Below the pieces are notes generated by a model. It ran no database searches. It saw only the letters and a list, made by a program, of their open reading frames with translations, and was not told the DNA's origin. A stretch of 64,000 nt of DNA from Candidatus Moraniibacteriota bacterium (lineage in GTDB: Bacteria > Patescibacteriota > Minisyncoccia > Moranbacterales > UBA1568). Below, one piece after another: positions 1 through 64,000 of the stretch (positions are counted from its first letter, which is position 1; each line of letters begins with the position of its first letter). The position numbers and the translations under genes were made by a program. The stretch covers positions 193,222 to 257,221 of the forward strand of contig CP064994.1 of NCBI GenBank assembly GCA_016699975.1. The letters run 5' to 3'.

Positions 1-414
1 GGAGAGATGATTGAGGCGATCGTTTCTGTAACGCACGCGGAGCTTCCCGCTGTCCTTGTTTCCGAAGAGCGAGGAAAAATGCTTGCAGAATTTGAGCTTC
101 AACTTTCCGAGATCAACACGACACTCGAAGAATTTTTGGAGAAGTCAAAGAAAACGCGAGAGGAACTTGAGGCACAGTGGACAGGGCAGGCAAAAAAGCG
201 CGTCTTGTCGGCACTTGCCCTTGAGAAAATTGCTAAAGATCGCGACATCGAACCGACTCATGAAGAGGTGGAAGCGGAAATGAACCGCGCGCTTCGTTAC
301 TATCGAACGGTGCGGCAAGCAGAAAAAGATATCGATCTTGGTCGGCTTCATGCGTATTCGGCTGGCCGACTTCGGAACGAAAAAGTATTCGAGTATCTTG
401 AGGGAATTCGCTAA
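1..414 (+). CDS. tig: Trigger factor, C-terminal part (5'-partial at window edge)
   Basis: ORF 7..414 sits immediately upstream of clpP (conserved tig-clpP order); its charged helical C-terminal-like sequence fits trigger factor. Confidence 0.5.
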   Translation, partial: GEMIEAIVSVTHAELPAVLVSEERGKMLAEFELQLSEINTTLEEFLEKSKKTREELEAQWTGQAKKRVLSALALEKIAKDRDIEPTHEEVEAEMNRALRYYRTVRQAEKDIDLGRLHAYSAGRLRNEKVFEYLEGIR

Positions 415-495
415 CAAGGAAGCGCGTATTGAGTATATCACTGCCTTCTCTTGTTTCTCGGCTTCTTGATTTTTAGACGCTCACTTCTTTTTTGA

Positions 496-1118
496 GTGTT
501 CCAATGGATTTTTGACCCTTCTATGTTTTCACCGACTCCTCTCGTTATCGAGAAAACGCATTTGGGCGAGCGCGCCTATGATATTTATTCGCGCCTTCTC
601 AAGGAGCGCATCATTTTTTTAAGCGGGCCGATTGATAATGAACTCGCGAACGCTGTTATTGCACAGCTCCTTTTCCTCGATTCGCAGAGCTCCAACGAAG
701 ATATCAAAATGTACATCAATTCGCCCGGTGGAGCGGTCACGGCGGCACTCGCGATCTACGACACGATGCAGCATGTCCGCTCCGACGTCCAGACGATTTG
801 TGTGGGAATGGCGGCCTCAGCGGCGGCGATCATCCTTGCGGCGGGTGCGAAAAAAGCGTCTGATACTTCCGAACAAGCGAAGTCATGATCCATCAGGTCT
901 TGGGTGGTGCCGAGGGTCAAGCGACGGATATCGATATTCATGCCCGTCATATTCTTGCAACTCGAGAGCGTCTCAACCGAATCCTTTCGAAGCATACCGG
1001 CCAAAAAATTTCGAAAATCGCACTTGATACCGAACGTGATCGCTTTATGACTGCTGAGGAAGCTGTTTCGTATGGTATTGTCGACACCATCCTCGAACGA
1101 AAAAGGAGTCTTGGTTGA
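496..1118 (+). CDS. clpP: ATP-dependent Clp protease proteolytic subunit ClpP, interrupted by two +1 frame changes near 850-885 (frame1->frame2->frame3)
   Basis: ORF 496..888 carries FLSGPIDN...[14 protein letters not shown] and ORF 885..1118 carries [24 protein letters not shown], the conserved ClpP halves; a short frame-2 segment KRLILPN bridges them; the A-run gcgaaaaaagcg lies at the first shift. Confidence 0.85.
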
Positions 1119-1198
1119 CATTTTCAAAAAATTCACGTACGATTTTCTTGTTCGTACTGTTCTTTAAATGACTCTTTTCCTCGGTAGAAGGAGGTTGT

Positions 1199-1969
1199 AT
1201 GTCGCGTGATCGTAAAAGAATACTTGTCGCTCCAGAGGGATCGGATATCTTTATTTCTCAAAAAGAGATTCGACTCCCGGCTTTCAAGTCATTTCAAAGC
1301 CTTCCCGCTTATTGTGCAAGGAAAAGGGCAGGTGAACCGGGAAGTTTATGGAGACAAAATTTCATGGACGAGCTTGGAGATGCCCTCGCTTCGCGAAACA
1401 TCATGCCCTTTAATCAATTCCGGAGTGTAAAAGGACCTTTTAGATTTGGGGTAAAGGTATGGCTGTGTCTCAACGGAATCCAAATTCCGGTTCTGATCGA
1501 ATATGATGGCGGTCACCCGATATGTCCTCACCAGTGGGCACTCCCGGGAGGGCTGATAGAGACCGCGTCCGATGCTCAGAGTATTCCAAAACATGCGCTC
1601 CAAGAACTCGCTGAGGAGCTTCTTCCGGTGTATGAGAAAAATGGGGTTTCATATGTTGGCTCATGGCGTTTTGGAGATCGGGTTTTCCGCGCTCCATGGC
1701 TCAATAATTTTTGTCGAAACATGGGCTTTCGGGCAGGGACGCGAGAGTTTGTCCTTGAAAGCGTACTATCACCAGAAAGTTGGTGCGTTTCATTCGGAAG
1801 AACTGATAGAAACGGGGGTGACGGCACTTTTATGGCGCAAGTGATGACCGAACCGAGTACCGGTTCCATTGAATTTGTCTTTTCTCTAAAGGCCGAACTT
1901 CCTTCAGAAGTACGCCTCTTTTGGAGAGAAGTTGATCACCTAAATCACCCCTCCAAAGAAATATCCTAG
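1199..1969 (+). CDS. Hypothetical protein with a degenerate NUDIX-like segment (WALPGG...LQELAEEL)
   Basis: Long ORF with RBS-like ggaggttgtATG; the Nudix box is not canonical. Confidence 0.4.
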   Translation: MSRDRKRILVAPEGSDIFISQKEIRLPAFKSFQSLPAYCARKRAGEPGSLWRQNFMDELGDALASRNIMPFNQFRSVKGPFRFGVKVWLCLNGIQIPVLIEYDGGHPICPHQWALPGGLIETASDAQSIPKHALQELAEELLPVYEKNGVSYVGSWRFGDRVFRAPWLNNFCRNMGFRAGTREFVLESVLSPESWCVSFGRTDRNGGDGTFMAQVMTEPSTGSIEFVFSLKAELPSEVRLFWREVDHLNHPSKEIS

Positions 1970-2105
1970 ATCCAAGGAGCATCGAGCTATATGTTATAGA
2001 CCTCCTTCCATTCAGTAGGAGATGATATAGATATAGAAGATAAACCTTGAAAAAGGCCGCGAGTTTTTTGGAACTCGCGGCTTTCGTCTTTTTGAGATTC
2101 TATTT

Positions 2106-3731
2106 CTATCGGTTGAACACCTCAAGGAGACTTTGACTGTGCATTTCTCGGGGGCGTTCGAGTCCCATGAGTTCGAGAATAGTGGGGGCGACATCGGAGA
2201 GGAGGCCTTCGACTTGAGTTTCCTCGCGCACCATTTCTTCGGCGGTTTTCTCGCGGTGATTGTCTGCGGTGACGAACCAGAGTGGAACCGGATTCTTCGA
2301 ATGTTCTGTGTCAGTTTCTCCTGTTTTGAGATTGCGGATTTCTTCCACATTGCCGTGATCGGCGGTAATAAGGAGCGCGCCGCCCGCTGTGAGAACGGCC
2401 GGAATGAGAAGGGAGAGACACTTGTCGGTCGATTGCACTGCCTCGATCGAGGCTGACTCGTTGCCAGTATGCCCTACCATATCGGGACTCGCATAATTGA
2501 GCAAAATGAAATCATATTTTCCGGATCGTATCGCTTCGATAGTTTTTTCTGTTGTCACTGCGGAACTCATTTCGGGAATTTCATCGAAGTGGGCGACGGA
2601 GGGAGAAGGAATGAGCAGTCGGTCTTCTCCTGGCCACGCGTTTTCCTTTCCGCCGTTAAAGAAGTAGGTGACGTGCGCATATTTCTCGGTCTCTGCGATG
2701 CGGAGTTGTGTTTTCCCATTTCGGCTCAAGATTTCCCCGAGGGCATTGGTAACGTTTTCGGGAGCGAAGGCAACATGGACGGGAAGATTTCGCTCATACT
2801 CCGTCATCGTTACAAAGTCAATGTCGAGCTTCTTGGGACGAGGGAAACCATCAAATTCGGGAAGCGCGAATGCTTTCGTGATTTCTCGGGCGCGATCTTC
2901 GCGATAGTTAAAAAAGACAACAGCATCGCCGTCTCGGACAATTCCCACGGGAACCCCGTCTTTTGAAAGCATGACCGGCTCGATGTATTCATCGGTGACG
3001 CCTTTTCGATAGGACTCTTCGACAAAAGTGAGGAGATCGGTCGTAGAAGGGGTACCTTCGGTCAGGACTCGGTATGCTTTCTCGACACGATCCCAATTAT
3101 TGTTTCGATCCATGCCCCAGTTGCGACCGCCAATGCTTGCTAGAGTGCCTACACTAAGCATATTTGCTCATGCAACGATTTCTTTGAGTGTATGAATGCC
3201 GGATGTCGGGGGTGAATCTCTTCCGTCGGTGAAAGCATGAATGAAGACATTTTTGAGACCATTTTGTGCTGCCATTTGAAGGAGCATATAGAGATGATCC
3301 TTGTTGGAGTGGACCGATCCTTCGCCTACGAGTCCCAGAATATGGAGTGCCCCGCCCGTTTCTTTGACGCGATTCATAGCTCCCATGAAGGCTTCGTTTT
3401 TGTAGAAGGATCCGTCTTGGATCGAGAGGGAAATGCGGGGGAGATTTTGATAAATGACTCGTCCCGCGCCGAGGGTCATGTGACCCACTTCGCTGTTTCC
3501 TGGCGTGTTCCAAGGAAGTCCGACGGCGATGCCGGACGCCTGGAGAGCGGTAAGCGGGTAATATTTATTGAGCTTCTCGATAGTGGGAAGTGTCGCTTCG
3601 CGAATAGGGTTTCCTTGCATCCCAGCGCTGATTCCCCAGCCATCGAGGACGACGAGTACGATAGGTCGGTACATACAATATTTGAGAAGAAATTTTGTCA
3701 GGGTGAAAACATTTTTGAAGAAGTGCCGCAC
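2106..3731 (-). CDS. gpmI: 2,3-bisphosphoglycerate-independent phosphoglycerate mutase, with an in-frame TGA at 3168-3170 splitting it into two same-frame ORFs
   Basis: N-part has VLDGWG...NSEVGH and C-part has ASPDMVGHTG / ITADHGN, the iPGM metal-binding motifs; the two ORFs (3168..3731 and 2106..3161) share one frame across a single TGA. Confidence 0.85.
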
Positions 3732-4145
3732 TTCTTCTTTGAAACACTTTCGCTTTGTTTTCCGGAATCATTCCCTTGCTTTCTTTACCGAAGAAAAAAC
3801 GGCAGGCATGTCCGTTTGGTCACTGCACGCTCTCAAAAAAAGAAAGAAGCACGAACATTTCTCGGAATTTCTTCTATCGTACCACGCTTTGATTTGCTTT
3901 GACAAAACGGTCGGCGCATTTTATGATGAGTCGTACAGTCTAAATTCATATTACCCCGTTTTCAACCGCGAGAGGAAAAGCGAATTCGTTTTTGGTCTAT
4001 GACACTGTTTGATTTCATTTCTTTCTTTTCCGAAGCGATTCCCAGAAAGTTTTCCGGGACGCTCCTTTCCTATTCTCATCTTACGGTGTAAGGGCTTTTT
4101 CCTTACCCTTTTCTCTTTCTGTGGTTGTGAGCGGGTACATTTCTT

Positions 4146-5678
4146 ATGTACTCCGATCTCACGTGGCTTATAACAGCGATGCTCGCTCTGTCGGCGGGCT
4201 CAGTTTTGGGATATTTTGCCCGACAAAGTATCGCGAAACGTCAACTTTCGACGGCCGAGGGAAAGGCGGAGCGAGTGACCTCGGACGCCACCAAACGTGC
4301 CGAAGACATTGTCCTTGAGGCGAAAAAGAAATCCGTTCAGATTCTCGAGGAAGCGAAACGCTCCGAAAAGGAGCGTGAAGATCAGATCGCGCGTCAGGAG
4401 CGAAGAATCGAACACCGGGAGGAAGCGCTCGACAAAAAAACGAGTGAACTTGATCAAACACGCGATTCGCTCGAGAAAAAGGCGGAAGAAATTCTCGCTA
4501 TTCGAAAAGAAGCGGAGAAGGCGCGTGAAGAAGAACTCTTGCGCCTCCAAAATATCGCCGGGCTCGACAAAGAAGAGGCAAAAAATATTTTGTTTGAACT
4601 TACCGAAGAAGAAAATCGCGACGCGCTCCTCGAGCGCATGAAAAAACTTCAAAAAGAAGGTGAAGAAGAAATGGAGCGCAAAGCCATGTCCATCATGGCG
4701 CAGGTGATTCAGCGCTACTCTCGTTCTCACGTTTCGGAATTTACGACGACCACGGTGCCGCTTCCGTCGGACGAGGTGAAGGGAAAGATTATCGGTAAAG
4801 AAGGGCGAAACATTCGCACCCTCGAGCGGTTAACGGGTGTCGAACTTATCGTCGACGATACGCCTGAAACCGTGCTTATTTCCGGATTTGATCCGGTGCG
4901 GCGCGAAACAGCGAAGATTGCCCTTGAGAAACTCATTACGGATGGCAGAATTCATCCCGCGCGAATTGAGGAAGTGGTGGAAGAGGCGAAGAAGGCAGTC
5001 GACGAGAAGATTCGTGAAGCGGGCGAGGCGGCGGCGTATGACGCAGGTGTCACCGGGCTTCATCCGAAACTGCTCTATATTTTGGGTCGCCTCCGATTTC
5101 GCTACAGCTACAAGCAGAACGTGCTCACGCATTCGCTCGAAGTTTCTGCGATCGCGGGGGCGCTTGCGGCGGAGCTTGGAGGAAATGTCGCTGTCGCAAA
5201 GAAAGCTGGCCTCCTCCATGATATCGGGAAAGCGGTCGACCATGAAATCGAAGGGACGCATGTGAAAATTGGAATTCGTATTCTGGAAAAATTCGGTATT
5301 GGGCAGGATGTTATCGCCGCAATGCAGTGCCATCATGACGAATTTCCGCATTCAACGCTCGAGTCTTATATCGTGACAGCGGCAGATGCGATTTCGGCAG
5401 CTCGTCCCGGAGCACGAAAAGAAACTGCGGAAAAATACATCAAGCGTCTTGAAGAACTGGAAGCGCTGATCAATTCTTTTGAAGCAGTAGAGCGATCGTA
5501 CGCGCTTTCCGCAGGGCGCGAAGTGCGCATTTTTGTCAGTCCTGAAAAAACCGACGACTTGGGAGCGATGAAGTTGGCGAAAGATATTTCCAAACGAATT
5601 CAGGATGAACTCAAGTATCCCGGAGAAATAAAAGTGATTGTGTTCCGAGAGACTCGGGCTGTCGAATATGCTCGTTAA
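4146..5678 (+). CDS. rny: Ribonuclease Y
   Basis: N-terminal TM helix, KH domain (GKIIGKEGRNIR) and HD domain (HSLEVS...LLHDIGK). Confidence 0.93.
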   Translation: MYSDLTWLITAMLALSAGSVLGYFARQSIAKRQLSTAEGKAERVTSDATKRAEDIVLEAKKKSVQILEEAKRSEKEREDQIARQERRIEHREEALDKKTSELDQTRDSLEKKAEEILAIRKEAEKAREEELLRLQNIAGLDKEEAKNILFELTEEENRDALLERMKKLQKEGEEEMERKAMSIMAQVIQRYSRSHVSEFTTTTVPLPSDEVKGKIIGKEGRNIRTLERLTGVELIVDDTPETVLISGFDPVRRETAKIALEKLITDGRIHPARIEEVVEEAKKAVDEKIREAGEAAAYDAGVTGLHPKLLYILGRLRFRYSYKQNVLTHSLEVSAIAGALAAELGGNVAVAKKAGLLHDIGKAVDHEIEGTHVKIGIRILEKFGIGQDVIAAMQCHHDEFPHSTLESYIVTAADAISAARPGARKETAEKYIKRLEELEALINSFEAVERSYALSAGREVRIFVSPEKTDDLGAMKLAKDISKRIQDELKYPGEIKVIVFRETRAVEYAR

Positions 5679-5786
5679 TTTTCTTGCATTTGCTTTCTTT
5701 ACGGGAAGAAGTTAGAATGAGCTCGCATAAAAAACACCCCTTGCGAATTTTCTTCGAAGGGAAATCTAGAAAGGCAGGTGGAGACT

Positions 5787-6071
5787 ATGGCAAAGAATAT
5801 TAACAAGGATATGCTGATTCACGCGATTGTGGAAAAGACCGACCTGTCGAAGCGAGACGTGGCAGCGGTGATTGAGTCGTTTGTTGATGTGGTGACCTCA
5901 GAACTTCGTTCGGGAAATAAAATAACCGTGACCGGTTTTGGTACCTTCCGCGTTTCGAAACGAGCCGCGCGCCAGGGTATCAACCCGCAGACCAAAGCAA
6001 AGATCAACATTCCAGCAATGACTGTTCCCAAATTTACGGCTGGCAAGACTCTGAAGGACGCCGTGAAATAA
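5787..6071 (+). CDS. hup: DNA-binding protein HU
   Basis: MAKNINKDMLI...GFGTFRV...PKFTAGK is the HU/IHF fold signature. Confidence 0.9.
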   Translation: MAKNINKDMLIHAIVEKTDLSKRDVAAVIESFVDVVTSELRSGNKITVTGFGTFRVSKRAARQGINPQTKAKINIPAMTVPKFTAGKTLKDAVK

Positions 6072-6091
6072 AGAAAATAAAAGATAGAAAC

Positions 6092-6120
6092 AAAATCTCC
6101 CGAAGAGGGAGATTTTGTTT
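6092..6120 (+). terminator. Rho-independent terminator after hup
   Basis: aaaatctccc-gaaga-gggagatttt hairpin followed by a T-run. Confidence 0.75.
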
Positions 6121-6404
6121 AGGAAAATATACCACAGAGGCGTTTTTCTCTCATGCTATTCGAGTAATATTGATCCACCGAGAACGAACAGTGCTTTCGA
6201 ATTAAAATCTTTCTTCCATATTCTTCGCTCGATTGCGTGGAAGTGCGAAGCCCTGCCTCTTGGCGTGAATGACAAAAAGAGAAAGAGGCGAGAAGATACC
6301 GAGAACATACGGGAGTTTTTCTCTTGCCAATAGTGAGTGAGTCCGTTTTTTCTGTAGCGGTTAGACAGAGATTCTTTTGCTGTGGTACAAAGGAAGTGTC
6401 TCTT

Positions 6405-6478
6405 CGGAGAGTCGTATAGTGGTAGTACGCGTGCTTTGGGAGCATGTAGTCCGGGTTCGATTCCCGGCTCTCCGACCA
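6405..6478 (+). tRNA. tRNA-Pro (anticodon TGG)
   Basis: Hand-folded cloverleaf: acceptor CGGAGAG/CTCTCCG (C1:G72, typical of Pro), anticodon loop TTTGGGA, T-loop TTCGATT, A73, CCA encoded. Confidence 0.8.
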
Positions 6479-6500
6479 AAATGAAACTTCTGGAAAATCT

Positions 6501-7216
6501 ATGCAAACATTTTTCACCCGTGTTCTCGAAAATCGCGAAGTGGCGCGCGGGACGCAAGCGCTTACGCTGGAAAAGCCTTCGGGATTTTCTTTTGTTGCCG
6601 GGCAATATAGTGTCCTCAGCACTGTCGAATTGATGGCGCCTGATCCAAAGGGTCCGCACCGATGTATGTCGATCGCCTCGGCGTCCTTTGAAGAGCATCT
6701 TCTTTTGCAATGCGCCTTTCAGAGAGTGGGTACAAGCAAACGATAGCGAAACTTCTGCCGGGAGACCGTATCGAAGTCGGCGCTCCTTTGGGGCACACCA
6801 CTCTCATTCCGGAAGACCCGCGTCCTGTTGTTTTTTTGATTGGTGGAATTGGGATTACACCCGCACGAAGTATCCTTTTTCAGGCAAATCATGATCGTGA
6901 TGATCGAGAGTTTTTTTTGTTTTATTCGAACTATGATCGGGAAGACGCTGCGTTTTGGGAAGAGCTCGAGCATTTTCCTTTCCTTCGCTACCGATTTATT
7001 CCGACACTTACCGACAGTAAGCTGGGGATGGAGTCATGGGGTGGTGAGCGAGGATTTATTTCTCGAGCTCTCCTCGAGAAATATTTGCCCGACATTCGAA
7101 CTCCACTATACTACCTCGTTGGAACGCTTGGCTTTACTACGGCAATGACGTCAATCCTTATGGAAGCGGGGGTTCAGAAAACAGCAATACGACAGGATCC
7201 TTTTATTGGGTTCTAA
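6501..7216 (+). CDS. FAD/NAD(P)-binding oxidoreductase (ferredoxin-NADP reductase-like), frame changed near 6714-6720
   Basis: N-part has GQYSVLS...RCMSIAS (FAD-binding RxYS motif) and C-part has PVVFLIGGIGITP (NAD-binding); the ORFs 6501..6746 and 6710..7216 overlap. Confidence 0.75.
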
Positions 7217-8008
7217 CGGATTTTTCTTTTCTTTTGGATTTCCTTGACAATAAATTTTGCGAAAATAAGATCCATTCGATCCCATTTCACTGTGTGATAT
7301 TCTGGAAGGGCTTCTTTGTTACGACGTTAAAGAAGTGCCGCGACGTTTTTTTGAGACAAGACCTGAATTTTTCTTCTCACTGTTTCGGAAAAAGTTACGA
7401 CACTTTTTGATGAAGAATGGCTCATATTCCTTCATGACAAGCGTGTTTGAAAAAAGAAAAACTTCCCCTTCATCTTTTTGAAAGGAAGGGGAAAGGGAGT
7501 TTCACGCTTCTCCTTTCTTCCAGCAAGAGAAAAGAGAAGTATCTTTTGATCAGTGTTTTTCTGTCGAGTAATTCAAAAAGTCCCACCATTTTCTTTGGTA
7601 TAAAAATGTTTCCCTCTTGTAAGTCGATAGCGAAGACTCTTCCTGGTCTGAATTTCAGTTCTTTTATTTTCCCTCTATCTTTCCTCTCTTTTTCCATCGG
7701 AAGGCAGGCTCGCTCTCCTGTGATTTTTGTATTCCCGCTCGGAACATCCTCGTGACTATTTTTTGAAAGAGAATCCGTTCGAGAAAGGGGGCTATCACAC
7801 CCCGAGCCTTGTTCGAAGGAAACGATTCTTCGATATCATTTCGTTTTCTGGTATACTGAAAAAAAGTTTTCTGGGAAAATCTTTCGTCATTGAATTTTTT
7901 GAAAAAGTCTCGGGAGAACGAATTTGAAGAAGTCAGTCTATTTTCTCCTTTCTTTTTTCCGATCGAACACTCTTCGCTCAGAGAAAATCGAAATACAAAA
8001 GAAAACCT

Positions 8009-8602
8009 ATGTTAAATTTTTCCTCGCTTCGATCCGCCCCCTCTCTTCCTTCGCGTCCCACAAACTTTTTCGTTCCGTGCCTTGTCTTTCTTTTCGCTGT
8101 TTTCGGTGGACTCATGTGGTACATTCATTTTACAGGACAATCTCTTTCCGCGTGGACTCTTCCTCTCACTCCTCGCGAAAAATCGCCTGTGGATACTTTC
8201 GCTTCTCCCGCAGAGCAAATCCGCTCGCTCTCCAAAGAATCCCGCTCTTTCCTCGGAACAATTGAACAAGTAGTGACCTTGAAGACAACCGGGACGCGCA
8301 TTCTTTCTGTCCGTTCCTCAGTACTTGATGAAGAGAAGTTGGATCAGGTGAATTTTGACTCGGACTCCGTCAACCTTCCACAAAAAGAACATGTTTTCCG
8401 CGTCGCGGTTTCTTCGGATGCGACGCTTCGAGGAAAAGGAGCGACCCTTGAGGCTCTTCGATCTGGCGATATGGTTTCTGTGACGACCAAAGAAACGCTT
8501 TCAGATGCCGAAGAGTTGACCGCGGAAAGTGTGGAGAAAATTATGGAAGGACCTCTTCTTGAAGTGTCTCCAAACAATACTCAGCCAGAGGGGAGTGAAT
8601 AA
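8009..8602 (+). CDS. Hypothetical membrane-anchored protein
   Basis: N-terminal hydrophobic helix FFVPCLVFLFAVFGGLMWYI; no recognised domain. Confidence 0.45.
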   Translation: MLNFSSLRSAPSLPSRPTNFFVPCLVFLFAVFGGLMWYIHFTGQSLSAWTLPLTPREKSPVDTFASPAEQIRSLSKESRSFLGTIEQVVTLKTTGTRILSVRSSVLDEEKLDQVNFDSDSVNLPQKEHVFRVAVSSDATLRGKGATLEALRSGDMVSVTTKETLSDAEELTAESVEKIMEGPLLEVSPNNTQPEGSE

Positions 8603-8855
8603 GAAATTGGGAGAGCTCTTGAGGAGGATTCCACTGTTTGGTACGGAGACGATTGGAAAATTCTTTGGACAAAGAGGAGAGCTTTGACGCTATGTTTGCC
8701 GCGCAATTTTTCCCGTATTTCACCGTAAACGGAAGTGGTCATTGAGAGACAGCGCTCGTCTCTCAAGGAATCTGAAAGAGAGGATGCATGAAATCCCTCC
8801 TTCGTTTGGAATAAAGGAAAGAGATGTTCGGACTGAGTTTGTTCTTCTTGTTTTT

Positions 8856-11800
8856 ATGAATCAGTGTCGATTGTTTCGTGGGTGGTTCTGGAGAGGAGTT
8901 CTTCTCGCCACATTTTTTGGCACCTCGTTTTCGTGTGCGTTTGCGGCGAATGAGCAAACGGTTCGGGTTATTGGCGGGCCCGTCTCTCTTTCCGAGTTGT
9001 GGGGAGGAGCGCTCAATACTGGTTCGTTAGCCGAGTGGGGACAAGGAATCGCTCTCCACCGAATGGAAACCGATCGTGAAAACCTCACGCTTCTTTCGGG
9101 GGGAACGCTTTCGTTTTCCTTTGCTCCCGATAAGCCGACAGCATTTCTTCGGGGAGGTATTTTTTCTGGGACGACGGTTGTCGGCTCGTGGGCGGAAAGT
9201 TTGGAAAGGCGAGATGTCTGCGATGCCACGCCGGCAAATTTTTCTGCGGGCGAGAAAGAATATTCGTTTGCACTCTGTGGGAAGAAACCATCTGTTTCAT
9301 TGCAATCGAGCGATGAAAATATTGTCAGTTGCTCCGGCATGTCGTGCGTGGCACATCAGACGGGCTCTGTTCGGATCACCGCTACTATTGCGCCTACACA
9401 GACGGTGCTGTGGGCGAAGCAGAATACCGAAACCAACTGGCAAAGAGCGGGAACAGTAACACTCTCCGAAGGTGTATTGTCGTGGCCAGTGAGTGTGGCA
9501 TCTCCGCCCACGCTTTCTTTCTCCATGAAGGAAACAAATCCGCTCCCGTTTGGATCGTCGGCGACACTTGTATGGTCAGCGGAGAATGCGGTTCGCTGTG
9601 AAGCATCGGGCGCGTGGCAGGGCACCCGAGAGCTTCAGAGTGGGGGATTCTCGACGGGTCCGATATTCGCTCGGCGCGATTACGGACTCCGATGTTGGGG
9701 GTCGGGAGATGATACAGTTGAGAAAACAGTGAGCGTTTTGGTTGGTTCGCCAACGCGGGGCCCAGTTGTCACGCTGACCGCGGGTTCCACGCTTATTCCT
9801 TATGGCAGCGATACTATTTTGTCTTGGTCGTCCGAAAATGCCGACGTGTGTCAGGCAACGGGCGCCTGGGTAAATCCTGGTCCTGGAACACGGGCTCCAA
9901 CCGGCTCTCAGAGTACCGGCAATCTTCGAAGTGATAAAACCTATATTATTGAGTGTTACGGTTCGGGTGGTTCGCAGGCGAAACAGATAACGGTGCATGT
10001 CATTCCTCCGTCGTCCAAGCCGTCCATACAAACATTTTCGGCGAGCCCGGTGTCCGTCGTGTACAACAAGTCGACGACGCTTTCGTGGACGACGCAGAGC
10101 GCTGCTTCTTGTCGGGCGTATGCCGATCCAGTTCGGAGCGATTGGGATGGCACACGGAATATTGAGGGAAAAGAGACCATCTCTGGGCTCCTTGGTACGA
10201 CGCGATTTTTTCTGGAGTGTACCGGAGCTGGTGGAAAAGTGGTAAAAAGTGTCGATGTGAAAGTAGAGCCTCAGGATTTACCGCCTCCAACACTTTCCTT
10301 TTCGGCCGATGAGTCGGCGCTTCCCTATGGCGGAAGCACAGTGCTTCGTTGGGAGTCTCGCTTTGCGGATACATGTCGTGCGAGTCTCGACTGGTCTGGA
10401 GAGAAAGAGAGAAATGGTTCATTCTCTCAAAATATCGGCCCGCTTTCTACTTCAAAACGATACCAACTCTTCTGTGAGAATGCAGCGGGATCGGTCACGG
10501 CGCTTGTTCAAGTATTCGTGGGCGATCCGACGGGTCAGGTTCGAGTATCGCTTTCCGCGGATCAGAATAAGGTGAGTTTGGGAGGGAGAACTACCGTTCG
10601 GTGGACGACGGAGAATGCTTCGACATGCATCTTAAACAAATACCAAAGCGGTACTTCTCAAATTGTTTCGAGAGAATTGGTGGGAAGCGCGAGTACAGGA
10701 ACGCTCACTTCGTCGATATACTATACGCTCACGTGTTCCAATAAGCTCGGTATCGCTTCGGCTTCTGAACCGGTTGTAATCAATCTTTCTCCTGGAGGAA
10801 CATTTTCGGCGCGCCCGCTCATTTCTTTCCAGCGAGACGCAGGATATATTTCTTATAATACGCCGACCACATTGCGGTGGAAGGCGGAGTATGCAGATTT
10901 TTGTGAAGCGTCTTCCAATGCCGATACCCCTCTTGAAAACTGGAACGGCCGAAAGGATATTTCAGGAGTGTCTTCGACTGGAAATCTCATTGGCACGACC
11001 CGATTTACCCTCACATGCCATGGTTCCGGGGGGACAAGCAGTGCTTCGGTGACGGCGACGGTTGGAGATCCGTCGCAGACAGGACCCTCTCTCAAATTTT
11101 GGGCGGATTCATTTACAGTAAATCCGGGCGAGTCGACGACGCTTCGCTGGGAATCGACCGATGCGACGCGCTGCAGCGCTTCTGCTGGATGGTCGGGCTC
11201 CAAAGGAACAAATTCTGGTCAAGTTTACGCGGAAAAAACTCGAAATCTTACAGAAACAACTACCTTTCTTCTTTCCTGTTCGAGCCCAGGCGGAGGTGTT
11301 TCTCTGTCAGTCACTATTTTTGTCGGCTCTTCGGTTGTCGCGCCGAGTCTTAGTTTGTGGGCTGATGCGGCTGTTGTTAATCCCGGTGAGTCGACGATTC
11401 TCCGGTGGAGTTCCTCGTCCGCAACTTCTTGCCGCGCCTTTTCAGATCCAGAATCTCCTCTATGGAGCGGGGAAATGAGCTTTGCAGGCGCGCGAAGAAC
11501 AGGGCCCCTTACGGGAGATCCTGCCGCGGTTCCTCCGCGCCTTACTCAGACCTATCGATTGGTCTGCGAGGGGCCCGGTGGAGAGGTGTCTACCCAAACA
11601 ACTATTGGTATCGGTGTTGCTTCTGGAATCGGGCCCGAAATTACCAATTTCTCGGCCGATGCGTTTGTGATTCCTTTTGATACCGCTCCTACCCTTAGGC
11701 TCTCGAGCAACAATGCGGATGCCTGTTGTCTTACAACTGACACTCCGGATGCGTGTTGGGACAGTACGAGAACACAGTGGATGGAATTGCCGAGTACGAA

Positions 11801-12395
11801 CGGAACCTTTTCGGGACCGCAGGGAATTCTTCCTCTTCGAAATGAAGCGAAGTATCAAGTTGTGTGCCGGAATGCCTCGCTCCCGGGGATACGAGCCGTC
11901 TCACCGCCCATCTCAATTGATGTCGGGAAACTCCTCCTGTGTCCCGCGACTCCTCCTGCGAATCGCGTGAGTGTGGGAGACACGATTCAGCTCAGTGCTC
12001 ATTACACAACAGATCCCTCTGCTACTTGTTTGTCGGGAGATCGGGGAGTCGATGTTACGAGCGGAGCGACATGGGAAGTGATGTCCGGAAATGAACGGCT
12101 TTCTCTCGAAGCACAAAAAGGTCTTTTTCGCGGCGTTCGCGTGGGAATCGCTCGGGTAAGGGTGAGCTATCTTCCAACTGTTGCCGTAGAAACATTCCGA
12201 TCAGAAGCGGATATATTGGTTTTCGAGTCGCGCGAATGCTATCGCTGTGATTCGGAGACATCTCGCTGTGGTGCGTTTTGGAATCCGAGTACCGATACTC
12301 CGCCCACCTGCCCCACTGAACCGGACGTTTTTAGTTCGCTCTCACTGTGCCGTGTTTCTTGCTTTAAGGATCGCTGGGAGGAAGTTGCGCCTTGA
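8856..12395 (+). CDS. Large secreted protein with about 10 tandem ~90-aa Ig-like repeats, each with a conserved Cys pair, plus a C-terminal Big_2-like domain and a Cys-rich tail
   Basis: Signal peptide MNQCRLFRGWFWRGVLLATFFGTSFSCAFA; repeat consensus TLxWxSxxAxxCxASxxWSGxxxxxGxxSTGxLxxxxxYxLxCxGxGG recurs throughout; ORF 8742..12395 with the likely start at 8856. Confidence 0.8.
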   Translation: MNQCRLFRGWFWRGVLLATFFGTSFSCAFAANEQTVRVIGGPVSLSELWGGALNTGSLAEWGQGIALHRMETDRENLTLLSGGTLSFSFAPDKPTAFLRGGIFSGTTVVGSWAESLERRDVCDATPANFSAGEKEYSFALCGKKPSVSLQSSDENIVSCSGMSCVAHQTGSVRITATIAPTQTVLWAKQNTETNWQRAGTVTLSEGVLSWPVSVASPPTLSFSMKETNPLPFGSSATLVWSAENAVRCEASGAWQGTRELQSGGFSTGPIFARRDYGLRCWGSGDDTVEKTVSVLVGSPTRGPVVTLTAGSTLIPYGSDTILSWSSENADVCQATGAWVNPGPGTRAPTGSQSTGNLRSDKTYIIECYGSGGSQAKQITVHVIPPSSKPSIQTFSASPVSVVYNKSTTLSWTTQSAASCRAYADPVRSDWDGTRNIEGKETISGLLGTTRFFLECTGAGGKVVKSVDVKVEPQDLPPPTLSFSADESALPYGGSTVLRWESRFADTCRASLDWSGEKERNGSFSQNIGPLSTSKRYQLFCENAAGSVTALVQVFVGDPTGQVRVSLSADQNKVSLGGRTTVRWTTENASTCILNKYQSGTSQIVSRELVGSASTGTLTSSIYYTLTCSNKLGIASASEPVVINLSPGGTFSARPLISFQRDAGYISYNTPTTLRWKAEYADFCEASSNADTPLENWNGRKDISGVSSTGNLIGTTRFTLTCHGSGGTSSASVTATVGDPSQTGPSLKFWADSFTVNPGESTTLRWESTDATRCSASAGWSGSKGTNSGQVYAEKTRNLTETTTFLLSCSSPGGGVSLSVTIFVGSSVVAPSLSLWADAAVVNPGESTILRWSSSSATSCRAFSDPESPLWSGEMSFAGARRTGPLTGDPAAVPPRLTQTYRLVCEGPGGEVSTQTTIGIGVASGIGPEITNFSADAFVIPFDTAPTLRLSSNNADACCLTTDTPDACWDSTRTQWMELPSTNGTFSGPQGILPLRNEAKYQVVCRNASLPGIRAVSPPISIDVGKLLLCPATPPANRVSVGDTIQLSAHYTTDPSATCLSGDRGVDVTSGATWEVMSGNERLSLEAQKGLFRGVRVGIARVRVSYLPTVAVETFRSEADILVFESRECYRCDSETSRCGAFWNPSTDTPPTCPTEPDVFSSLSLCRVSCFKDRWEEVAP

Positions 12396-12488
12396 GTTGC
12401 ACTCATTTTCACTGTGTTTACTCCGTATCGCGTGCGTATTTGAGAGGCTTTACAAAAAGGTGTAAGGAATTCTATACTGGAGCTTCAG

Positions 12489-12559
12489 GCGAGAGTAGTA
12501 CAATGGTAGTACACTAGCCTTCCAAGCTAGGTACGCGGGTTCGATTCCCGTCTCTCGCT
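12489..12559 (+). tRNA. tRNA-Gly (anticodon TCC)
   Basis: Acceptor GCGAGAG/CTCTCGC, anticodon loop CTTCCAA, T-loop TTCGATT, U73. Confidence 0.85.
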
Positions 12560-12606
12560 CACGATTTTAGACACGTGCGATCGGCTTTTTCTCCTCATTC
12601 ATTTGT

Positions 12607-12636
12607 GAAAAACAGGATCATTGATCCTGTTTTTTG
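12607..12636 (+). terminator. Rho-independent terminator after tRNA-Gly
   Basis: aacaggatc-att-gatcctgtt hairpin followed by tttttt. Confidence 0.7.
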
Positions 12637-12875
12637 CTTTCAACAGAGAACTTTCTGAAGTTGGACTCATGGTATTTCTCTATCAATCAAAGAGAGATAT
12701 TAAAATTATTATCGAAGAGCTGAGATAGTATTCCAGCGCGCGCTTCTCCCCATTTCCTTTTAAAAAGTAAAAAGAGGAAAAAATTTTTTCTCACTTTTCG
12801 AGAGAATCCGCAGAGCAATTTTTTCCTTTCGAAAGAGGAGTTCGACGAAAGAAGACTTTTTGCTATAGTAGGGAC

Positions 12876-14615
12876 ATGAGTATTTCACCAAATCTTATTC
12901 ACGACAAACAAAAGTCGCGTGCTCGCGAAATAGACTTGGTTACCAAAGAGGTGGACGGGTGGTGGGGACGCAGATTCGTTTCTATACGGCGCATGCGGGT
13001 AAACACCTGGAAGGGGGCGCTTCTTCTTTCTTTTGTGGGAGGGGTAATTGCTGGATGTGTCTGGATTGTTTCTCTCGGAGGAGAGCCAGAGTCCTATGCA
13101 AAAGTGGAGCGGGTGGAACCCGAAAAAACACTTCAAGAAGTGATGCGTCTTCGTGGCTGTATTGCTGACGGTCTTCTTTCAGGATATGGGGGAGACACTC
13201 AGTCTTCGATCGATCTCATTAATCGTTCAGAATGTGTGTATTTGCATCGTGCGCTTGAATCGTGGCTCAATCCTCCGGACTTTGAACTCGCTCGTCGCAT
13301 ACAGGGGCACATCACGCGTCCTGTTGTATACGGAATGTTTCTTTCCGAAGCACTCAATACCGAAGCGGAATACTACTCTTCTACCGAGAACCGTGTTCTT
13401 CGGTTTTCCGATATGTGTGAGCCCGGCAGTCAAGGATTTTGGGGCGAACGTACTTGCAAGGCTTCCCTCAATACGCAGGAATATAAGGCGTATGTGAATG
13501 ATATTACGCGAAAGGCAATGGACATGGGTATTCAGAGTTTTCTCTTCGGGCAAATTTCTTTTCAAGATCCCAAAGGGACGCAGGCCCGAGAGGTGTTGGA
13601 AGAGATGCGTCTCTATGCCGCTCAAAAAGATCAAGAGATAGCGATTGGCGCCCAGACAAATACCATCACCGATAAAGATTACCTTGGTTTGTTCGACTAC
13701 ATAGAAGGAGGCGTCGGCGTTTCGGCGGAAGGAGAAGTAGAAGAAAAGCCCTGTGCTTCACGATACGAAAAGGCAGGATGCTGTTGGGCGCTTCTCTGGC
13801 ACCGAAAATATGCGACGCGCGCCAACATGGTTCTTCTCCATTTGGATTGGAGCGGAATAGAAGGGGATGATATGGCGGTCTTTGCTCGAATGGATGCGGA
13901 GACTCGCGCTCGGACGCTTACTCTCCTTCAAAAGAAATTCAATACCGAACAGGGAAAGACGGGATTTCTTTTTCCTTTTCTCGCGACGCTCTACGAGAAG
14001 AACGATGGCTGTTACGGCGCAAAAAAAAGTTTTTACTCGCCCGACAATCGGTACTCATGTAAAGACGAAGACGTCATGAATTCACTCCTTCGTCTGACAT
14101 CTCTTCCAGAAAATTTCGCAAAGAAAGCCGCGTCTTTTTCTCCGGCACCTCTTCCTCTGCCTCAAAAAGAGGCGGGTTCGATCGCTGAGTCGGGAAAGCG
14201 AGAGGAAAAAAACAATGCCGAGTTTGACGGACAAGACGTTCCTGATACCATGATCGCTGGAAAATCGTACACGGTTTCCGTTTCGATGAAGAATACCGGA
14301 ACAACTGAATGGTCAGATAAAGAAGGGTATCGCCTGGGATCACAAAATCCGCAGGACAATACGACGTGGGGCGGACGAGTTTTTCTGGATCCCAACAAAA
14401 CAACGGAGCCCAAGGAGACGCGGACCTTCACTTTTTCGGTGACTGCTCCCGAGAAACCGGGGCGTTACGAGTTTGAGTGGCGTATGCTCCGCGAAGGAGA
14501 GGCCTGGTTTGGAGAGTCTTCTCGAAACAAAACAATTACGGTCGAAGAGCGTCAAGAAGAGCCAATACCTTCGATGACGCACTCTCTTCCATCGCCGCCT
14601 CCATCAAGCTCATGA
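12876..14615 (+). CDS. Hypothetical membrane-anchored protein (579 aa) with a Pro/Ser-rich C-terminal tail
   Basis: Long ORF with TM helix GALLLSFVGGVIAGCVWIVSLGG; no recognised domain. Confidence 0.55.
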   Translation: MSISPNLIHDKQKSRAREIDLVTKEVDGWWGRRFVSIRRMRVNTWKGALLLSFVGGVIAGCVWIVSLGGEPESYAKVERVEPEKTLQEVMRLRGCIADGLLSGYGGDTQSSIDLINRSECVYLHRALESWLNPPDFELARRIQGHITRPVVYGMFLSEALNTEAEYYSSTENRVLRFSDMCEPGSQGFWGERTCKASLNTQEYKAYVNDITRKAMDMGIQSFLFGQISFQDPKGTQAREVLEEMRLYAAQKDQEIAIGAQTNTITDKDYLGLFDYIEGGVGVSAEGEVEEKPCASRYEKAGCCWALLWHRKYATRANMVLLHLDWSGIEGDDMAVFARMDAETRARTLTLLQKKFNTEQGKTGFLFPFLATLYEKNDGCYGAKKSFYSPDNRYSCKDEDVMNSLLRLTSLPENFAKKAASFSPAPLPLPQKEAGSIAESGKREEKNNAEFDGQDVPDTMIAGKSYTVSVSMKNTGTTEWSDKEGYRLGSQNPQDNTTWGGRVFLDPNKTTEPKETRTFTFSVTAPEKPGRYEFEWRMLREGEAWFGESSRNKTITVEERQEEPIPSMTHSLPSPPPSSS

Positions 14616-14696
14616 TTTTCCCTCTTTCCTTATCGAAATGTTGAGAGAAGCGTGATTTTTTCGAAAATTTCATCATTGGTATTGTTGCGCAAAAAA

Positions 14697-14724
14697 ATCT
14701 CCCGGGAAGTGGGAGATTTTTTTT
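14697..14724 (+). terminator. Rho-independent terminator
   Basis: atctccc-gggaagt-gggagat followed by T8. Confidence 0.75.
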
Positions 14725-15057
14725 CGAAGGGACAATAGCTCTTAGATAAGTCCCGCTTGTCCGAAAAAGGTGAGGACGACGAGGGGCATGAGTGCCAAGA
14801 GAAATGCGAAGGAAAGTTCTTCATGCGATACCCTCGGCATTTCTTTTTGAGGGGAACATTCGCATCCTCCTTCATGTGTACACTGCGTACCCTTCTCTTC
14901 CTCACGCGAGACCATAGTGTGGTCCATAGGCGTTTCTTACTCAATTATACTGCTTTTTTTATTTGGGAGAACAAAAAAACGGACGCAGCCTTTGGGCCTC
15001 ACCCGTTCTTGATCTCCTCACTTCCTTACAAAAACAGTATACAGGATACGGGGTCGA

Positions 15058-17358
15058 ATGTCAACCTTGCCAAAAGTGAAAGGTGATGATACACTTTTGT
15101 GTTCTCGGTTTTTCGTTCGAATAACTATGCGCATTTCTTTTCGGGGGTATTTCCCGACTTTTTTTTGGTATATTCGCGAGGGGCTCTACTGGGGTTTTCT
15201 CGTTTTTCTTGGAAGTGTTCTGGGACTTGTCGGCATTTATTTTGCCGAGTCGACGGATGTGACAGAACTTCTCAATCGGAAACTTTCCGAGACCTCCGTT
15301 CTCTATGATCGAACCGGGACCGTCGTTTTGTATGAACTCCACGGTGAAGAGAATCGGACGATCGTACGCCACGAAGACATTCCCGATGTCATGCGACATG
15401 CCATTATCGCGGCCGAAGATAAAAGTTTCTACGATCACATGGGTATTGATCCTCCCTCGATTCTTCGTGCGGCGTGGAAAAATTTCCAGAGCGATCGCAT
15501 TGAGCAGGGTGCCTCGACCATCACGCAGCAGCTCGCAAGGATCGCGTTCCTTTCTCGAGAGAAAACGTTTATTCGGAAGATTCGCGAAGGAATTCTTGCT
15601 CTCAAAATTGAGCGGACCTTTTCCAAAGATGAAATTCTCGATCTCTATTTAAATACGGTGCCCTTTGGGTCGAACGCCTATGGCATTGAGCGCGCATCCC
15701 GATCTTTTTTTGGAAAATCGGCACAGGAGTTGACGCTCGACGAAGCAGCGCTTCTCGCAGCCCTTCCTCGGGCGACCGCGCATTATTCACCCTATGGTAA
15801 TAATCGGTCGGCGCTCCGCGCCAGGCAGCGCGCGATTCTCATTCATGTAGAAGAGTATGGACTGGCAACGCCGTTCGAGGTTCGAAGAGCGCTCAATGTT
15901 AACACGTTTGCAAAACTTCGCGAACCCGAATCGCCGATACGCGCTCCGCATTTTGTGTTTGCTGTGATTGATGAGCTCGAAAAGCAATACGGACGAGCGT
16001 TTTTGGAGACGCGCGGACTTTCCATTCGAACGACGCTTGACCTCGATCTTCAAAAAGATGCCGAAGAAGCGGTGAGGGCAGGAGTCGCGAGGAATGCTGC
16101 CTTCAATGCCGAAAACGCTGCACTTATCGCGACCGATGTGCACACGGGCGATGTACTCGCTCTGGTGGGAAGTCGCGATTATTTTGATACTCGGATTGAC
16201 GGACAAGTGAATGTGACACTTCGGCCTCGACAACCGGGATCATCATTTAAGCCGTTTGCATACGCGCGGGCGTTCGAAGAAGGCTATGAGCCAGAGACAA
16301 TGCTTTTTGACGTGCCCACAAACTTCGGTCCCGATGGATCCGGCAAGGACTACATTCCAAAAAATTATGACGGTCGGTACCGCGGCATGCTCCCGATGAA
16401 AGAAGCGCTGCCGCAGTCCCTCAATATTCCTGCGGTTCAAACGCTTTCGGTGGTCGGAGTGCCCGATGTAATTGAATTGGCAAGTCGTCTCGGTATTTCG
16501 ACGCTGCGTGACGGTCGACCCTATGGCCTCGCACTCGTTTTGGGCGGTGCGGAAGTGCTGCCGGCCGATATGGCGGAAGCATTCGGATCGTTCGCTTCTG
16601 AGGGAATACGCAGAGAGCGTCGCATGATTCTTTCGATTCACAGTCTGGACGGAACTATTCGCGAGGACTCTCCGGTACGAGAATACCGCGTATTGAATTC
16701 CGAAGTGGCAAGAAAGATCAATACCATTCTTTCGGACAACGCTCTTCGTGCGCGCATTTTTGGATACAATAGCCCGCTGAATTTTCCGAAAGGAACGGTG
16801 GCGGCAAAAACCGGAACAACCCAAAATTTTCATGACGCCTGGACGGTTGGGTACACGAAAGATATTGCTGTTGCGGTGTGGACGGGAAACAACGATAATC
16901 GTCCCATGAAAGCCGGTGCCGACGGAGTGTTTGTTGCGGCTCCTTTGTGGCGAGATTTTATGAACCGCGCTCTCCTTCATTTTCCCCCTTCTTCTTTTGC
17001 CCCGTATACAGTTGTAAAAACTGACCCATTTTCACTTGCCTCGCGATTTGGGAGAGGCACTTCTTTTGATACTTCCTTTTCGGACGATGGACTTATGCCG
17101 TGGGAGTATCCGGAAAAAGATCAAAGAAAAAGAAACGCTGAAACATGCGCAAAGAAACTTATCCGAAAGGAGTTTGAAACCATGGAGGAAACCAGGAAGA
17201 CTCTTTCCAAAAAAACACGAAGAAGAAAAGATATCGCTTTCGACCACATCCCTTATTTTCTTTTCCTTCATCGCCTGCTATTATCTTCGTATGGATTTTC
17301 TCTCTCTCGCACTCATCATACTGGGACTTTTCCTATTCGAAACGGTTTCGAGTATTGA
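15058..17358 (+). CDS. mrcA: Class A penicillin-binding protein (glycosyltransferase GT51 + transpeptidase)
   Basis: EDKSFYDHMGID (GT51), SSFKPF (SxxK), KTGTT; N-terminal TM; low-complexity C-terminal tail that overlaps the next gene. Confidence 0.9.
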   Translation: MSTLPKVKGDDTLLCSRFFVRITMRISFRGYFPTFFWYIREGLYWGFLVFLGSVLGLVGIYFAESTDVTELLNRKLSETSVLYDRTGTVVLYELHGEENRTIVRHEDIPDVMRHAIIAAEDKSFYDHMGIDPPSILRAAWKNFQSDRIEQGASTITQQLARIAFLSREKTFIRKIREGILALKIERTFSKDEILDLYLNTVPFGSNAYGIERASRSFFGKSAQELTLDEAALLAALPRATAHYSPYGNNRSALRARQRAILIHVEEYGLATPFEVRRALNVNTFAKLREPESPIRAPHFVFAVIDELEKQYGRAFLETRGLSIRTTLDLDLQKDAEEAVRAGVARNAAFNAENAALIATDVHTGDVLALVGSRDYFDTRIDGQVNVTLRPRQPGSSFKPFAYARAFEEGYEPETMLFDVPTNFGPDGSGKDYIPKNYDGRYRGMLPMKEALPQSLNIPAVQTLSVVGVPDVIELASRLGISTLRDGRPYGLALVLGGAEVLPADMAEAFGSFASEGIRRERRMILSIHSLDGTIREDSPVREYRVLNSEVARKINTILSDNALRARIFGYNSPLNFPKGTVAAKTGTTQNFHDAWTVGYTKDIAVAVWTGNNDNRPMKAGADGVFVAAPLWRDFMNRALLHFPPSSFAPYTVVKTDPFSLASRFGRGTSFDTSFSDDGLMPWEYPEKDQRKRNAETCAKKLIRKEFETMEETRKTLSKKTRRRKDIAFDHIPYFLFLHRLLLSSYGFSLSRTHHTGTFPIRNGFEY

Positions 17359-18218
17359 TAACGCGATTATAAATGCTCAGGTCCTCGGGACTATGGGCGA
17401 AAAAGCGCGCCGATGGTTCTTGACTTGGGGGCTTTTCTTTGCAGTATTTGTGGTGCGTGGGCTTTTGCCTTGGCTCATCGTTTGGCTGTCAGTTCCTGGG
17501 CTCGGTCCTGTGGAAGCCTTTACTTCAACGCTCTCAAGCGATCCCGCAGTCGTCGAGGCTGTAGAAAAAGCGGCGCCAATCCTCTTGATGGGAGGAGGTA
17601 TTTTTTGGTTTTCCTCTTTTTTCACTGGCTTTTTCTCGAGGAAAAAAATTCGGACTTATGGGCGAGCGCTTCTTTCTTTCGCAAGGCGTGTGGTTTTATG
17701 CTGTTGTTTCGATACTGCTTGCGACGGTTGTATGGTTTTCGATTGATATCAATCCTCTGGCCGCCTTTGGCGCGGTTGTTGGATCGACTGCTTTTTTTAT
17801 TACGCACGGCTTTAAGCAGCAGGCGGAAGAGAGTGAGCGCCGACTTCTCGATTCGAAACGGCCTCTTTCCGATATTAGTAAGCTCCTCTATCTGGAAGCG
17901 ATCGATACCACGTTTTCGATAGATGGAGTGCTTGGCGCATTTGCATTTACTTTTTCTGTGCCGCTTATCTTGCTGGGAAATAGCCTGGGAGCGCTCGCGG
18001 TTCGGCAATTCACTATCGGAAATATCGAACGCATTAAGCGTTACGCATATCTCAAAAACGGAGCGATGTATTCGGTTCTTTCTCTCGGAACCATCATGCT
18101 TCTCGAGGCTTTTGGAGTGCATGTGCCCCCGTTTGTTGCGCCGCTCATTACGTTTATCGTCGTTGGATATTTTTTCTGGAAATCACGGAAGGAATTTTCT
18201 CTGGAAAAAGCACAATAG
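17291..18218 (+). CDS. DUF475-family integral membrane protein, frame changed at the A7 run near 17641-17650
   Basis: Duplicated motifs ETVSSIDNAIINA and DTTFSIDGVLGAFA, as in the two-repeat DUF475 architecture; the two halves lie in ORFs 17036..17746 and 17658..18218. Confidence 0.7.
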
Positions 18219-18544
18219 AAAAGAAAAATATTCAGACACTTCTGTTCTTTTTTCTTTCAAAACTTTCAAAAACAGTGAGGTAACAGTGAGGTGAGACATG
18301 TGTGAGTATTCGAATTCGAAGTTGAAAATGTTAGGGAGAAAAGTTTGGTGTCTTCTTCTTACGGGGCACCGAAAGGAATGGAGTTGTCCCACAGTGGTAT
18401 GGGCAACCTTTTGTTCAAGAGAACAAGCAGGAGAACAAATCTTTGCTTGTTTATGGAAGTGCCCTTTTTGTGAGGGGAGTGGAGCTCGATATATTTCGAT
18501 CCCTTTCAAAAGAGGAGAGACAGTTTGTTTTTTTTGAGAGCGTT

Positions 18545-18591
18545 AAAAAATAATTCCCCTCGAACGAATTGTGTTCGAGGGGATTTCTTTT
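18545..18591. terminator. Bidirectional rho-independent terminator
   Basis: cccctcgaac...gttcgagggg hairpin flanked by an A-run on one side and a T-run on the other. Confidence 0.7.
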
Positions 18592-18844
18592 ATCGTATTT
18601 TCTGATTTCTTCTGCAGTAGTGTCTCCAGCAACTCAGACATCTTACGTGTTTCCCATTTTCTTGCTCACTTCCCCAAGCTCCTAATCCATCCTTTTCCAA
18701 GATATGCTCCATGAGCGCAGTAGCGAGCCGATCGGGGTCTCTTTTTTGTCCATTGGAGAACGATGAATCTATCATTTTTCTTGCGAGCAAGCATTGGAAC
18801 CTCTCCGAAATATGAAGAACAAATCCAGCAAATCTCGTTAACAT
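18590..18844 (-). CDS. Hypothetical small protein
   Basis: 84-aa ORF downstream of thrS. Confidence 0.3.
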   Translation of the reverse strand: MLTRFAGFVLHISERFQCLLARKMIDSSFSNGQKRDPDRLATALMEHILEKDGLGAWGSEQENGKHVRCLSCWRHYCRRNQKIR

Positions 18845-18966
18845 TTCTCTCTCCTTTTTCCTCGTTGTCTCAAGAATAGTCTTGAGACTTTATTTTTGCA
18901 AAAAGGAAGAAGTCATGCAAGGGGAGGATCTTTCGAGAATTGAGCTTCGTGATATCTCCTGAACGA

Positions 18967-20706
18967 TCATTTTCTCTCATCCCGCTCTTTTCGTATTCGC
19001 GATATGAATGATTCGAGAGAGAGGGTCGGGAGCTTTCCCTCGTCTCTCCTTTCGACGGATAGGGTTTTTTCAGCTTCCTCTTTTTTGCCGACCACGATCG
19101 TATAGGGAACTTTTTCGAGTTTTGTTTCGCGTATGCGTTTTCCCAAGCTCTCGTTCGTCTTTATTGAAACGCGGAAGTTTTCGTGTCGAAGTGCCTCGGC
19201 AATCGATGTCGCATAGGATATTTCCCCTTCACCGACTGGGAGAACAGTCACTTGGACCGGTGAAAGCCAGAGGGGGAAAGCGCCCGCATAGTGCTCGATC
19301 AGGGTTGCCATGCATCGCTCAATCGAACCCATAATGGCGCAGTGAATCATAACGATCGGCTCCTTTTCTCCGCGCTCATTGATGCAAGAGAGGCCGAAGC
19401 GGGCGGGTTGGTTGAAGTCGAGCTGAATCGTTGCAACCTGCAGCGTGCGTCCAAGAGAATCTTTGGCAATGAAATCGATTTTTGGTCCGTACATTGCTGC
19501 TTCGCCAAGACCATCGAGAAACGGGATATGGCGCGCATCGAGAATTTTTCGAATGGCATTTTCGGATTTTTCCCACACCTCTTTCGTGCCGAGGTATTTT
19601 TCGAAGGTCTCGGGGTTGTGACGAGAGAAGCGGACTGAGAGATCGAATCCAAAGGTTGAGTAAAATTCACTAATAATGTCCCATATGGAAAACACTTCTG
19701 TTTCGATCTGCGATTCGCGGCAAAAGACGTGCGCGTCATCTTGGGTGATCGCGAGGACGCGTGAAAGACCTGAGAGTTCGCCGGACTGCTCGTCGCGGTA
19801 GACCATGGTTGTTTCGGCATACCGAACTGGCATATCGCGATAGCTTTTTAAAGAAGCCGCGAAAATTTGCGCGTGGTGCGGGCAATTCATCGGCTTCAGG
19901 GCATACTCGTGTTTTTCGCGTGTGCTGACGCGAAACAATTCTTCGGAAAATTTGCTCCAGTGACCGGAAGTTTCGTACAGATCGCATTTGGTTATGTGTG
20001 GGATGGCGACGCGCTCGTAGTTCTTTGCCGCTCTCAGCTCTCGAACGTAGTTGTCGAGAAGATCTCGTATGATCGTTCCTTTGGGTGTAAAAAGCGGAAG
20101 CCCAGGCCCCACCAAATCCGAAAACACGAAGAGGCCAAGTTCCGCACCGAGCTTTCGATGATCGCGTTTTTTCGCTTCTTCTCTTTGCCACTCGTACTTT
20201 TCGAGCTCGGCTTTTGTTCGGAAGGCAACTCCAGTGATGCGGGTGAGTTGTGGTTTCGATTCATCGTTTTTCCAATAGGCTCCCGCGAGTCGGACGAGTT
20301 TGAAGGCATTGGGATCTATCTCTCGGGTGTTGGAAACATGTGGCCCTTCGCAGAGATCTGAGAAGGAGCCTGTAGTATAAATCGATATTGGCTCTTTGCG
20401 AGCCGTGATTTCTTGGATGAGTTCAAGTTTGTATGGCTGGTTCCTGAATCGTTTGCGTGCGTCCTCCGGAGTGATTTCCGTTCGCACGAAATCAATTTCC
20501 TTCTGAAGAAGTGCGCGCATTACTTGTTCGAGTTCGGACAGATCATTTTCGGAACAGGTTGTTCCCGGAGAAAATTCGATGTCATAGAAAAAACCGTTTT
20601 CGGTGGCGGGGCCTGTTCCGAGTTTCGCGCGAGGATCTTTGTGGAGAACGGCGCTTGCGAGAATATGCGCGAGCGAGTGACGAATGGATTCGAGAGGGGC
20701 GTCCAT
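18967..20706 (-). CDS. thrS: Threonyl-tRNA synthetase
   Basis: HSLAHILASAV second-additional-domain motif, class II core motifs, C-terminal anticodon-binding domain. Confidence 0.92.
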   Translation of the reverse strand: MDAPLESIRHSLAHILASAVLHKDPRAKLGTGPATENGFFYDIEFSPGTTCSENDLSELEQVMRALLQKEIDFVRTEITPEDARKRFRNQPYKLELIQEITARKEPISIYTTGSFSDLCEGPHVSNTREIDPNAFKLVRLAGAYWKNDESKPQLTRITGVAFRTKAELEKYEWQREEAKKRDHRKLGAELGLFVFSDLVGPGLPLFTPKGTIIRDLLDNYVRELRAAKNYERVAIPHITKCDLYETSGHWSKFSEELFRVSTREKHEYALKPMNCPHHAQIFAASLKSYRDMPVRYAETTMVYRDEQSGELSGLSRVLAITQDDAHVFCRESQIETEVFSIWDIISEFYSTFGFDLSVRFSRHNPETFEKYLGTKEVWEKSENAIRKILDARHIPFLDGLGEAAMYGPKIDFIAKDSLGRTLQVATIQLDFNQPARFGLSCINERGEKEPIVMIHCAIMGSIERCMATLIEHYAGAFPLWLSPVQVTVLPVGEGEISYATSIAEALRHENFRVSIKTNESLGKRIRETKLEKVPYTIVVGKKEEAEKTLSVERRDEGKLPTLSLESFISRIRKERDERK

Positions 20707-20744
20707 AGAAATATTTCTGAGGGTTATCGCCTGTATAGTTCCAT

Positions 20745-20800
20745 ATTTCGAATCGAAAGAAAAGACCCATCTCTTCGAAAGAAGAAAAAGAGATGGGTCT
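20745..20800 (-). terminator. Rho-independent terminator for the DUF4012 gene
   Basis: agacccatctctt...aagagatgggtct hairpin with a T-run on the minus strand. Confidence 0.7.
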
Positions 20801-20826
20801 TTCCTTCCGTGCTTGTTCGAAGGAAA

Positions 20827-22231
20827 ATGCGCCTGTTAGGACTGGGGCACTTCTGTATCTCGTATTTCGAGAACCAGGTCTTTCCTGAGGTCGGCATGAG
20901 TTGTGAATTCGCCTCTCGACGTTTTGAGGTGAATGGTGACTGGGATAATACCGATTCCTGATTGCTTTTGCACGAGGAGACGATAATTTTCTTCGGTAAT
21001 AGTGGAGGGAAGTTCGTACGAAGGTACGATTCAATTCCGCGTCGTCTTGACTCCCGACACCCCCGGTTTTTTGGCGGCTGTTTTCAATGAAGGTCGATCC
21101 CTTCGGTGTGAAAACGCGTGTATACGTATGGTAGTCGCTTGTTCGCCAGTCGCCTCCCGGGGCTGTATGCTGATAGGTGTAGACCATCGTTGCTTTGGGG
21201 CGCGTCCCCGTCGTAAAGTCGACCGTGTAGTCGAGCTCACGCCGAACAAAGTAATCACTCTTTAATGCGCCCATGTTGGCATCAACAACGAAAATCGAAT
21301 CGTCTGACCACATTTTGGCGACGCTCCCGTCCCAGTGGACGCTCTCGACGAGTGACTGGAGTTTCGGTTCATGAAAAAAGATCATAATATTTTTATCACG
21401 CAGCTCGTTTTGTGCGAGTTCCGCGACTTTTTGGATCGAGTTGAGAGTCGTAAGGCGCGTCAGCATTTCCGTAGCGAGCTTTTTCATAATATTTTTTCGA
21501 CCCTCCTTGACGGTTCCGGGAACGTCGTCCCCGAGATAAGCTTTTTCTACTGTTTCTTCAAGCTTGAGAGCTCCTCCATTCGATGAATAGGTGCCAGGGT
21601 AGCCGGGAATGGTAATAGGACCCGTGAGTTCGAGCAGGTGATCGAATACGGTTGCATTGACAGCAACCACGCCGTCGAATTTTTCGCGACCGCCCCCTAA
21701 TCGGTAGAAGTACTCCGCCTTCGCGGCGTTCGTCGGAAAGTCCGGAGAGAAGTTCGAGTCACGGAGCATCCACCGCTTAATCTGCATGTAACGCGTCAAG
21801 GGCCATGGCGGTGTTACGCGAATATTTGCGTTTTTTATGCGCTGATTAAGGAGGTTCGCATCTTCCACCATGTGCGAAATAACTTCTCCATTTTTGATCT
21901 TTACCACCGAATACTGGCCCAAGAATCCGCCGCCCGGACGAAGTTCGTAGTTGTTTTGCAAGAGAAGAAGAAATGTTCGTGTTCGATTGTCTTTTGCGGA
22001 AAGTTCTTGCACCAATGCATTCACGACTTCAATTTCTTTTTTTGTATCGGGCTCGATCGGAAGAAGTTTGGAAACTTTTTCGATCGCGGCGAGCGTGCTG
22101 GTTGCCACTTCCGTTTTGTGATTTTTTCCATATGAGAAAAGAAAAAATCCCCCGCCGAGGACAAGAATGAGGAGGGCTCCCACGAGGGCATGTTTTCGAT
22201 TGCCAAAGAAAAAAGAAGGGAATGCCTTCAT
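20827..22231 (-). CDS. DUF4012 domain protein, frame changed near 20985-21010
   Basis: LLLQNNYELRPGGGFLGQYSVVKIKNGEV signature; the ORF-track tail to 20582 runs through the terminator and into thrS and reads as R/S-rich junk, whereas the alternative frame gives a protein-like ...TITEENYRLLVQKQSGIGIIPVTIHLK...EVPQS ending at 20827. Confidence 0.75.
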
Positions 22232-22317
22232 AAGAGAATACGAGAATGACGTGAAACGAATTTTCTCTTTGCTATGGTAGCACGGCGCCTCTTTTTGGGG
22301 AATGCTGCGGCTTCTTG

Positions 22318-23394
22318 GGTGAATTCAAACCCCGAAGCCCCTTTTCTGGTATACTCCGGCGTTAACTTCCAAAAACGCTATGAATATGCCAAAAGGAACG
22401 TCCATAACCTTCTTTGAACGAGAGCGAATCAAAGCTTTCTCCGCATGAAGAAAAAGAAAACATGGATCGCGGAGAAACTTGGAAAGATTCTCCGTCATCA
22501 AGCGAGAGATACGAAGAAATTCGAGTCCGCACCTTCCCTATGTTGCCATCCGAGCTGAAGCGTATGCGGAAAGACGAAAGAAAAATACCAACAAAAGAAA
22601 ACTGGAAAATGGCAAAACGAGAAACTGAAAAAGTTTGTCGAAAGCGAACTCCTAAGGGACATTCACCGGAGCAGATAGCCGGCCGGTTGAAAACATCTCC
22701 TCCGAAAAATCTTTCCTCGTGTACGGATACCTCGATAAGTTACGAATCCATCTATGATTACATTTACCGCGGAGAAGGAAGGGTCGGCGGATGGTACAAC
22801 ATCTGCGACGAAAACAGAAGCGGAGACGACCAAAGTTCTCTCGAAAACCGCGAAAAGAGACGATTCCGGATAGAATACCCATTCACGAAAGACCCGCGGT
22901 CATTACCAAGCGTACACCTTGGAGACTGGGAAACCGATTCCGTGATATTCTCAAAACAGAAGTCAGTACTCTCGGTACAGTACGAGCGAAAAATGAAGCT
23001 ATGCCGATTAAAGAAAGTTCCAAACAAAACAGCGGTCGAAAGCGAACGAGCGATACAGGGACATTTCTCTCGGCTTCCGCAGCAATTGAGGAGAAGATTC
23101 GAGAGATAATGGAACGGAGAATGTTTTGCACGGAGAAACGAAACAAAACTTTCTCTTCCTTCCTACTTCTGCGATACCTACAAAAGTTGGCAGAAAGGAG
23201 GTGTGGAAAACTTGAATGGATTGTTACGAGAGTATTTTCCGAAGAAATGCCCGTTTGATAAAATTTCCCAAAAAGAAGTTCGGTCAGTTCAGGACAAACT
23301 CAACAATCGACCGAGGAAAGCGCTTAACTATTTGACGCCGAATGAAGTTTTTGCCAGGGTACTGGAAAAGGGGCATTAAATTCTTGAACTCACC
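22318..23394 (+). mobile_element. IS30-family insertion sequence, copy 1 (1077 bp) with 3-bp TTG target duplication; the transposase is degraded
   Basis: Terminal inverted repeats GGTGAATTCAA / TTGAACTCACC; flanking ttg|...|ttg; transposase motifs HSPEQIAGRL, GDWETDSVIF, NGLLREYFPK...NNRPRKALNYLTPNEVF spread over three frames. Confidence 0.85.
22375..23370 (+). pseudogene. IS30 transposase with multiple frame changes
   Basis: Comparison with copy 2 shows copy-1-specific deletions at about 22433, 22795 and 22925, plus two frame changes shared by both copies at A-runs. Confidence 0.75.
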
Positions 23395-23444
23395 TTGAAG
23401 GATCGAAAAGGGAATGATAGAGTGAGGCAAGAAAAGCCCGAGAA

Positions 23445-23515
23445 GCGAGTGTAGTATAATGGTAGTACATAACCTTCCCAAGGTTGGGGCACGGGTCCGA
23501 TTCCCGTCACTCGCT
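23445..23515 (+). tRNA. tRNA-Gly (anticodon CCC)
   Basis: Acceptor GCGAGTG/CACTCGC, anticodon loop TTCCCAA, T-loop TCCGATT, U73. Confidence 0.85.
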
Positions 23516-23536
23516 CACATTTTTACGTCAATACAT

Positions 23537-24074
23537 TATGAAGGAGGTGTTCTTGGCGGTGCTGGTGTTTGTGGCGCTCGGGAGCGGCACCCTTCTTTTT
23601 CTTGAGTATCGTCGCGAAGCCGAAAAAACTTCCGATGTGCGACCCTCGATTTCTGAAGGAACGCTTTCCTCGATACCTGGCTCCTCGGAATCTGTTCCTC
23701 GTTTGGCAGAAGAAGAAGGTGATTCAGCTTCTGATGAAGAGGGGGATTCTCCTCCTCCACCTCCTCCCGGAAAGCTCGAGGATGCGGAAACACTCCCTGT
23801 TCTTGTGTTGAATGGCGGAGCTGCCGGAGGAAGCGCGGGAAAGATGGTGTCGTATCTCAAAACGAACGGATATGTGAAGGCTCAGGCCGGAAATATAGAT
23901 GGCTCTCACCGTGGTACGGTGGTGTACTTTTCTTCGGAGAGGGAAAGCGAAGCAAAAGCGCTTCAACTCATTCTGCTCAAGCAGTATTCGGGCGTTACTG
24001 CTAAACCAGCCGCCGAATCTTCTCTTCCCGAAATTCGGTCCGCGTCGCTCTCTGTGGTCATGGGCTCGCAATAG
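23537..24074 (+). CDS. LytR_C domain membrane-anchored protein
   Basis: N-terminal TM; PVLVLNGGAAGGSAGKMVSYLKTNGYVKAQAGNIDGSHRGTVVYF resembles LytR_C. Confidence 0.6.
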
Positions 24075-24383
24075 TACTCCCGAAAAGAATGAGAAAACCG
24101 TATCGGAATTTACGATATGCACGAAAAGCGAAAGTCACCTCTTTCGTTTTTTTGTTCCTTCATTCATTACGGCATCTCTCTCTTCCTGTGAAAGGAGAGA
24201 GCTCCATTTTTTCGAAAATCTTTTCGCTTGTTTGACACGGATCTCTTGCTCTTGCATGAAAGGCTATTGATTTTTTATGATCTTCATTGGAAGATTTTCA
24301 TAATTGATTCAGCATTATCTTGACTGAACCCTCTTTTGATCGAACTAGTTGTCTTTTGGAGAGAAAAGGGGTATGGTAAAGCC

Positions 24384-26240
24384 ATGAATACTGAGGTAGA
24401 GGACATAAAAGCACGGCTTTCGGTACGGGAAGTGATTACCGGATATATTCCGCTTACGAAAATGGGCGCGAGTTGGAAGGGACTGTGCCCGTTTCATCAT
24501 GAAAAGACTCCTTCCTTTGTCGTGAACGAAGAACGGGCCGGTTGGCATTGCTTCGGCTGCAATAAAGGAGGCGATGTCTTCACTTTCGTGATGGAAATGG
24601 ACGGACTCTCTTTTCCTGAGGCGCTCGAGCTTCTTGCTGCGCGCGCCGGCGTCGTTTTGGAACGTCGTGCCCCTCCTTTTCACGGCGAGTCTCGAGGCGC
24701 ATCTTCCGAGGCCTCATCCTCCGAAGCGGTTTCGAAGTTACGACTGGTTGCTCTTCTTGACCTCTCGAGTAAGTTTTTCGAGAAACAGCTTTTTGATGGG
24801 GCGGGAAAAAAAGAAGCGCTCCCCTATTTATTGGATCGGGGTCTTTCGGAAGCGTCGATTCGACTTTTTCGGATTGGTTTTGCGCTTCCGGGGTGGCGGA
24901 CACTCTCCGATTTTTTGGTATCGAAGCATTTTTCGCTCGCGGACATGGAGCAAGCGGGCATGGTGGTGAGAAAATCCCGGGAAGATTTTTCGGGGAATGA
25001 ATCTCGATCCCAAGAAGGGTGGTATGATCGTTTTCGAGCGCGCATTACTTTTCCGATCTTCGATGCAAGTGGACGTATACTTGGTTTTTCCGCACGGGTT
25101 CTTCCTGGTGCCGACGATGCACAGGCGAAGTATGTGAACACGCCCGAAACGGTGTTGTATCACAAATCTCGTGCGCTCTACGGATTTTTCCAGGCGAAAC
25201 GAGCCATTCGCGAAGCGGGTCACGCGATTCTCGTCGAGGGAAATACGGATGTGATCGCGATGTATCAGGCGGGATTTCGAAATACGGTGGCGGTCTCGGG
25301 TACCGCGCTCACCGAGGAGCACCTTCGCTTCCTTCGGCGCTCGACCGATACGCTTAAACTTTTTTTTGATATGGATAGCGCCGGGCAAATTGCTGCGCGA
25401 AAGAGTGCGGAGATGGCGCTTCTTCTTGGATTTTCGGTGTCGATCGTTGCTCTTTCTTCTGGAAAAGACGCTGCGGAAATTGCACGAACGGATCCTCGGT
25501 CGCTCGAGGCGGCGCTTCTTGGGGCGCTTCCCGCGCCGGAATATTTTTTGCATCGCACGCTCCTTGAACACTCGACTCGAACGGCGGAAGGAAAGCGACG
25601 AGCCGCCGAAAGTATGGCAGGTATAGTGCGCGCTCTTACTCACGCTATCGAACGCGCCCACTGGGTCAAACATGTTGCTGAACGAATCGGGATATCAGAA
25701 GCGTCATTCGACTCCGTCGTGCGATCGGTACGCTCAGATCTTTCTTTTGCTCAATCTCCGGAACCAATGAATTCTCTCGAACGTGAGGAGCGATTCGAAG
25801 AGCCGTCACGAAAGATTCTTCTTGATATCACAAGCGTCCTTCTCGCTGCTCCTCATCTCCTCCCTTTTTCGGTTGAAGACTTCGAAGACCGGGCACTACG
25901 GGCAGTGTCCGAGCTGCCACTCCTCTCTTTCCTTTCTGGAATTTCTGCGGCAGAATTTTCTTTTCGAACGATTCCGGAAGACATGAAATCCGAAGCCGCG
26001 CGGTATGCGTTTTTCGGAGAAAAACTTCTAGGAGTTTCTGTCTCCGAGGGCGAGGCATCCGCCGCTCCCGAAAAAGCGCGCTCACTTCTTGCGGAATTGG
26101 TGGCGCGCTTTCGAAGTGAACTCCGCAAAGAGGAAATGAGGGCTCTCGAACGCGCGATGCGCATCGCTCGGGAAGCGGGGAATTTTTCCGAGGAACGCGA
26201 ACTCGCCGAGCGCCTCATGGCAGTGGGAAGAGAAGGGTAA
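24384..26240 (+). CDS. dnaG: DNA primase
   Basis: CHC2 zinc finger CPFHHEKTPSF...WHCFGC; TOPRIM AILVEGNTDVIAMYQAG...VAVSGTALT. Confidence 0.92.
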   Translation: MNTEVEDIKARLSVREVITGYIPLTKMGASWKGLCPFHHEKTPSFVVNEERAGWHCFGCNKGGDVFTFVMEMDGLSFPEALELLAARAGVVLERRAPPFHGESRGASSEASSSEAVSKLRLVALLDLSSKFFEKQLFDGAGKKEALPYLLDRGLSEASIRLFRIGFALPGWRTLSDFLVSKHFSLADMEQAGMVVRKSREDFSGNESRSQEGWYDRFRARITFPIFDASGRILGFSARVLPGADDAQAKYVNTPETVLYHKSRALYGFFQAKRAIREAGHAILVEGNTDVIAMYQAGFRNTVAVSGTALTEEHLRFLRRSTDTLKLFFDMDSAGQIAARKSAEMALLLGFSVSIVALSSGKDAAEIARTDPRSLEAALLGALPAPEYFLHRTLLEHSTRTAEGKRRAAESMAGIVRALTHAIERAHWVKHVAERIGISEASFDSVVRSVRSDLSFAQSPEPMNSLEREERFEEPSRKILLDITSVLLAAPHLLPFSVEDFEDRALRAVSELPLLSFLSGISAAEFSFRTIPEDMKSEAARYAFFGEKLLGVSVSEGEASAAPEKARSLLAELVARFRSELRKEEMRALERAMRIAREAGNFSEERELAERLMAVGREG

Positions 26241-26354
26241 TATTTCCTTTCCCCGGCTTTAAACGGCGTCATTTTTTGACGAGGGGGGGTCTCTCGTGTA
26301 CCATGGACCCATATTCTCGAAGAGAAAAGTTCACTTCTTCTTTCTTCTCTTTTT

Positions 26355-27815
26355 ATGAGACGCTCCCGAACCGCTCCCCGCGCTTCAAAGGGAAAGAAAC
26401 CGCGGAAGCCCGCTCGCTCCACTTCTTCCACCAAGAAAAAAAAGATGCCAAAAAAAGCTTTTTCTCTTCACCGTTCTTCCGAAAAGAAACGAACAACTCC
26501 TTCCGGAAAAGGTCGCAGCGCTCACGCCAAAAAAGCGATACGAAAACCATCCCGATCGGCAGCGAAAACGAAACGCCCTTCGAAATCTTCGTCACGCCCT
26601 CCTTCTCGAGAGAAGCAGTCCCGAGACACTCACAAGAAGCTCCCTGCTCCCGAGTCTCCCCTCGAGGTGAAGCCCGAAGAGAAAGAGATACGAAGGGTGA
26701 ATGCGTTCGAAGAACTTCTCTTTCGTGGTCGACAGCGAGGCTTTGTTACGGAAGACGAAATTATTCATATTTTGCCGGACATCGAGCATGATCTCGAGAA
26801 TCTTGAAAATCTCTATGAGAAATTTGAGACGAGCGGCGTGAAAGTGGTCGACTCGAGCGATATGCTGAAGCTTGAGACCGACAAGATTGGAGAGGAATTT
26901 TCTGGAAAGAAAAAGAACGCCAAGAAGAAAGAAAAGGAAACATCAATTCTTGGTGGTCCTGAAAAAACCGAGGAAGAAGCGGGTGATTCCGCTGACCTGG
27001 TGCAAATGTATCTGCGGGAAATTGGGCGCGTCCCTCTTATTTCGGGACAAGAGGAAGTACGACTGGCAAAGCAGATCGAAGCAGGAGATGCCTCTTCCAA
27101 GCAGCGCCTTACCGAAGCGAACCTGAGACTTGTGGTCTCGATCGCCAAAAAATATGTGGGACGGTCTCACAATCTTTCGCTGCTCGATTTGGTGCAGGAA
27201 GGAAATATCGGACTCTTTCGCGCCGTTGAAAAATTTGATTTTCGGAAGGGATTCAAGTTCTCGACTTACGCAACGTGGTGGATTCGCCAGGCAATTACGC
27301 GCGCACTTGCCGATCAATCGCGCACGATTCGCATTCCTGTTCACATGGTCGAAACGATTAATAAATATAGCCAAGTGACACGTCGTCTCGTTCAAGAGCT
27401 TGGCAGAGAGCCGCTTCCCGAGGAAATTGCCGTTGAGATGGGAGTCGAAGTTGAAAAGATTCGTCACATCCAAAAGATTTCCCAAGAAACAGTTTCTCTT
27501 GAGACGAGTGTGGGTTCCGATGACGACGAAAGCGTGCTTGGCGATTTTATTGAGGATACGGAGACGGTCATGCCGCATCAGGCGGCTGCGCGAAAATTGC
27601 TTTCCTCGCATATTGCAGAAGTGCTGGATGAGCTTTCGCCACGTGAGCAAAAGATTCTGAAGATCCGCTTCGGTCTCGAAGACGGAGTGGTTCATACGCT
27701 CGAAGAGGTGGGGCAGGAATTTGGCGTGACTCGCGAGCGTATTCGCCAGATCGAAGCGAAGGCGCTCGAGAAAATTCGCGAGCACGATATCGTAAAGAAA
27801 CTGAAAGATTATTGA
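26355..27815 (+). CDS. rpoD: RNA polymerase sigma-70 factor with about 110 aa of Lys/Arg/Ser-rich N-terminal extension; the start codon is uncertain
   Basis: Region 1.2 [11 protein letters not shown]; region 2 [33 protein letters not shown]...[10 protein letters not shown]; region 4 [20 protein letters not shown]. Confidence 0.9.
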
Positions 27816-27830
27816 AAGAGGCACTTAGGA

Positions 27831-28349
27831 GTGTCGAGGGAATCCGCTTTGCCTATGCCGCACATCCACACCAAACCGGGACAGATTGATTTCATCGCGG
27901 AAGTTTTTTGTGTCTACCAGGATAGGGTTTTGTTTCGTTTTCATGAGAAAGCGCGCCTCTGGATCGCGCCTGGCGGACACATTGAGCTCCATGAAACGCC
28001 GGAAGAAGCAGCTATCCGCGAAGTAAAAGAAGAAACTGGTTTGGACGTCACTCTGTTTTCTGGAAAGAAAGAAACAAGCGAGCACGAACCTGTTGGGACG
28101 AACTTGCTTGGAGATTGCCGAGAGCTTCTGGTGCCTGCTTTTCTGAATGTTCACGCAATAAATGCTGAGCATCGGCATATAAGCCTGGTCTACTTTGGCA
28201 CGGTCATAACCGACCACATCATTCAACCCGAGAATCATGAGAAGGCAGAGTGTCGCTGGCTCACTCGAGAACAAGTTCAGAGTGACACTGCCATTACGCC
28301 TCTCATGAAAAAGTACGCTCTCGTTGCACTTGAGACCTTGTCTCATTGA
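27831..28349 (+). CDS. NUDIX hydrolase
   Basis: Canonical Nudix box GGHIELHETPEEAAIREVKEETGLDV. Confidence 0.85.
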   Translation: MSRESALPMPHIHTKPGQIDFIAEVFCVYQDRVLFRFHEKARLWIAPGGHIELHETPEEAAIREVKEETGLDVTLFSGKKETSEHEPVGTNLLGDCRELLVPAFLNVHAINAEHRHISLVYFGTVITDHIIQPENHEKAECRWLTREQVQSDTAITPLMKKYALVALETLSH

Positions 28350-28402
28350 GAGAGTGCCTAGTTCCTTTGTAATGTGCCCTTTAAAGGGCGAGGAGAAGAG
28401 AA

Positions 28403-28651
28403 ATGTGTCTTGCGGTCCCAGTCTTGATCGTAGAGCTTCTGGAAAACGAAGAAGCAATAGTTGACATGGGAGGTGTTCGGAAAAAGATTTCTACCGCACT
28501 TCTGGATGGAGTAGCGGTGGGAGAGTACGTAATCGTCCATGTCGGCTACGCACTCAGCCGAATTGATCCCGAAGAAGCTAAAAAAACGCTTCGGCTCATG
28601 CAGAAAGGAGCAGTGAACGACTCTCTTTCCGAGTTCGAATCAGCGGCGTGA
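28403..28651 (+). CDS. hypC: HypC/HybG-family [NiFe]-hydrogenase maturation chaperone (orphan)
   Basis: N-terminal MCLAVP signature with Cys2, ~80 aa, beta-barrel-like pattern. Confidence 0.7.
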   Translation: MCLAVPVLIVELLENEEAIVDMGGVRKKISTALLDGVAVGEYVIVHVGYALSRIDPEEAKKTLRLMQKGAVNDSLSEFESAA

Positions 28652-28929
28652 ACGTCCCGCCTTCCCGAATATCGCGATATTCGGGAAGGCTTTTTGATAA
28701 AAGTTGCGGAATCCTTTCGAACCTTGTTGCCTTTCCAATTGTCCAAGTGTTTTCCGAAGAGAGGAATCACGGAAGAGTCAGAGGGAGCTTTCCTAGATTT
28801 CTTCCCACCTGGTTGAGAGTCCCGTTTCTCTTTTTGGATGTTTGGTTCGATGCTTGGTTCTTTCGCTTGCCAATGTGAATCTTCTTTCCTATACTGGCCA
28901 TGCATCTTTTGCAACGTGAGAAAATGTAT

Positions 28930-29001
28930 TCCGGCGTAGCTCAGCGGTAGAGCGAGGGACTGTTAATCCCCAGGTCGCAGGTTCGAATCCTGCCGCCGGA
29001 G
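28930..29001 (+). tRNA. tRNA-Asn (anticodon GTT)
   Basis: Acceptor TCCGGCG/CGCCGGA, D-arm GCTC/GAGC, anticodon loop CTGTTAA, T-arm GCAGGTTCGAATCCTGC, G73. Confidence 0.85.
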
Positions 29002-29115
29002 CATCATAGGACTCTGAGCATATTCTGCCCAAAGTTTTGTTTTATCAGAGCCAAAACCGAGAGGTTCTAGGTGAAACCGTCTTTTTATTTTATATAAGCC
29101 ACTAATAATAAAAAA

Positions 29116-29640
29116 ATGGAAAATGCGACAACAGATGTTAGCCAAAATGTTTCAAGTCAAAGCGTAGCAATCCCAGAAAAAAAGCACGATATGGCTTGGG
29201 TAATTTCTCAAATTATTCTTAGGGAGTTCATAGTTGGATTTCCGATAATTATGGTGTTGATGATAATTGCAGGAATTATAGTTGTTAGCAGTGGCGTAAA
29301 CATTGAAGCACTATTGCAAAGAGCACAAGCAGAACCAGAATTTGCAAAACAATTAGCTATGCTAAATCAGCTTGTTAGTGCAGTATTATTTCCAATTTCC
29401 TATATCGGAACACGCTGGGGATGTAAATATGTGACAAAAGCACTTATATTGAGGAAAAGGATTTTGGAAAAATAGGATATTGGATCGGACTTATTCCAAT
29501 TGCTTTTGGATTGATAAGTGGAAGTGTTATGTTAGGGGCAGCTTTCTTTGGTATTTTTGTTACACCAAAATTAGTAAAGAAGTGGCTTGCAAAGTTTAGT
29601 GCTGAAAATAATTCATTAGACCTGTTGCCTTTTAAGCAAC
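29116..29640 (+). CDS. Hypothetical multi-TM membrane protein; frame changed near 29465 and its 3' end runs into the IS terminal repeat
   Basis: ORF 29116..29475, then an alternative frame IGYWIGLIPIAFGLISGSVMLGAAFFGIFVTPK... that continues into the IS left inverted repeat. Confidence 0.45.
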
Positions 29641-30652
29641 ACTGTTAAAATTGAGTTATCCTAAAAACAAACATAAAACCATGATAAACATCCAGCGAGT
29701 ATTGAAGAATCCAAGGGCAATGTCAGCATTAACAGGTGCAACAGCAACGGAATTCAAGCAGCTTCTTCCTGATTTTATCAAAACGTGGGAAAGTTCAAAA
29801 CGTTATCAACACAGACGAGATGCTGGAGTCAGAAAAATCGGAGCAGGCAGAAAGGGTTTTCTAAAATCCATGGAAACAAAACTGTTCTACGTCCTTTTTT
29901 ACTACAAATGTTATCCAACCTATGACCTTCTCAGTATCATTTATGATTGCAATCGCTCCAATGCTTGCAGACGACAATTTGAGTTAGGAAATCTTTTGGA
30001 AAAAACCTTGGGCAGAAAGCGAGTTCTTCCAGAAAGGAAAATGAGAAAACTCGAAGAGTTTTTCAAAGCTTTTCCGGAGGCGCGAGAAGTCTTCATTGAT
30101 GGCACGGAACGTCCCATTCAGCGTTCAAAAGACAAGGAAAAACAGGAAGAAAACTACTCCGGCAAGAAAAAGAAACATACCCGAAAAAACATTGTTATTA
30201 CTGACAAGAAAAAACGAATTGGTTTTTTGAGTAAGACTGAAGGAGGAAAAAATCATGATTTTCCGATGCTCAAAAGATACGCTTCTCCTGACAATATGCC
30301 AACCAAAATCAAGAAACATTTGGATTTGGGATTCAAGGGGTTTCAAAATCAGTTTCCTGGTCACAAAGTATCAATGCCCAAGAGAAAACCAAGGACAAAA
30401 GAACTCACTGAATTTTCCAAAGAACAAAACAAGAAAAAATCTGCAATCAGAGTCTTGGTTGAAAATGCTCTTGCCGGTGTTAAAAGACTCAGAATTGTTA
30501 CGGATGTATTTCGCAACAAGAAAAAGAATTTCGACGATCAAGCAATGTTCATTTCCTGCGGACTCTGGAATTACCATTTATCAGTAAAATGGTAATTCCA
30601 GAATCTTCATGGAGATTCTTGTTAATTTAAGTTGCTATTAAGCAACAGGTCT
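29618..30652 (+). mobile_element. IS5/Harbinger-like insertion sequence (DDE_Tnp_4 transposase) with 24-bp imperfect terminal inverted repeats and a 3-bp ATT direct repeat
   Basis: Left end agacctgttgccttttaagcaac vs right end gttgctattaagcaacaggtct; flanked by att on both sides. Confidence 0.75.
29651..30595 (+). CDS. DDE_Tnp_4-family transposase
   Basis: N-terminal HTH_Tnp_4-like LTGATATEFKQLL...GAGRKGFL; catalytic YSGKKKKHTRKNIVITDKKKRIGFLSKTEGGKNHDFPMLK. Confidence 0.8.
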   Translation: MSYPKNKHKTMINIQRVLKNPRAMSALTGATATEFKQLLPDFIKTWESSKRYQHRRDAGVRKIGAGRKGFLKSMETKLFYVLFYYKCYPTYDLLSIIYDCNRSNACRRQFELGNLLEKTLGRKRVLPERKMRKLEEFFKAFPEAREVFIDGTERPIQRSKDKEKQEENYSGKKKKHTRKNIVITDKKKRIGFLSKTEGGKNHDFPMLKRYASPDNMPTKIKKHLDLGFKGFQNQFPGHKVSMPKRKPRTKELTEFSKEQNKKKSAIRVLVENALAGVKRLRIVTDVFRNKKKNFDDQAMFISCGLWNYHLSVKW

Positions 30653-30711
30653 ATTAGATAAAATCCCACTTAGGGATTTTATTGTGTCCAAAAATTTACT
30701 AAAATATAAAT

Positions 30712-31172
30712 ATGTGGAATAAAGTAACAAAATTTATACCAGAAAATTTTAGAATTGTTGCCACATTGGTTACATTTTCAATTATAACCTTCATAAATGA
30801 GGGGTCTGGGGGTAGTTTTTCAATGAATAAGTTTACAGATAGTGGATTTGCGGGTTTTTCTTTGGAAAATGCTCTCAAAGGAACATTGATGACATACCTC
30901 TATCTTTTTGAAGGGTTATCTATTCTTGGAGTGCTTATTGTTATTATGTGGCGCGTGATCGCTGGATATTGGATTTGGAATATGAAGGATCACACAAAAA
31001 TGTCAGAAAACAAAGCGAAGAAGAGTTTACAGAAAACAATACTAAGGCATTCAATTACATTATAAAACTCGCATTGATTGCGGGGTTGGTAACTGGCGTA
31101 TTTGTAATTATAATCGGATTTGCACTCAAGTTCTATATTCATTATAAAACTGGCAGTTGGTGGTTAGAATAA
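30712..31172 (+). CDS. Hypothetical small membrane protein, frame changed near 30950
   Basis: ORFs 30712..31065 and 30948..31172 overlap; both halves are hydrophobic. Confidence 0.4.
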
Positions 31173-31410
31173 ATTATTGAAATGCAAAAGTGTTCAAAAA
31201 AAGTTCTAAATCTGCCCTGAATTTGAGCGATTTCAGTTCTGAATATAGCAAATTGGCGGAGCCAAACTCGGATTAGGAGCAGCGAAATCTGCTTCTTTTC
31301 CTTTTACAGGGTCTTGAGCTGCATGTTCGAGTGTACCTATTTTTTTCAATTTCAATGAACATGAAAGCGAGACCGTCTTTGATGATGGAGAACGGTTCTT
31401 TCGCGTTTGT

Positions 31411-31475
31411 CCACTAGGCGGAGCAGCCAAAACAAGGCTTGAGCGGGCCTTGTTTTTGTATATCCTCTGTTGGAG
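31411..31475 (+). repeat. Hairpin repeat family, copy A (truncated, abutting IS30 copy 2)
   Basis: ccactaggcGGAGCAGccAAAACAAGGCttgagcggGCCTTGTTTTtgtatatcctctgttggag; about 90% identical to copy C. Confidence 0.8.
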
Positions 31476-32561
31476 GGTGAGTTCAAGAATTTAATGCCCC
31501 TTTTCCAGTACCCTGGCAAAAACTTCATTCGGCGTCAAATAGTTAAGCGCTTTCCTCGGTCGATTGTTGAGTTTGTCCTGAACTGACCGAACTTCTTTTT
31601 GGGAAATTTTATCAAACGGGCATTTCTTCGGAAAATACTCTCGTAACAATCCATTCAAGTTTTCCACACCTCCTTTCTGCCAACTTTTGTAGGTATCGCA
31701 GAAGTAGGAAGGAAGAGAAAGTTTTGTTTCGTTTCTCCGTGCAAAACATTCTCCGTTCCATTATCTCTCGTAATACTTCTCCTCAATTGCTGCGGAAGCC
31801 GAGAGAAATGTCCCTGTATCGCTCGTTCGCTTTCGACCGCTGTTTTGTTTGGAACTTTCTTTAATCGGCATAGCTTCATTTTTCGCTCGTACTGTACCGA
31901 GAGTACTGACTTCTGTTTTGAGAATATCACGGAATCGGTTTCCCAGTCTCCAAAGTGTGTACGCTTGGTAATGACCGCGGGTCTTTCGTGAATGGGTATT
32001 CTATCCGGAATCGTCTCTTTTCGCGGTTTTCGAGAGAACTTTGGTCGTCTCCGCTTCTGTTTTCGTCGCAGATGTTTGTACCATCCGCCGACCCTTCCTT
32101 CTCCGCGGTAAATGTAATCATAGATGGATTCGTAACTTATCGAGGTATCCGTACACGAGGAAAGATTTTTCGGAGGAGATGTTTTCAACCGGCCGGCTAT
32201 CTGCTCCGGTGAATGTCCCTTCAGGAGTTCGCTTTCGACAAACTTTTTCAGTTTCTCGTTTTGCCATTTTCCAGTTTTCTTTTGTTGGTATTTTTCTTTC
32301 GTCTTTCCGCATACGCTTCAGCTCGGATGGCAACATAGGGAAGGTGCGGACTCGAATTTCTTCGTATCTCTCGCTTGATGACGGAGTAATCTCTTCCAAG
32401 TTTCTCCGCGATCCATGTTTTCTTTTTCTTCATGCGGAGAAAGCTTTCGATTCGCTCTCGTTCAAAGAAGGTTATGGACGTTCCTTTTGGCATATTCATA
32501 GCGTTTTTGGAAGTTAACGCCGGAGTATACCAGAAAAGGGGCTTCGGGGTTTGAATTCACC
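31476..32561 (-). mobile_element. IS30-family insertion sequence, copy 2 (inverted, 1086 bp); no target duplication; transposase degraded
   Basis: Near-identical to copy 1 with the same terminal repeats; the fragments (ORFs 32248..32499, 32118..32399, 31655..32188) carry HTH MPKGTSITFFERERIESF...REIRRN and the core ...GDWETDSVIF...SITRDNGTEN; flanks gag / gtg do not match. Confidence 0.85.
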
Positions 32562-33614
32562 GTGATTTATTTACCATCATTTAAAAAGCCTGTAACAATC
32601 AAGCCAGTAGCTCTAAATGAACTTGGAGAACAGCTAAGTATTTCTATTCCAGATGTGAGGGTGCCAAAGATTGAATTAGAAGAAAAAGAGCAAGAAAAGA
32701 TTGTAAACGATACGATTAAGTTTGTGTTTGGTACCTCACCTAAAGATGCTCTATCTAAAAGTGAATTTGAGAAGAGGTGTTTGATTTTTGCAAGGCATAT
32801 CGGAGAAAAATGGGAAGAGATACTGACAAGTTCTCATCATCCTATCGAGGAAAAACTTCCTGAAGTTATAGCAAAGATGGAAGCGGAGAGTTTTCGACTA
32901 CTGGTTCTATCTGGAGTTTTAGCGATCTATGGTACCGAGGAGCAAATAAAAGTGTTTGTAGAAACTCTTTCAGAGGTTTTGAAGTTAGCAAAAGGTAAAT
33001 CAGGGATTGTTGCAATTATTGCGGTTCCTGAGGTTATTGTTCTTTTGACGATATATATATTTACCTTGCTCGCATTAGCAACTCGAGACTTTAGTCGGTT
33101 AAAGGTATTTACCAATACCAGAGTCTATGGTTGGGTATACGATGGTGAGCCACCAAAAATCCTAGCCCTGAATCACGTTCACTACACCAGCGCATTAACC
33201 GGACATGCCGATAAAGTTGCGGACTTTGTTAGATCTAGACTTGAATCTATGAAGTGGTTAAAGTCTCTACACCCAAGACTGGAGAATATTCAAGATGTCC
33301 AAATACAAGCCAGTTTTCTTCTTAGTATGCTTATGCGCCACAATGATATTAGGACTTGGCCTGATTTTGGAAGATGGTACGCTCAAAGAATCACCTCTAT
33401 CGTAGAAAGGATAAAATATGATGATCAATATGTTAAACAAATAGCCAGTCTTTTTGATGTTCAATCCAAGGATTTGAGGTTGAAATTTTCGGAGTATCTT
33501 ACCGACTTTCGAAAGGCTGGGATGGCTCAGTATCACTGGGAATCCATCAGTCAGAAAGCACTCTTTACACCCGAGGAACTTACAAAGATGAAAGAGGAGA
33601 ACTTAGGAGATTAA
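32562..33614 (+). CDS. Hypothetical protein (350 aa, AT-rich), probably 5'-truncated by IS30 copy 2
   Basis: The ORF opens exactly at the IS boundary; first ATG is about 107 codons in; internal TM segment; no recognised domain. Confidence 0.45.
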   Translation: MIYLPSFKKPVTIKPVALNELGEQLSISIPDVRVPKIELEEKEQEKIVNDTIKFVFGTSPKDALSKSEFEKRCLIFARHIGEKWEEILTSSHHPIEEKLPEVIAKMEAESFRLLVLSGVLAIYGTEEQIKVFVETLSEVLKLAKGKSGIVAIIAVPEVIVLLTIYIFTLLALATRDFSRLKVFTNTRVYGWVYDGEPPKILALNHVHYTSALTGHADKVADFVRSRLESMKWLKSLHPRLENIQDVQIQASFLLSMLMRHNDIRTWPDFGRWYAQRITSIVERIKYDDQYVKQIASLFDVQSKDLRLKFSEYLTDFRKAGMAQYHWESISQKALFTPEELTKMKEENLGD

Positions 33615-33909
33615 GACATAATTTATGTGGTCTTTGGATTTTACTTTTGGAAAAACGAGCTAAAATTGAAACAAAAAATCGGTTAGGTAGGCGTCTAAAC
33701 TAGTCTAATTTCATGGACAACGCTTTCGTTTTTGGAGATGGAGGGGTAATTACTGGAGAAGATTGTTGGGCGAGTGAGAGGAAATAGTGAGGGATTTTAA
33801 CCGCGAGGATTTTGGGGCGACCCTTGCATAATATCAAGCTCCATGTTATCGTCCGCTGTCTGGTTCCTTGACAATTCATGTTCAACAATTCACCTATCGG
33901 AGGTGCAAA

Positions 33910-34741
33910 GTGGCTACTGTAGAAAAGAGTATTCGTCCCATGATATTCAGTGCTCCGGCTATTGGGGAGCGTGAAACGGTTTTTCCCTTGGCTCGAGAGC
34001 TGGTTCGTATTCAAGTTCCGGAAGCACTGATCAAAGATATCCTCGAAGCCTGCGATGGTCAGAGAACTTTGGATATGGTGCTGGAATTGCTTGAATCTAA
34101 GTGGGATCGCGATACATTAGAGAGCTTCTTGCGGCACTTGCACGAGAAAGGGGTGCTGTATGATAGCTCAAACTTGAGCGGTTTCGTTTGGCCGTTCGTT
34201 TCAAATCCGAGTCACTTCTCAAAAGCGGTGACTGATCTTCAGGTAGCTGAGATGGTTGAGCGAGCGTGCTTGAGGCAACGGAATCTTCCATCAAATATGT
34301 TTTTCACGGTGAAGGAGTATTATCCTTTCCAACGATTGGTTTCCAATCGGAAATCGGAACGATCCTTTTCAGGGAAAGTGATTAGCATGGAGCGTGTTGT
34401 TCAAATGCTGTGGGCGGGATATGGAGTTATTGCCGAATCTCAATCAGGAGTGGGCTTTGACCGTCATACCGTTCCGTCGGCGGGAGCATTGTATCCGTGG
34501 CGTGGTGATTGTGAATGGGTCGTTTAGTGTAGGGGAAGAGAAATATGGCAACAGGTCGCTCCTCTATGTTCCGCTTGAAGCGGGGCATGTCGCGCAGAAC
34601 ATTCTTTTGGAAGCGACAGAGTGCGGTGTTGCGACGGTGGAGATTGGCGGATTTCTCGAAGAGCCGATGCGAGACGCATTACGATTGCCGACGGAATTCG
34701 TTCCGTTGACCACCGTGGTGTTTGGCGATTCTGCCGGTGGT
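33910..34741 (+). CDS. SagB-type dehydrogenase (McbC-like nitroreductase-fold, TOMM 'B' protein), frame changed near 34508-34515
   Basis: SERSFSGKVIS...TVPSAGALYP hallmark motif, followed in the next frame by VVIVNGSFSVGEEKYGNRSLLYVPLEAGHVAQNILLEA...GGFLEEP; GGAGG RBS then GTG at 33910. Confidence 0.8.
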
Positions 34742-35970
34742 GGGGATCATGGACATCACCTGCCATGCGGATTCGAAGTTTGGTGGGCATATCCAAAAGC
34801 AAATGGATACGTGTTGCCGTTCAATCTCGTGTTTGCTCGATTGGCAAAAGCTTCCGGTGGAAGCGAAGAGTGGTCATGCGGGCGTTCTTCCGATCCTTTC
34901 GTGGCGTATGAAAAAGCGACTGCGGAAGTGCGGGAGTGGGCGGCATGCAGTCTTCCGCATAACCTTGTGAAGTCGAATATCGGATCGCTTGCGAGTGCGG
35001 TAGCGCCGGACAGCATAGTGGCGTTTCATCCCGATCAGTACGCTTCGCCGAGTTTTCCGTTCTTTCCCTTGAACAAGAAGGGGTCTACGAATGGAAGGAA
35101 GCCACAGACGTGGTAACGTGTGAAATACATTTCATTCTGGCTGACTGTATCTACTTCCCCTACTATCCGGAGTATCCGCGCTGTGCAAGTGCGAATTCTT
35201 CCGGAGCGGCTGCGTATCCCACAAGGATTGGCGCAGTTCGGCGCGGGGTGTTGGAGTTGATCGAGCGAGATGCCTTCATGATCGTGTGGCTCAACCGTTT
35301 GGTGATGCCAACGATCGCTGGTGGTAGTTTTCCGGATGATGTTCGGTGTCGTATTCGCAACTTGGAAGAAGCGGGTTTTGAAGTGATCATCAAGGATGCG
35401 ACACTTGATTTGGCTCCGGTTGTGTTGGTATTCGCGCAGAGCGAAGACTTGCATTACACAACGTGCTCCGCTTGCTGTTCTTTCAATGTTGACAGGGCGC
35501 TGAATCATGCTTTACTGGAGGTCGAAGCGGCGGTGTATTGTCGTTTGGCATTCGGCTCTTCAGAGCCGATGCTTCCCGAAGATGTGCGGATGACGCAGGA
35601 TCACGGGAAGCTGTACGAGCAAGAAGCTTTTTTCCGACAAGCGGATTTTCTGAAAGAGTCTCGGCTCTTGAAAGACTTGAGTGAAGTCGGCGAGGGCGCT
35701 TGCTTTCACTGGGAAATGCTGTTGGTGCGTATCGCGGAACAAGGAAGGAACGTTCTGGTGGTCGATCTTGAAAATCCGCATGTGGACGGTATTCAGTCAA
35801 ATCTGTTCATAGTGAAAACTTTTGTGACAGGATTGGTGCCGATAAGCTTCGGGTACAGAGAAGAGCCGTGCGGGATGCAAAGAATCTACGAAGTCCCTGT
35901 GACTTTTGGATTCCGTTCCGACCCGATTCGTTACGACGAACTCAACAGGTTCCCGCATCTTTACACATAG
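34742..35970 (+). CDS. YcaO cyclodehydratase domain protein (TOMM 'D' protein), frame changed near 35045-35075; contiguous with the SagB reading frame with no intervening stop
   Basis: N-part SCGRSSDPFVAYEKATAEVREWAACS; core SSGAAAYPTRIGAVRRGVLELIERDAFMIVWLNRL (YcaO ExxERD motif). Confidence 0.8.
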
Positions 35971-35993
35971 CTTGCGAAAGGGGGTGATGATCC

Positions 35994-36158
35994 ATGCAAG
36001 CAGGAAAAGCCGCGAAGGGGCAATCCTTCGAATGGTGCGTCACGGTTGAACCGCGGCGTTCGGGTAGAGGGCACGAAGCACTCTCGAGCAAAGGGAGCAG
36101 CAGCTCCGGTTCGTGTCAGCGTTCCAACAGCTGTCGGGCAAGCGCGATTCAACGCTAA
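35994..36158 (+). CDS. Candidate TOMM/RiPP precursor peptide (54 aa): MQAGKAAKGQSFEWCVTVEPRRSGRGHEALSSKGSSSSGSCQRSNSCRASAIQR
   Basis: Not in the ORF track because it is under 60 aa; RBS aaggggg 9 nt upstream; Ser/Cys/Gly-rich C-terminal core; immediately downstream of YcaO and followed by two strong hairpins. Confidence 0.5.
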   Translation: MQAGKAAKGQSFEWCVTVEPRRSGRGHEALSSKGSSSSGSCQRSNSCRASAIQR

Positions 36159-36174
36159 TCGCAACGGTTCGGCA

Positions 36175-36232
36175 GACTAAAGCGCTTTAGTCTCAACAAG
36201 GGGTCTTGGTCATGATGATCACGACCCCCCTT
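36175..36232. terminator. Tandem hairpins (20-bp perfect palindrome agactaaagcgctttagtct, then ggggtc...gacccc + T-run) between the convergent precursor and peptidase genes
   Basis: Read directly from the sequence. Confidence 0.7.
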
Positions 36233-37078
36233 TCATTTCCCAAATTCTGATTTTTCGTAAATTTTTTTTGGTGTGAGCTGGACGATATCGTTCCATGATG
36301 TGTCAGGATGTCGCTTTCGATACGCTTCAACCATTTGGTAGCCGATCGCATAGCCTGCCCAGAGAGGGTATTCTTTTCCTTCCAAGAAGACAGGATAGTA
36401 CATCTTTGTATTGCGAAACCGCTTCTTGAATTTTTCATACCACACGAGTGCTTCTTTGAACGGGAGGGCTTGCGAGGGCATATGTGCCTTCACGCCGAAG
36501 AGAAAGGAAACAAAACTTTCCGCTACTCCCTCAAAGACGAGGTCGTCCAAAAGATTTTTTCTCTCGTAGTGGTTATCCATTACCGTGTGCATGAACTCGT
36601 GACAGATCGTTTCGGTGAGCGCTTCTTTCCATCGCTCAGTTTCCTGCGGTGAAACATACAAGAGCAGGGTATTTTTGTAAGGAGTATAGCCCGAGACGCC
36701 ACCCATTTTGTCTTTGACGAAGGTGCTAAAGGTTGGGAAAAGAAATATATTGGTTGGTGAGGTGGAAACGTTTTTGTGACAAAGTTGGAGAGCTTCTTTT
36801 ATGGTGCGTAGCAATTCTGATTCCGAAATACTGAACGCTTGATGTTGAGTATTGGCATTCTCGAAGTCGGGAATATTATACGTGAGATTATCGTGGAGGT
36901 GTTTCTTTTTGGTGAATCCGGCGTAACCGATTGCTTTTGAGTAGGGAACTTCTTTGACGAAATTTCCAATGAGAGTCTCGTTATCGAACGCGGGATCGTA
37001 TTTTGTGAAAAGTTGAAGCGTTCCAATGTTACCCGATTTTCCCTTTTTCTGTATGTCAGTAATGGTGTGTGCTTGCAT
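36233..37078 (-). CDS. Putative zinc metallopeptidase (HExxH; DUF2268-like)
   Basis: TICHEFMHTV motif; 281 aa; AT-rich. Confidence 0.6.
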   Translation of the reverse strand: MQAHTITDIQKKGKSGNIGTLQLFTKYDPAFDNETLIGNFVKEVPYSKAIGYAGFTKKKHLHDNLTYNIPDFENANTQHQAFSISESELLRTIKEALQLCHKNVSTSPTNIFLFPTFSTFVKDKMGGVSGYTPYKNTLLLYVSPQETERWKEALTETICHEFMHTVMDNHYERKNLLDDLVFEGVAESFVSFLFGVKAHMPSQALPFKEALVWYEKFKKRFRNTKMYYPVFLEGKEYPLWAGYAIGYQMVEAYRKRHPDTSWNDIVQLTPKKIYEKSEFGK

Positions 37079-37182
37079 AGGGTTTTGGCAATAGATGGTT
37101 TATCCTTATAATTTCTTGAGGAAAGACTAGCACTTTTTCGGAGAAGTGTATATCGAAGAAGTCTTCTTCGGAACACATTTTT

Positions 37183-38865
37183 CTAGAAAGCAAAGATGAG
37201 AAGCTTACTTATTTGAGCCAAAGTTCCTTCCGGATACGGTATCGCTTGCTCCCATTCAAAGGTTCGGAAGCTGTCCCGCCAAGCGAGCACTAGTGAAGAA
37301 CTGGAGTATGAAAGCTCCAGTTTTTCTTTATCTGAAGGGTTTTTCAGAGGTTCGAACCTTTGAGAAATAGAATTTACCTGGAATGAGAACCCTTGAAGCT
37401 TTAAAATCGGATTTGTGGCTTCTATCAAGAACTTTCTTTCTTTGATAAAGAGGTTCGAACCTAGGCCATTTATGATGAGTTTTTTGGTTTCCTCATTTCC
37501 TTCCTGAAATCTATCTTTAATATCTTCAGCAATACTTAAAGTTTTCTCTAATCGATCAATCCATGTTTCTGAGGCCTTCTCAGAATCAGCTAGTATCTTT
37601 TTGAGTCTATCCCTGTCTTGTAAGATGGCTTCTCGCTTAGGCGTAAAAACCGCTTCAGGGATCTCGTTACTTAGTCGGAGCTCCAGTAACCTATCCAGTT
37701 TATCTTCCACGCTCTTTAAGGCTCGTTTCTGGCTTTCTAGAAGTCTTTGCTGCTCTTCAATGCTTGATGCCTCTTTGCTCCTAAAATAGCGTACAGCCCA
37801 CTCCTTAAAGCTTGCAGGGATGCTTATGGATTCAAGTAAACTGCCAATTTGGCTTTCTAGTTCCTTTTCCTCAATTACCTTTTTAGGGCAATCGGGATTC
37901 TTCTTCCCCGTACAGTGATAGTAAGTATAAAAGTGAACATTGCCATTCTTATTTCTCTTCACTTTATTTTCAGCCGTGATCATGGCGCCACAGCTACCGC
38001 ATTGAATAGTTCCTCTATAGGTGAAATCGTATTTATCTGGCCGAGTAGTGCCTCTCTTTCCTAGTATCGTTTGAATCCTTAAGAACTCTGCTTTGGTGAT
38101 TATGGGAACATGCTTCCCTGAATACCAGTTCCCGCTTCCTAGCGGATACTCAAACTCTCCGTAATAAAAAGGATTATTCAACATTGCATACCATGTACTA
38201 TTAGCGATAGGACTTCCGTTTCGATTTCTCAATCCCCATTCTTTCGTGGCTAATTGATATGCCTTCATTGGTGTGTATTCACCAGAAGCTATCCCCTTAA
38301 ACGCTTTCCTGATCACATCGAAACGTTCAGGGTCGGTAAGCACCTCCTTGTCTCCTTTGAGTTTCATCGGATTAGCGGCATACCCATAAGGGGCTACTCC
38401 AGGGAACCAGCCTCGCTCTGCCTTAGCCCGAAGTCCTCTTTTGGTATCTGTACTTAAGTCTCGGATGAACTGGTTAGCCATTCCCAGCTCCACATTCATA
38501 AGGAGTACATTGTCAGAAGGGTAGTAATCTCGGCCTTGGGTCTTTATGTTTGTGATAAAGCCCTCCTGCAACAAGTGGCTAATCATTCCGCCATCAAGGG
38601 CGTTACGAGTGAGACGGTTAATTTTCCAACAAAGAATACCATCGGCCTCTCTTTTTTGGATTTTGCTAATCATTTGATTGAAGACAGGTCTTCCAATCGC
38701 TTTTGCAGACATGGATTCAGTAAGTACCTCAATCACGTTTAGATCATACTGAGTAGCTATCTTTTGAAGCTCATGAACCTGAGATTCAATAGAGGCCATT
38801 TGCCTATCCTCGGATTCGCTCGACTTACGAGCGTAAAGAATGTATTTATTTGCTTTCTCATACAT
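37183..38865 (-). CDS. Large serine recombinase (phage-integrase type)
   Basis: N-terminal resolvase domain YARKSSESEDRQMASIESQ...R; recombinase domain; zinc ribbon CGSCGAM...YYHC; coiled-coil C-terminal region. Confidence 0.88.
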   Translation of the reverse strand: MYEKANKYILYARKSSESEDRQMASIESQVHELQKIATQYDLNVIEVLTESMSAKAIGRPVFNQMISKIQKREADGILCWKINRLTRNALDGGMISHLLQEGFITNIKTQGRDYYPSDNVLLMNVELGMANQFIRDLSTDTKRGLRAKAERGWFPGVAPYGYAANPMKLKGDKEVLTDPERFDVIRKAFKGIASGEYTPMKAYQLATKEWGLRNRNGSPIANSTWYAMLNNPFYYGEFEYPLGSGNWYSGKHVPIITKAEFLRIQTILGKRGTTRPDKYDFTYRGTIQCGSCGAMITAENKVKRNKNGNVHFYTYYHCTGKKNPDCPKKVIEEKELESQIGSLLESISIPASFKEWAVRYFRSKEASSIEEQQRLLESQKRALKSVEDKLDRLLELRLSNEIPEAVFTPKREAILQDRDRLKKILADSEKASETWIDRLEKTLSIAEDIKDRFQEGNEETKKLIINGLGSNLFIKERKFLIEATNPILKLQGFSFQVNSISQRFEPLKNPSDKEKLELSYSSSSLVLAWRDSFRTFEWEQAIPYPEGTLAQISKLLIFAF

Positions 38866-38923
38866 AAGCTAACCAATTATGTATTACAGATCCAGAATAA
38901 TCTTTTCAGTCAAAAACTGCTAT

Positions 38924-39430
38924 TTATTCAATCAGGCCTCTTTCTCTTCGGGATTTTAAGATCATCTCACCCAGCTTAGTAAAATCGAATGTATTAACTA
39001 GCTCCAGCTTCTTTTCCATTGGTTTAGGCTCAAAAATGCCTAATCTTTCCATAAAGCGGTCGTAATCATCATAGTCTCCCTCCTCAACCTTCTTTCTTCC
39101 AAGACGCATAGCCTCTAAAATTCCAAACCCATCTGCTTCTAAGACTGCATTATTCAAAAGTTGAAGTTTTTTGTAATTTTGAGAGCCAATTTTTGCGGCT
39201 GTTGCATAATCGTCTGTATCGTAAACAGCGAGGGCGCACCTTACTCGATTGCCAAAGTAGGCCTTATTCGATTTATCTAGAAAAAGGGATGTCCAAAGTT
39301 TAAATTTTTCAGATTGCGCCTGCATAAGTTTAATAGGGGAGATAGTTTTGGCTTGTTCCTTGATCTTTAAAAGTTCTCTCTTGGCCTCGTTCTGGTTCTT
39401 TACCCCGTCGATTTTTTTAGGATTAGACAT
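38924..39430 (-). CDS. Hypothetical protein
   Basis: 168-aa ORF co-oriented with the recombinase. Confidence 0.45.
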   Translation of the reverse strand: MSNPKKIDGVKNQNEAKRELLKIKEQAKTISPIKLMQAQSEKFKLWTSLFLDKSNKAYFGNRVRCALAVYDTDDYATAAKIGSQNYKKLQLLNNAVLEADGFGILEAMRLGRKKVEEGDYDDYDRFMERLGIFEPKPMEKKLELVNTFDFTKLGEMILKSRRERGLIE

Positions 39431-39767
39431 ATTAGTTAACTTCTCGGACTTTATAAGTTTCTCTAAGAAGATTTAAAAATTGCTCAGTATACCTGGCAGC
39501 CTCTACTTCTGATAGCTTCATTCCAAATTCCTTTAGGAATAAGGCCTGAATTTCTTCTATTTCTTTAGGTGTAAACATAGAACTGTAGGCACTTACCTAC
39601 AGTCTAGAGTTCTTTCTTTTAAGTTCAGAGCACATTATGTGTACTACATATCTTGCCGTTTTTTGGCTTCACGAGAGACAATTCTTCTAATTTCTCCCAT
39701 ATAGAACTTCTCATTAAAATACTTTTTTACCAACTCTCGAATTTCAACTTCTGGTAAATGACGGTTT

Positions 39768-40097
39768 TCATAAATAAATCTGTTTCGCTCCTGTTTTTTT
39801 TAAGTCTTTTTTCTTTGTCTTTCCAAGCTTTTCTTTTTTTGAATCCTTTTTATCCAATTTATCTTCAACCGTTTTCCAGTTAGCTTTTATAAAATCAACT
39901 ACGTCTCTCTGCGTGGCAAATGGACTAATGCGAATAATGACGGGGTAGTATTTATTTTCACCCTTTAAATGGTTGAAGAAAGATTCATTCGTTTTTTTAT
40001 TCCCTGGTTGGTAATCTTCCCATTCTTCTTCTGTGTCAATGATCTTACAAACTCCCTCACTGGCAAAAAGATAGACTGCGAACTCAATATCATACAA
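39768..40097 (-). CDS. Hypothetical protein
   Basis: 109-aa ORF; Lys-rich C-terminus. Confidence 0.4.
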   Translation of the reverse strand: MYDIEFAVYLFASEGVCKIIDTEEEWEDYQPGNKKTNESFFNHLKGENKYYPVIIRISPFATQRDVVDFIKANWKTVEDKLDKKDSKKEKLGKTKKKDLKKTGAKQIYL

Positions 40098-40163
40098 ATC
40101 GAATAGAGCAAATAACCGGAGAGTAATGCTAATACTTTCAAAGTTCCTTATGGGTATTCTCTC

Positions 40164-40496
40164 TTATATTGGCCGTATTCTGTCTCGGAATTCTTTAATA
40201 AGTGAGTAACCTTCAGTGGGAAGGTAAAAGGGATGCGCTAATATCTCCTTTAAAATCATTGATTCCAACTCTAATCCCTCTTCTGGTATATCGAAATTTT
40301 TTCTCAACAAGGAAATCTGCTTTAACACCTCTTCTTTAACAAGAAGATCATTAAGGAAATAAGCCGTTTTGAGTGCTGCCTGTGTAACCCTTATCCCTCT
40401 TTTTTGACAGTCCTGTATGTAGGGTTGGAGAAGCTCCCTTTGGCGCTTTCTCTTCTCGTGAGGTTCTAAGACAGCTTCTTTTCCTGATCTCTTCAT
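40164..40496 (-). CDS. Hypothetical protein
   Basis: 110-aa ORF. Confidence 0.4.
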   Translation of the reverse strand: MKRSGKEAVLEPHEKRKRQRELLQPYIQDCQKRGIRVTQAALKTAYFLNDLLVKEEVLKQISLLRKNFDIPEEGLELESMILKEILAHPFYLPTEGYSLIKEFRDRIRPI

Positions 40497-40561
40497 ACGC
40501 TTTTACCCTTAGTATGAGCCAAAGTTTGCCTTCAATAAAGCCCGGGGTTATCATTGATAAC

Positions 40562-40695
40562 GGTTAGCTACTACAAGGGTTTTTGCGGAGAAAGATGTCT
40601 TTGCATCTTTTTTCCTACTTGTTGCCCGAAAGGGGCGCCGACGCCGCAAGTAGGTTCCGCAAGGATCCCGAAAGTAGCTAACCAAGTCGGCGTCC
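40562..40695 (+). ncRNA. Candidate structured RNA or cis-regulatory element (nested inverted repeats, GNRA-type hairpin, terminator-like 3' end)
   Basis: 11-bp closing helix GGTTAGCTACT/AGTAGCTAACC; inner helices TGCGGA/TCCGCA and CCTACTTG/CAAGTAGG; gccc-gaaa-gggc hairpin; gggcgccgac can pair alternatively with gtcggcgtcc followed by tttttgttttg. Confidence 0.4.
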
Positions 40696-40730
40696 TTTTT
40701 GTTTTGATAATTTTTTAATATAAGCGATTT

Positions 40731-40979
40731 ATGGTCATCGTTGCTGCCGTTATAATTACAGCCGTAGTGGTTTCTCTTTGGAGTAAGTATGCTTACACAA
40801 AAGGGAACAAGAATACCTATGTGGCTTTTGAGGCTCTAATTAATGAACTGAATAACATGGCCAAAGAGAATGGACATGTAGATGTTTACAGTTATTGGGT
40901 AGAAACTAAAGGTAAAGAATATGCCGATAAAGCAAAAGAAAACTTAGATAGTACCCTCAAGTTTCTTAGGGAAGGATAG
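40731..40979 (+). CDS. Hypothetical small membrane protein
   Basis: 82-aa ORF with N-terminal TM. Confidence 0.4.
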   Translation: MVIVAAVIITAVVVSLWSKYAYTKGNKNTYVAFEALINELNNMAKENGHVDVYSYWVETKGKEYADKAKENLDSTLKFLREG

Positions 40980-40984
40980 TTTGT

Positions 40985-41170
40985 ATGATCTCTACAAACG
41001 AAGCTAGAAGTCTCCTACCGAATGGCGCCTCCTACTCCGATCAAGAAGTTGAGAAGATCCTTGAAGACCTTTATTTTCTAGGGAACCTTTCGTTGAAGGC
41101 GTACCTTGATGAGCGTTCTAGTTCTCACGAACTTTTATTAAAAAGCCTTCGAAATCCTCCTGCAAGTTAA
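40985..41170 (+). CDS. Hypothetical small protein
   Basis: 61-aa ORF with RBS. Confidence 0.3.
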   Translation: MISTNEARSLLPNGASYSDQEVEKILEDLYFLGNLSLKAYLDERSSSHELLLKSLRNPPAS

Positions 41171-44100
41171 ACTCGAATCTTTCGAAAACATGTATAAGTA
41201 TCCTTTCCATGAGGTAGTTTTCTTGATTTTTTTGGCTACCTTCTTTGCTAAGCCAATCAGGTGGATTTTGTAAGAACTTTTTCATTAGTTCTGATTCTGG
41301 AAGAAATTCTTGAACATTTATTTTAAAGATATCAATTTTAAGTGATTCACTGTCCGTAGCCTCTAAGGGAGAGTATTGAGTTAAGATCCCCAGCCTATTT
41401 TTATTGAGAACAAGAATATAGGAATCTCTTTTATTATCGTAAAGCTCGTAAACGGGTATATCCTTATCTTTAACCTTATAAAAGCCGTTTATTTCCTTAG
41501 GAAGACTGCCTTCAGCGATGTTTAAACGCCATTTAGGAGTGTATTTTTCATTCTGGTTTGCTTCAAAGAAGGATCTCCAGCTGGCATTATTTACTGCAAT
41601 AATAATTGCCTCACCAGTGGTGGAAATATCCGCTATTTTTTGATCCAAGTCAGCAGCACTTATGACTGCGGAGCGATCCTTAATTTTCTTTAACAGATCC
41701 GTGTTTTCTCCTATTACCATGTTCCTGCCAAACTCAAATCCTTCTTCCATTCCTAAAACATGAACGTGCCAGGATACGGAATCATCGAAGAAACCGGCTT
41801 TATCAAATAAAGTGTTTACTCCTAGACTTTTGAGATCACCTGAATATGGTTCGTTGCTCTTATCTTGAAACAGACTGTAGTGGCGGAGAATACTTCGAAG
41901 TTGATCATTATCGTAAAAATCTTTCACTACGCTTTTTTTAAAAATCGCTACCTTTTTCGGGGAAATTCTTAATCTTCTTTTTTTATCTATTTCTTCATTT
42001 TCTTGGCTTTCTTTAGCACGTACTAGAAGATCCTTGAAGCTATCTACTTTCTCTAATGCTTTCCCATCCAGTAAAAAGCTCCAGTTACTAGGATTGGCTT
42101 TCATGTCTTCTAGAGTACCCAATAAACTTCTTGTCCCTTCAGCAAGGTATGCCAAATCTCTACTGTGAGGCAGGTTAATGCCCGCTATTTCATCGGGAGT
42201 TTTCTCCTTTAAGATTTCTAATGAATATACTGCATAAAGCCTTTCAAGTTTTGAAAGAATATCAATCGTATGTGCTTCACCTTCTTCTTGTCCTTCCATT
42301 TCCCAGTTATCCCAGCCCCAGAAGCTTTCTACTGCAAAGTCATGAACAACGGAGAAGAGCTTAGTAAAATCATTAATTTCGCTAGGAAGTTTTCTTTTTA
42401 CTTCATCATAAAATTCTTTCACCTTTTCGTTATCTTTGTCTTGTTCTAACTCGTATAAAATCCAGCTAGCTACACCAAAGAACATCTCCTTTCTCTTTCC
42501 ATCAAGATAATCGTAAAGTTTCTCATCCTCATCAGAATCAGATCGGCCAGAATCCCGAATATCTTTGAATAACTTTGAGGTAACAAGCAGAAACTTTTGA
42601 AAGTTCAAAGTATCTCTATTGCTAAATGAAGCTTTTAATAAGCTTTGAAAAATCTTCAATATTTCCTCTGCAAAAAGTTTTATCTCTTCCTTTGAGTAGT
42701 TCTTATCTTCGAGCTTTTCTTCCAAAGGATGTCTTGATAGGTCATTGAGATATCTCCATATCCTGTCGAAAATGAAGGCTGCTCTCGTCTCATCATTTTT
42801 TCTTTTGGCCTCTATAGCAATGTGGTAAAAGCGTAGGGGATAATATGCAAACTCTTGAAATATTAGGTGGTCTTTATGGTCAATCGCCTCTTGAAGAAGC
42901 CGGATGGGTAAGTACATTACGTAGCGATTAATATCCTTACTTACAGAACTTAACCCATTTTCAATAACTTCGCTTATGTCTTTTGAGATCCAGGAAACTG
43001 ACTTAAAGCCCCCAAACGCTATTTCAAACCTCATATCGCTAGCTTGCTTTGCAGAAAATCCTCCTCCGTGCTGTTCCAAATAAGAGTAAAACTCCTTGAT
43101 TAACTCGATGTAGAAATCGGTGATTTCTCCCAACTCCTTAGTCTTCTGTTGCTGAATAAATTCATAACAACGAAGTTTAATCTCAGAAATCTCATTTTGG
43201 ATCTCATCATAGTCAGTGCTATTTCGTTTGATCACGAACAGCTTATTGGCCATTTCTGAGACTTTTGCTTTTTCTGACGGCGATTTAATTAAATCCTTGT
43301 GTATCCATAGGAGATTTCCTTCGCCTTTCTCAAGATATGATAAGTATCGTGGAACAATCCAGAAATAGGGATCTCTTCCTTTGTATTCCTCATCAGTGTT
43401 TGAAACCTCATCTGAGTTTTTGAGAAGAGCGCTGTAGTCTTCAGGTAATCTTTTCTGAAATCTTAAAAGAAAACTATTTAGCTTATTTAGTTTAAAATCG
43501 TAGAATGTACCAGTTTTAAGTGTTTTTATTGGAATAAATCTATTTTTATTCACAGGAGAAAAAGGGCTGACTTCAACTACCTTTTTGAACCTTTTAAGTT
43601 TTTTGTTGAGGACGCCATCTCCTATTAACTGGGTTACTTCGTTATCTAATAAATTAAGAAACCGGATCTTAATAGCATGTAAAAACTCCTTCCTTTCTTT
43701 TTTAAAGCTAAAATTATTCGAAAATAGGTTTAAAGTCTGAAATAGAGAGTAGATTGTTCCCGCAGCTATAAGCACCAAAGGAATAACCCCGAAGAAATTA
43801 ATGTTTCCCCACCAAATGTAGTACAGGAAGTAAAGAACCTCAGCTATTATTAAAAGTGGGAAAAATTTACTCCTTTTCAATAAAATTCTTCCCCTGTAAG
43901 GATTCTCGTTAGCTATCTCTTGGGCAATGAAAAATGCCAATCCAATTAAAACTGCGCCTATTCCTGCATGGATCGTGATTAAGTTTTGAAAATGGTTTTC
44001 TTCTCGTAATATCTCGGAGAGGTTGCTGAATTTGTTTTCGATCCAATAAGATAGATTTTCACAGCATATATTATTGAACTGATGAAGAATTCCATTAATC

Positions 44101-44369
44101 CAATTGGAATGGGAGAGCACAAAGAAAAAGGCCAATACCAAGACAACTGCAAGAATTTCCCACCCTGATAACCATAAAAGTGTAAGCTTTGAGTTTATAA
44201 GTTCCTTATGATCTTTTCTTAACTTTTTCTCTTCTTTGACTAAGCTAAGTAAGGAAGGTTCTCTTTCCCAAGAAAAGACTTTTAGGATCGCTTTTAAAAC
44301 TTGTACTGTCTTCAATTCTTCTTTCATTGTCGTGTAGTCAAACAAGGGGTAATCAGGGCATTTTCTCAA
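41118..44369 (-). CDS. Large hypothetical protein (1083 aa) with an N-terminal 4-5 TM region and a long soluble domain
   Basis: Uninterrupted 3.25-kb ORF in the AT-rich island; no motif I can assign. Confidence 0.7.
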   Translation of the reverse strand: MRKCPDYPLFDYTTMKEELKTVQVLKAILKVFSWEREPSLLSLVKEEKKLRKDHKELINSKLTLLWLSGWEILAVVLVLAFFFVLSHSNWINGILHQFNNICCENLSYWIENKFSNLSEILREENHFQNLITIHAGIGAVLIGLAFFIAQEIANENPYRGRILLKRSKFFPLLIIAEVLYFLYYIWWGNINFFGVIPLVLIAAGTIYSLFQTLNLFSNNFSFKKERKEFLHAIKIRFLNLLDNEVTQLIGDGVLNKKLKRFKKVVEVSPFSPVNKNRFIPIKTLKTGTFYDFKLNKLNSFLLRFQKRLPEDYSALLKNSDEVSNTDEEYKGRDPYFWIVPRYLSYLEKGEGNLLWIHKDLIKSPSEKAKVSEMANKLFVIKRNSTDYDEIQNEISEIKLRCYEFIQQQKTKELGEITDFYIELIKEFYSYLEQHGGGFSAKQASDMRFEIAFGGFKSVSWISKDISEVIENGLSSVSKDINRYVMYLPIRLLQEAIDHKDHLIFQEFAYYPLRFYHIAIEAKRKNDETRAAFIFDRIWRYLNDLSRHPLEEKLEDKNYSKEEIKLFAEEILKIFQSLLKASFSNRDTLNFQKFLLVTSKLFKDIRDSGRSDSDEDEKLYDYLDGKRKEMFFGVASWILYELEQDKDNEKVKEFYDEVKRKLPSEINDFTKLFSVVHDFAVESFWGWDNWEMEGQEEGEAHTIDILSKLERLYAVYSLEILKEKTPDEIAGINLPHSRDLAYLAEGTRSLLGTLEDMKANPSNWSFLLDGKALEKVDSFKDLLVRAKESQENEEIDKKRRLRISPKKVAIFKKSVVKDFYDNDQLRSILRHYSLFQDKSNEPYSGDLKSLGVNTLFDKAGFFDDSVSWHVHVLGMEEGFEFGRNMVIGENTDLLKKIKDRSAVISAADLDQKIADISTTGEAIIIAVNNASWRSFFEANQNEKYTPKWRLNIAEGSLPKEINGFYKVKDKDIPVYELYDNKRDSYILVLNKNRLGILTQYSPLEATDSESLKIDIFKINVQEFLPESELMKKFLQNPPDWLSKEGSQKNQENYLMERILIHVFERFEFNLQEDFEGFLIKVREN

Positions 44370-44455
44370 AATGAGGATCTATTTACAAGGTACACCCTAA
44401 TTAGGTGAAAATACCATTAACTCTGGGGAGACAGAGGCTATTTTCCTTTTCAGAC

Positions 44456-44548
44456 AGGTTCGAACTTCCTCCAGTCCGCGGAGCAGGCAAAACGAGGCTG
44501 AACAGCGCCTTGTTTTTTGTTACCCCTTGTCGGAGTTCGAACCTCTTA
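44456..44548 (+). repeat. Hairpin repeat family, copy B
   Basis: GGTTCGAACttcctccagtccgcGGAGCAGgcAAAACgAGGCtgaacagcGCCTTGTTTTttgttaccccttgtcggaGTTCGAACctc. Confidence 0.8.
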
Positions 44549-44635
44549 ATTAAATTGTATGATACACAATAATAAATTATTGACAAACGATAAGTAATAG
44601 AATAGGATAAAGATGTAAATATTAGAGGATTTTTT

Positions 44636-45121
44636 ATGAAAAAAAGTTCAATACTATTTCTCCAGGGGGTGATTATACTAATTGGTATCGTCAGTTTCGT
44701 TCTGATGCTTTGGGAGCCTCATCTGGAGGGAAGGAACGTAAATGCTACGCTATTTGAAATCTATTTTAATGATCCTTTCTTAGCCTATGCATATGCTGCC
44801 TCAATTGCTTTTTTTGTAGCACTTTATCAAGCATTCAAATTATTAGGATATGCAGATAAAAACAAAATATTTTCCCAATCTGCTGTGAAGTCTTTAAGAA
44901 ATATAAAATATTGCGCTTTGATCCTGGTTGCATTTGTTATCGGAGCCGAAGGTTACTTATTTCTTGTTGTACGAAAAGTGGAAGAAGATATTGCAGGGGG
45001 CGTTATGATGGGTCTGGTTATGGTCTTTGTCTCTGTAGTTGTAGCCACGGCAGCAGCGGTATTTGAAAAACTTCTGCAGAGTGCTGTCGATATGAAGTCA
45101 GAGAATGAATTAACTATATAG
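44636..45121 (+). CDS. DUF2975-like membrane protein
   Basis: 4 TM helices; lies upstream of and overlaps a YozG-like HTH gene, the conserved DUF2975-HTH pairing. Confidence 0.55.
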   Translation: MKKSSILFLQGVIILIGIVSFVLMLWEPHLEGRNVNATLFEIYFNDPFLAYAYAASIAFFVALYQAFKLLGYADKNKIFSQSAVKSLRNIKYCALILVAFVIGAEGYLFLVVRKVEEDIAGGVMMGLVMVFVSVVVATAAAVFEKLLQSAVDMKSENELTI

Positions 45122-45126
45122 CGTGT

Positions 45127-45330
45127 ATGTCTATCGTAATCAACATTGACGTAATGCTCGCTAGAAGAAAAATGAGTGTAACTGAGCTTGCAGAAAGAGT
45201 GGGGATAACCATCGCCAATATTTCTGTGTTGAAAAATGGCAAGGCTCGTGCTATTCGATTCTCGACACTGGAAGCAATTTGCGCTGCTTTAGACTGTCAG
45301 CCTGGAGATATTTTGGAGTACAAGAAATAA
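45127..45330 (+). CDS. XRE-family (Cro/C1-type, YozG-like) HTH transcriptional regulator
   Basis: MSVTELAERVGITIANISVLKNGKARAIRFSTLEAICAALDCQPGDIL. Confidence 0.8.
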   Translation: MSIVINIDVMLARRKMSVTELAERVGITIANISVLKNGKARAIRFSTLEAICAALDCQPGDILEYKK

Positions 45331-45391
45331 TTGATCGATAAAGCAGAAAGATGATTAAGATTTACGAAGAAAGAGGAATTAAGCAGCTTCA

Positions 45392-45516
45392 GAGGTTCGA
45401 ACACTTTCCATTTATCCCTCCACCCCTCTATAGGACAAGGTTCGAACTTCATCCAACAGGTGGAGCAGCTAAAACAAGGCTTGAGCAGGCCTTGTTTTTG
45501 TATATCCTCTATTGGA
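45392..45516 (+). repeat. Hairpin repeat family, copy C (two GGTTCGAAC motifs plus the hairpin)
   Basis: aGGTTCGAACac...cctccacccctctataggacaaGGTTCGAACttcatccaacaggtGGAGCAGctAAAACAAGGCttgagcagGCCTTGTTTTtgtatatcctctattggag. Confidence 0.8.
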
Positions 45517-45593
45517 GTTTGGATTTGGTATAGACAAAACTTTTAAATATGCGATTATTATAAATCGTTCTTTTCCATCCGTACCTATATTTA

Positions 45594-46229
45594 TTGATAT
45601 TGGGACGGGACTTTCCAGTTCATTTCAACAGAGAGGAATCAATAGTGAAAGAACTCGCTTTCGGATTGAATATCTTCGGCGCCGTTCTTGGTTCGCTTGC
45701 TGCTTGCCTGTACGCCCTACGTGTCTGGCAGAAGAAGGAGCGAGCCAACCTCGCCACTTGGTCAATCGTTCTCGTCCTTGATGTGGCTGGGCTCTACCTG
45801 GCCTACGCTACTGGCAATAAGGAACCTTACATCCAGGCTGGCTGGTGTATCGCGGTGCTACTCATCTTCATTGCGACATGGAAGCGTAAGGGTGACTGGC
45901 AGTGGACGAAAACCGAGTCTACGGTGCTCGCCATTTGTGTGCTGTCGGTCGTTGTTTGGCTCACAAGTCAGGCTGTTCTTATTTCCTTGCTCGGCTATTT
46001 AACAGCCGCTTTTCTCTCGGCTTGGCCGCAGGCCAAGGATTACCTCCGGCATCCGGAGGTGGCACGGAAGAGTGCCTGGGTGTGGCAAGTCAGCATCGTC
46101 GCTATCTTGTTTCCACTTATTGCCAAGCTCGTCGAGGGTAAGTACGATGTCGAACACACGCTGATCTACTGTGCGCTGATCGGTCTCAATGTGATCATGG
46201 CTGCTCTCTGCATGCGCCGACCTCCGTAG
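45594..46229 (+). CDS. Hypothetical polytopic membrane protein (higher GC); the true start may be the GTG near 45654
   Basis: Multiple hydrophobic helices. Confidence 0.55.
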   Translation: MILGRDFPVHFNREESIVKELAFGLNIFGAVLGSLAACLYALRVWQKKERANLATWSIVLVLDVAGLYLAYATGNKEPYIQAGWCIAVLLIFIATWKRKGDWQWTKTESTVLAICVLSVVVWLTSQAVLISLLGYLTAAFLSAWPQAKDYLRHPEVARKSAWVWQVSIVAILFPLIAKLVEGKYDVEHTLIYCALIGLNVIMAALCMRRPP

Positions 46230-46337
46230 CGGTTCGAAGGATAGCAACGGAAGTTTTTTGCGCCATGAGGCTGCTTATCTTAACGGAAGGCAGCCTTTTT
46301 CTTTTCTTAAACATCAGGACAGGTTTTTATAAAACAG

Positions 46338-46430
46338 TTTCTCACTTCCTTCAACAGTCGGAGCTAAGAAAATAGAAGCTCTTATAAGCCTCTATTTTTG
46401 TTACCCCGGACTGGTGTTCGAATCTCTTAT
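46338..46430 (+). repeat. Hairpin repeat family, copy D (diverged)
   Basis: cttccttcaacagtcGGAGCtaagAAAAtAgAaGCtcttataaGCcTCTaTTTTtgttaccccggactggtGTTCGAAtctc. Confidence 0.65.
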
Positions 46431-46431
46431 G

Positions 46432-47028
46432 TCAAAGTTTATTTCCGTATTTCTCAATAAAGTATTTGACAGGATAGACCAGCTCTTTTTCTAGCGCTTC
46501 TTCCAGAGTGAGCCATACTGGTTTGACTCCTTCATCGTTTATTTTTATCTCGCCGATATTTTCAACTTTGGTGGTGTAGAGATGCCACTTGTGATTATCA
46601 GCACCGCGACGACACTCATCGCCGATGACATCTTCTTCCGAAAAGAGTCTTACACTATGAGCCTCAATACCTGCTTCTTCCTGCAATTCTCGCTTTGCAG
46701 CTGTTGCTGCATCTTCTCCAGTATCTAGATGCCCTGCTGGAATAGCGAAAGCGAAGGGGTAGATAGTGCGTTCAAAAAACAGAGCTTTGCCGTCTTCATT
46801 GAACACAAAAACACCCACGCTTTCGTGCCAGTATTCTTTTGTTGATTCGTCTACCCACCAGACTGTCTTGGGGTCAATGACAATGAGACGAGGTGATTTA
46901 TCGCCACAGCTATCGCAGAGGTAAAAAGTCTTCTCCCCTTCGAAAACCCGATTGATGCTTTCGGAGTGACACTTTGAGCAGTATTGATGGAACTGGTTAT
47001 CCGTTGGCAGAGGGAAGGCAATCTTCAT
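46432..47028 (-). CDS. NUDIX hydrolase with an N-terminal zinc-ribbon
   Basis: CSKCHS...CDSCGD; Nudix box GHLDTGEDAATAAKRELQEEAGIE. Confidence 0.8.
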   Translation of the reverse strand: MKIAFPLPTDNQFHQYCSKCHSESINRVFEGEKTFYLCDSCGDKSPRLIVIDPKTVWWVDESTKEYWHESVGVFVFNEDGKALFFERTIYPFAFAIPAGHLDTGEDAATAAKRELQEEAGIEAHSVRLFSEEDVIGDECRRGADNHKWHLYTTKVENIGEIKINDEGVKPVWLTLEEALEKELVYPVKYFIEKYGNKL

Positions 47029-47134
47029 AAAGCAGTAAAGTTAAGTCTTGTCTTTCTAGTAAACTCGTGTTACAGTATTTTGTCAAAGTTACGGTGATTT
47101 TGACGAGTTACTTCACATTACGAGGAGAGCAGAG

Positions 47135-48289
47135 ATGAAGGTTTTTCAGACAGACTGTCGTGAGTGGGAGGGATACAAACCCTGCCGCAAGCAGAAGGTT
47201 GGATTGACAGAAGGGTGCCAAGAATGTCGGTTCTACACCCCGATACAGGAGAATATCCTGGTTATCGAAGCAGGAGGACTGGGGAGTGCCCTCCGAACGA
47301 GCGTTGTTACAAAGGAACTCAAGAGGAGAAGCCCGAACAGCCGCATCCAGTGGCTCACCAATGAACAAGTCGTGGGGCTTGTCAGTGGTAATGTTCCGAG
47401 TGTGGACAGGGTTTATCCCACGACGTGGGAAAGTTTGGTGGTCTTGGGTGGCCAGGCGTTCACCCAAATCATCAACTTTGAGTCCAATCCGCTCTATCTG
47501 TCGTTCGTGAACGAACTGCTTCTCAAGAAGAGGGGATTCGCAATGAACGAACTGGGCAACCTGGTTCCGGCATCGCGTTCCGCAGAGGAGTTTCTCTGGT
47601 TGCAGACCAACGACCGGTTTCGTCGGCGTGAAAACAAGAAGTCGATGCAGCAAATCCTCCTGGAAACGGCGGGACTCCAGTGGGAAGAACAGCCTTACGA
47701 CCTGATGATGAAGCCAGAGGACGACGAGTGGGCGCGGGCATTCCTTACCCAGCTTGGCATTACCGAGACAGGCATTCTGGTTGGCCTCAATATCGGCAGC
47801 AGTTTGCGGCATAGCGCCAAAAGGTGGCCACCGGAACGCTTTCACGAACTGGCCAAGTTGTGCCAAGCGTCTCACCCAGAGTGGAAACTGCTCGTCTTGG
47901 CGGGGCCGGAAGACACGGATACTTACCAGGCAATCGCCAACCTCAACCAGCGTGAGCCGATGGATAATTTGGTGTTTACCGGCCATAACCACTCGATCAG
48001 CCAGTTCATCTCTTTGGTGAGCTGCATCCCGCTGGTGGTATCTGCCGATACATTCGGCCTGCACGTCGCGCTTGGTTTGGGCAAGAAGGTTATTTCGCTC
48101 TGGGGGCCGCAACCGGAGAACGAAACATATGGTTACGGAAGGGAGAGCAGGCTGAGTCTGGGACTCGAATGCGCGCCTTGTTTTGCGGGGAAGCCAGAGA
48201 GGTGCACGAATCCGAATCCGCTTCAGTGTATGCGGGGAATCAGTGCTTTGACGGTGTATCAAACTTTGGAGCGGGAGCTTTCGCAATGA
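47135..48289 (+). CDS. Glycosyltransferase family 9 (ADP-heptose:LPS heptosyltransferase-like) with an N-terminal Cys cluster
   Basis: NILVIEAGGLGSALRTSVVTKELKRRSPNSRIQWLTN...LGKKVISLWGPQ... is the GT9 fold signature. Confidence 0.7.
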   Translation: MKVFQTDCREWEGYKPCRKQKVGLTEGCQECRFYTPIQENILVIEAGGLGSALRTSVVTKELKRRSPNSRIQWLTNEQVVGLVSGNVPSVDRVYPTTWESLVVLGGQAFTQIINFESNPLYLSFVNELLLKKRGFAMNELGNLVPASRSAEEFLWLQTNDRFRRRENKKSMQQILLETAGLQWEEQPYDLMMKPEDDEWARAFLTQLGITETGILVGLNIGSSLRHSAKRWPPERFHELAKLCQASHPEWKLLVLAGPEDTDTYQAIANLNQREPMDNLVFTGHNHSISQFISLVSCIPLVVSADTFGLHVALGLGKKVISLWGPQPENETYGYGRESRLSLGLECAPCFAGKPERCTNPNPLQCMRGISALTVYQTLERELSQ

Positions 48290-48508
48290 TGGAACTCGCC
48301 CCTTGTCTCGGAGCTGCTATGCGGTTACCGAGACTTTTCTTTTTCAGAAGTGAAGTAGTGAATAGTGGGGTGGGGTAAACTCTACGCACTTTTTTCCATA
48401 AACTTCTTTAGTCCGAATTAGTAGAGCTTTTATGCTTTATCCTTCTGTCCCAGGTTCTACTAATTTAGTTAGTGTTCAGTAGGCGGAATTAAAACAAAAG
48501 ACAATCAA

Positions 48509-48548
48509 GTCAGACACCACCGCATTTGCGGTGGTGTCTGACTTTTTA
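48509..48548 (+). terminator. Strong rho-independent terminator
   Basis: gtcagacaccaccgc-attt-gcggtggtgtctgac followed by ttttt. Confidence 0.8.
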
Positions 48549-49476
48549 GCTGTTATTTATTATTAAATAAGCTCTAGACGAGTACTTTAAGAATTCAGAC
48601 ACCGCCGAACGATTCCTTTCAACTCTGCTTCAGAGAGTTTGATCTCCTTTCCGTACTGCTATTCGCATTCTTTGAGATGGAGTTCAAAGTTCATTCAAAG
48701 TTCAATGGAGTGAAAGTCAATTCTAAATCTATACCAAATCCATACCAAGGAATGCGAGTGCGATATGGGAAGAATGTTGTGTTGATTGATTATAGAGCTG
48801 AAAAGATTACGAAACACTAATTGAATGGTTCATCATAGGTATTTAGTCAAGAATCTTGATAATTAAAAGGTAACGAGGGGATTTCCTTAAATTCGAAGTC
48901 CTAAAAATATCATTTGGAGTTTGCCACTTCTCCTTAAAAAGTGGCTTTTTCTTTTTTACTTTACCCCAGTTAATTTCTCTAAAATACCTTTCCAATGCAG
49001 AGTTTCAAATTTGTCTATCATTGGAGACATTTACAAAAATTGAATTCAACAGGGTTTTCGTTTTTTGTTAGATGGTTTTAAGAAGTTTGAGTGTTCCCAA
49101 AACAGGCCTTACATAGAGAAGTTCAAATGCCAATCATGATTTACAGAAGAAATAAGAACTATCTTGGATTGCTTTGAAGTATTGCTGGGGGATGATACGC
49201 ATATTTTCATTTAGGAATAAGGGCATGAGAATGACTTTTTGATAATAAGAACTCCTCTTTCGATGGCACTTGTTTCGGAAGATAAACTTCTTTCCCTGCA
49301 GAAGACTCATGGAATATTTCGTAGAGCGTTTTTTGTGTGCTTGAGAAGACCTTCGAATCTGTATAGACAAAATAGAGTAAGTATTGTACTTTTTACTGTC
49401 GGTTGAAATGACTGATCAGTGTCGGGATGCCCGCACTGCTTTCCTGAAATCTTGAAATTGAAAGAGGAGTGGAGCA

Positions 49477-49977
49477 ATGTCCCTTAAAAAATATAAACTT
49501 TCTCATCTCCCTGTATCTCTATTGGAAACAGCAAGGAGAGCTCTTTTGTTTATCTGGCCTGAACAAGTTGCCATTATCTGGGCTCAATTTGAGAGGGAAA
49601 AAAATTTTTGGATTTCTGAGCTTCTCGTTAACCTATGCTGTAAACTAGGGGTAGGGGACAACTGTTTTGAGAGCATGCTCGTTCTTATTTCAGTAGTGAT
49701 GGACGAATCTGTTCTATCTGCACCTGGCAGTGGAGAGATCCTTGTTCAAATCGAGCTGATCCATGAAGAGTTAGAAAACGAGCGTGCCGAAGTCTTTCTT
49801 TGGAAGTTTCCGCGTGATCTCCGTGGAAAGTCTGCCCCCGTAGATGCCTGCGAAGGCCCGATCCTTGTTCTCGAGTACGAGAGAGAATGCTTAGAGAAGA
49901 TGAGAACCATTGTTCAGGAGAGATTTGAAAAAATAAGCAGAATATCTAATCAGAGGAGGGAGAAAGCAGAATCATAA
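49477..49977 (+). CDS. Hypothetical protein
   Basis: 166-aa ORF followed by an imperfect terminator-like hairpin plus T6 at 49996-50030. Confidence 0.5.
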   Translation: MSLKKYKLSHLPVSLLETARRALLFIWPEQVAIIWAQFEREKNFWISELLVNLCCKLGVGDNCFESMLVLISVVMDESVLSAPGSGEILVQIELIHEELENERAEVFLWKFPRDLRGKSAPVDACEGPILVLEYERECLEKMRTIVQERFEKISRISNQRREKAES

Positions 49978-50293
49978 CGAGATTAAATTAAAAAACAAGC
50001 GGTAAGGTTTCACGACCGAGCCGCTTTTTTCATAGGTAAAGCGCAAAGCTTGCCTCCTTAATTGGAATTTGTTTATCAAAGACTTCAAAATTCTTGTGAC
50101 AACAAATACACTCGCCAAGGTTTGATGACCAAAGGCGAGTTTTTTATTGGATTTGGCAAGCCGCCTCGGCAAAGCGCTTCTGCCAAAGAGGTTCCATTTT
50201 GTTTGCAGGGGTATTCTCATTCATATAGGATAGAAGAAGAAAGTCATGAAGAGAAAGGTGGATTAAATAAATAAACACATTCCATTTACTTCT

Positions 50294-51241
50294 ATGTCCA
50301 CGAGACGAACTACTCTCATTTTTCTCCTCGTTCTTGCCACCTTTGCTGTTTTCATTCTTGGAGCGAAGCTTTTTTTGCTCAGCCCAAAACCATCTCTGGA
50401 AAGACCAAGTCCAACGACGACCCAAGAGATTTCACCGCAGGAGGCGGCAGATACCACGCTGCAAGCGGCGACTCGTACCACAGAAGAATTTTCTCGCTCC
50501 AATAAAACGCTTTCTCGTCACACCATAACCGGCGTGAAAGACCTTGACGGGCCATATAAAGAAGTGACGGTGGGGAATAGCGCCGTTACGTTTTCTTTCG
50601 AAGTTCCGGATCGGTGGCTTACGGAAACTCGAAACTCGGGAGAAGTGGAAATGAATGCAGAGGAGATGCGAGAATTTTTGGGAACAAATTATGATGGAGA
50701 TATACGAGCGGAAAAAGTTTGTACAGATGAGCGCGTCCCTGACTCGAGAGGAAACGTGACAATAGAGAAAATTTGCGGGAAGCCGTCTTCTGACTATGCC
50801 GATCTAGATTGGGATACACTCAAAAACATGTCTCCCGAAGATATGCGGAAGCGATTTGGAATGCGCGGTGATTTTTCTCTTGGATTCCCGAATGCGACTG
50901 TAACACCTGACAGCGAAATTGTGTATGCGGATATCGGATGGGACCAGGTGCATTTTTACATTCTCGATGAAGAAATAAATGCATCATACCTTTCGGACGT
51001 TTCCTTTTCAAAGACTATTGCGGAGACCCGAGAAAAATATCGAATTTCTGAGGATAAATTCCTCAAGGAAGTGGAAAGGGATAAAGAGGGAAGACCCATG
51101 GCAGACAAGGGAAATCTGGGAGGATTTGTTGATTTTATCAAGCACAAAAATTACGTAGTTCGCATCTGGAAAGAAGCCTACGTCGAAGGAGAGTTCGAAA
51201 CAGGATTCACGCATATTCTGGAAACGCTTTCGTTTGAATGA
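50294..51241 (+). CDS. Hypothetical secreted or membrane-anchored protein
   Basis: 315-aa ORF with a signal-anchor LIFLLVLATFAVFILGAKLFLL. Confidence 0.55.
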   Translation: MSTRRTTLIFLLVLATFAVFILGAKLFLLSPKPSLERPSPTTTQEISPQEAADTTLQAATRTTEEFSRSNKTLSRHTITGVKDLDGPYKEVTVGNSAVTFSFEVPDRWLTETRNSGEVEMNAEEMREFLGTNYDGDIRAEKVCTDERVPDSRGNVTIEKICGKPSSDYADLDWDTLKNMSPEDMRKRFGMRGDFSLGFPNATVTPDSEIVYADIGWDQVHFYILDEEINASYLSDVSFSKTIAETREKYRISEDKFLKEVERDKEGRPMADKGNLGGFVDFIKHKNYVVRIWKEAYVEGEFETGFTHILETLSFE

Positions 51242-51469
51242 GCTGTTTTTTTGCAGCTCAGAATGCAAATGGCGAAACCGAAACAATTGAGGTCCTGCGA
51301 GTCATGAGACCCAAAGGGCTTTTAAATTTTTGAGTGGGTATTTTTATCTTCAGATATTTCTGCTCCACCAAAAGCACTCTGTTTCGAATAAAAATCTCTC
51401 GATAGTTTCCTTGGAAATGGTTCGGTAGAGTGAAGAAGTTCGACGTTGGTATTATCAGCGAGACAGATT

Positions 51470-51922
51470 TTACTCGCATTCGCTTCGAAGGTGAGAGGAA
51501 GAAATGTTCCAACTTCCCGGCAGTGAAACGAAGATTTCTTGAACCTCTTTCGAGAAGTTCGGATTTTGAAATGCGAGACTTTGGTTGTCTGAACCCTCTC
51601 GATGAAAGACATAAATCTTCGTTTCTGTTGACCGGAAGCTTCGAAGTACATTTTGAAGTTCATGCATGCTGCTGTAGTACTTCGGATCCAAGATGCGGTG
51701 TGCGGTATCAATACCGACCGCGAAGTGCGCTCCCGGATAGCACAAGGCTTTTTCTTTGAAGAGTCCTGCATCCGATCGAAAAATTCCGGGCCAGTGACTC
51801 TGGAATTGCCATGCTCTTTCTTGGAACAGGCTCTCGAGGGCGTCAATCATGAACAAGAGAATCAATGAGAAATAGCAAAAAAAGGATTGCTCCGGAAATC
51901 TTGAAAAAGAGGACGGGAGCAT
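51470..51922 (-). CDS. Hypothetical protein; a second overlapping minus-strand frame (51322..51846) suggests another frame change
   Basis: 150-aa ORF; the C-terminal ...WNISSSHLRSE weakly resembles the ISSTxIR motif of nucleotidyltransferases. Confidence 0.3.
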   Translation of the reverse strand: MLPSSFSRFPEQSFFCYFSLILLFMIDALESLFQERAWQFQSHWPGIFRSDAGLFKEKALCYPGAHFAVGIDTAHRILDPKYYSSMHELQNVLRSFRSTETKIYVFHREGSDNQSLAFQNPNFSKEVQEIFVSLPGSWNISSSHLRSECE

Positions 51923-52198
51923 TTTTGCGAAGCTCTTTACTGGTTTTATCTTTCAAACAAGAGGTGTGGTGTTTTCAACTCACGTTATTTGAGAGGAAGG
52001 CAAAAATTGTTGTGTAGCAACCGTCCAAAACAGCATTTGAAAATTTTTATCAGAGCTCTTCCTGAGTCATGTTTAGGGAAGAAGTTTCTGTATATCATAC
52101 CCCTCTCTTCTTGAGACAAAAATCGAGACCGAGAGAAGGGATGAGTGTATTTCCATGGCTTTATTAAGCCAAATTTAATAAAAAGAAGGCGATAATTA

Positions 52199-52227
52199 TT
52201 GACAAAATCGTTTCTGGGTGATATAAT
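52199..52227 (+). promoter_or_regulatory. Consensus sigma-70 promoter (TTGACA-17 nt-TATAAT)
   Basis: ttgaca at 52199-52204, 17-nt spacer, tataat at 52222-52227. Confidence 0.7.
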
Positions 52228-52300
52228 CCAGCGTTAATTCGTTATAAATTGCGACTTCGCTTTGAGAGAAACATGTCTTTCAAAATGAAGCGAAACGATC

Positions 52301-53463
52301 ATGTCTCATATACTTTCTCGAAAATCCGGAACTTTATTTTCGGCTTTTCTTTTCGGGGGAATGTTGTTTGGAGTGTTTCTTTCCGACACGGCTCAGGCGG
52401 CGCTTCCTGTTTGTGGAAGTTCGAATGGGCGCTCGTTCGCAGAGGCTCCGCGGAGCGGCTTGTGTGCCTCCGGAGACGCGAGCGCTGTCAATCGTTCGGC
52501 AAACGACTGGGTGTGGAGCTGTGTCACAGATACCGGAGTGGTCGTGAGCCCTTCGCCTCCTCCTCAGGTCATCAACTGTCGTGCCTCGGTATTGGTTTCT
52601 GTTTCTGTCCCTCCCGTGTGTGGAAGCGCGAGTGGAAAAGAATCAAAGGATGCCCCGACCAGCAATTTGTGTTCGGCAGGGGATGCATCGTCAGTAACTC
52701 GCTCGGGGATAATTGGAAGTGGAATTGTGTTGAGTCAGTCTCGGGCCCGGTCGTGAGTCCTGCTCCTCCGTCACGAGTGGTTTCGTGTGAATCGAAGGTT
52801 CAGAAACCGGTTGTAATTCCTCCAACTCCTCCGGTACTTCAGCCGGTATGTGGGAATATGAAAAAAGAAGCGAACGAACAGTGCGATGACGGGAACACCA
52901 GAAATGGTGATGGTTGTACCGCACAGTGTATTCTTGAAATTGAAACTCCGAAGCCTATAGTTGTCCCGACTTTGGTGCCACAGCCTACGCCCGAGCCCAC
53001 AGAAGAACCGAAGAAGGAAGAGAAGCATGAATCATGCGACGGCTCTCTCGGGGATTTTGTTTGGAATGACCGAAACAAGAATGGAGTGCAGGATCCTGGA
53101 GAAGAAGGATTGGGCGGAGTGACGGTGAAACTTATTCATGGGAATCGGGTCGATAAAGATACGACCGATAAAAATGGAAAGTACAAATTTGATGATCTGT
53201 GCAAACGAAACTATACCGTTACGGTCGATGCGAGCGACGTGAAGTCGTGCCAACCGACATTTGATAAGGATGGAAAACTTGATCACTCGACCAATGTTGA
53301 TCTCGGTCGAGATGAGGAATATAAGAAAGCCGACTTTGGATATGCTTGCAGTGCTGCGAAATCGGCACCGCGTACCGGAGCGGGGGCGGTAGGAATATCG
53401 CTTGCAGGAGCACTTGCTTCCGCGGCTGTCTGGGGAGTACGACGATACCTGCCGTTTGGATAA
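52301..53463 (+). CDS. Cell-surface protein with Cys-rich N-terminal repeats, an SdrD-B/Cna-B-like domain and a C-terminal sortase-like sorting signal (APRTG + TM + RRY); frame changed at the G4 run near 52706
   Basis: Signal peptide; repeat CxSGDASxVxRSxxDNWxWxCVxxxGxVVSPxPP; [28 protein letters not shown]...DKNGKYKF; ORFs 52301..52756 and 52249..53463. Confidence 0.7.
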
Positions 53464-54016
53464 TTGTTTTCTCTCTCGCACAGTGATGGTTTTCAAAAAG
53501 GACTCGATATCCCGAGTCCTTTTTGCGTTCTCAGTATTTTCAAACGAATCAAAGGGGGATATTCATAAGGAAGGATGAAGCTTGAAGAAAATTGGAGGCA
53601 AACTGAGAGTTTCCCTCCACAGCGTTTCCCTTACTTACTGAAAAATTTTCACTGTCGAGTCACTCAATTTTCTGACATGGGCTTCAGGCTACAGAGAGCA
53701 CTTTTATAGAAGAGTAATGAGCGGATGAGCAGAGGAATTTTATAGAAAAGTGAAATCACTCTCGTTTCTTGATGAGACTGTTTCCGTATTCTCAGCACAG
53801 AAGCCTCTTTTTGCGGTGAAGAATTCTTCACCGATTCGTTTTTTGGTATAGTAGGAGAAGGGGTTTTGCCCAAGGGAGTGGAGAGGGCGCTCAGCTCAAC
53901 ATTTTTTCCTGAAAGGAATTTTTGCTTCTCTGGAATCTAACACTTCCTCTCTCAAAAATTCTCATCATTGATTTAGTCTAAGCTTTTTGAAAGGATTCAC
54001 GGTGAAGACAAGAATC

Positions 54017-54481
54017 ATGAAATCACATCATCATTTTTTTGAATCGGCAGAAGCGCTTTCTCGTTTTGGAGAAGGTCTTTCCGCCTCGCTTGGGCCAGGG
54101 GTGCTCGCGCTTTCCGGAGAGTTGGGAGCGGGGAAAACCACCCTTGCCCGGGGAATTTTGCAAGGCATGGGCGCTTCCGGGCCATTTTCGAGTCCGACGT
54201 TTGTTCTGATGAAAGAATATCCCGTTCTACTTTCACAAAGAGGAGTCGAAAGGATCTATCATGTTGATTCGTACCGCGTTCAATCTGCAGAACTTCTGTC
54301 GCAAGGGTTTTTGGAATGGGTAAACGATCCCCATGGATTGATGCTCCTTGAATGGCCCGAGCGGGTCGAACATTTGTTGCCACCCGACACTCTTCGTCTC
54401 GCACTCTCGGTCGAAGGATCAGGGAGACGTCTTGAATTCCTTTCTGATGACAAAGAAACATTCATTTTCCCAGAGCCATAA
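54017..54481 (+). CDS. tsaE: tRNA threonylcarbamoyladenosine biosynthesis protein TsaE
   Basis: P-loop LSGELGAGKTTLARG and TsaE-like length. Confidence 0.8.
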   Translation: MKSHHHFFESAEALSRFGEGLSASLGPGVLALSGELGAGKTTLARGILQGMGASGPFSSPTFVLMKEYPVLLSQRGVERIYHVDSYRVQSAELLSQGFLEWVNDPHGLMLLEWPERVEHLLPPDTLRLALSVEGSGRRLEFLSDDKETFIFPEP

Positions 54482-54564
54482 TCTTGCTCCGCTTCTTCGA
54501 GTCTCTTCCTTGGCTCTCTGCTTCTCATCTACCTTGATTTGATGACTATTATTTATCTCTTTTT

Positions 54565-56451
54565 ATGAAGAGAGAAATATTCCGTTACCGCCTTCTTTTT
54601 GGAATCACGGCGGTGATAGTATTTTTTCTTACTCCTTCTTCATCTTTTGCTGCGCCTTCCATTGCTTCTGTTTCGGGGACCTTCTCTCCTGGAGAAATGA
54701 TCACGATTTCGGGAAGCGGTTTTGGAACCAAGGCTCGTCCCGGGCCGATTCTCTGGGATACTTTCGAAAGCGGAGCAGCGGGCGATGTTGTTGCGAACGA
54801 GACGGGTGGTGCTCAACCCTTTCTTCACGAAGGTGACCTTGCCTCATACGGCACTTGGATACTTGCCGGTCGCGGTGCAGTTTCGGGAAATCAAGTCGTT
54901 TTAAATGGAGCTGCGCCAAAGCCAGGGTCAACGCTTCATGCACGCGCCACGTTTTTGAGCGATCAATATACCGGTCTCGGTCTCTTCGTTCCGTTCTCCC
55001 GATTTGCAACTGGGCAGGACCTCTATATTTCCTATGCGTATCGATTTACTCGAACCGGTGCCAGCTTTCCTCGACGAACTTCGGCTTTCTCTCTCGTTCA
55101 CGAAGCCGGAGCGGAAGCTCTTTCTTTTGGGACTGCATACGGATCGTGCGAAACGGGCGGATACCGACAGCGTGTGGAATCTCTCGGGACCGAATACCCC
55201 CTTAATACTGATGGGACTTCGATAAATGGAGAGTGGGTTCGTTTTGAACAATCGCTTCAGCAGTCGGGTGATGGAGCAGCAAATGGCAGCTGGGTGAGTA
55301 CGATCTATCGCTCTTCGCCGCCTTCAAAGGATATGCGCGTTTCACTTCGGCAAATTTTGAGAACGTCGTCGGCAATTCCTTCCGCGATTGTTCTTGGAGC
55401 GGTGCGGTATGAGATGTGCGGGAATGATCCGGGAACGATCGATATCGATGATGTGTATATCGATACGACGCCTGCTCGTGTTGAGCTCTGCGATACTCCA
55501 ACGTGGGCGGCGCGCAACGAGTGTGAGGCGGGACTCCCATCTTTGTGGAACGAGGAACGTATCAATCTCACGCTTCGGGGAGGAAGTTTTTCTTCGGGAA
55601 CAAGGTATCTTTACGTTATCGACGCCTCAGGTGCGGTGAATACGGTTGGCTTTCCCATTTCTTTCGGAGAGACTCGGCTTGCCGACGAGACCGCGCCTCT
55701 TCCTCCAAGCGCTCTTCTTGCGTCTCCTCGTGCTTCGTCGGTTTCGTTGTCGTGGATGCCCTCAACTGACCGCGATATTTCGGGGCAGGTGGTTTCGGGC
55801 TTTGATCATTATAGTTTGGAGCGATGCGAGGGGAGTTCGTGCGAAAATTTTTCGGAGATCTCTTCGGTTTCTTCTGACTCTTTCGTGGATCGCAGTCGTG
55901 CGCCGAGCACCGCCTATGCGTATCGAATACGGGCGATTGATCGCGCAGGAAATGCTTCGTCATGGTCGGATATTGTTCGAGTGACGACGCTTCCTCTTTC
56001 GTTTGTTTCGTGTGAGACGGTCAATCAAACGAATTTTTCGGAGTCACTCTACAGCGGATACGGTGCTCCGTACGATGTTTTTTCTCCTCAGACGATCCTT
56101 CTTTCGACGAGTTGCCAAGAAGGAAATATTCATACGGTCAAGCCGACGGTCGGCGTTCCGGGAGATATGGCGAGAATTGTCTATACGACGGGGTATCGCT
56201 ACGATCCGACGGTCTGTGCATGGCAGCCGTTTTCTCTTGACTGTACGGGTGTTCAAAACGGAAAGTGGTGCCAAGGTTTTGCGACGACCACCCTCACCAA
56301 TGAAACTCTTTTTACTGCTACCGCCTCGACGCCTGCTTATGTCGCGGGGATGACCTGCTCTGTACAAAATGGCTCCTGGAAATGCGGATGTCGTGATGCG
56401 AATTGTTCCACCTTTTCGTGGCAAATACAAGGAGCGAAAAAAGAATATTAG
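54565..56451 (+). CDS. Secreted protein with an IPT/TIG-like and a fibronectin type III domain and a Cys-rich C-terminus
   Basis: Signal peptide; SIASVSGTFSPGEMITISGSGFG (IPT); LSWMPSTDRD...YAYRIRAIDRAGNASSWS (FN3). Confidence 0.65.
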   Translation: MKREIFRYRLLFGITAVIVFFLTPSSSFAAPSIASVSGTFSPGEMITISGSGFGTKARPGPILWDTFESGAAGDVVANETGGAQPFLHEGDLASYGTWILAGRGAVSGNQVVLNGAAPKPGSTLHARATFLSDQYTGLGLFVPFSRFATGQDLYISYAYRFTRTGASFPRRTSAFSLVHEAGAEALSFGTAYGSCETGGYRQRVESLGTEYPLNTDGTSINGEWVRFEQSLQQSGDGAANGSWVSTIYRSSPPSKDMRVSLRQILRTSSAIPSAIVLGAVRYEMCGNDPGTIDIDDVYIDTTPARVELCDTPTWAARNECEAGLPSLWNEERINLTLRGGSFSSGTRYLYVIDASGAVNTVGFPISFGETRLADETAPLPPSALLASPRASSVSLSWMPSTDRDISGQVVSGFDHYSLERCEGSSCENFSEISSVSSDSFVDRSRAPSTAYAYRIRAIDRAGNASSWSDIVRVTTLPLSFVSCETVNQTNFSESLYSGYGAPYDVFSPQTILLSTSCQEGNIHTVKPTVGVPGDMARIVYTTGYRYDPTVCAWQPFSLDCTGVQNGKWCQGFATTTLTNETLFTATASTPAYVAGMTCSVQNGSWKCGCRDANCSTFSWQIQGAKKEY

Positions 56452-56826
56452 TTCTTCCTCCATCGGAAAAATATCTTGTTTTAAAAATTTCCTGATCCAT
56501 GCTTGTGTCTTTGTCGTGTCCCAAGACTTCAATCGAGATCGGATTTTTATGCATTTTCTTGCCCAATTTTTTCTTCCTCGCTTCAAAAATGCTTGCCAAT
56601 AATTTCCTCATATTTTTTAGAACAAGTGTGAAGCGTGAGTTCCGAAATTTTTCGAAGTGAGAAAATTGCTCGACGAAATTTCTGAAAAGAGCAATTCATT
56701 CGCTTCGAATATCTCGAATATTTTGAAGAAGTTGTTTCCTCTTGGTGCCACGATTTCTGGGATCAGAAAAGGCCAGCCGATAAAGGGGCTGGCCTTCTAG
56801 TCTCGAATGACGTTGCATCCGTGCAA

Positions 56827-57192
56827 CTAGCGTGCGCCGAGGAGGATACGATCACTCGACTCGGCTTCGAAGTAGGCGGTTTTTCCGCTTTCGAGGAGGG
56901 ATTCCTCGATCTCGGCTGCCGCTTCGAAGGCACCTGCGACGCCATGCGAATGATACTCTTTCCCCAGGAAAGAAATCGTCGCGCCGGCGGCGAGTGCTCG
57001 CACAAGTTTCAGGGAAAGCTCTTGACTTTCCCAAAGATCCCGTTCTTCCACGGTGGCGTCGGTATAGTCGACATTCCACTCGTGGCGATAGCCCGCGATT
57101 CCGCAGAGAATATCCTGTGGAGTCACAAGCCCGAACGGAGCTTCTATCACTTGCCCGGCATAGGGGCCAGCAAGCATGGAAACCCGCACCAT
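56827..57192 (-). CDS. Hypothetical protein (121 aa)
   Basis: Most protein-like of three overlapping ORFs in a GC-rich stretch; divergent from polA. Confidence 0.35.
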   Translation of the reverse strand: MVRVSMLAGPYAGQVIEAPFGLVTPQDILCGIAGYRHEWNVDYTDATVEERDLWESQELSLKLVRALAAGATISFLGKEYHSHGVAGAFEAAAEIEESLLESGKTAYFEAESSDRILLGAR

Positions 57193-57381
57193 AGAGGTGA
57201 ATTTAATAATTATTAATGTTCTTTACTCCCTCCCGAGTGAACAGTATACGTTTGCAGAATATTTTGTCAAGGAAGAAAAACAATTTTCTTGTTCGCATTC
57301 TGAAGAGGAGGGAGTATTTTTTGTTACCGAGGAGCGTGGCAGAGAACCCTCCTTTCTTTTCAGGAGTTTTGTTTTGGTGGT

Positions 57382-60027
57382 ATGCTCTTTGGTATGGAAC
57401 GCACCAACACGACACTCATCATCTTTGACGGGAACGCGCTCGTTCACCGGGCTTATCATGCGCTTCCTCCTCTCTCTTCGCCTTCAGGAGAATCCGTGAA
57501 TGCGGTGTATGGAGTTGCACTTACCTTGCTCTCGGTTCTTGAAAAATTTCACCCCGAATATGTCGTTTCGTCGTTCGATCTTCCGGTGCCTACTTTTCGG
57601 CACGCGAAGTTTGCGGATTACAAAGGAACACGTACCAAAACTCCCGAAGAGCTCTCCCTCCAAATTCCTCGAGTGAAAGAACTCATGTCTGCATTCGGTA
57701 TTCCGATTTTCGAACGAGCGGGATATGAGGCGGATGATTGTGTCGGAACGCTCGCTGCTCTCGCGCTCACTGCCGATCCCTCGATTCACGTTGTTATCGT
57801 GACGGGTGACAACGATGCGCTTCAACTTGTGAATGATCGAACGAGCGTCTTTACGCTTCGCAAGGGCATTAAGGATACTGTAGTGTACGACGAACGCGCG
57901 GTCGTTTCGAAATACGGATTCCCTCCCAAAACACTCGTCGAATTTAAGGGCCTTCGTGGTGATGCTTCTGATAATATTCCTGGAGTTCCGGGTATAGGCG
58001 AAAAGGGCGCTACCGATCTTTTGATTCGGTACGGGACGCTCGAAAATATTTTCGCGCACCTTTCGGAGTTGTCTCCTTCGATACGTGCAAAATTGGAATC
58101 GGGGCGCGACTTGGCGTTTCTTTCGCGTGAGCTCGGCACCATCGATACAACAGTTCCTCTCACATTTGACCTTCCCTCTGCTTCTCTCAGTGCGCTCGAT
58201 CCCAAAGTTGTTGAAACGTTTTTTCGTCGTTTCGGATTTTTGAGTTTACTGAAGAAAATTCCGGGCGCTTCTTCGAAAGCGGCGAGCCGAAAAAGTCTTT
58301 CCGAAGAAGTGTCATCCACTCTTTCGTCTCTGGAAGAAGGGAATGCTTTCTTGGCGCGATGGGATCATGCGGAGCGCGCCGCATTTCTCATTCGTCCGGA
58401 GGCAGGAACGCTCTTCGAGGCGTCGCGTTTTTCCTGTGACATCGCATTTCAAAAGGGTGAAACGCGCGAGAGTATTCGTCTTTCGTCCGATGAGTCGTAT
58501 CGGGCGCTTCTCCGAAAATTCTTCGGCAGCTCAATTCCCAAAATAACGTATGACGCGAAAAGCGCCATGAAGCTTCTCAAGACTCTTGATATTTCTCTCG
58601 AGGGTCTTGAGTTTGACATTCTTATTGCGGGATACCTTTTAAACGCCGGAGGAGCACTTTCCTTGGAGCATCTCTTCCTCGAAAATGCACAAGCTCTTCA
58701 AGGCGGAAGTGAGGCGCCTTCTGCGCGAGAACTTTTTTCGCTTCGGATGAGTCTGTTAAAAAAGCTGGAGGCAGTCGCAGCGACACAAGTTCCCGGGAAA
58801 ACAATCCTTGAAGTGTTCTTCTCTCTCGAAATGCCGCTCATTCGTATTCTCTGCGATATGGAGGAAATGGGGATTTGTCTCGAGGGTTCCATCTTGACTG
58901 ATCTATCGAAAGAAATGGAGCGAGAAGTTCGATCGATTGAGCGGGAGATTGTTCTTCTTGCGGGTCGCGAGTTTAATGTGGGCTCTCCGAAGCAGCTTTC
59001 CGAAGTCTTGTTTGAAGAGCTGCATATCCCGACCGACCGGCTCAAGCGAACGAAGACCGGTATTTCGACCGCGTCTTCCGAGCTCGAGAAATTGAAAGAT
59101 GAGTATCCGATCGTACAACTTGTCGAGGACTACCGCGAGCGTGTCAAACTCCGCTCGACCTATCTTGATGTTTTGCCGCGCCTTGTGGATCAAAATTCGC
59201 GACTTCATACCACTTTTCAGCAGGCGCATACGGCAACGGGGCGACTTTCTTCGATTGAGCCAAATCTCCAAAATATTCCCATCCGAAGCGTCTGGGGCGA
59301 GCGGATTCGAAGCGCATTTGTCGCTTCACCGGGCAAACTTTTTGTGGGCGGCGATTACTCGCAGATTGAGCTTCGCGTGGCCGCTCATCTTTCCGAAGAT
59401 AAAGAAATGTGCGCGGCGTTTTCTCGTGGAGAAGATATTCATCGGCGGACGGCGGCGATTGTCTACGGCGTTTCGCCCGAGGTGGTGAGCGATGAAATGC
59501 GACGGAAAGCGAAGGTATTTAACTTTGGTATTCTCTATGGCATGGGAGCGTTCGGGCTTTCCCAAGCAGCGGGCATGTCGCGCGAAGAAGCCGCGACATT
59601 TATTGAGGAATACCTCGAGCATTTTTCGGGCATACGCTCATTTATGGAAGCGATGAAGGAGCGTGCGCGAGAATACGGATACATCGATACCGAACTGGGG
59701 CGTCGTTGTCTTCTTCCGGAGAGCGGGAGCGATAATCGACAAATCGCGGCTGCGGCGGACCGAATGGCGATCAATATGCCGGTTCAGGGACTCGAAGCGG
59801 ATATCGTGAAACTCTCCATGATTGCGACTGATCAACTTATTCGCAAAACGTTTCTGGGGAAAGCAAGTCTCTTGCTACAGATTCACGACGAACTCATTTT
59901 CGAAGTAGATGAGTCTCTTGCTTCTCAATTTCAAGAGGCGGTACGAACGTCGATGGAATCGGTCTATCTGCTTCGTGTCCCGCTGGTTGTCGATGTTTCT
60001 GTTGGCAAAAACTGGGGGGAGATATAA
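57382..60027 (+). CDS. polA: DNA polymerase I
   Basis: 5'-3' exonuclease LIIFDGNALVHRAYHA; polymerase motifs DYSQIELR, RRKAKVFNFGILYGM, QIHDELIFE. Confidence 0.93.
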   Translation: MLFGMERTNTTLIIFDGNALVHRAYHALPPLSSPSGESVNAVYGVALTLLSVLEKFHPEYVVSSFDLPVPTFRHAKFADYKGTRTKTPEELSLQIPRVKELMSAFGIPIFERAGYEADDCVGTLAALALTADPSIHVVIVTGDNDALQLVNDRTSVFTLRKGIKDTVVYDERAVVSKYGFPPKTLVEFKGLRGDASDNIPGVPGIGEKGATDLLIRYGTLENIFAHLSELSPSIRAKLESGRDLAFLSRELGTIDTTVPLTFDLPSASLSALDPKVVETFFRRFGFLSLLKKIPGASSKAASRKSLSEEVSSTLSSLEEGNAFLARWDHAERAAFLIRPEAGTLFEASRFSCDIAFQKGETRESIRLSSDESYRALLRKFFGSSIPKITYDAKSAMKLLKTLDISLEGLEFDILIAGYLLNAGGALSLEHLFLENAQALQGGSEAPSARELFSLRMSLLKKLEAVAATQVPGKTILEVFFSLEMPLIRILCDMEEMGICLEGSILTDLSKEMEREVRSIEREIVLLAGREFNVGSPKQLSEVLFEELHIPTDRLKRTKTGISTASSELEKLKDEYPIVQLVEDYRERVKLRSTYLDVLPRLVDQNSRLHTTFQQAHTATGRLSSIEPNLQNIPIRSVWGERIRSAFVASPGKLFVGGDYSQIELRVAAHLSEDKEMCAAFSRGEDIHRRTAAIVYGVSPEVVSDEMRRKAKVFNFGILYGMGAFGLSQAAGMSREEAATFIEEYLEHFSGIRSFMEAMKERAREYGYIDTELGRRCLLPESGSDNRQIAAAADRMAINMPVQGLEADIVKLSMIATDQLIRKTFLGKASLLLQIHDELIFEVDESLASQFQEAVRTSMESVYLLRVPLVVDVSVGKNWGEI

Positions 60028-60073
60028 ATATTATTATAATGTTTATATTAAAAATAAGTTGAAATTTGAGCAT

Positions 60074-60736
60074 ATGAAAGAGTCATATTTTGGAAATTTT
60101 GATATTCCACCTGGAGAAACGATGACAAGTTTTCGTGAAAAGTTTCTGAAATGGAATAAAGCATTTAGCGGTAAAGCGGAGAATAAAGTGGAGAAGTTTT
60201 CCTCTGGTGATATGTTTCTTCTTGTTTTAGACCAGATTCGTCAAGCTCATCTTCAAGAGGAATTTTCTTCTAATGCAGACTTCATTAAAAATTTGGAAAA
60301 GAAAAAAGAGATAGCATTGAATTTACTGAAATCACTTATTGAATATGTAATTCGATATACAGCACAGATACGGAGATTTGATAAAGCGAGGTTTGAAGTA
60401 GAAAGTGAGCGGGGGGGGGATGAATTCAAGTTGGCTGATTTTGCAAGAAAATCTGCACATGATGCACTTATTGCTCATATTCAAATAACGATTCGTTTCA
60501 TACGGGAGAATTTTATTGAGGTCGATAACAGAGGCGCTCAAGAGGATTCGGAAGAGAAGTGGTCTGTTCTCCCAATAGAAAATATTTCATTTCCAAATCG
60601 TAATCCTTCTCGAATTTTTCTTCCGAGTTACGTAGATTTAAGTAAGCGAGAAACCGTAACTGTTTGGGCGCAGGAGATTCAAAAAGATCTCTCAAAAATA
60701 GATTTTCAAGAAAAAAGCCCCAATGAAAAACATTGA
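60074..60736 (+). CDS. Hypothetical protein (AT-rich)
   Basis: ORF 59909..60736; the first Met after the polA stop is at 60074. Confidence 0.45.
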   Translation: MKESYFGNFDIPPGETMTSFREKFLKWNKAFSGKAENKVEKFSSGDMFLLVLDQIRQAHLQEEFSSNADFIKNLEKKKEIALNLLKSLIEYVIRYTAQIRRFDKARFEVESERGGDEFKLADFARKSAHDALIAHIQITIRFIRENFIEVDNRGAQEDSEEKWSVLPIENISFPNRNPSRIFLPSYVDLSKRETVTVWAQEIQKDLSKIDFQEKSPNEKH

Positions 60737-60744
60737 AGCGAAGT

Positions 60745-61002
60745 TTAGATGATATTGACTATACCGCGGATTACCTCGTTATAGAGAGTCTCATCTGGAA
60801 TATCTGTGAGTTTAAGGGAGGTATTTTCCTCCTGAACTTTTCTCCGGAACTCTTTTAGAAGTGGTTGTATTTCACCCACACTGAAGGTGCCGGCAACTTT
60901 TTCTAAAATCACTGTTTCTATGATTTTTTGGGCCATTTCTCGAATTGCTTCTCTTTGGGAGCATTCTTGAACGACACTTTTGATGAGCAGAGAGGTGGAC
61001 AT
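60745..61002 (-). CDS. Hypothetical small protein
   Basis: 85-aa ORF, convergent with the gene at 60074..60736. Confidence 0.35.
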   Translation of the reverse strand: MSTSLLIKSVVQECSQREAIREMAQKIIETVILEKVAGTFSVGEIQPLLKEFRRKVQEENTSLKLTDIPDETLYNEVIRGIVNII

Positions 61003-61205
61003 TTTATTTGTCTCCTTGTGCCGTGGGTTGCCTACGAAAAAGAGCAGACTTCTATACTCATAATTAAATTCTGATGTACTTTATGTCTCAAAAAATTCCT
61101 GAAAAAGAGGAATGCACATTAAAGCATGAGAAAAATTACATGTCAATACTTTTTCTAAATCGAGTTTTATAGTATAGTGCTCGTATGAAGCATTAATCCC
61201 TTCTT

Positions 61206-62396
61206 TTGTTTCTTATGTCTCCAGGGAAAAAAATTGCGATTGGATTAGGAATTTTCTTTTTAGTGCTGGGAGGATGGTATTCGTCGGGAATCTGGCCGTT
61301 TCAAAAAGCGCCGCGCCAAACCATTGAACTCGAAAATGGCAAAGAAAAGCCCACTCCTTCGAATGACGTAAAACCGATTCAGAATACGGGGCCGGTGAGC
61401 CCTATTACCGGAGTGGCGTGTGATAATTGGAACAAGCGGCCGATTGCCGTTATGCAGCCTGCCGACAGAACTGCGCGTCCTGCGGCGGGTTTTTCGGATG
61501 CGGATATCGTTTTCGAAATGCCAGTTTTCACGAATTCCAACACGCGTCTCATGGGAATTTATCTCTGCACTATCCCTAAGGATATTGGTTCCATGAGGAG
61601 CGCGCGTCATGATTATTTGCCCCTCGCGAAAAGTTTCGACGCGGTGTTTGTGCATTGGGGATATTCGAAATTTGCAGAAACGCTCCTTTCTCAAAAGGTG
61701 ATCGATAACATCAACTGTCTCACCATGTCGTGTCCTCGGTGGCCGCGAACGGGTATGATGAAACTAGAAGATACGGGTCACATTACTGCGGAAGGAATAG
61801 ACCAGGCAATGAAAAAATTCGGCTACAAAACAGAAGGAACTTTTTCTGGCTATCCTCACCAAGAAGAAGCGTCACTCGAAAATCGGCCACAGTCGGGAAC
61901 GCTCCGAGTCTCTTTCCCGAATCCGTATGATGTGACCTATACCTACGATCGCGCCACCAACTCGTATCTGCGCACGTGGGATAAAGATCCTGATACCGAC
62001 AAAAACAATGGGAAGCGAATTGCGCCGAAGAATGTGGTGGTGATGGTTGCGGAGTCGGAACAGATTCGCCTCGATATCGATTATGCTGCTCGCGGCGTCA
62101 AAAATCCCTGGGACTTGGTTCCTGAGGAAGATCGAGCGGGTCTCAACTATGGCGGAGTCGGTCGCTACAACAATATCAATATGGGTGATCCGTGGTTCGA
62201 CACCAAGGACAGTGGAGAAGCATATTTCTACATGAACGGCAAAGAAACACGTGGCACTTGGAAAAAAGACAAGAAGAGCCTCGAAAGCAAACTCACGTTT
62301 CTTGATGAAGCCGGAAAAGAAATCATGTTCGTTCCGGGGCAAATCTGGGTCGAAGTGCTGGAGCCCGGTCAGGGTCGTAAGTGGCAAGCGCAATGA
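61206..62396 (+). CDS. DUF3048 domain secreted protein or lipoprotein
   Basis: Signal peptide; PITGVACDNWNKRPIAVMQPADRTARP...DIVFEMPVFTNSNTRLMGIY. Confidence 0.65.
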   Translation: MFLMSPGKKIAIGLGIFFLVLGGWYSSGIWPFQKAPRQTIELENGKEKPTPSNDVKPIQNTGPVSPITGVACDNWNKRPIAVMQPADRTARPAAGFSDADIVFEMPVFTNSNTRLMGIYLCTIPKDIGSMRSARHDYLPLAKSFDAVFVHWGYSKFAETLLSQKVIDNINCLTMSCPRWPRTGMMKLEDTGHITAEGIDQAMKKFGYKTEGTFSGYPHQEEASLENRPQSGTLRVSFPNPYDVTYTYDRATNSYLRTWDKDPDTDKNNGKRIAPKNVVVMVAESEQIRLDIDYAARGVKNPWDLVPEEDRAGLNYGGVGRYNNINMGDPWFDTKDSGEAYFYMNGKETRGTWKKDKKSLESKLTFLDEAGKEIMFVPGQIWVEVLEPGQGRKWQAQ

Positions 62397-63371
62397 TTCT
62401 CTTTTTCTTCGGGGAAGACGCTTTCCGTATTCGAGAGCGGCGCCTCGAGTTAATACGTGCCTTTTTCGAAAAAAACCCGGGTTCCTCGGGTTTTTTCGAA
62501 TTTGATTTTTCGGATGGGGCTTCTTTGAAGGACCTTACTTCTTGCCTTTCGCAATCAGGTCTTTTTGCAGCCAAAAAATTCGTTATTGCGGGGAATATTT
62601 TTGACGCTCCTCTCGAAGTACGACGCCTCCTTTCGGAATATCTTGATGTGGAAGGGGAGATGATCGCTCGAGATTCGCAACGCATTCTCCTTTTTTTTCA
62701 AAATGGTGAGCCAAAAAAGAATGAGAAGTTGTGGAAATCTCTTTCATCGAATTTCGTGAAGTCGCAGGCATTTCCGCTTCTCTCAGGAAACGAACTCCAT
62801 CAATTTCTTTCTTCTCTCATCACAACGTTTCACGGAAGGGGGATTGAGGCACCGGCACGCGCGCTTCTTCTTGAACGGTGCCAAAAACGACTTGTTTCGT
62901 CTCCGAGAAGAAGCGCGAAAACTCGTGGCTTTTCGCGCAGGCGAGATGATTCGTGAAGAAGATGTGCGTCTCCTTCTTCCCTTTGCTCCGGAAGAAGAAA
63001 GTGTTTTTCGCGCGCTTGACCTTTTGTTTTCCGGGAACAGGAAGGAAGCAATGATGGTATTCTCGCGACTGGGAGTTCCGGGAGAAGCCCTCGGCCTTCT
63101 TGGGATGTGCGCGTGGCAGCTCAAGAATATCATTCGCGTGAAGGGTGCTCTTCTTGATGGAAGTCTGAAGAATGCAGCTGAAGCGGCTCGACTCTTGGGC
63201 ATGCATCCCTTTGCTGCGACAAAGTGTTTTGATATCGCCAGTCGACTGACCCTTAAAGCGGCGGAAGATTTATTTCTTCGACTGACTCGGCTCGATCGTG
63301 AAGCGAAAAGCGGGGTTCGAGACCCCGACGATGCCCTGCGCGCGTTTGTGCTTGAAGAGTCATGTTTTTAA
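62393..63371 (+). CDS. holA: DNA polymerase III delta subunit, frame changed at the A5 run near 62905
   Basis: MILFFFGEDAFRIRE N-terminus; ORFs 62381..62956 and 62844..63371 overlap; ATGA overlap with the upstream gene. Confidence 0.7.
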
Positions 63372-63537
63372 AATCTTCAAAAGATTTTGATGACGCATGA
63401 CATTTCCTTGGAAAAAAGAGAGACAGAAAGTTCATTTGAGAAAGTTTTGCCCGAACAGTTCTCTCTTTGGAAGTAAAGAAATCAAACTCCGAAGAGGTAT
63501 CGAATGAGATATCTACAACTTTACTTAACTGGCAATT

Positions 63538-63569
63538 TCAAAAATTCCTTCCCGAATTTGGGAAGGAAT
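63538..63569 (-). terminator. Rho-independent terminator of rpsT
   Basis: attccttccc-gaattt-gggaaggaat with a T-run on the minus strand. Confidence 0.7.
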
Positions 63570-63627
63570 CTTGAGGGGTCAGGAAATGAATCCAGTAAGG
63601 AAACGACTCCTGGTGAGAGCCTTGCTC

Positions 63628-63900
63628 CTACTTTCCCAATGCTTCTTTTTTGACGAGAGGATTGAGACGGGATTTTTTTCGCGCCGCCGTATTTTTCTTG
63701 ATAATATTTTTTTCCGCGGCCTTGTCGAGGCTTTTTATAGCGAGTCGAAGCTCTTTCTGTGCCGTGTCGATATCGTTTGCTTTTACGGCTTCGCGCGTTT
63801 TCTTGATGGCGCTTTTGGCAACCCCTTTCACTCCCTTATTTCTCACGGTCTTTCGCGCGGTAACGCGCATGTATTTCTTGGCGGAATTCTTGATGGGCAT
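63628..63900 (-). CDS. rpsT: 30S ribosomal protein S20
   Basis: Basic 90-aa protein MPIKNSAKKYMRVTARKT...AIKSLDKAAEKNIIKKNTAARKKSRL. Confidence 0.9.
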   Translation of the reverse strand: MPIKNSAKKYMRVTARKTVRNKGVKGVAKSAIKKTREAVKANDIDTAQKELRLAIKSLDKAAEKNIIKKNTAARKKSRLNPLVKKEALGK

Positions 63901-64000
63901 AGCGAGAGTTCTTAAGAGATAGACGGAAGATGTTCTTTCCTTGTACCATGTGGGATATCTTTTGGCAAGAGACGAATTCGTGTGGTAGAGTGAAGGCTAT

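Follow-up and report, generated by a model that had tools for sequence, protein, structure and literature searches.

A compact LAP/TOMM-type RiPP module common in Patescibacteria, probably present as a recently decayed copy in a Candidatus Moranbacteria genome

Does the 1.05-Mb MAG of Ca. Moranbacteria considered here encode a working LAP/TOMM-type RiPP system, and by what chemistry would such a system act? An initial annotation of the window (the whole stretch of 64,000 nucleotides that was analysed) had placed a SagB-type dehydrogenase and a YcaO cyclodehydratase in two adjacent reading frames, beside a candidate precursor peptide and an HExxH peptidase, in an organism with CPR-like gene content; the host is indeed a CPR bacterium. 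We consider it likely that the locus is a compact LAP/TOMM-type RiPP module common in Patescibacteria, of which the present genome holds a recently decayed copy. The module comprises one fused enzyme gene, a gene for a 54-aa precursor and a convergent gene for a DUF2268 HExxH protease. The domain identities, the fusion, the conservation of the peptide and its leader motif, the DUF2268 synteny and two deletions were established directly, and we infer the chemistry and the roles of the RRE-like domain and the protease.

The module and its fused enzyme

The module and the enzyme fragments within it lie as follows.

33756..37289, no strand assigned: conserved three-gene module, the block with homology to a matching three-gene unit in other genomes
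33868..34527, plus strand: fragment A (frame 1, alignment to the family), RRE-like N-domain and early SagB as far as PSAGALYP
34394..35116, plus strand: fragment B (frame 2), C-terminal part of SagB (EEKYGNRS...VEIGGF) and N-terminal part of YcaO (SCGRSS...KATAEVREW)
35110..35970, plus strand: fragment C (frame 1), C-terminal two thirds of YcaO (ANSSGAAAY, LELIERDAF, LLEVEAAV, end FPHLYT)

In blastn comparisons of the window with fetched loci, the module shared 87-92% DNA identity with L001, L005, L006 and L009-L012, with homology borders at 33756/33820 and 37136/37289. Three further features flank it.

31491-32499, minus strand: broken IS30-like transposase in three frames (HTH_38 match)
32562-33614: 5'-truncated gene without a caspase domain (350-aa ORF compared with P0130)
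37183..38865, minus strand: large serine integrase, outside the module (Resolvase, Recombinase and Zn_ribbon_recom; phrog_95 integrase, E 1.5e-64)

The 350-aa ORF is 98% identical to residues 243-592 of P0130, whose N-terminal Peptidase_C14 part is what the ORF lacks; homology of the module to other genomes stops at 37289, within the last ~35 codons of the integrase. The view of the cluster as cargo of a mobile island finds only partial support and stays uncertain. Homology breaks off sharply at the borders of the module, and its neighbours differ among genomes; its GC matches the genome backbone, and the mobile genes have the look of insertions next to it. The GC contrast with AT-rich flanks is real (0.51, 0.51 and 0.47 at 34-37 kb against 0.36-0.42), but with a genome backbone of 0.45-0.55 it is the flanks that are atypical.

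In intact relatives the enzyme is a single fused gene of 741 aa, joining an RRE-like N-domain, a SagB-type FMN dehydrogenase and a SagD-type YcaO. We found 331 homologues of this fusion, mostly in Patescibacteria, more than 300 of them counted as intact (725-750 aa); among the best 120 of the 331, nearly all have both domains and most are 720-750 aa long, with a few shorter partials, and several are labelled Moranbacteria, Paceibacterota or Patescibacteria. The three-domain order is kept in about 30 loci of CPR and Proteobacteria. All fragments in the window (ORFs of 219, 240 and 286 aa) align onto one such protein, the intact homologue P0001, from which residues 198-251 are absent: residues 1-197 map to 33910-34503 with 92% identity and residues 252-445 to 34499-35080 with 91% (tblastn). 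Both enzyme domains are therefore present as first described, but as three fragments (frames 1, 2 and 1) of a single fused gene rather than as two enzymes in adjacent frames. The PSAGALYP motif was located in frame 1 at 34474-34497, past which fragment A continues as an out-of-frame tail to the stop at 34527, and the two YcaO motifs originally quoted lie in frame 2 (SCGRSSDPFVAYEKATAEVREWAA) and frame 1 (LELIERDAFMIVWLNRL). The public entry for fragment C is QQS21115.1, 'YcaO-like family protein'.

The best NCBIfam matches are the SagD-type TIGR03604 and the SagB-type TIGR03605, in agreement with the proposed TOMM/LAP-type chemistry. For the YcaO domain, PF02624 scored 104.3 bits on 35110-35970 (E 1e-29, cutoff 25.7) over profile positions 96-324 only, the first ~95 positions being encoded in another frame. 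TIGR03604 gave 122 bits on fragment C (profile 94-374), 144 bits on the window reconstruction (E 5e-42, the best-scoring family) and 148-166 bits over nearly the full profile on intact P0001, P0007, P0013 and P0019 (E 1e-43 to 1e-48), all under the curated cutoff of 219.25 bits. The dehydrogenase is a weaker match. TIGR03605 reached 40 bits on the reconstruction (profile 97-172 only; 96-172 on fragment B) and 52-64 bits on intact relatives against a cutoff of 78.4, so that of the two profile checks proposed at the outset PF02624 came out above its cutoff and TIGR03605 matched below it. Pfam Nitroreductase passed its cutoff of 23.5 in fragment B only (31.6 bits on 34394-35116, profile 94-166); in 33868-34527 it scored 22.5 bits, just under, over profile positions 2-40. 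Judged by such scores, the fused family is a divergent branch whose intact members fall under the NCBI curated cutoffs.

The YcaO acidic residues, whose loss had been set beforehand as the refutation of the YcaO assignment, are present in the window as KATAEVREW and LELIERDAF; E394, E397, E504, E507, R508 and D509 are invariant in 40 family members, and in a PDB profile search the ExxE and ERD motifs aligned with EAIE and E(L/I)VERD of MusD and TruD. Work by Dunbar and colleagues in 2014 is said to have described a proline-rich C-terminal PxPxP motif in azoline-forming YcaOs; the family ends in FPHPYT, and both the window and the intact L009 copy in FPHLYT. For the dehydrogenase, studies of McbC and BcerB reportedly identify Lys-Tyr as the catalytic motif and RxSxR as the FMN-phosphate motif. 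K266, Y267, R146, S148 and R150 are invariant in the family, and the window retains EEKYGNRS and NRKSERSF, the strands between these motifs being deleted. An AlphaFold model of P0001 (pLDDT 86.9, pTM 0.82) retrieved with Foldseek the heterocyclases LynD, TruD and MusD, archaeal YcaOs and the oxidases BmdC and McbC.

In the same model the N-domain has a beta3-alpha3 topology at residues 10-79 (E10-12, E23-26, E31-34, H38-47, H54-61 and H67-79; pLDDT 82-91). Family positions 35-84 aligned with N-terminal residues 35-83 of MusD and TruD in a sub-threshold PDB profile match, there is a weak winged-helix Pfam match, and the domain is conserved across the fused family. From predicted topology and sub-threshold matches, then, it may be regarded as RRE-like. 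Domain searches found no E1-like (C) or Ocin-ThiF-like (F) domain in the fusion or in the scanned flanking ORFs, as the initial annotation had noted, and this absence is most simply explained by the fused, conserved N-terminal RRE-like domain.

Two deletions in the window copy

34497..34499, plus strand: junction of a 167-nt deletion (gap at 34498 in a MAFFT alignment of the window with L001)
35066..35070, plus strand: 1-nt deletion at site 35068, CCCTTTGAA in relatives becoming CCCTTGAA in the window (DNA alignment)

The larger deletion removes about 54 codons of the SagB core, P0001 residues 198-251, which include Y215 and F241, both invariant in 40/40 family members, and which form strands E196-202, E213-218 and E226-231 of the P0001 model. 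The smaller one, 570 nt downstream, restores frame 1 and divides the YcaO domain, at a site that the P0001 model places in a loop (residues 434-447). Both lesions are defined against loci with 87-91% DNA identity. With a dN/dS of still about 0.11-0.18 in the broken gene, the damage seems to be recent; this value is no higher than between intact copies (0.105) and so adds nothing independent in favour of decay. The window and the intact L009 copy share two changes, Y to C and P to L, at sites that are otherwise nearly invariant. The enzyme gene is probably dead in the present genome, provided that the assembly is correct, on which the pseudogene call depends.

It seems unlikely that the cluster still works and that errors of assembly or consensus in the MAG have broken up an intact 741-aa fusion, as the initial proposal to correct the frames presupposed. 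The 1-nt deletion does shorten a small run of T (TTT to TT), the nearby IS30-like gene is likewise frameshifted over three frames, dN/dS in the fragments is no higher than among intact copies, and the two lesions total 168 nt, a multiple of three. However, a loss of 167 nt that takes out invariant residues and three core strands is atypical for a consensus error and shifts the frame by itself, whether or not the 1-nt change is genuine. Elsewhere in the window, long housekeeping genes have uninterrupted ORFs (PolA, 881 aa; RNase Y, 510 aa; PBP, 766 aa; ThrRS, 579 aa; DnaG, 634 aa; RpoD, 486 aa), and a truncated copy also occurs in an independent lineage, from four other samples. Nor does it seem at all probable that the three fragments are translated separately into a wholly or partly working split enzyme, such as a YcaO-only azoline former. 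The split point falls within a predicted loop, and a GTG at 35110, preceded by GGAAGGAAG, overlaps the stop of fragment B (GTGGTAA), but intact homologues carry this coupling-like sequence unchanged, as part of their normal coding region. For fragment B there is neither a natural start nor an RBS, and its product would open with about 25-35 out-of-frame residues; the dehydrogenase would lack three core strands and two invariant residues, and the split would detach the RRE-like domain from the YcaO domain. We therefore retain the reading of a recently decayed copy: no functional synthetase is expected from the window, in which the precursor and protease genes are intact, and with the enzyme disrupted no modified peptide is expected from this genome. 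The repeated decay of the enzyme gene, in the window and in the L005-L008 lineage, hints at a dispensable trait with fast turnover, and the present organism, its cluster being probably inactive, is not to be listed among the producers; expression of a frame-'corrected' gene would misrepresent what the cell makes.

Precursor peptide, protease and predicted chemistry

35977..35987, plus strand: Shine-Dalgarno sequence AAAGGGGGTGA, 6 nt before the peptide ATG, kept in L001 and L003
35994..36158, plus strand: precursor peptide gene, 54 aa, MQAGKAAKGQSFEWCVTVEPRRSGRGHEALSSKGSSSSGSCQRSNSCRASAIQR, conserved beside the fusion gene
36174-36193 and 36200-36228, no strand assigned: two hairpins between the convergent peptide and protease genes (fold analysis)
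36233..37078, minus strand: DUF2268 HExxH (HEFMH) zinc metalloprotease, 281 aa, intact (PF10026)

The candidate precursor and its ribosome-binding site hold up well. Identity of the peptide is 94-96% in L001, L005 and L009-L012 and 72-74% in L003, L013 and L015, and its dN/dS of 0.08-0.13 against L003 and L015 indicates purifying selection. An HMM built from 11 seed peptides recovered a family in which a short core rich in Ser, Cys and Gly comes after a leader that bears the motif F-x-W-x-V-x-V-x-P-[RK]. Peptides with this motif and Ser/Cys-rich cores stand beside the fusion in about 30 loci of CPR, Alphaproteobacteria and Betaproteobacteria, and the precursors of intact relatives are 40-60 aa long. 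The hairpin region (36174..36228) folds with an MFE of -29.8 kcal/mol (z = -3.64), and by eye the aligned stems are conserved with paired base changes in L001 and L003, one of which, in the first stem in L003, turns a G-C pair into A-T. The tandem terminators first proposed here accordingly stand as two hairpins 3' of the peptide, neither of which was called by a simple consensus terminator scan; the pair is likely a bidirectional terminator.

The protease matches PF10026 with 74.2 bits (cutoff 23.6), carries HEFMH with GVAESF downstream and has a dN/dS of 0.08-0.09. A DUF2268 gene adjoins the fusion in 18 of the CPR loci tested and is its sole widely conserved neighbour there, in keeping with the earlier view of the HExxH protein as a dedicated partner of the cluster. 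Adjacent homologues were recorded in L012-L027, L031, L032, L034, L036, L038 and L046, distant syntenic ones scored 83-112 bits, and the proteobacterial loci examined held no DUF2268. On the basis of synteny, DUF2268 is the probable leader peptidase. A possible reason for the retention of peptide and protease after enzyme loss in two lineages would be a function of the unmodified peptide itself.

In the proposed mechanism the N-domain would dock the leader of the precursor, and the YcaO domain, with ATP, would cyclodehydrate Ser and Cys to azolines (-18 Da each). The fused dehydrogenase would then oxidise azolines to azoles (a further -2 Da), and the cytoplasmic DUF2268 metalloprotease would cut off the leader, with no use made of a separate E1-like or ThiF-like partner. 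The shifts to look for are thus -18 Da for an azoline and -20 Da for an azole, and the -20 and -2 Da given initially are in error.

Might the enzyme instead act on a protein or peptide encoded elsewhere? The exact 54-aa sequence is absent from the protein collection, and the peptide matches no NCBIfam or Pfam model; yet its position, RBS and reading frame are conserved, its dN/dS is about 0.1 and the matching leader motif recurs in peptides beside the fusion in distant CPR loci and in Alpha- and Betaproteobacteria, which leaves that idea hardly credible. Other YcaO chemistry (thioamide, amidine or peptide cleavage, by a standalone YcaO) is improbable too, if less so. The missing E1-like or ThiF-like partner, the TIGR03604 scores under cutoff and the description of a close structural match, MusD (7u58), as a YcaO-mediated ATP-dependent peptidase would fit it. 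Throughout the family, however, the YcaO is covalently fused to a SagB-type FMN dehydrogenase that keeps the Lys-Tyr (EEKYGNR) and RxSxR motifs, an arrangement that is sensible only with azoline production. Moreover, the SagD-type model scores about three times the thioamidation-type TIGR03266 (144-166 against 46-57 bits on full-length proteins), the scanned neighbours include no TfuA, and the cores are Ser/Cys-rich. The standalone or thioamide chemistry suggested initially is accordingly set aside in favour of azole formation, the fused RRE-like domain being the simplest account of the missing partner.

It could be, and we offer this tentatively as something short of an even bet, that the family is a self-sufficient single-chain azole synthetase working without E1 or ThiF, with a leader near-universal across CPR, Alpha- and Betaproteobacteria, and that DUF2268 is an unrecognised class of RiPP leader peptidase in CPR. 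The literature searched held no biochemical test of any member of the fused family. The wider family represents an azole-peptide system of about 3.5 kb with hundreds of intact members in ultra-small, host-dependent bacteria; its defined leader motif and candidate new leader peptidase make it tractable for heterologous expression, and it could test the activation of YcaO by a fused RRE and dehydrogenase instead of an E1/ThiF partner.

Comparison with known systems

Like McbBCD (microcin B17) and SagBCD (streptolysin S), the family combines a YcaO cyclodehydratase with an FMN dehydrogenase and has a Gly/Ser/Cys-rich core after the leader; McbC and McbD are structural matches, and McbC is also a profile match. 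Those systems need a separate E1-like McbB or SagC for leader binding and YcaO activation, which is lacking here, whereas in the fused family dehydrogenase and YcaO are predicted to share one chain with their own N-terminal leader-binding-like domain, and the family scores under the curated SagB and SagD cutoffs. The best structural matches, the cyanobactin heterocyclases LynD, TruD and MusD, are also single chains with the RRE first and the YcaO last, but the middle domain of LynD and TruD is E1-like and that of the fused family an FMN dehydrogenase. The cyanobactin oxidase CyaGox (cf. ThcOx) is a profile match to the SagB part; unlike cyanobactin systems, the module has no PatA/PatG proteases or macrocyclisation genes and has another leader motif. 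RREs fused to dehydrogenases are known from LAP, cyanobactin and thiopeptide clusters (PMC7470986). Standalone YcaOs of bottromycin work without an E1 or ThiF partner (PMC7136475), but lack both the fused dehydrogenase and the RRE-like domain, and the product of one is a macroamidine.

Closest in kind are the LAP clusters with YcaO, nitroreductase and peptidase predicted in CPR genomes (Sharrar et al., 2020, mBio; PMC7298704), whose publication makes the description of such clusters as poorly described an overstatement. As far as the excerpted text of that report goes, they resemble the present locus in phylum-level host group, gene set and an adjacent short Ser/Cys-containing precursor, but have YcaO and nitroreductase as neighbouring genes where we find one fused polypeptide; the same excerpts are silent on a fusion, on an RRE-like domain at the N-terminus, on the peptidase as a DUF2268 protein and on a leader with F-x-W-x-V-x-V-x-P-[RK]. 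Unlike those clusters, the window copy is disrupted, and the locus is a decayed new example of a CPR LAP cluster type already described as a prediction.

A fusion gene in three pieces

Between 33700 and 36200 on the plus strand, ORF listing and three-frame translation revealed three overlapping ORFs in place of one, and since the Pfam domains are divided between them, a single broken gene is suggested rather than two genes. The initial annotation had read this stretch as two adjacent enzyme genes, for a SagB-type dehydrogenase and a YcaO cyclodehydratase; every motif it cited is indeed found in the three-frame translation of the window, but the Pfam split, alignment and tblastn identify fragments of one fused gene that is intact in relatives.

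Features of the module and its flanks
33868-34527, plus: ORF 1 of the broken fusion gene, frame 1; Pfam Nitroreductase, profile 2-40, 22.5 bits (cutoff 23.5)
34394-35116, plus: ORF 2 of the broken fusion gene, frame 2; Pfam Nitroreductase, profile 94-166, 31.6 bits
35110-35970, plus: ORF 3 of the broken fusion gene, frame 1; Pfam YcaO, profile 96-324, 104 bits
36233-37078, convergent to the fusion gene: DUF2268 protease; Pfam profile 4-194, 74 bits; HEFMH motif
Left flank: tRNA-Asn (28930-29002), DDE_Tnp_4 transposase, broken IS30-like gene, 5'-truncated caspase-family gene
Right flank: large serine integrase, then about 7 kb of ORFs without known function

The three pieces, joined where the frame appears to change, gave a 701-aa reconstruction with which 331 homologues were found; nearly all of the best 120 have the two Pfam domains together, with lengths mostly of 720-750 aa. 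Several of the homologues listed are named Moranbacteria, Paceibacterota or Patescibacteria. The closest homologue, P0001 (741 aa), is 84-91% identical. Alignment and tblastn place its residues 1-197 in frame 1 of the window, 252-445 in frame 2 and 437-741 in frame 1, with no counterpart for residues 198-251; no second copy of the fusion gene was found in the 64-kb window by tblastn. DNA alignment with L001, a locus from another genome (87% identical), showed that the window copy lacks 167 nt at 34498 and 1 nt at 35068 (CCCTTTGAA to CCCTTGAA) and has a harmless 3-nt insertion at 34318. The larger deletion takes out Y215 and F241, neither of which varies in any of 40 family members, and in a confident AlphaFold model of P0001 (pLDDT 86.9, pTM 0.82) the lost segment makes up three strands in the core of the nitroreductase fold; the 1-nt deletion parts the N-terminal ExxE motif of YcaO (frame 2) from its ERD motif (frame 1). 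Judged from its sequence, the fusion gene as assembled cannot encode a functional enzyme.

Several observations support calling it a pseudogene: a loss of 167 nt is atypical of consensus error, the large housekeeping ORFs of the window are unbroken, and we also counted in favour the deposition of the final fragment in GenBank as its own 286-aa protein (QQS21115.1) and the shortening of the gene in a second lineage. Some caution is nonetheless called for since the adjacent IS30-like gene is frameshifted too; the MAG series to which the window belongs was presumably assembled from long reads. Relaxed selection was dropped as evidence of decay, because dN/dS between the window fragments and intact copies (0.11-0.18) is like that among intact copies (0.105) rather than raised above it, a likeness implying that the lesions, if real, are recent. 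Also dropped were two point mutations by which the window departs from the family, one of an invariant Tyr (EYPRC) and one of a near-invariant Pro (FPHLYT), because the intact 741-aa copy at locus L009 has both.

In the second lineage (L005-L008, four independent samples) just the last 285 codons of the fusion gene are kept. The cut point is equivalent to window position 35072, 4 nt from the 1-nt deletion, and the sequence upstream of it is unrelated, every contig stopping within about 95 nt (L005:1-100, L007:1-100, L008:1-100). This breakpoint suggests that a repeat or an IS element inserted where the window lesion lies, and the window's deletion near 35068-35072 is possibly an excision scar; a search allowing up to 3 mismatches gave no match in the window to the sequence replacing the 5' part of the gene. 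At L005:2413-10925 the shortened module lies beside genes for Fic, LigB, an FMN reductase, a glycosyltransferase and an RND efflux pump with its membrane-fusion protein, a neighbourhood unusual for a CPR genome.

Precursor, protease and chemistry

The 54-aa peptide ORF at 35994-36158 has a strong Shine-Dalgarno sequence, and identity of the peptide is 94-96% for close loci, against 72-74% for L003, L013 and L015; many of the changes are synonymous and dN/dS is 0.08-0.13. It is a real gene. The protein collection has no entry with this exact peptide sequence, which suggests that the deposited genome carries no annotation for it, and no Pfam or NCBIfam model matches it. Scanning the stretch just 3' of the fusion gene at more remote loci, then searching with an HMM made from 11 seed peptides, brought out a family with a common leader motif, F-x-W-x-V-x-V-x-P-[RK], then a short Ser/Cys/Gly-rich core, whose position co-varies with the fusion gene across phyla. 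This family looks like LAP precursors.

Family peptides in more distant loci
L016: MKKTTANKQPKRFIWSVKSKPRTSQMASMKSSDSSGQSAQSKD
L021: partial, ...KKFSWKVTAEQKPAPGTIRCQEQCSSGKCSGKCNKDK
L029, betaproteobacterium: partial, ...KSLSWKVSVKPRRAGRSAVPMGCSCCGGK
L037, alphaproteobacterium: partial, ...RSFKWSIATRPRPVASDQVATLGCGGCGCK...

With the window's DUF2268 protein as tblastn query, homologues were located directly beside the fusion gene in L012-L027, L031, L032, L034, L036, L038 and L046, in convergent or co-directional orientation, and also adjoining some YcaO-only loci (L041-L043, L060). Unsupervised neighbour clustering returned DUF2268 as the sole widely conserved neighbour, in 18 CPR loci; distant copies pass the Pfam model (83-112 bits), and a dN/dS of 0.08-0.09 indicates purifying selection on the gene. 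No hydrophobic N-terminal signal sequence was seen in the protein by eye, PHROGs gave no match to it, and a literature search on YcaO together with DUF2268, or on DUF2268 alone, found nothing relevant. From the synteny, DUF2268 may reasonably be regarded as the leader peptidase. Both the precursor and the HExxH peptidase guessed at initially are well supported by these comparative data, the former through conservation, leader motif and dN/dS, the latter through adjacency in the 18 CPR loci.

No E1-like or Ocin-ThiF partner had been visible initially, and a search of the fusion and its conserved neighbours likewise found no such domain. The first ~125 residues of the fusion are conserved family-wide, with 24-38% identity even in Proteobacteria, and fold in the AlphaFold model of P0001 as three strands then three helices, the order of the RRE topology. 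The family profile aligned, below threshold, with the N-terminus of MusD and TruD at residues 35-83, which in these cyanobactin heterocyclases is the leader-binding (RRE) domain. From these observations we infer a fusion enzyme with its own leader-docking domain. RRE-dehydrogenase fusions are already known in LAP, cyanobactin and thiopeptide clusters, and some of the RREs in them may be vestigial (PMC7470986).

Every family member has a dehydrogenase with the Lys-Tyr and RxSxR motifs kept, fused to YcaO, and the best score by a wide margin is to TIGR03604 (SagD type), at ~150 bits across the whole profile where the McrA-thioamidation type scores ~50 bits. Given also that the peptide cores are Ser/Cys-rich and that no TfuA was found near the module, the most likely chemistry of the family would be formation of azolines and their subsequent oxidation to azoles. 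Scores to TIGR03604 and TIGR03605 (SagB type) lie under the NCBI curated cutoffs, intact members included, so we regard the fusion family as a divergent branch and claim formal membership in neither model.

An insertion-rich setting

The window is part of a 1,048,819-bp contig of a Ca. Moranbacteria (Moraniibacteriota) MAG and includes the genes of proteins QQS21093-QQS21138. The GC content of the module (0.47-0.51) is that of the genome backbone and the flanks on both sides are AT-rich, which overturns the earlier impression of a cluster of odd composition. Homology to other genomes has sharp ends (33756/33820 on one side, 37136/37289 on the other), and what adjoins the module varies between genomes. 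In L015 a NUDIX gene is found 3.6 kb away from it, and the encoded protein shares 87% identity with that of window 46432-47028; in the window the two are 9.3 kb apart, separated by the integrase element. By comparison across genomes, the module is located in a variable, insertion-rich region. The mobile island proposed initially is partly supported; the module itself, with its backbone GC and sharp homology borders, may or may not be cargo.

Phage cargo was rejected after a family-alignment scan of IMG/VR viral contigs found no relative, as was the tRNA-Asn (28930-29002) as attachment site, a repeat search having found no downstream copy of its 3' end, only unrelated repeat families. The upstream 350-aa ORF (32562-33614, plus) was set aside as a cluster member, being unrelated to the upstream gene of L001 and a truncated caspase-family protein. 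It matches the C-terminal 350 residues of the 592-aa protein P0130 (98% identical), without the N-terminal caspase (Peptidase_C14) domain of the latter, and its cut end adjoins the IS30-like transposase (31491-32499, minus), itself split over three frames.

A 66-nt repeat family with a terminator-like hairpin occurs at 31410-31475, 44470-44535 and 45452-45517, and the motif AGAGGTTCGAAC, which resembles a tRNA T-arm, is present in several copies (37346-37370, 37449-37473, 45391-45415). An inverted pair (37441-37460 / 44535-44554) flanks a ~7-kb segment beginning with the serine integrase gene; the repeats around this segment may be attachment-site remnants. Module homology to integrase-free genomes takes in the final ~106 nt of the integrase ORF (37183-37289), so that its last ~35 codons would be sequence common to integrase-free loci. 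Three large ORFs lack a Pfam match at E <= 1e-5: 8742-12395 (plus, 1217 aa), 54565-56451 (plus, 628 aa) and, past the integrase where the sequence is AT-rich, 41118-44369 (minus, 1083 aa), the last also having no Pfam match at 1e-3 and no PHROG match.

Relatives and known systems

At L028-L051, Alpha- and Betaproteobacteria (Reyranella, Cupriavidus, Trinickia, Pandoraea, Achromobacter) have full-length relatives with 26-35% identity to the fusion, and peptides bearing the same leader motif as in CPR, but lack DUF2268. Nine loci share a different conserved ORF, of ~400 aa and with no Pfam hit, and L028, L032 and L033 a related ABC-type exporter, of which the single scanned representative (L033) carries a Peptidase_C39 domain. 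The most distant relatives (L064-L091; Actinomycetota, Nostocales) have the reversed order, YcaO first and the SagB-type domain downstream, so the fusion or adjacency seems to have come about in more than one arrangement. L012 and L015, the TPA_asm MAGs whose intact modules are the closest, bear the label 'uncultured Bdellovibrionales'; as the NUDIX protein of L015 is 87% identical to that of the Moranbacteria window, these labels look unreliable and are no evidence of inter-phylum transfer.

In the searchable literature, mostly without subscription papers, we found no description of the single-chain RRE-dehydrogenase-YcaO architecture, of DUF2268 as the identity of the cluster peptidase, or of the shared F-x-W-x-V-x-V-x-P-[RK] leader motif. 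Sharrar et al. (2020) reported, from a Microgenomates genome, a LAP cluster made up of YcaO, nitroreductase and peptidase with a precursor adjacent, and 110 further such clusters in 93 CPR genomes, with a nitroreductase beside YcaO in 89 (PMC7298704); clusters of this kind are thus already known at the bioinformatic level. The initial observation was essentially right as a whole, and the window locus is probably a recently broken copy of this known cluster type, of modest interest in itself and belonging to a wider family of moderate interest.

Follow-up and report, generated by a model that had tools for sequence, protein, structure and literature searches.

Among the closest described systems to the locus studied here are those of microcin B17 (McbBCD) and streptolysin S (SagBCD). 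In these, a YcaO protein and a SagB/McbC-type FMN dehydrogenase with RxSxR, PSAG and Lys-Tyr motifs belong to a multi-subunit complex with an E1-like C protein (McbB/SagC), a small precursor with a Ser/Cys-rich core adjoins the enzyme genes, and a gene for a leader peptidase lies close by. The heterocyclase of cyanobactin pathways (PatD/LynD) is a protein of its own, in which an E1-like domain is fused to YcaO; LynD, TruD and PatD carry an N-terminal RRE and a C-terminal YcaO domain on one polypeptide, around a non-catalytic, E1-like middle domain. Enzymes of the ThcOx/PatG-oxidase type (PDB 5LQ4) have an N-terminal RRE-like domain fused to a SagB-type FMN oxidase, with two such domains and no YcaO fusion in ThcOx. 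In CPR bacteria, Sharrar et al. 2020 (PMC7298704) reported 110 LAP clusters in 93 genomes, comprising a YcaO, a nitroreductase, a peptidase and an adjacent Ser/Cys-rich precursor, the YcaO and the nitroreductase being described as separate neighbours. Cox et al. 2015 catalogued C-D fusions, B-D fusions being absent there, and our literature search found no paper on an RRE-SagB-YcaO fused family.

We analysed a window of 64,000 nt (the whole stretch of DNA under study) from CP064994, a circular Moranbacterales (Patescibacteria) MAG. Its cassette shares with McbBCD and SagBCD the two enzymes, their motifs, the adjoining precursor and the nearby protease gene. It differs from them in carrying B and D on one polypeptide, in lacking both an E1-like C protein and an Ocin-ThiF-like F protein, and in apparently recognising the leader through an N-terminal RRE on the dehydrogenase. 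LynD, TruD and PatD gave the best structural matches for its RRE and YcaO domains, and Foldseek matched both parts of the ThcOx type. The middle domain here is a catalytic FMN dehydrogenase, in contrast to the LynD group, and the fused enzyme should therefore yield azoles rather than azolines. The phylogenetic setting and components are those of the CPR LAP clusters, except that YcaO and nitroreductase are fused and an RRE is added. In the window the fused gene is broken. In our view it most probably once encoded a naturally fused azole synthetase on one polypeptide and has since been inactivated, in a RiPP cluster that was disabled recently and sits on a decaying integrative island.

Organization of the disrupted gene

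The gene is spread over three open reading frames (Table 1). The three frame segments described in the initial annotation (SagB N-part; SagB C-part, linker and YcaO N-part; YcaO core) were all recovered from ORFs, Pfam and tblastn. The reading frame starts at a GTG with GGAGG ahead of it, and its first frame-1 segment extends to ...PSAGALYP at about 34498, with a stop at 34525-34527; the second frame-1 segment begins at about 35069. Frame 2, which carries VVIVNGSFSVGEEKYGN...GGF...VVFGDSAGGGDHGHH before the YcaO N-part, is open across the Gly/His linker, as had been claimed. In Pfam searches ORF1 covered Nitroreductase profile positions 2-40 (E 1.5e-4), ORF2 positions 94-166 of that profile (E 2.4e-7) and ORF3 positions 96-324 of YcaO (PF02624; E 1e-29). 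With the intact homolog P0001 as query, tblastn returned three HSPs (aa 1-197 in frame 1, 252-445 in frame 2 and 437-741 in frame 1). GenBank splits the gene into three CDSs, QQS21113.1 ('hypothetical'), QQS21114.1 ('nitroreductase family protein') and QQS21115.1 ('YcaO-like family protein').

Table 1. Features of the cassette and its surroundings, in window positions
Feature	Position	Strand	Evidence or remarks
tRNA-Asn	28930-29002	+	ARAGORN
Disrupted gene, fused RRE / SagB-type FMN dehydrogenase / YcaO cyclodehydratase	33910-35970	+	ORFs, Pfam, tblastn, homologs, GenBank CDS identities
ORF1, SagB N-part	33868-34527		frame 1
ORF2, SagB C-part, linker and YcaO N-part	34394-35116		frame 2
ORF3, YcaO core	35110-35970		frame 1
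RRE, N-terminal, beta3-alpha3 winged helix, about aa 1-85, intact	33910-34164	+	AF2 models, Foldseek
Connecting region, then N-terminal part of SagB-type dehydrogenase, frame 1	34165-34498	+	Nitroreductase profile 2-40; RxSxR (NRKSERSF) and PSAG; invariant columns R146, S148, R150, P188-G191
Junction of 167-nt deletion, frame 1 to 2	34498-34499	+	blastn and MAFFT against L001, L003, L004, L006
Frame-2 stretch: dehydrogenase C-terminal part, Gly/His linker, YcaO N-terminal part	34499-35068	+	Lys-Tyr EEKYGNR and GGF (dehydrogenase); ATAEVREWAAC with invariant E394, E397 (YcaO)
Gly/His linker	34727-34759		within frame 2
1-nt deletion site, frame 2 to 1	35069-35070	+	MAFFT alignment
YcaO core and C-terminus, frame 1	35071-35970	+	Pfam YcaO E 1e-29; SSGAAA, ELIERD, C-terminal PHLYT; TAG 35968-35970
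Shine-Dalgarno of precursor gene, aagggggtga	35978-35987
Precursor peptide gene, 54 aa, intact, unannotated: MQAGKAAKGQSFEWCVTVEPRRSGRGHEALSSKGSSSSGSCQRSNSCRASAIQR	35994-36158	+	position, motif, substitution pattern in relatives
Two stem-loops between convergent precursor and protease genes	36174-36228	.	predicted fold -25.7 kcal/mol, z = -2.96
DUF2268 HExxH metalloprotease, QQS21116.1, intact, convergent	36233-37078	-	Pfam DUF2268 E 1.3e-20
Large serine integrase adjoining cassette	37183-38865	-	NCBIfam; PHROG phrog_95 integrase E 1.5e-64

An intact fused family in Patescibacteria

A database search for SagB-YcaO fusions returned more than 100 proteins of 720-780 aa with both domains in one frame. 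In 119 of the 120 best homologs PF00881 and PF02624 lie in one protein of this size, which bears out the suggestion of one dehydrogenase-YcaO fusion gene. The closest homologs (741 aa) are 88-92% identical in amino acids to the window pieces and read through the same linker, GDSAGGGDHGHH, with no stop; their clade contains at least nine distinct intact variants of 741-742 aa. On these comparisons we judge the SagB-YcaO fusion to be genuine. The architecture had been called uncommon, which is true of the characterised literature but not of Patescibacteria metagenomes, where this uncharacterised yet recognisable family is sizeable. Distant matches from cultured bacteria (Rothia, Planomonospora, Nitrospina, Pontibacter and others), considered as possible fusions, resolved into separate ORFs for YcaO and SagB.

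In the AF2 model of P0001 (pLDDT 90.5, pTM 0.87) the linker is disordered (residues 334-338, pLDDT <50). Foldseek matched the YcaO part of the intact homolog to LynD (E 5e-23), TruD, MusD and archaeal YcaO, and the dehydrogenase part to BmdC, McbC and ThcOx. Catalytic motifs are invariant across 50 family members. The acidic residues expected to bind ATP and Mg2+ in YcaO (E394, E397, E504, E507, E592 and E594) do not vary within the family and are retained in the translated window, where the domain is split over two frames. The N-terminal domain is modelled as a three-stranded sheet (strands 10-12, 22-26 and 31-35) followed by three helices (38-47, 54-61 and 67-79), the fold of an RRE, for which a leader-binding role is predicted. 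Its best 14 PDB matches are all leader-binding domains (RRE or scaffold) of RiPP enzymes, among them LynD, TruD, McbB, ThcOx, TbiB1 and PbtF (8t19; TMq 0.64, TMt 0.72, rmsd 2.2), at weak E values of 4e-3 to 0.3.

P0001 scored 155.5 bits against NCBIfam TIGR03604 (SagD family; cut-off 219.25) and 52 bits against NCBIfam SagB (cut-off 78), which places the YcaO part as related to the curated SagD subfamily and, by profile score, outside it. Azoline-forming YcaOs typically end in a Pro-rich, PxPxP-like motif. The family consensus C-terminus is FPHPYT, with P737 invariant and P739 at least 90% conserved; the window, L006 and P0254 have PHLYT there.

Nature and origin of the two lesions

Aligned with four relatives, the window lacks 167 nt after 34498 and 1 nt at 35069-70, and has an in-frame gain of 3 nt. 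The first frame change had been placed at about 34508-34515; it does exist, about 10 nt upstream, but it is a 167-nt deletion and not a small indel, with a junction that reads ...GTATCCGT directly followed by GGCGTGGTG.... The deletion costs about 56 codons (P0001 aa ~198-253), after which translation stops nine codons on. Homologs with as little as 40% identity retain the lost block, which holds the invariant Y215 and forms strands 196-202, 213-218 and 226-231 and two short helices in the AF2 model. The complete nitroreductase fold of SagB-type dehydrogenases, found in intact relatives, is thus missing in the window, where the 56 residues between PSAG and KY are gone. The second frame change, predicted at about 35045-35075, falls inside that range, 570 nt downstream of the deletion: the window reads cccTTgaa, the relatives cccTTTgaa, and one T is missing.

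The zero net shift reported in the initial annotation is right as arithmetic (167 + 1 = 168 = 56 x 3, with 686 codons still present), but frame 1 is closed by stops at 34525 and at later points of the frame-2 stretch. The missing T brings the YcaO core back to the original frame and rescues nothing. The product of about 690 aa expected if both shifts were errors resembles the 686 codons left, whereas a repaired product would have 741-742 aa; correcting the frames alone would give no functional enzyme, with the dehydrogenase core missing. The alternative of a pseudogene was essentially correct: relative to intact orthologs, the gene has two frame-disrupting deletions and a premature stop, with the core of the dehydrogenase removed.

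The two shifts had also been treated alike, yet they are of different kinds and probably of different origins. CP064994 was assembled with CANU and a single Illumina Racon round, from 10.9x Nanopore and 5.4x Illumina coverage. It is the MAG Hirt_18-Q3-R61-65_MAXAC.378_cln from the Hirtshals sample, and SRR15021097 and SRR32934939 contain the same strain at 99.6-99.9% identity. Against the same-strain contig L062 (99.88% identity) the window shows three indels, each a 1-nt window deletion in an A/T run of 6-8 nt, which jointly break TerC. Frameshifts at or beside A or T runs are found in ClpP, holA and TerC, and iPGM has an in-frame TGA. The assembly is demonstrably error-prone as well as low in coverage, and its single-base indels are unreliable. 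Because the window under-calls homopolymers relative to an independent same-strain assembly, the 1-nt shift may be technical, a Nanopore homopolymer under-call. The 167-nt deletion is very probably real.

It is possible that both lesions are real, the deletion at 35069-70 being a second decay event or the footprint of a mobile element, although we lean against this reading. The T run there is just 3 nt long, against 6-8 nt at the three proven indels, and in L054, L056 and L057, which come from three different samples, a repeated element ends against the gene 1-2 nt from this site; in L058 this element end has another flank. The match between the sites was, however, spotted afterwards, the sub-lineage of the window has the ancestral TTTGAA without the TTTAAA of the insertion site in L003-type copies, and the unreliability of single-base indels in the window weighs here as well.

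We regard it as unlikely that both lesions arose in assembly or base calling and that the organism carries an intact fused gene of 741-742 aa. The low coverage, the light polishing, the proven homopolymer under-calls and the broken ClpP, holA, TerC and iPGM genes would all be in keeping with such an explanation, and the window branch has no excess of non-synonymous change. Its private substitutions (30 synonymous, 9 non-synonymous) give a ratio of 0.30, and those of intact copies 0.32 and 0.32, so there is no sign of relaxed selection, as would be expected if the inactivation is very recent or if it is an artefact. However, the proven errors are 1-nt homopolymer indels, and a clean loss of 167 bases with well-aligned flanks is another mode. 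There is also real structural decay around the gene (IS insertions, a truncated C14 peptidase), and several independent, real inactivations occur in short-read assemblies of close relatives.

If the deletion is real and the 1-nt shift an error, translation from an internal start might still give a separate YcaO protein of about 516-525 aa from the downstream part. Restoring one T leaves frame 2 uninterrupted between 34394 and the natural stop, and all YcaO motifs are present; yet the candidate starts lack a convincing ribosome-binding site, no protein of this kind is recorded, and the product would carry a dehydrogenase stub and no RRE, hence no leader recognition, which makes this very improbable. 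The proposal that errors hide a stop between separate SagB and YcaO genes can be dismissed, given that no intact relative has such a stop, all intact close relatives read through the linker in one frame, and frame 2 of the window is open there. Separate adjacent YcaO and SagB genes do occur, in distant families only (e.g. Rothia, Planomonospora and Nitrospina).

Other processes were also considered. Programmed frameshifting was rejected: 35060-35072 contains no X_XXY_YYZ slippery site, and a ribosomal event cannot account for a gap of 167 nt. UGA recoding, as in some CPR lineages, was examined owing to the in-frame TGA in iPGM and an in-frame stop in L003, and was likewise rejected: ORFs of more than 1000 aa read well under table 11, and the stop in L003 replaces a Glu conserved in its relatives. 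Microhomology at the deletion ends amounts to a GCG trinucleotide with an offset, which is uninformative. The same-strain contigs L062 and L063 end short of the fused gene. A degenerate pattern search of JGI metagenomes gave no match to the deletion junction, and exact look-ups of the truncated and hypothetical repaired products found the NCBI record only or nothing, the 205-aa truncated product being in NCBI only.

Precursor, protease and proposed pathway

The conserved cassette consists of the fused gene, the precursor gene and the DUF2268 gene. The precursor and the protease, like the RRE, had gone unnoticed in the initial annotation. A small ORF occupies the same position after the fused gene in all ten relatives examined (L001, L003 and L006-L013), and is kept beside it down to 44% identity. 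These ORFs encode 54-75 aa or 43 aa and have in common the leader motif F.W.V...PR and a Ser-rich core. Compared with L007, the window precursor has 20 synonymous and 15 non-synonymous codon changes, a coding-type pattern, and ORF 35994-36158 thus provides the adjacent Cys/Ser/Thr-rich-core precursor of a LAP/TOMM cluster. A structured RNA was considered in its place; Rfam over 33500-37300 gave nothing but a chance sRNA match (E 0.73).

Downstream of the fused gene, the DUF2268 protease recurs in L001, L003, L006-L009 and L011-L013, with identities as low as 32%; from this gene context it is presumed to be the leader peptidase of the cassette. The stem-loops between the two convergent genes likely act as a bidirectional terminator; consensus scans for promoters and terminators gave nothing above shuffled background. 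The conserved cassette contains no leader-binding partner (E1-like C or Ocin-ThiF-like F protein), having the fused N-terminal RRE instead. An upstream 350-aa ORF was considered as a cassette member and excluded: it is a Peptidase_C14 C-terminus that has been truncated.

On the grounds of homology and gene context, we propose that in an intact system the N-terminal RRE would bind the neighbouring precursor peptide through its leader, the ATP-dependent YcaO cyclodehydratase would cyclise core Ser/Cys to azolines, the fused SagB-type FMN dehydrogenase would oxidise these to azoles, and the neighbouring DUF2268 Zn-protease would cut off the leader. Since the precursor and protease genes are still intact, the cluster in the window appears to have been disabled recently.

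Cassette exchange and loss on an integrative island

The cassette sits next to a serine integrase, on what appears to be an integrative island with the tRNA-Asn as its likely left boundary. Synteny with L004 and L059 ends at this tRNA, and in L059 a serine recombinase lies directly beside it. Remnants of the integrase 3'-end flank the cassette in L001, L054 and L055. The neighbouring Peptidase_C14 gene is truncated by an IS30-like remnant and retains 350 of 592 aa.

The fused gene has been lost repeatedly and independently in relatives. L003 has a nonsense codon and a KY to KN change, L004 and L005 have an IS, and L054, L056 and L057 have a repeated-element insertion; in L059-L061 a graspetide cassette stands in its place and keeps the same protease. 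Because independent loss and cassette swapping recur in close relatives, selection on the product may be episodic. Identity in the cassette is 87-91%, against 78-80% in rpoD, and this excess suggests that the cassette is exchanged between lineages.

Conclusions

Intact members of the family may be self-sufficient, single-chain azole synthetases without an E1- or ThiF-like partner, a proposal that we put forward tentatively. With conserved, Ser-dominated precursor cores (SSKGSSSSGS... or SSDSSGQS...), their product would be an oxazole-rich linear peptide, and the cassette would ride tRNA-Asn islands of Patescibacteria, being exchanged between lineages and repeatedly inactivated or swapped.

For the window itself, QQS21113.1, QQS21114.1 and QQS21115.1 are best regarded as fragments of one dead gene and annotated as a pseudogene. 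In view of the frameshifts in ClpP, holA and TerC, with three indels proven technical, frame changes in CP064994 should not be taken at face value. The intact family would represent a minimal azole-peptide system of ultra-small Patescibacteria, made up of one enzyme, one peptide and one protease. One chain combining leader recognition, cyclisation and oxidation would suit peptide engineering, and the fused family bears on how YcaO enzymes function without an E1-like partner.

Fused dehydrogenase-YcaO gene

The gene described here encodes an azole synthetase that is naturally fused; a 167-nt deletion has very probably disabled it in this genome, and a second frame change, of 1 nt, may be a sequencing artefact. 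The initial annotation had read SagB and YcaO as one gene with two opposite frame changes, and its three-frame layout agrees with three overlapping ORFs, their Pfam matches and the frame-by-frame translation. The frame-1 part ends with ...PSAGALYP, frame 2 crosses VVFGDSAGGGDHGHHLPCGFEV without a stop and continues into YcaO-like sequence, and frame 1 is taken up again near 35070. The real start of the fused gene is a GTG at 33910 with GGAGG just upstream, as in GenBank QQS21113.1.

A search of 5.8 billion proteins with the conceptual translation returned 306 proteins at E <= 1e-3, of which the 120 best included 119 with both PF00881 and PF02624, mostly of 720-780 aa. P0001 (741 aa) is the closest and shares 88-92% amino-acid identity with the three window pieces. 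It belongs to a set of distinct intact variants of 741-742 aa (P0001, P0002, P0249, P0254 and P0262-P0266) whose reading frame continues across an identical or very similar Gly/His linker without an interdomain stop. Judged from these homologs, the fusion of SagB and YcaO is real. The single dehydrogenase-YcaO gene proposed in the initial annotation is thus borne out; the hidden stop it allowed for between two genes is refuted by the linker read-through, and its product of about 690 aa gives way to one of 741-742 aa. Species-representative genomes place the fused form in Moraniibacteriota, Saccharibacteria, Paceibacterota and Uhrbacteria, as well as in a few MAGs that carry the label Bdellovibrionales or Gammaproteobacteria. 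Distant matches from cultured Actinomycetota, Nitrospina and Pontibacter were rejected as fusions, YcaO and SagB being separate genes there.

Features of the window discussed in the text
Feature	Position	Strand	Remarks
ClpP	496-1100		three successive frames; first shift in an A6-7 run near 852
iPGM (phosphoglycerate mutase)	2106-3731	-	single in-frame TGA at 3168-3170, IVA*ANM
TerC/DUF475	17036-18218		frameshifted; indels at about 17118, 17606 and 17648 in T and A runs
tRNA-Asn	28930-29002		start of island
IS30-like transposase	31491-32499	-	broken into three ORFs
Peptidase_C14 (caspase-like) remnant	32562-33614	+	350 aa; last 350 of 592 codons
ORF1	33868-34527	+	frame 1; first 40 positions of Nitroreductase profile
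ORF2	34394-35116	+	frame 2; Nitroreductase profile positions 94-166
ORF3	35110-35970	+	frame 1; YcaO positions 96-324, E 1e-29
Precursor ORF	35994-36158		54 codons; directly 3' of fused gene; strong Shine-Dalgarno; MQAGKAAKGQSFEWCVTVEPRRSGRGHEALSSKGSSSSGSCQRSNSCRASAIQR
DUF2268 HExxH protease	36233-37078	convergent	same position in relatives down to 32% identity
Large serine integrase (phrog_95)	37183-38865	-	adjoins cassette
1083-aa ORF	41118-44369	-	no Pfam or PHROG match
holA (DNA polymerase III delta subunit)	62381-63371		split by frameshift at A5 run near 62885

Two lesions

Alignment of the window gene with four relatives (contigs L001, L003, L004 and L006; blastn and MAFFT) revealed exactly three indels: an in-frame gain of 3 nt at 34318-34320 that adds one Tyr, a loss of 167 nt after 34498, and a loss of 1 nt at 35069-35070 (cccTTTgaa to cccTTgaa). 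The 167-nt block is retained by homologs down to 40% identity and codes for P0001 residues about 198-253, modelled as three beta-strands and two short helices of the nitroreductase fold (AlphaFold, pLDDT 90.5, pTM 0.87); it includes Y215, which is invariant across a 50-member alignment. Frame 1 stops nine codons past the deletion, at 34525-34527. The two lesions total 168 nt, or 56 codons, a sum that is coincidental because several frame-1 stops lie within the frame-2 stretch; correcting the frame therefore yields no enzyme.

The assembly, CP064994, is the circular MAG Hirt_18-Q3-R61-65_MAXAC.378_cln (Patescibacteria; Moranbacterales; UBA1568), with 10.9x Nanopore and 5.4x Illumina coverage (Supplementary Data 3, Singleton et al. 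2021, PMC8012365), and was produced with CANU, Racon plus medaka and one Illumina Racon round. The ThrRS encoded in the window shows 100% identity to QQS21101.1, which belongs to a 1,048,819-bp contig of a Candidatus Moraniibacteriota MAG. L062, an independent Logan contig from the same strain, is 99.88% identical to the window over 5.9 kb and differs by only three indels, each a single-base deletion in the window within A5, T6 and A7 runs. All three fall in TerC, whose gene is intact in L062 (309 aa); at least these three homopolymer deletions in CP064994 are therefore technical, and they fit the pattern of Nanopore homopolymer under-calling. Broken housekeeping genes in the window include ClpP, TerC, holA and iPGM. 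Both ClpP shifts, the second about 25 nt past the first where a short AA stretch carries one A too many, are probably technical as well. UGA recoding is an unlikely cause of the in-frame TGA in iPGM, since table 11 translates the remainder of the window normally. The run that lacks a T in the YcaO part is shorter (T3), which makes this deletion a weaker candidate for such an error and untrustworthy either way; the clean 167-nt loss is not a homopolymer error mode.

Independent losses and the surrounding island

The fused gene has been lost independently in close relatives, as seen in short-read assemblies. In L003 (3619-5844) and the protein P0252, codon 71 has changed from Glu to a stop, Y267N falls in the dehydrogenase's invariant Lys-Tyr motif, and the private non-synonymous to synonymous ratio is higher (0.50); this copy is decaying independently. 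An IS630-type element truncates the gene at residue 589 in L004 and L005. A repeated-element end, ...GTTTCATGATGTGGGGTGTATAAA, is joined to it in contigs from three independent samples (L054 1-30, L056 1-30, L057 1-54), 1-2 nt from the site of the 1-nt deletion in the window; the same end occurs with another flank in L058 (3610-3663). Finally, L059-L061 have lost all but the first 20 codons of the gene, which survive as a 42-aa ORF, and have kept the DUF2268 protease. A graspetide cassette (L059 12075-15184) stands there in place of the YcaO cassette, with the flanks on both sides shared with the window; it is composed of an MvdD-type ATP-grasp ligase, a peptide of 56 aa that ends in TDTYLKWTEDHDA and a 320-aa unknown protein.

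The island carrying the gene begins at tRNA-Asn and contains a DDE_Tnp_4 transposase and the broken IS30-like transposase, which is abutted by the Peptidase_C14 remnant; near-identical Logan contigs (98% identity) carry the full protein of 592 aa intact. When 26679-28551 and 33602-37288 are compared with L004 and L059, the cassette with its left flank reaches 87-98% identity to relatives that share only 78-80% in rpoD, an excess that points to the island or cassette having been exchanged horizontally, and recently, among Moranbacterales.

Only the last 33 codons of the serine integrase remain beside DUF2268 in L001 (4595-4690), L054 (2141-2239) and L055, and related integrases lie at a distance of 8-10 kb from the cassette in L006 and L009. 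Positions 38000-46000 are low in GC (36-40% versus 45-51% elsewhere) and include large ORFs that match nothing in Pfam or PHROG; the region is presumably integrative island cargo.

The decaying island and the independent losses in close relatives favour real decay. The pattern of the 167-nt junction had no match in JGI metagenomes, the truncated product has no record beyond the NCBI one, and same-strain contigs end short of the gene. We consider the 167-nt deletion very probably biological; a biological origin of the 1-nt deletion is somewhat doubtful. If real, the inactivation would be recent, since private substitutions on the window branch (30 synonymous versus 9 non-synonymous) resemble those of the intact copies L001 and L006.

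Precursor and protease

The initial annotation overlooked the precursor and the protease. With the precursor and the conserved DUF2268 beside it, the fused gene is part of a three-gene RiPP cassette. The precursor ORF lacks GenBank annotation, and an Rfam search there gave no RNA family. All 10 relatives examined there (L001, L003, L006-L013) have a counterpart after the fused gene; in a clade whose enzyme is about 44% identical it is a 43-aa peptide, MKK..KRFIWSVK.KPR...MKSSDSSGQSAQSKD. The counterparts have in common the leader motif F.W.V...PR and a Ser-rich core. Comparing the window ORF with that of L007 shows 20 synonymous and 15 non-synonymous codon differences, and the core protein sequence is preserved. 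A pair of stem-loops separates the precursor ORF from the protease gene.

Proposed mechanism and comparison with known systems

Residues 1-85 of P0001 are modelled as a beta3-alpha3 domain (pLDDT 81.7 when residues 1-100 are modelled separately). All 14 best PDB matches are RiPP leader-binding domains (LynD, TruD, PbtF RRE, McbB, ThcOx, TbiB1), at weak E-values and TM-scores of about 0.6-0.7. Residues about 105-330 form a SagB/McbC/BmdC-type FMN oxidase with invariant RxSxR, PSAG and KY, residues 334-338 are disordered in the model, and residues about 340-741 are a YcaO domain nearest to LynD, TruD and MusD in the fold search.

Support here is at the level of domain identities and gene association, and we infer the chemistry from the McbBCD, SagBCD and cyanobactin paradigms. 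The RRE would dock the leader, YcaO would use ATP to cyclodehydrate Ser and Cys residues, the fused dehydrogenase would oxidise the azolines to azoles, and DUF2268 would remove the leader. The cassette would work in the manner of a LAP/TOMM cluster, with two differences: RRE, B and D share a single polypeptide and neither a C nor an F protein is present, and the intact homolog scores under the NCBIfam cut-offs for SagD and SagB. No E1-like or Ocin-ThiF-like partner is found in the cassette.

Sharrar et al. (2020, PMC7298704) described, from bioinformatic analysis, LAP clusters combining YcaO, nitroreductase and peptidase in 93 CPR genomes. The literature searched held no description of the fused family, apart from one passing remark on an oxidase fusible to YcaO, and we therefore rate the family as a variant of a known system. 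The window's own gene is very probably a pseudogene, in an error-prone assembly; its modest interest comes mainly from the family of intact enzymes, the unannotated precursor that goes with them, and the way the cassette has been lost or replaced again and again.

Follow-up and report, generated by a model that had tools for sequence, protein, structure and literature searches.

A conserved 54-codon gene beside a disrupted RRE–dehydrogenase–YcaO gene in a Candidatus Moraniibacteriota genome probably encodes a LAP-type precursor peptide

The window analysed here, a 64,000-nucleotide stretch of the genome of a Candidatus Moraniibacteriota bacterium, carries a compact module of a predicted azole synthetase gene, a short gene directly 3′ of it and a convergent metallopeptidase gene, with the following features:

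33922..35970, + strand: disrupted gene for a predicted single-chain azole synthetase (RRE + SagB-type dehydrogenase + YcaO cyclodehydratase)
33922..34341, + strand: N-terminal RiPP recognition element (RRE) of that enzyme, winged-helix, PqqD-like, intact in the window
35977..35988, + strand: Shine-Dalgarno (SD) site AAAGGGGGTGAT, 5 nt upstream of the ATG
35994..36158, + strand: probable precursor peptide gene, 54 aa, ATG start, product MQAGKAAKGQSFEWCVTVEPRRSGRGHEALSSKGSSSSGSCQRSNSCRASAIQR
35994..36080, + strand: putative leader, aa 1-29, from the alignment
36027..36059, + strand: recognition motif F12-R22, FEWCVTVEPRR, within the putative leader
36081..36155, + strand: putative core, aa 30-54, LSSKGSSSSGSCQRSNSCRASAIQR, from the alignment
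35961..36164, − strand: antisense ORF, 67 aa, from the ORF listing
36174..36193, no strand: hairpin 1, a perfect 20-bp palindrome in the convergent intergenic region
36200..36228, no strand: hairpin 2, GC-rich, 14-nt arms, 86% complementary
36233..37078, − strand: gene for a DUF2268 HExxH zinc metallopeptidase, 281 aa, HEFMH at residue 160 (Pfam PF10026, E = 1.3e-20)

An initial annotation, made from the sequence alone, had proposed the 54-aa Ser/Cys/Gly-rich ORF as a candidate YcaO precursor peptide, and all the features that it listed are present. The ORF begins with the ATG at 35994, 23 nt past the stop of the YcaO ORF (35110..35970) and on the same strand; the G-run of the SD-like site ends 9 nt before the ATG, as had been noted; and the reported 20-bp perfect palindrome follows at 36174..36193. 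The second GC hairpin is also present, but the T-run ascribed to it is weak in the window (CCTTTCATTT), and a consensus terminator scan of the window did not call it. Both hairpins lie outside the 54-aa ORF and are kept in relatives with compensatory substitutions, hairpin 1 in loci L121, L088, L086 and L002 (L numbers denote related loci); in L088, L007, L086 and L123 the sequence TCTTTTT stands right after the stem of hairpin 2. Hairpin 2 is likely the intrinsic terminator of an enzyme–peptide operon, its T-run having degraded in the window.

The ORF is not significant by its length, because chance alone yields many ORFs of 40-70 aa, and a 16-kb stretch contains 115 of 40 aa or more; its significance comes from conservation, not from size. 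The window peptide had no match in Pfam, NCBIfam or PHROG, nor did the antisense 67-aa ORF, and the exact peptide sequence was not found in a public gene-call collection, where the DUF2268 protein of the window occurs only on a contig of 1.1 kb. Assignment to a known precursor family (NHLP, Nif11-type, heterocycloanthracin or another NCBIfam/Pfam model) was rejected for want of any Pfam, NCBIfam or PHROG match, and an RNA element was rejected since 35700..36400 gave no Rfam match at E <= 1.

A first protein search with the YcaO fragment returned few relatives. In the two closest contigs, independently called genes of 54 and 56 aa lie directly 3′ of the YcaO gene, and their products are clearly homologous. 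More than 110 further loci came from scans of genome and metagenome collections, and in most of them tblastn and a profile HMM located a small ORF; in L001, L002, L121, L122 and L123, gene finders had independently called the orthologous small ORF directly after the enzyme gene. The peptide profile matched (E < 1e-4) in 72 of the 102 loci with enough flanking sequence, a count that partly includes training sequences since the profile was trained on peptides of the same loci, and the family comprises 53 distinct peptides. All 72 matches, from a search of 28,297 stop-to-stop segments, lie between −300 and +1300 nt from the enzyme stop, a strict positional specificity that is independent of the overlap with the training set. 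The arrangement seen in the window, with the peptide gene directly 3′ of the enzyme on the same strand and the DUF2268 gene convergent, recurs in 38 of the 72; in the other 34 the peptide gene runs opposite to the enzyme and follows a co-directional DUF2268 gene. The remaining 30 assessable loci, which have more distant enzymes, gave no match to the peptide profile. Public gene calls include about 31-41 members of the family, all listed as 'hypothetical protein' or unnamed, and 41 database homologues showed no Pfam domain; the family is unnamed and has no Pfam or NCBIfam model.

Peptide identity to the window is 94% for L085, 89% for P0022/L121 and 67-74% for L088, L086 and L001, and the length of 54 codons is kept exactly in L085, L121, L088, L007, L086 and L001. 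Across DNA of 65-95% identity, the plus frame is uninterrupted, with a constant length of 54-56 codons, and changes mostly synonymously. Third codon positions dominate the differences among the closest relatives (23/40 and 30/47, for example), the codon varies while the amino acid is constant in 26 of 55 codon columns, and pN is 0.14-0.24 against a pS of 0.61-0.85 (pN/pS ~0.2). The canonical SD sequence AAAGGAGGTGAT is kept at unchanged spacing in L121, L088, L007, L086, L123, L001 and L002. The 54-aa ORF is thus conserved, under purifying selection in the plus frame and always adjoining the enzyme gene.

The homologues share the motif P-[KR]-[KR]-F-[ST]-W-x-[VI]-x-V-x-P-[KR] in their N-terminal part; their C-termini are variable and Ser/Cys/Gly-rich. 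Together with the occurrence of the small ORF beside most of the assessable enzymes, this conserved leader and these C-termini support the proposal that the gene encodes the precursor peptide. Several subfamilies have a conserved Ala just before the Ser-rich segment in the alignment (…HEA/LSSKGSSSS…, …VTA/MKSKSSS…, …GKFA/G…, the slash following the Ala), which suggests that LSSKGSSSSGSCQRSNSCRASAIQR is the core and that the leader/core boundary lies after this residue. So delimited, the core of the window peptide has 10 Ser and 2 Cys among its 25 residues, and the three substitutions that distinguish the peptide from that of L085 all fall before the predicted core, in the N-terminal half. Some relatives have Cys-free cores, e.g. 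MKSSDSSGQSAQSKD.

Upstream of the peptide gene, three overlapping plus-strand ORFs (33868..34527, 34394..35116 and 35110..35970) are fragments of one gene. The initial annotation had named the gene YcaO; the domain is indeed there (Pfam YcaO, E = 1e-29, in 35110..35970), but this ORF is the C-terminal fragment of an RRE–dehydrogenase–YcaO fusion, broken by two deletions, and not a plain YcaO. Intact orthologues are single proteins of ~735 aa with three domains, an RRE, a SagB-type dehydrogenase and a SagD/LynD-type YcaO, and public data hold at least 147 clusters of the enzyme at 90% identity. The best structural and sequence relatives of the YcaO domain are the heterocyclases LynD, TruD, MusD and McbD, the first three of which align to the enzyme through their YcaO halves only. 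Scores against NCBIfam SagD and SagB are below the curated cut-offs, and there is a weak match to the thioamidating YcaO family TIGR03266. An invariant K-Y pair lies in …EKYGNRS…, which we take to be the azoline dehydrogenase motif. Searches with Pfam, NCBIfam and PDB profiles found no E1-like/ThiF-like domain in the enzyme, and the conserved neighbours include no gene of this type. The fused RRE, for which leader binding is predicted, apparently takes over leader recognition from that partner. Of two long antisense ORFs inside the enzyme gene, 35035..35508 (−) is open in 39 homologous loci and 35483..35800 (−) in 7; in all likelihood neither is a gene, both arising from the codon composition of the sense strand.

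When all neighbourhoods are compared, the enzyme gene (123 loci) and the DUF2268 gene (72 loci) prove to be the only large conserved genes, and we therefore regard enzyme, precursor and metallopeptidase as the functional unit. Among the genes conserved beside the enzyme in related loci there is no transporter or immunity gene, and TfuA was not found either. Every one of the 66 DUF2268 homologues with 200 aa or more contains HExxH, and no hydrophobic N-terminal stretch was seen by eye in the window protein. The DUF2268 protein, as the product of the third conserved gene of the module, is a candidate leader peptidase.

The window and its closest intact relative, L085, share only ~3.3 kb, corresponding to the three-gene module, at 88-91% nucleotide identity over 33820..37136. 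Relative to L085, the enzyme gene of the window has lost 167 bp, out of frame and flanked by microhomology, at ~34499 in the dehydrogenase core, removing nitroreductase profile positions ~40-94, and a further 1 bp at ~35069 in a TTT run of the YcaO domain (CCCTTTG to CCCTTG). Together the lesions amount to 168 bp, which puts the downstream sequence back in frame. Intact in the window are the RRE segment, the gene for the peptide with its SD site, and the DUF2268 gene. Judged from these lesions, the enzyme as assembled is inactive, so that the peptide is probably not matured in this organism; the cluster in the window is probably a relic, recently inactivated, in which the peptide gene is still intact.

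Most enzyme copies among the related loci are intact. Lesions elsewhere include a TAG for Trp in L123 (L123:3765), a TAG for Tyr in L004 (L004:955), frameshifts in L007 and L003 and an internal deletion in L002; these independent events indicate that decay of the enzyme gene is recurrent. The gene is also disrupted in L037/L104 and L100, and overall it is independently disrupted, by a nonsense TAG, a frameshift or a deletion, in about one in ten related loci, the adjacent precursor ORF being intact. L058 and L062 are near-identical contigs that differ by one stop codon in the enzyme gene. Recurrent disruption could reflect loss of production at the population level, or assembly noise. An alternative genetic code or programmed recoding was rejected as the origin of the split ORFs, because the lesions differ in kind and position between loci; TAG recoding in particular was rejected, TAG being the normal stop of the intact enzyme genes in L085 and L086.

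The reading that we favour, and hold to be very probable, is that 35994..36158 is a genuine LAP/TOMM-type precursor gene of a three-gene module, most likely in an inactivated cluster that does not mature it. The greatest competition comes from the view that the cluster is fully functional, the two gaps being minority variants or errors of assembly or sequencing, and that the peptide is matured normally. Assembly errors are possible: the 1-bp lesion falls in a short T-run, the summed lesions leave the frame restored, the peptide gene, SD site, DUF2268 gene and RRE are intact, and L058 and L062 exemplify near-identical loci in which only one copy has a stop. However, the larger gap takes out nitroreductase profile positions ~40-94, the microhomology at its edges is typical of a real deletion, and the independent lesions in the five loci named above speak for recurrent decay; we consider a functional cluster unlikely.

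Less probable still is that the ORF encodes a real small protein other than an azole precursor, namely a substrate for another YcaO reaction (thioamide or amidine formation), a small regulator or an immunity factor. The sub-threshold SagD score, the weak TIGR03266 match, the lack of an E1-like partner and the Cys-free cores of some relatives would fit such a role, yet a YcaO fused to a SagB-type azoline dehydrogenase is sensible only if azolines form. The presumed azoline dehydrogenase K-Y pair, the absence of TfuA from the conserved neighbours and the kinship of the YcaO domain to heterocyclases also argue against it, and an RRE combined with a conserved leader and a variable Ser/Cys core is the signature of a RiPP precursor. 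The idea that the region is non-coding, or coding on the minus strand through the 67-aa ORF, so that the plus-strand ORF is a frame open by chance across a conserved regulatory or terminator region, draws on the abundance of chance ORFs of this size and on the want of Pfam, NCBIfam and PHROG matches for both ORFs. Against this, the region lacks an Rfam match, the hairpins lie beyond the ORF, and the plus frame is held open by synonymous-dominated change. The antisense ORF exists, as the initial annotation had recorded while judging it the poorer explanation; its frame has pN ~ pS and is interrupted by stops in L085, L086 and L001, and since the sense frame has a pN/pS of ~0.2, we rejected the antisense reading. 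With selection acting on the plus frame, the comparison of homologues already refutes this idea, whose probability is negligible.

For a LAP/TOMM-type precursor, a mechanism can be proposed from the intact relatives and from analogy with characterised azole synthetases. The RRE at the N-terminus of the enzyme would bind the leader stretch F-x-W-x-V-x-V-x-P-R/K, represented in the window by FEWCVTVEPRR. The YcaO domain, with ATP, would then cyclodehydrate Ser and Cys of the core to azolines, and the fused SagB-type FMN dehydrogenase would convert these to oxazoles and thiazoles. The leader would be removed by the convergent DUF2268 HExxH metallopeptidase, probably after the conserved Ala. The product would be an azole-modified peptide, probably a natural product of the antibiotic type, and may be bioactive.

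A minimal LAP cluster consists of a precursor, a YcaO, a dehydrogenase and usually an E1-like/ThiF-like partner, which is present 'in most cases' and needed by most azoline-forming YcaOs (PMC7136475). The present locus has the precursor, a short gene adjoining the enzyme with a conserved leader and 12 Ser/Cys in a 25-residue core, but neither an E1-like (C) nor a ThiF-like (F) partner. The three-gene module is common among the ultra-small bacteria of the candidate phyla radiation (CPR). In 93 CPR genomes (Parcubacteria/Microgenomates), Sharrar et al. (2020, mBio), using antiSMASH, predicted 110 LAP clusters that contain YcaO, nitroreductase and peptidase genes with a precursor next to the YcaO; in 89 clusters a nitroreductase adjoins the YcaO (PMC7298704). 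Compared by gene content, our locus is a cluster of this kind: YcaO, dehydrogenase of the nitroreductase type and peptidase are all encoded, and next to the YcaO is a short precursor rich in Ser and Cys. The hosts are similar too, relatives here being labelled Moranbacteria, Paceibacterota, Parcubacteria or Patescibacteria. In that report, by contrast, the genes appear as separate annotations, and the one precursor displayed, of 84 aa, is from a Microgenomates genome (PMC7298704). The single-chain RRE–dehydrogenase–YcaO enzyme lacking a partner, the identity of the peptidase as DUF2268 and the F-S-W leader family were found neither there nor elsewhere in the literature searched, and the search returned no papers on YcaO together with DUF2268.

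Microcin B17 (McbBCD), streptolysin S, plantazolicin, klebsazolicin and phazolicin differ from the present system, which has no E1-like (McbB/SagC) or ThiF-like partner. Unlike canonical LAP/TOMM systems, it carries the RRE N-terminally on the dehydrogenase, combines all activities in a single polypeptide, has no conserved export or immunity genes, and has a precursor that matches no known family. LynD, TruD and MusD are nearest to its YcaO domain in sequence and fold; LynD and TruD, however, have an E1-like domain and RRE fused before the YcaO, with the oxidase as a separate protein or domain. An RRE-like domain at the N-terminus of an azoline oxidase, as here, is shared with ThcOx and the NRPS oxidase BmdC. 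Cyanobactin-type systems make macrocycles via the PatA/PatG proteases, which are absent here.

The module lies in a low-GC stretch. From 28930 to 46000 the GC content is 36-42%, compared with ~50% elsewhere in the window, and this stretch starts right after a tRNA-Asn gene (28930..29002). The module inside it has a GC content of 49-52%. The stretch also holds large ORFs lacking Pfam matches, as well as the following:

29651..30595: DDE_Tnp_4 transposase
31655..32188, − strand: 177-aa ORF, no Pfam match, putatively transposase-like by eye
37183..38865, − strand: large serine recombinase

The low-GC stretch has the look of a genomic island or of a patchwork of mobile elements; no convincing att-like direct repeats of the tRNA-Asn that would delimit an island were found. 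Very large ORFs at 8742..12395 (1217 aa), 41118..44369 (1083 aa) and 54565..56451 (628 aa) had no Pfam match at E <= 1e-5. The window also carries housekeeping genes and DUF4012, which is common in CPR genomes.

The enzyme reaches beyond the CPR. L110, from the chromosome of a Reyranella sp., and L111 and L112, from Alphaproteobacteria/Pseudomonadota MAGs, have the same fused enzyme and the leader motif …R/KSFSWxV…, which points to spread of the module across phyla. Their cores are short and Cys-rich (e.g. …ALGCCKMEKK and …GCGGCGCK), and a DUF2268 gene was not detected in their vicinity. L085 and L088, the bins nearest to the window module, are labelled 'uncultured Bdellovibrionales', and all other close relatives have CPR labels (Moranbacteria, Paceibacterota, Parcubacteria); either the Bdellovibrionales labels are unreliable automated taxonomy or the module has moved between phyla.

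Tentatively, and with rather more doubt than confidence, we suggest that these loci form a minimal LAP subclass, in which single-chain RRE–dehydrogenase–YcaO enzymes would act without an E1-like/ThiF-like partner on precursors with the leader PKKFSWxVxVxPK and DUF2268 proteins would finish the product, Cys-free, Ser-only members giving oxazoles only. Its members would be found in CPR/Patescibacteria and in a small number of Proteobacteria. Selection against production might explain why the enzyme is repeatedly inactivated while the precursor stays intact, and the apparent decay of the cluster in the present genome tempers any claim that this organism makes the compound.

To a RiPP specialist the result will be unsurprising, and its use lies in annotation, in genome mining and possibly in enzyme engineering. 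It adds to the annotation a missed gene, the one that determines the product of the cluster, and similar peptides could be mined with the clear leader signature of the unnamed precursor family. Peptide engineers would find an attractive minimal tool in the enzyme, which would be an azole synthetase on one chain, equipped with its own RRE and lacking an E1-like partner. CPR bacteria cannot be cultured alone, and we know of no RiPP from them that has been characterised. The family thus offers an entry point to the natural products of CPR bacteria and, if the minimal LAP subclass is real, may provide the first experimentally tractable CPR RiPP.

Follow-up and report, generated by a model that had tools for sequence, protein, structure and literature searches.

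Related regulatory RNAs

Among described regulatory RNAs, the countertranscript- or protein-driven transcription attenuators of pT181 repC, pIP501/pAMbeta1, trp/TRAP and PyrR come close to the element analysed here, a structured sequence of about 130 nt found in a 64,000-nucleotide stretch of a Candidatus Moraniibacteriota contig; this whole stretch is referred to below as the window. The likeness lies in a promoter-proximal leader of a mobile-element gene, with a latent terminator ahead of the coding region and an earlier 1:3 pairing that would prevent that terminator from forming, the outcome being decided during transcription. In the known attenuators, however, the preemptor or antiterminator overlaps nucleotides of the terminator, whereas exclusion in the present case would be steric. 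A further difference is that the sequences read here contain no convincing antisense promoter and no binding repeats.

The tnpA leader of IS200 and the fold-back structure of IS10 likewise bury the start region of an enzyme in a helix formed with the leader, and low expression, their purpose, is also the purpose proposed here. Those structures are short local hairpins, whereas the present RNA combines a rod of 110-150 nt with a long-range helix that carries a terminator tract, and its family serves serine recombinases and also heads cargo operons. The bridge (seek) RNA of IS110/IS1111 is another structured non-coding RNA directly upstream of a mobile-element recombinase gene. It belongs to a DEDD recombinase, however, whereas the enzyme here is a large serine recombinase with Recombinase and zinc-ribbon domains, and it exposes unpaired guide loops to target and donor DNA, whereas the variable segments here pair internally. 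A guide- or bridge-RNA reading of the element was considered and rejected, because the RNA leaves no variable loop unpaired and the window offers no second target.

The CI RNA of P4 and the C4 RNA of P1 and P7 (RF01695) are small leader-derived RNAs with a loop complementary to a site in the same transcript through an element-specific segment, as is the case here. Their pairing causes termination or blocks translation, an effect whose equivalent we propose for the present RNA. The element nevertheless has no Rfam match to C4 and differs in architecture, with a single complementary site, adjacent in cis. In the lambda PR'-6S RNA-tR' system with Q, a strong promoter gives a short terminated leader and downstream genes are reached by read-through, an arrangement predicted here as well, but the lambda leader is not a conserved structured domain and its control is exerted by a protein that binds DNA and RNA polymerase.

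Set beside these systems, the element represents a new RNA family within a known kind, that of promoter-proximal regulatory leaders with a terminator or start-masking platform. Its geometry is unusual, and it is tightly and abundantly associated with the loci of large serine recombinases, for the most part in metagenome-assembled genomes (MAGs) of Patescibacteria. Large serine recombinases are major tools of genome engineering and serve as the integrases of many phages and integrative elements. Our searches of the literature turned up no structured RNA linked to these enzymes, and we know of no dedicated RNA control of their expression.

Sequence and fold of the element

The nested-helix element is strongly supported as a genuine structured RNA. 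A preliminary description had listed an 11-bp perfect closing helix around inner helices and a GAAA-capped hairpin, together with an internal segment complementary to a 3' tail that runs into a series of T residues, and all of these features are present. In the minimum free energy (MFE) fold of the plus strand, the rod domain (40562-40683; state A) is closed by P1, 11 bp of perfect pairing between GGTTAGCTACT (40562-40572) and AGTAGCTAACC (40673-40683). Inside P1 lie the 13-bp helix P2 (40577-40589 with 40656-40668), the side hairpin Pa (40590-40611) and the GAAA-tipped hairpin Pb (40614-40622 with 40646-40654), whose apical region (40623-40645) contains the tip hairpin GCCC-GAAAG-GGGC at 40623-40637. 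The 3' arm of P1 ends at 40683, one base before the position implied by the preliminary description, and the functional unit exceeds the interval 40562-40695 first assigned to the element, reaching from the promoter (40526-40554) through the end of the T-run at 40706.

The plus-strand RNA has an MFE of -64.7 kcal/mol, compared with -41.7 +/- 4.2 kcal/mol for 200 dinucleotide shuffles (z = -5.5), none of which folded as well. The minus strand is weaker (-55.5 kcal/mol, z = -4.6), and 7 G.U pairs are exclusive to the plus-strand fold. The element occurs once in the window.

A second helix, T, can form between the apical loop of Pb and the sequence that follows the rod. Its 5' arm, T-a (AAAGGGGCGCCGAC, 40629-40642), lies in the apical loop and is complementary to its 3' arm, T-b (GTCGGCGTCCTTTT, 40686-40699), which begins 2 nt past P1; complementarity is 86% over 14 nt. 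A U-tract (TTTTTGTTTTG, 40696-40706) follows helix T, and together with an A-tract in T-a it constitutes an intrinsic-terminator signature, with a GC-rich stem (AAAGGGGCGCCGAC/GUCGGCGUCCUUUU) that is succeeded by UGUUUUG. As a terminator it is atypical in that 43 nt separate the two arms of helix T, and a standard terminator scan makes no call.

Predicted promoter and genomic setting

A promoter-like site with a -35 box TTGCCT, a 17-nt spacer and a -10 box TATCAT is located on the plus strand at 40526-40554, and the predicted start of the transcript, at about 40561-40562, is at or next to the first base pair of P1. A perfect palindrome at 40547-40561, GTTATCA-T-TGATAAC, overlaps both the -10 box and the predicted start, and is possibly an operator between two divergent transcription units.

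The element lies within a stretch, from about 37 to 45 kb, whose GC content is 35-42%, compared with about 49% outside. This low-GC stretch also holds a gene for a large serine recombinase (37183-38865, minus strand) with Resolvase, Recombinase and Zn_ribbon_recom domains. The recombinase gene is the last in a run of five same-strand ORFs, which starts about 65 nt left of the RNA and heads away from it. Small ORFs of the mobile element occupy 40164-40496, 39768-40097, 39432-39578 and 38924-39430. When the neighbouring ORFs were searched with PADLOC, Pfam and PHROGs, the recombinase was the sole informative annotation, and the upstream 110-aa ORF is an orphan for which a protein search returned itself alone. 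To the right, a gene of 82 codons (40731-40979, plus strand), whose product has an N-terminal transmembrane segment, starts 24 nt past the U-tract, and between its ATG and the U-tract a simple consensus scan detected no promoter-like sequence. This ORF is a real gene: its product has 11 homologues (57-100% identity) and is 59% identical to that of L020 (4805-5053). The element is thus positioned, as had been noted from the outset, upstream of a small membrane-protein gene at 40731, and it appears to act at the RNA level, from the plus strand.

Identification of related elements

At gathering thresholds, searches of Rfam 15 with the whole window detected 4 tRNAs and nothing at the element; under permissive filters, at E values up to 10, the region 40300-40900 gave chance-level matches to miRNA and lncRNA families alone, and relatives gave no family match at the element itself. 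On these comparisons, the element belongs to an RNA family absent from Rfam 15. Simple sequence searches were of limited reach. An exact 31-mer from the element had no match among viral contigs, a leader of the recombinase-linked subtype (type 1, see below) had no blastn match in annotated phage genomes, and blastn and nhmmer searches of the first 87 loci with the element gave a single weak match, in L010, at the same relative position and in the same orientation. The L010 element folds into the architecture of the window element (z = -6.7) and served as a lead.

Relatives were reached through the recombinase, in viral contigs (L001-L007) and in species-representative genomes (L008-L087), mostly MAGs of Patescibacteria. 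With the window sequence as its only input, a covariance model (R1) found about 10 related elements, and the refined model R2 identified 24 members across the 87 recombinase loci. A DNA pattern combining the commonest P1 and tail, GTTGACCC...GGGTCAACCAG...GTCC, matched at least 120 metagenome contigs, which carry this one exact P1 variant; among the pattern matches listed, an R2 member was present in 78 of 80 metagenome loci. Altogether, among the matches listed, the family comprises about 94 distinct members from MAGs, mostly of Patescibacteria, and from metagenomes. R2 gives the window 124 bits and R3, a model of the window's subtype, gives it 101 bits, its sequence being in both training sets, and independent close relatives in L214 and L216 score 62 and 55 bits. 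Six viral contigs with the P1 pattern (L088-L093) were not confirmed by R2 or R3, and we leave their membership unconfirmed. A MAFFT alignment of the members (A2) proved inconsistent with the structure and was set aside.

We propose to define the family, which we term the serine-recombinase-element leader RNAs, by a -10 box that places the transcript start at or next to P1, by the rod P1-P2-Pb, by complementarity between the loop and the tail, and by a U-rich tract or start codon thereafter. The window element displays every one of these features.

Covariation of the rod

P1, P2 and Pb covary in 23 members from genomes and in 71 distinct members from metagenomes. Of the alignment cells in the rod, 91.1% are paired in the genome set, whereas sliding the 3' partners by 1-3 columns lowers the figure to 33-45%; two-sided changes occur in 38 of 41 pairs, and no shuffle attains the observed values. 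The metagenome set behaves similarly among the matches listed (89.7% paired versus 37-48% slid), with all four Watson-Crick types at most positions of P2 and Pb, P1 being fixed by the search pattern. Compensatory variants of P1 in the genome set include GUUGACC/GGUCAAC, GCUUACC/GGUAAGC and GUUCACC/GGUGAAC, in place of GGUUAGC/GCUAACC in the window. The alignments are model-fitted, which biases them toward the structure, but an artefact is unlikely in view of the slid controls and the magnitude of the effect. The preliminary description had staked its case on Rfam and on conservation or covariation in related sequences; the former gave no match, but the latter were both found.

In the consensus of the 71 distinct aligned members, the helices and the arms of T are the only conserved parts: junctions are variable or gapped, internal loops vary in both sequence and length, and Pa is missing from most members of the family. 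Strand-specific G.U pairs are kept across the family, one of them in the core of helix T.

The loop-tail helix

Helix T was found in almost every member examined. In all 23 members from genomes, the tail beyond P1 pairs with the apical loop of Pb in a duplex of 12-20 bp, with a mean energy of -29.8 kcal/mol for cognate and -17.8 kcal/mol for non-cognate combinations; the cognate value in the window is -28.9 kcal/mol. The core of T occurs in more than 20 distinct matched variants, among them GGUCUG/CAGACC, GGUUCUG/CAGAACC, GGACUG/CAGUCC, GGCCUCUG/CAGAGGUC and AAUUCUG/CAGAAUU, and these include matched lengths of 6, 7 and 8 nt. A G.U pair in the core recurs (GGGGCGG/CCGUCCC) in the members that were read by eye. 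The two copies of the element in L024, at a single locus, differ in the loop and tail segment.

The full T takes up 16-20 of the approximately 23 nt of the apical loop. An A-tract precedes the helix, its core is GC-rich, U residues follow, and its arms are 43-60 nt apart; this anatomy is that of an intrinsic terminator in all but the separation of the arms. The linker between P1 and T-b is 0 nt in 91 of 94 members by an automatic duplex call that over-extends the helix, and 2 nt in the window by direct reading. The length of the rod is widely variable, with a 3' path of 13-34 nt; L057, at 113 nt, is one of the short members. A correlation of P1 length with arm length, intended to probe for a fixed tertiary geometry, is uninformative, as the automatic duplex search itself set the helix boundaries.

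Position in the transcription unit

A TAnnnT hexamer precedes the model start by 3-9 nt in 92 of 94 members, and by exactly 4 nt in 88 of them; 39 members have the TG of an extended -10 box. The promoters of the family are near consensus and often of the extended -10 type. Two other readings were rejected. A leader peptide or leaderless ORF beginning at the conserved 5' RUG is interrupted by early stops in many members and has no conserved peptide sequence, and an antisense promoter based on the TTGAC of P1 lacks an acceptable -10 box at the right spacing in L060, L057 and the window, as judged by eye.

These transcript signals bear on the suggestion, made in the preliminary description, that the element might be an attP-like site or an origin. 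Such a DNA-level site, whether oriT, a single-strand origin or a recombination site such as attP, could account for inverted repeats in an intergenic region adjoining the recombinase operon, and for a P1 sequence (GTTGACCC/GGGTCAAC) that is unusually conserved for a helix. Integration would, however, split an attP, and the element is whole inside the recombinase-bearing low-GC region; in four relatives the 3' end of the recombinase gene directly adjoins a tRNA gene, a hint that the junction may lie at that end and not at the leader. Many strand-specific G.U pairs are kept, including that in the T core, and the fixed -10 box upstream and the U-tract downstream are signals of a transcript. In addition, about 100 nt separate the arms of the element, in contrast to the compact attP sites that are known, which measure about 50 bp. 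We therefore regard a DNA-level function as most improbable, and the suggestion is not supported.

Two subtypes of the element can be recognized. In "type 1", found in 70 of the 87 members with enough sequence, the N-terminus of a serine recombinase (Y-x-R-x-S-S...Q) is encoded directly downstream. In the 65 members with a placeable start, the recombinase begins between -12 and +23 nt from the end of the extended T duplex, and helix T in this subtype covers the 20-35 nt ahead of the start codon. Some type 1 members (L054, L055) have no U-tract after T and an ATG within about 5 nt. Regulatory expression platforms typically mix termination and start-site masking in this way. The tail has no visible Shine-Dalgarno-like sequence, and an effect on translation is put forward here as a proposal.

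"Type 2", to which the window belongs, combines the additional hairpin Pa with a strong U-tract and is found upstream of non-recombinase genes. The type 2 model R3 finds the window, L010, L004, L016, L019, L028, L024 (82-238), L054 (5520-5663) and L119 (1774-1919), and both types are present together in L024, L054 and L119. The first qualifying ORF starts 24-105 nt past the end of a type 2 element, and in 7 of 9 cases (L054 and L119 being the exceptions) the downstream gene encodes a hydrophobic N-terminus resembling a membrane or signal segment. Across the family as a whole, the downstream genes are those for the recombinase, for small membrane proteins and for other unannotated cargo ORFs, with no common metabolic theme.

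This last observation concerns the riboswitch-like leader suggested in the preliminary description. In a metabolite-binding version, a three-way junction would be an aptamer and a ligand would choose between the rod and the terminator. The position in a 5' leader, the multi-helix junction of the window's subtype, a possible alternative pairing with a terminator and an expression platform that ranges from termination to start-codon masking are all of the kind that a riboswitch would have. Across the 71 distinct aligned members, however, the variability of the junctions and internal loops and the frequent absence of Pa leave no conserved pocket. Downstream genes without a metabolic theme and the lack of an Rfam match also argue against a metabolite riboswitch, which we consider very unlikely; in the ligand-binding sense, the earlier suggestion is therefore not upheld.

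A proposed two-state attenuator

On balance, the element is probably an attenuator with two competing structures, a cis-acting, promoter-proximal leader RNA of about 140 nt, although we hold this view with some reserve. We infer the start of the transcript, its termination and the switching from sequence and predicted structure. Transcription would begin at or next to the first pair of P1, and the RNA would fold into the long interrupted rod P1-P2-(Pa)-Pb, state A. The apical loop T-a is complementary over 12-20 nt to the tail T-b, which follows P1 after a linker of 0-2 nt. In this scheme segments 1:3 are paired in the rod and 2:4 in T, giving an H-type topology with stems of about 30-40 bp and 12-20 bp and linkers of 0-5 nt, and because the pairings are interleaved with linkers of this length, a complete rod and a complete T would be mutually exclusive. 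Formation of the rod would free the tail, allowing transcriptional read-through and the start of translation, whereas formation of T would terminate transcription or mask the start codon. The leader in the window would gate the 82-aa membrane-protein gene, with no predicted promoter between them, and the balance between rod and T would set the amount of transcription or translation that passes. Since no ligand pocket is conserved, the input is most likely folding kinetics, or a protein or RNase acting on the 5' strand or the rod, and not a metabolite.

The preliminary description had called the alternative pairing and its T-run a classic antiterminator and terminator. Two interleaved and covarying pairings do exist, but the overlap between the rod and T is minimal and their exclusion would be steric or topological, which is not the classic arrangement. 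Indeed, the rod and T have almost no nucleotides in common, the tip hairpin of 5 bp being the only exception, unlike known terminator/antiterminator pairs, and this counts against a switch. Energies computed for nested structures place states A and B within 2 kcal/mol of each other in 10 of 16 members of type 1. Among members of type 2, the rod is favoured over nested state B by 11-26 kcal/mol (+15.6 kcal/mol in the window). A second observation against a switch is that the type 2 rod is both more stable and transcribed first, such that a simple thermodynamic switch would never use the strictly conserved T; formation of T in type 2 would need help, for example from a factor that blocks the 5' strand. 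Third, the short linker after P1 and the predicted start at P1 suggest a coaxial stack of P1 and T, in a partial pseudoknot in which both coexist.

The main rival to the two-state attenuator, possible though not probable, is accordingly a static pseudoknot with a constitutive terminator, in which the leader would be an insulator or dosage limiter rather than a switch. The rod would bend at flexible joints (the internal loop between P1 and P2, and either a U-rich bulge or the junction at Pa), and a T core of about 11 bp (GGGGCGG.../...CCGUCCC) would stack coaxially on P1, with P2-Pb alongside. The RNA would always end at T, as a compact, end-protected molecule of about 140 nt, and downstream genes would be expressed by leaky read-through. 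The zero linker called in 91 of 94 members and the spacing of the -10 box relative to P1 suit such stacking, and a pure switch needs neither. T is also kept in members whose state A greatly exceeds nested state B in stability, a rough sum of energies would favour the rod together with T if this is sterically allowed, and the near-consensus, often extended -10 promoters imply strong attenuation downstream. The geometry, however, is difficult to reconcile with the whole of T, which leaves linkers of 1-3 nt that an intact Pb cannot close. Moreover, a rod whose 3' path varies from 13 to 34 nt fits poorly with one fixed tertiary geometry, and the junctions hold nothing conserved that would fix a sharp bend.

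In a further reading, the terminated 140-nt RNA is itself the product, acting in trans as an immunity or copy-control RNA like P4 CI or P1 C4, or as an RNA partner of the recombinase; in one variant its loop would pair with the tail of nascent leaders. The RNA is predicted to have its own strong promoter and terminator and to have both ends in helices, its specificity segment differs between elements and between the two copies of L024, as in heteroimmune control RNAs, the family is tightly tied to one recombinase clade, and the orphan sRNA motif LOOT occupies the same position in L020. Intramolecular pairing nevertheless accounts for every variable segment, leaving no free guide-like loop, and further matches to the apical loop in the window are at chance level, with 4 found and 2.75 expected. 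The recombinases carry the Resolvase, Recombinase and Zn_ribbon_recom domains, which are the DNA-recognition domains of characterised large serine recombinases, and the downstream genes rely on read-through from the leader, which already amounts to a role in cis. We consider a trans-acting product unlikely.

Elements upstream of related membrane-protein genes

The search upstream of homologous genes that the preliminary description had recommended did find elements of the family. Contigs L214/L215 and L216, which encode two of the 82-aa homologues, share the layout of the window, in which the recombinase and a divergently oriented operon occupy opposite strands. This operon includes the 82-aa gene and has at its head a close homologue of the element, located at 3703-3848 in L214 and at 3498-3647 in L216. 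P1 is common to the window, L214 and L216 (GGUUAGCUA...), and the arms of T in L214 and L216 (GCGCUCGAC/GUCGGGCGUC) differ from those of the window (GCGCCGAC/GUCGGCGUC) by a matched 1-nt insertion in both arms. In L214 and L216 an ATG is visible about 10-25 nt past the U-tract, and therefore there is no room for a promoter in between.

In L020, the 82-aa homologue (59% identity) is instead found downstream of a LOOT RNA (Rfam RF03000), which lies in the position of the window element. LOOT is listed in Rfam as an sRNA gene, and we know of no function assigned to it. It resembles the present family in being found at the same kind of recombinase locus and, in L020, at the head of the operon with the 82-aa homologue. 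It consists, however, of four serial hairpins, with neither a closing rod nor a loop-tail helix, and the window element gives no score against the LOOT model. Because LOOT takes the slot of the window element in L020, LOOT and the type 2 elements are positional analogues.

Implications for large serine recombinase elements

To our knowledge, almost no gene regulation has been studied experimentally in the Patescibacteria. The family described here provides a compact, testable model of a terminator whose arms are split by a structured rod. If the two-state attenuator is correct, exclusion between terminator and antiterminator would be purely topological, a design that has not been described for known attenuators. 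The family also gives a functional context to the orphan Rfam motif LOOT, through their shared genomic slot in related elements. More speculatively, and only as a tentative suggestion, these leaders may be the first RNA class dedicated to large serine recombinases, widespread in mobile elements of Patescibacteria, in which the choice between rod and T, made by a factor of the element or the host or by the recombinase itself, would time the expression of the integrase and its cargo.

Promoter and 5' side of the leader RNA

In the window, a perfect palindrome, GTTATCA-T-TGATAAC (7 bp with a 1-nt spacer, positions 40547-40561), overlaps both the -10 box and the predicted start of the leader RNA and lies between two divergent transcription units. 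Judged from its sequence, the palindrome looks like an operator. Downstream, at 40590-40613, hairpin Pa with the run of six U residues behind it was scored as terminator-like by a simple scan. Those type 1 members (leaders found directly before recombinase genes) that lack Pa keep a U-run at the equivalent place, on the 5' side between helices P2 and Pb. Candidate roles for a U-run at this position are a pause site, a flexible joint or an early stop.

Related loci

Six viral contigs (L088-L093) fit the pattern of helix P1, GTTGACCC..(75-105)..GGGTCAACCAG, but neither of the covariance models of the family, R2 and R3, confirms a leader in them. Either the matches belong to a divergent subtype or they are inverted repeats that arose by chance. 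In locus L053 (6998-8612), the recombinase reaches 65% best-segment identity to the large serine recombinase of the window, the highest value found; its gene apparently falls into two ORFs, 278 and 272 amino acids long, which may reflect a frameshift or a pseudogene. This recombinase closes a run of ORFs on the same strand, at which no leader RNA was detected.

Rfam identified LOOT RNA (RF03000) on the minus strand of three related recombinase loci, L020 (5467-5592), L055 (2440-2561) and L060 (2889-3018), in each case on the strand opposite to that of the recombinase. The LOOT RNA of L020 stands at the head of an operon that includes a homologue (59% identity) of the 82-aa membrane protein gene of the window. 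The slot it occupies is the one taken in the window by the leader element.

Possible element boundaries and accompanying genes

In several related loci, a tRNA gene on the minus strand lies directly against the 3' end of the recombinase gene (L020, 8556-8627; L024, 5943-6014; L060, 8576-8646; L057, 8585-8656). This suggests that tRNA genes serve as integration targets and that the recombinase lies at the edge of the element. In L010, a Patescibacteria contig, a group I intron (6757-7020, minus strand; Rfam, 92.5 bits) lies just beyond the recombinase 3' end. In the window, the neighbor of the recombinase 3' end is a DUF2268 protease-like ORF rather than a tRNA. A second low-GC patch of the window (28930-36000) adjoins tRNA-Asn (28930-29002) and contains an IS-type DDE transposase (29651-30595; DDE_Tnp_4 and HTH_Tnp_4). 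It is followed by a YcaO gene of normal GC content (35110-35970) and a nitroreductase-like ORF (33868-34527), which possibly form a RiPP cluster.

Locus L217, which encodes a homologue of the 82-aa protein, lacks a type 2 leader, the subtype seen in the window. Two tRNA-like fragments upstream of the operon with this homologue (GGGGUUCGAACCUCCC and GAGGUUCGAACCU, within 3270-3400) could be remnants of att sites. Convergent to the 82-aa gene of the window is a gene (41118-44369, minus strand) whose 1083-aa product has membrane segments at its N-terminus; the sole match of this product, to ABC-3C CTD8, was sub-threshold, and PADLOC returned no match for it. A 1067-aa homologue (59% identity; 4210-7413, minus strand) adjoins the 82-aa homologue in L217. 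Since the homologues of both genes adjoin there in the same arrangement as in the window, these genes move together.
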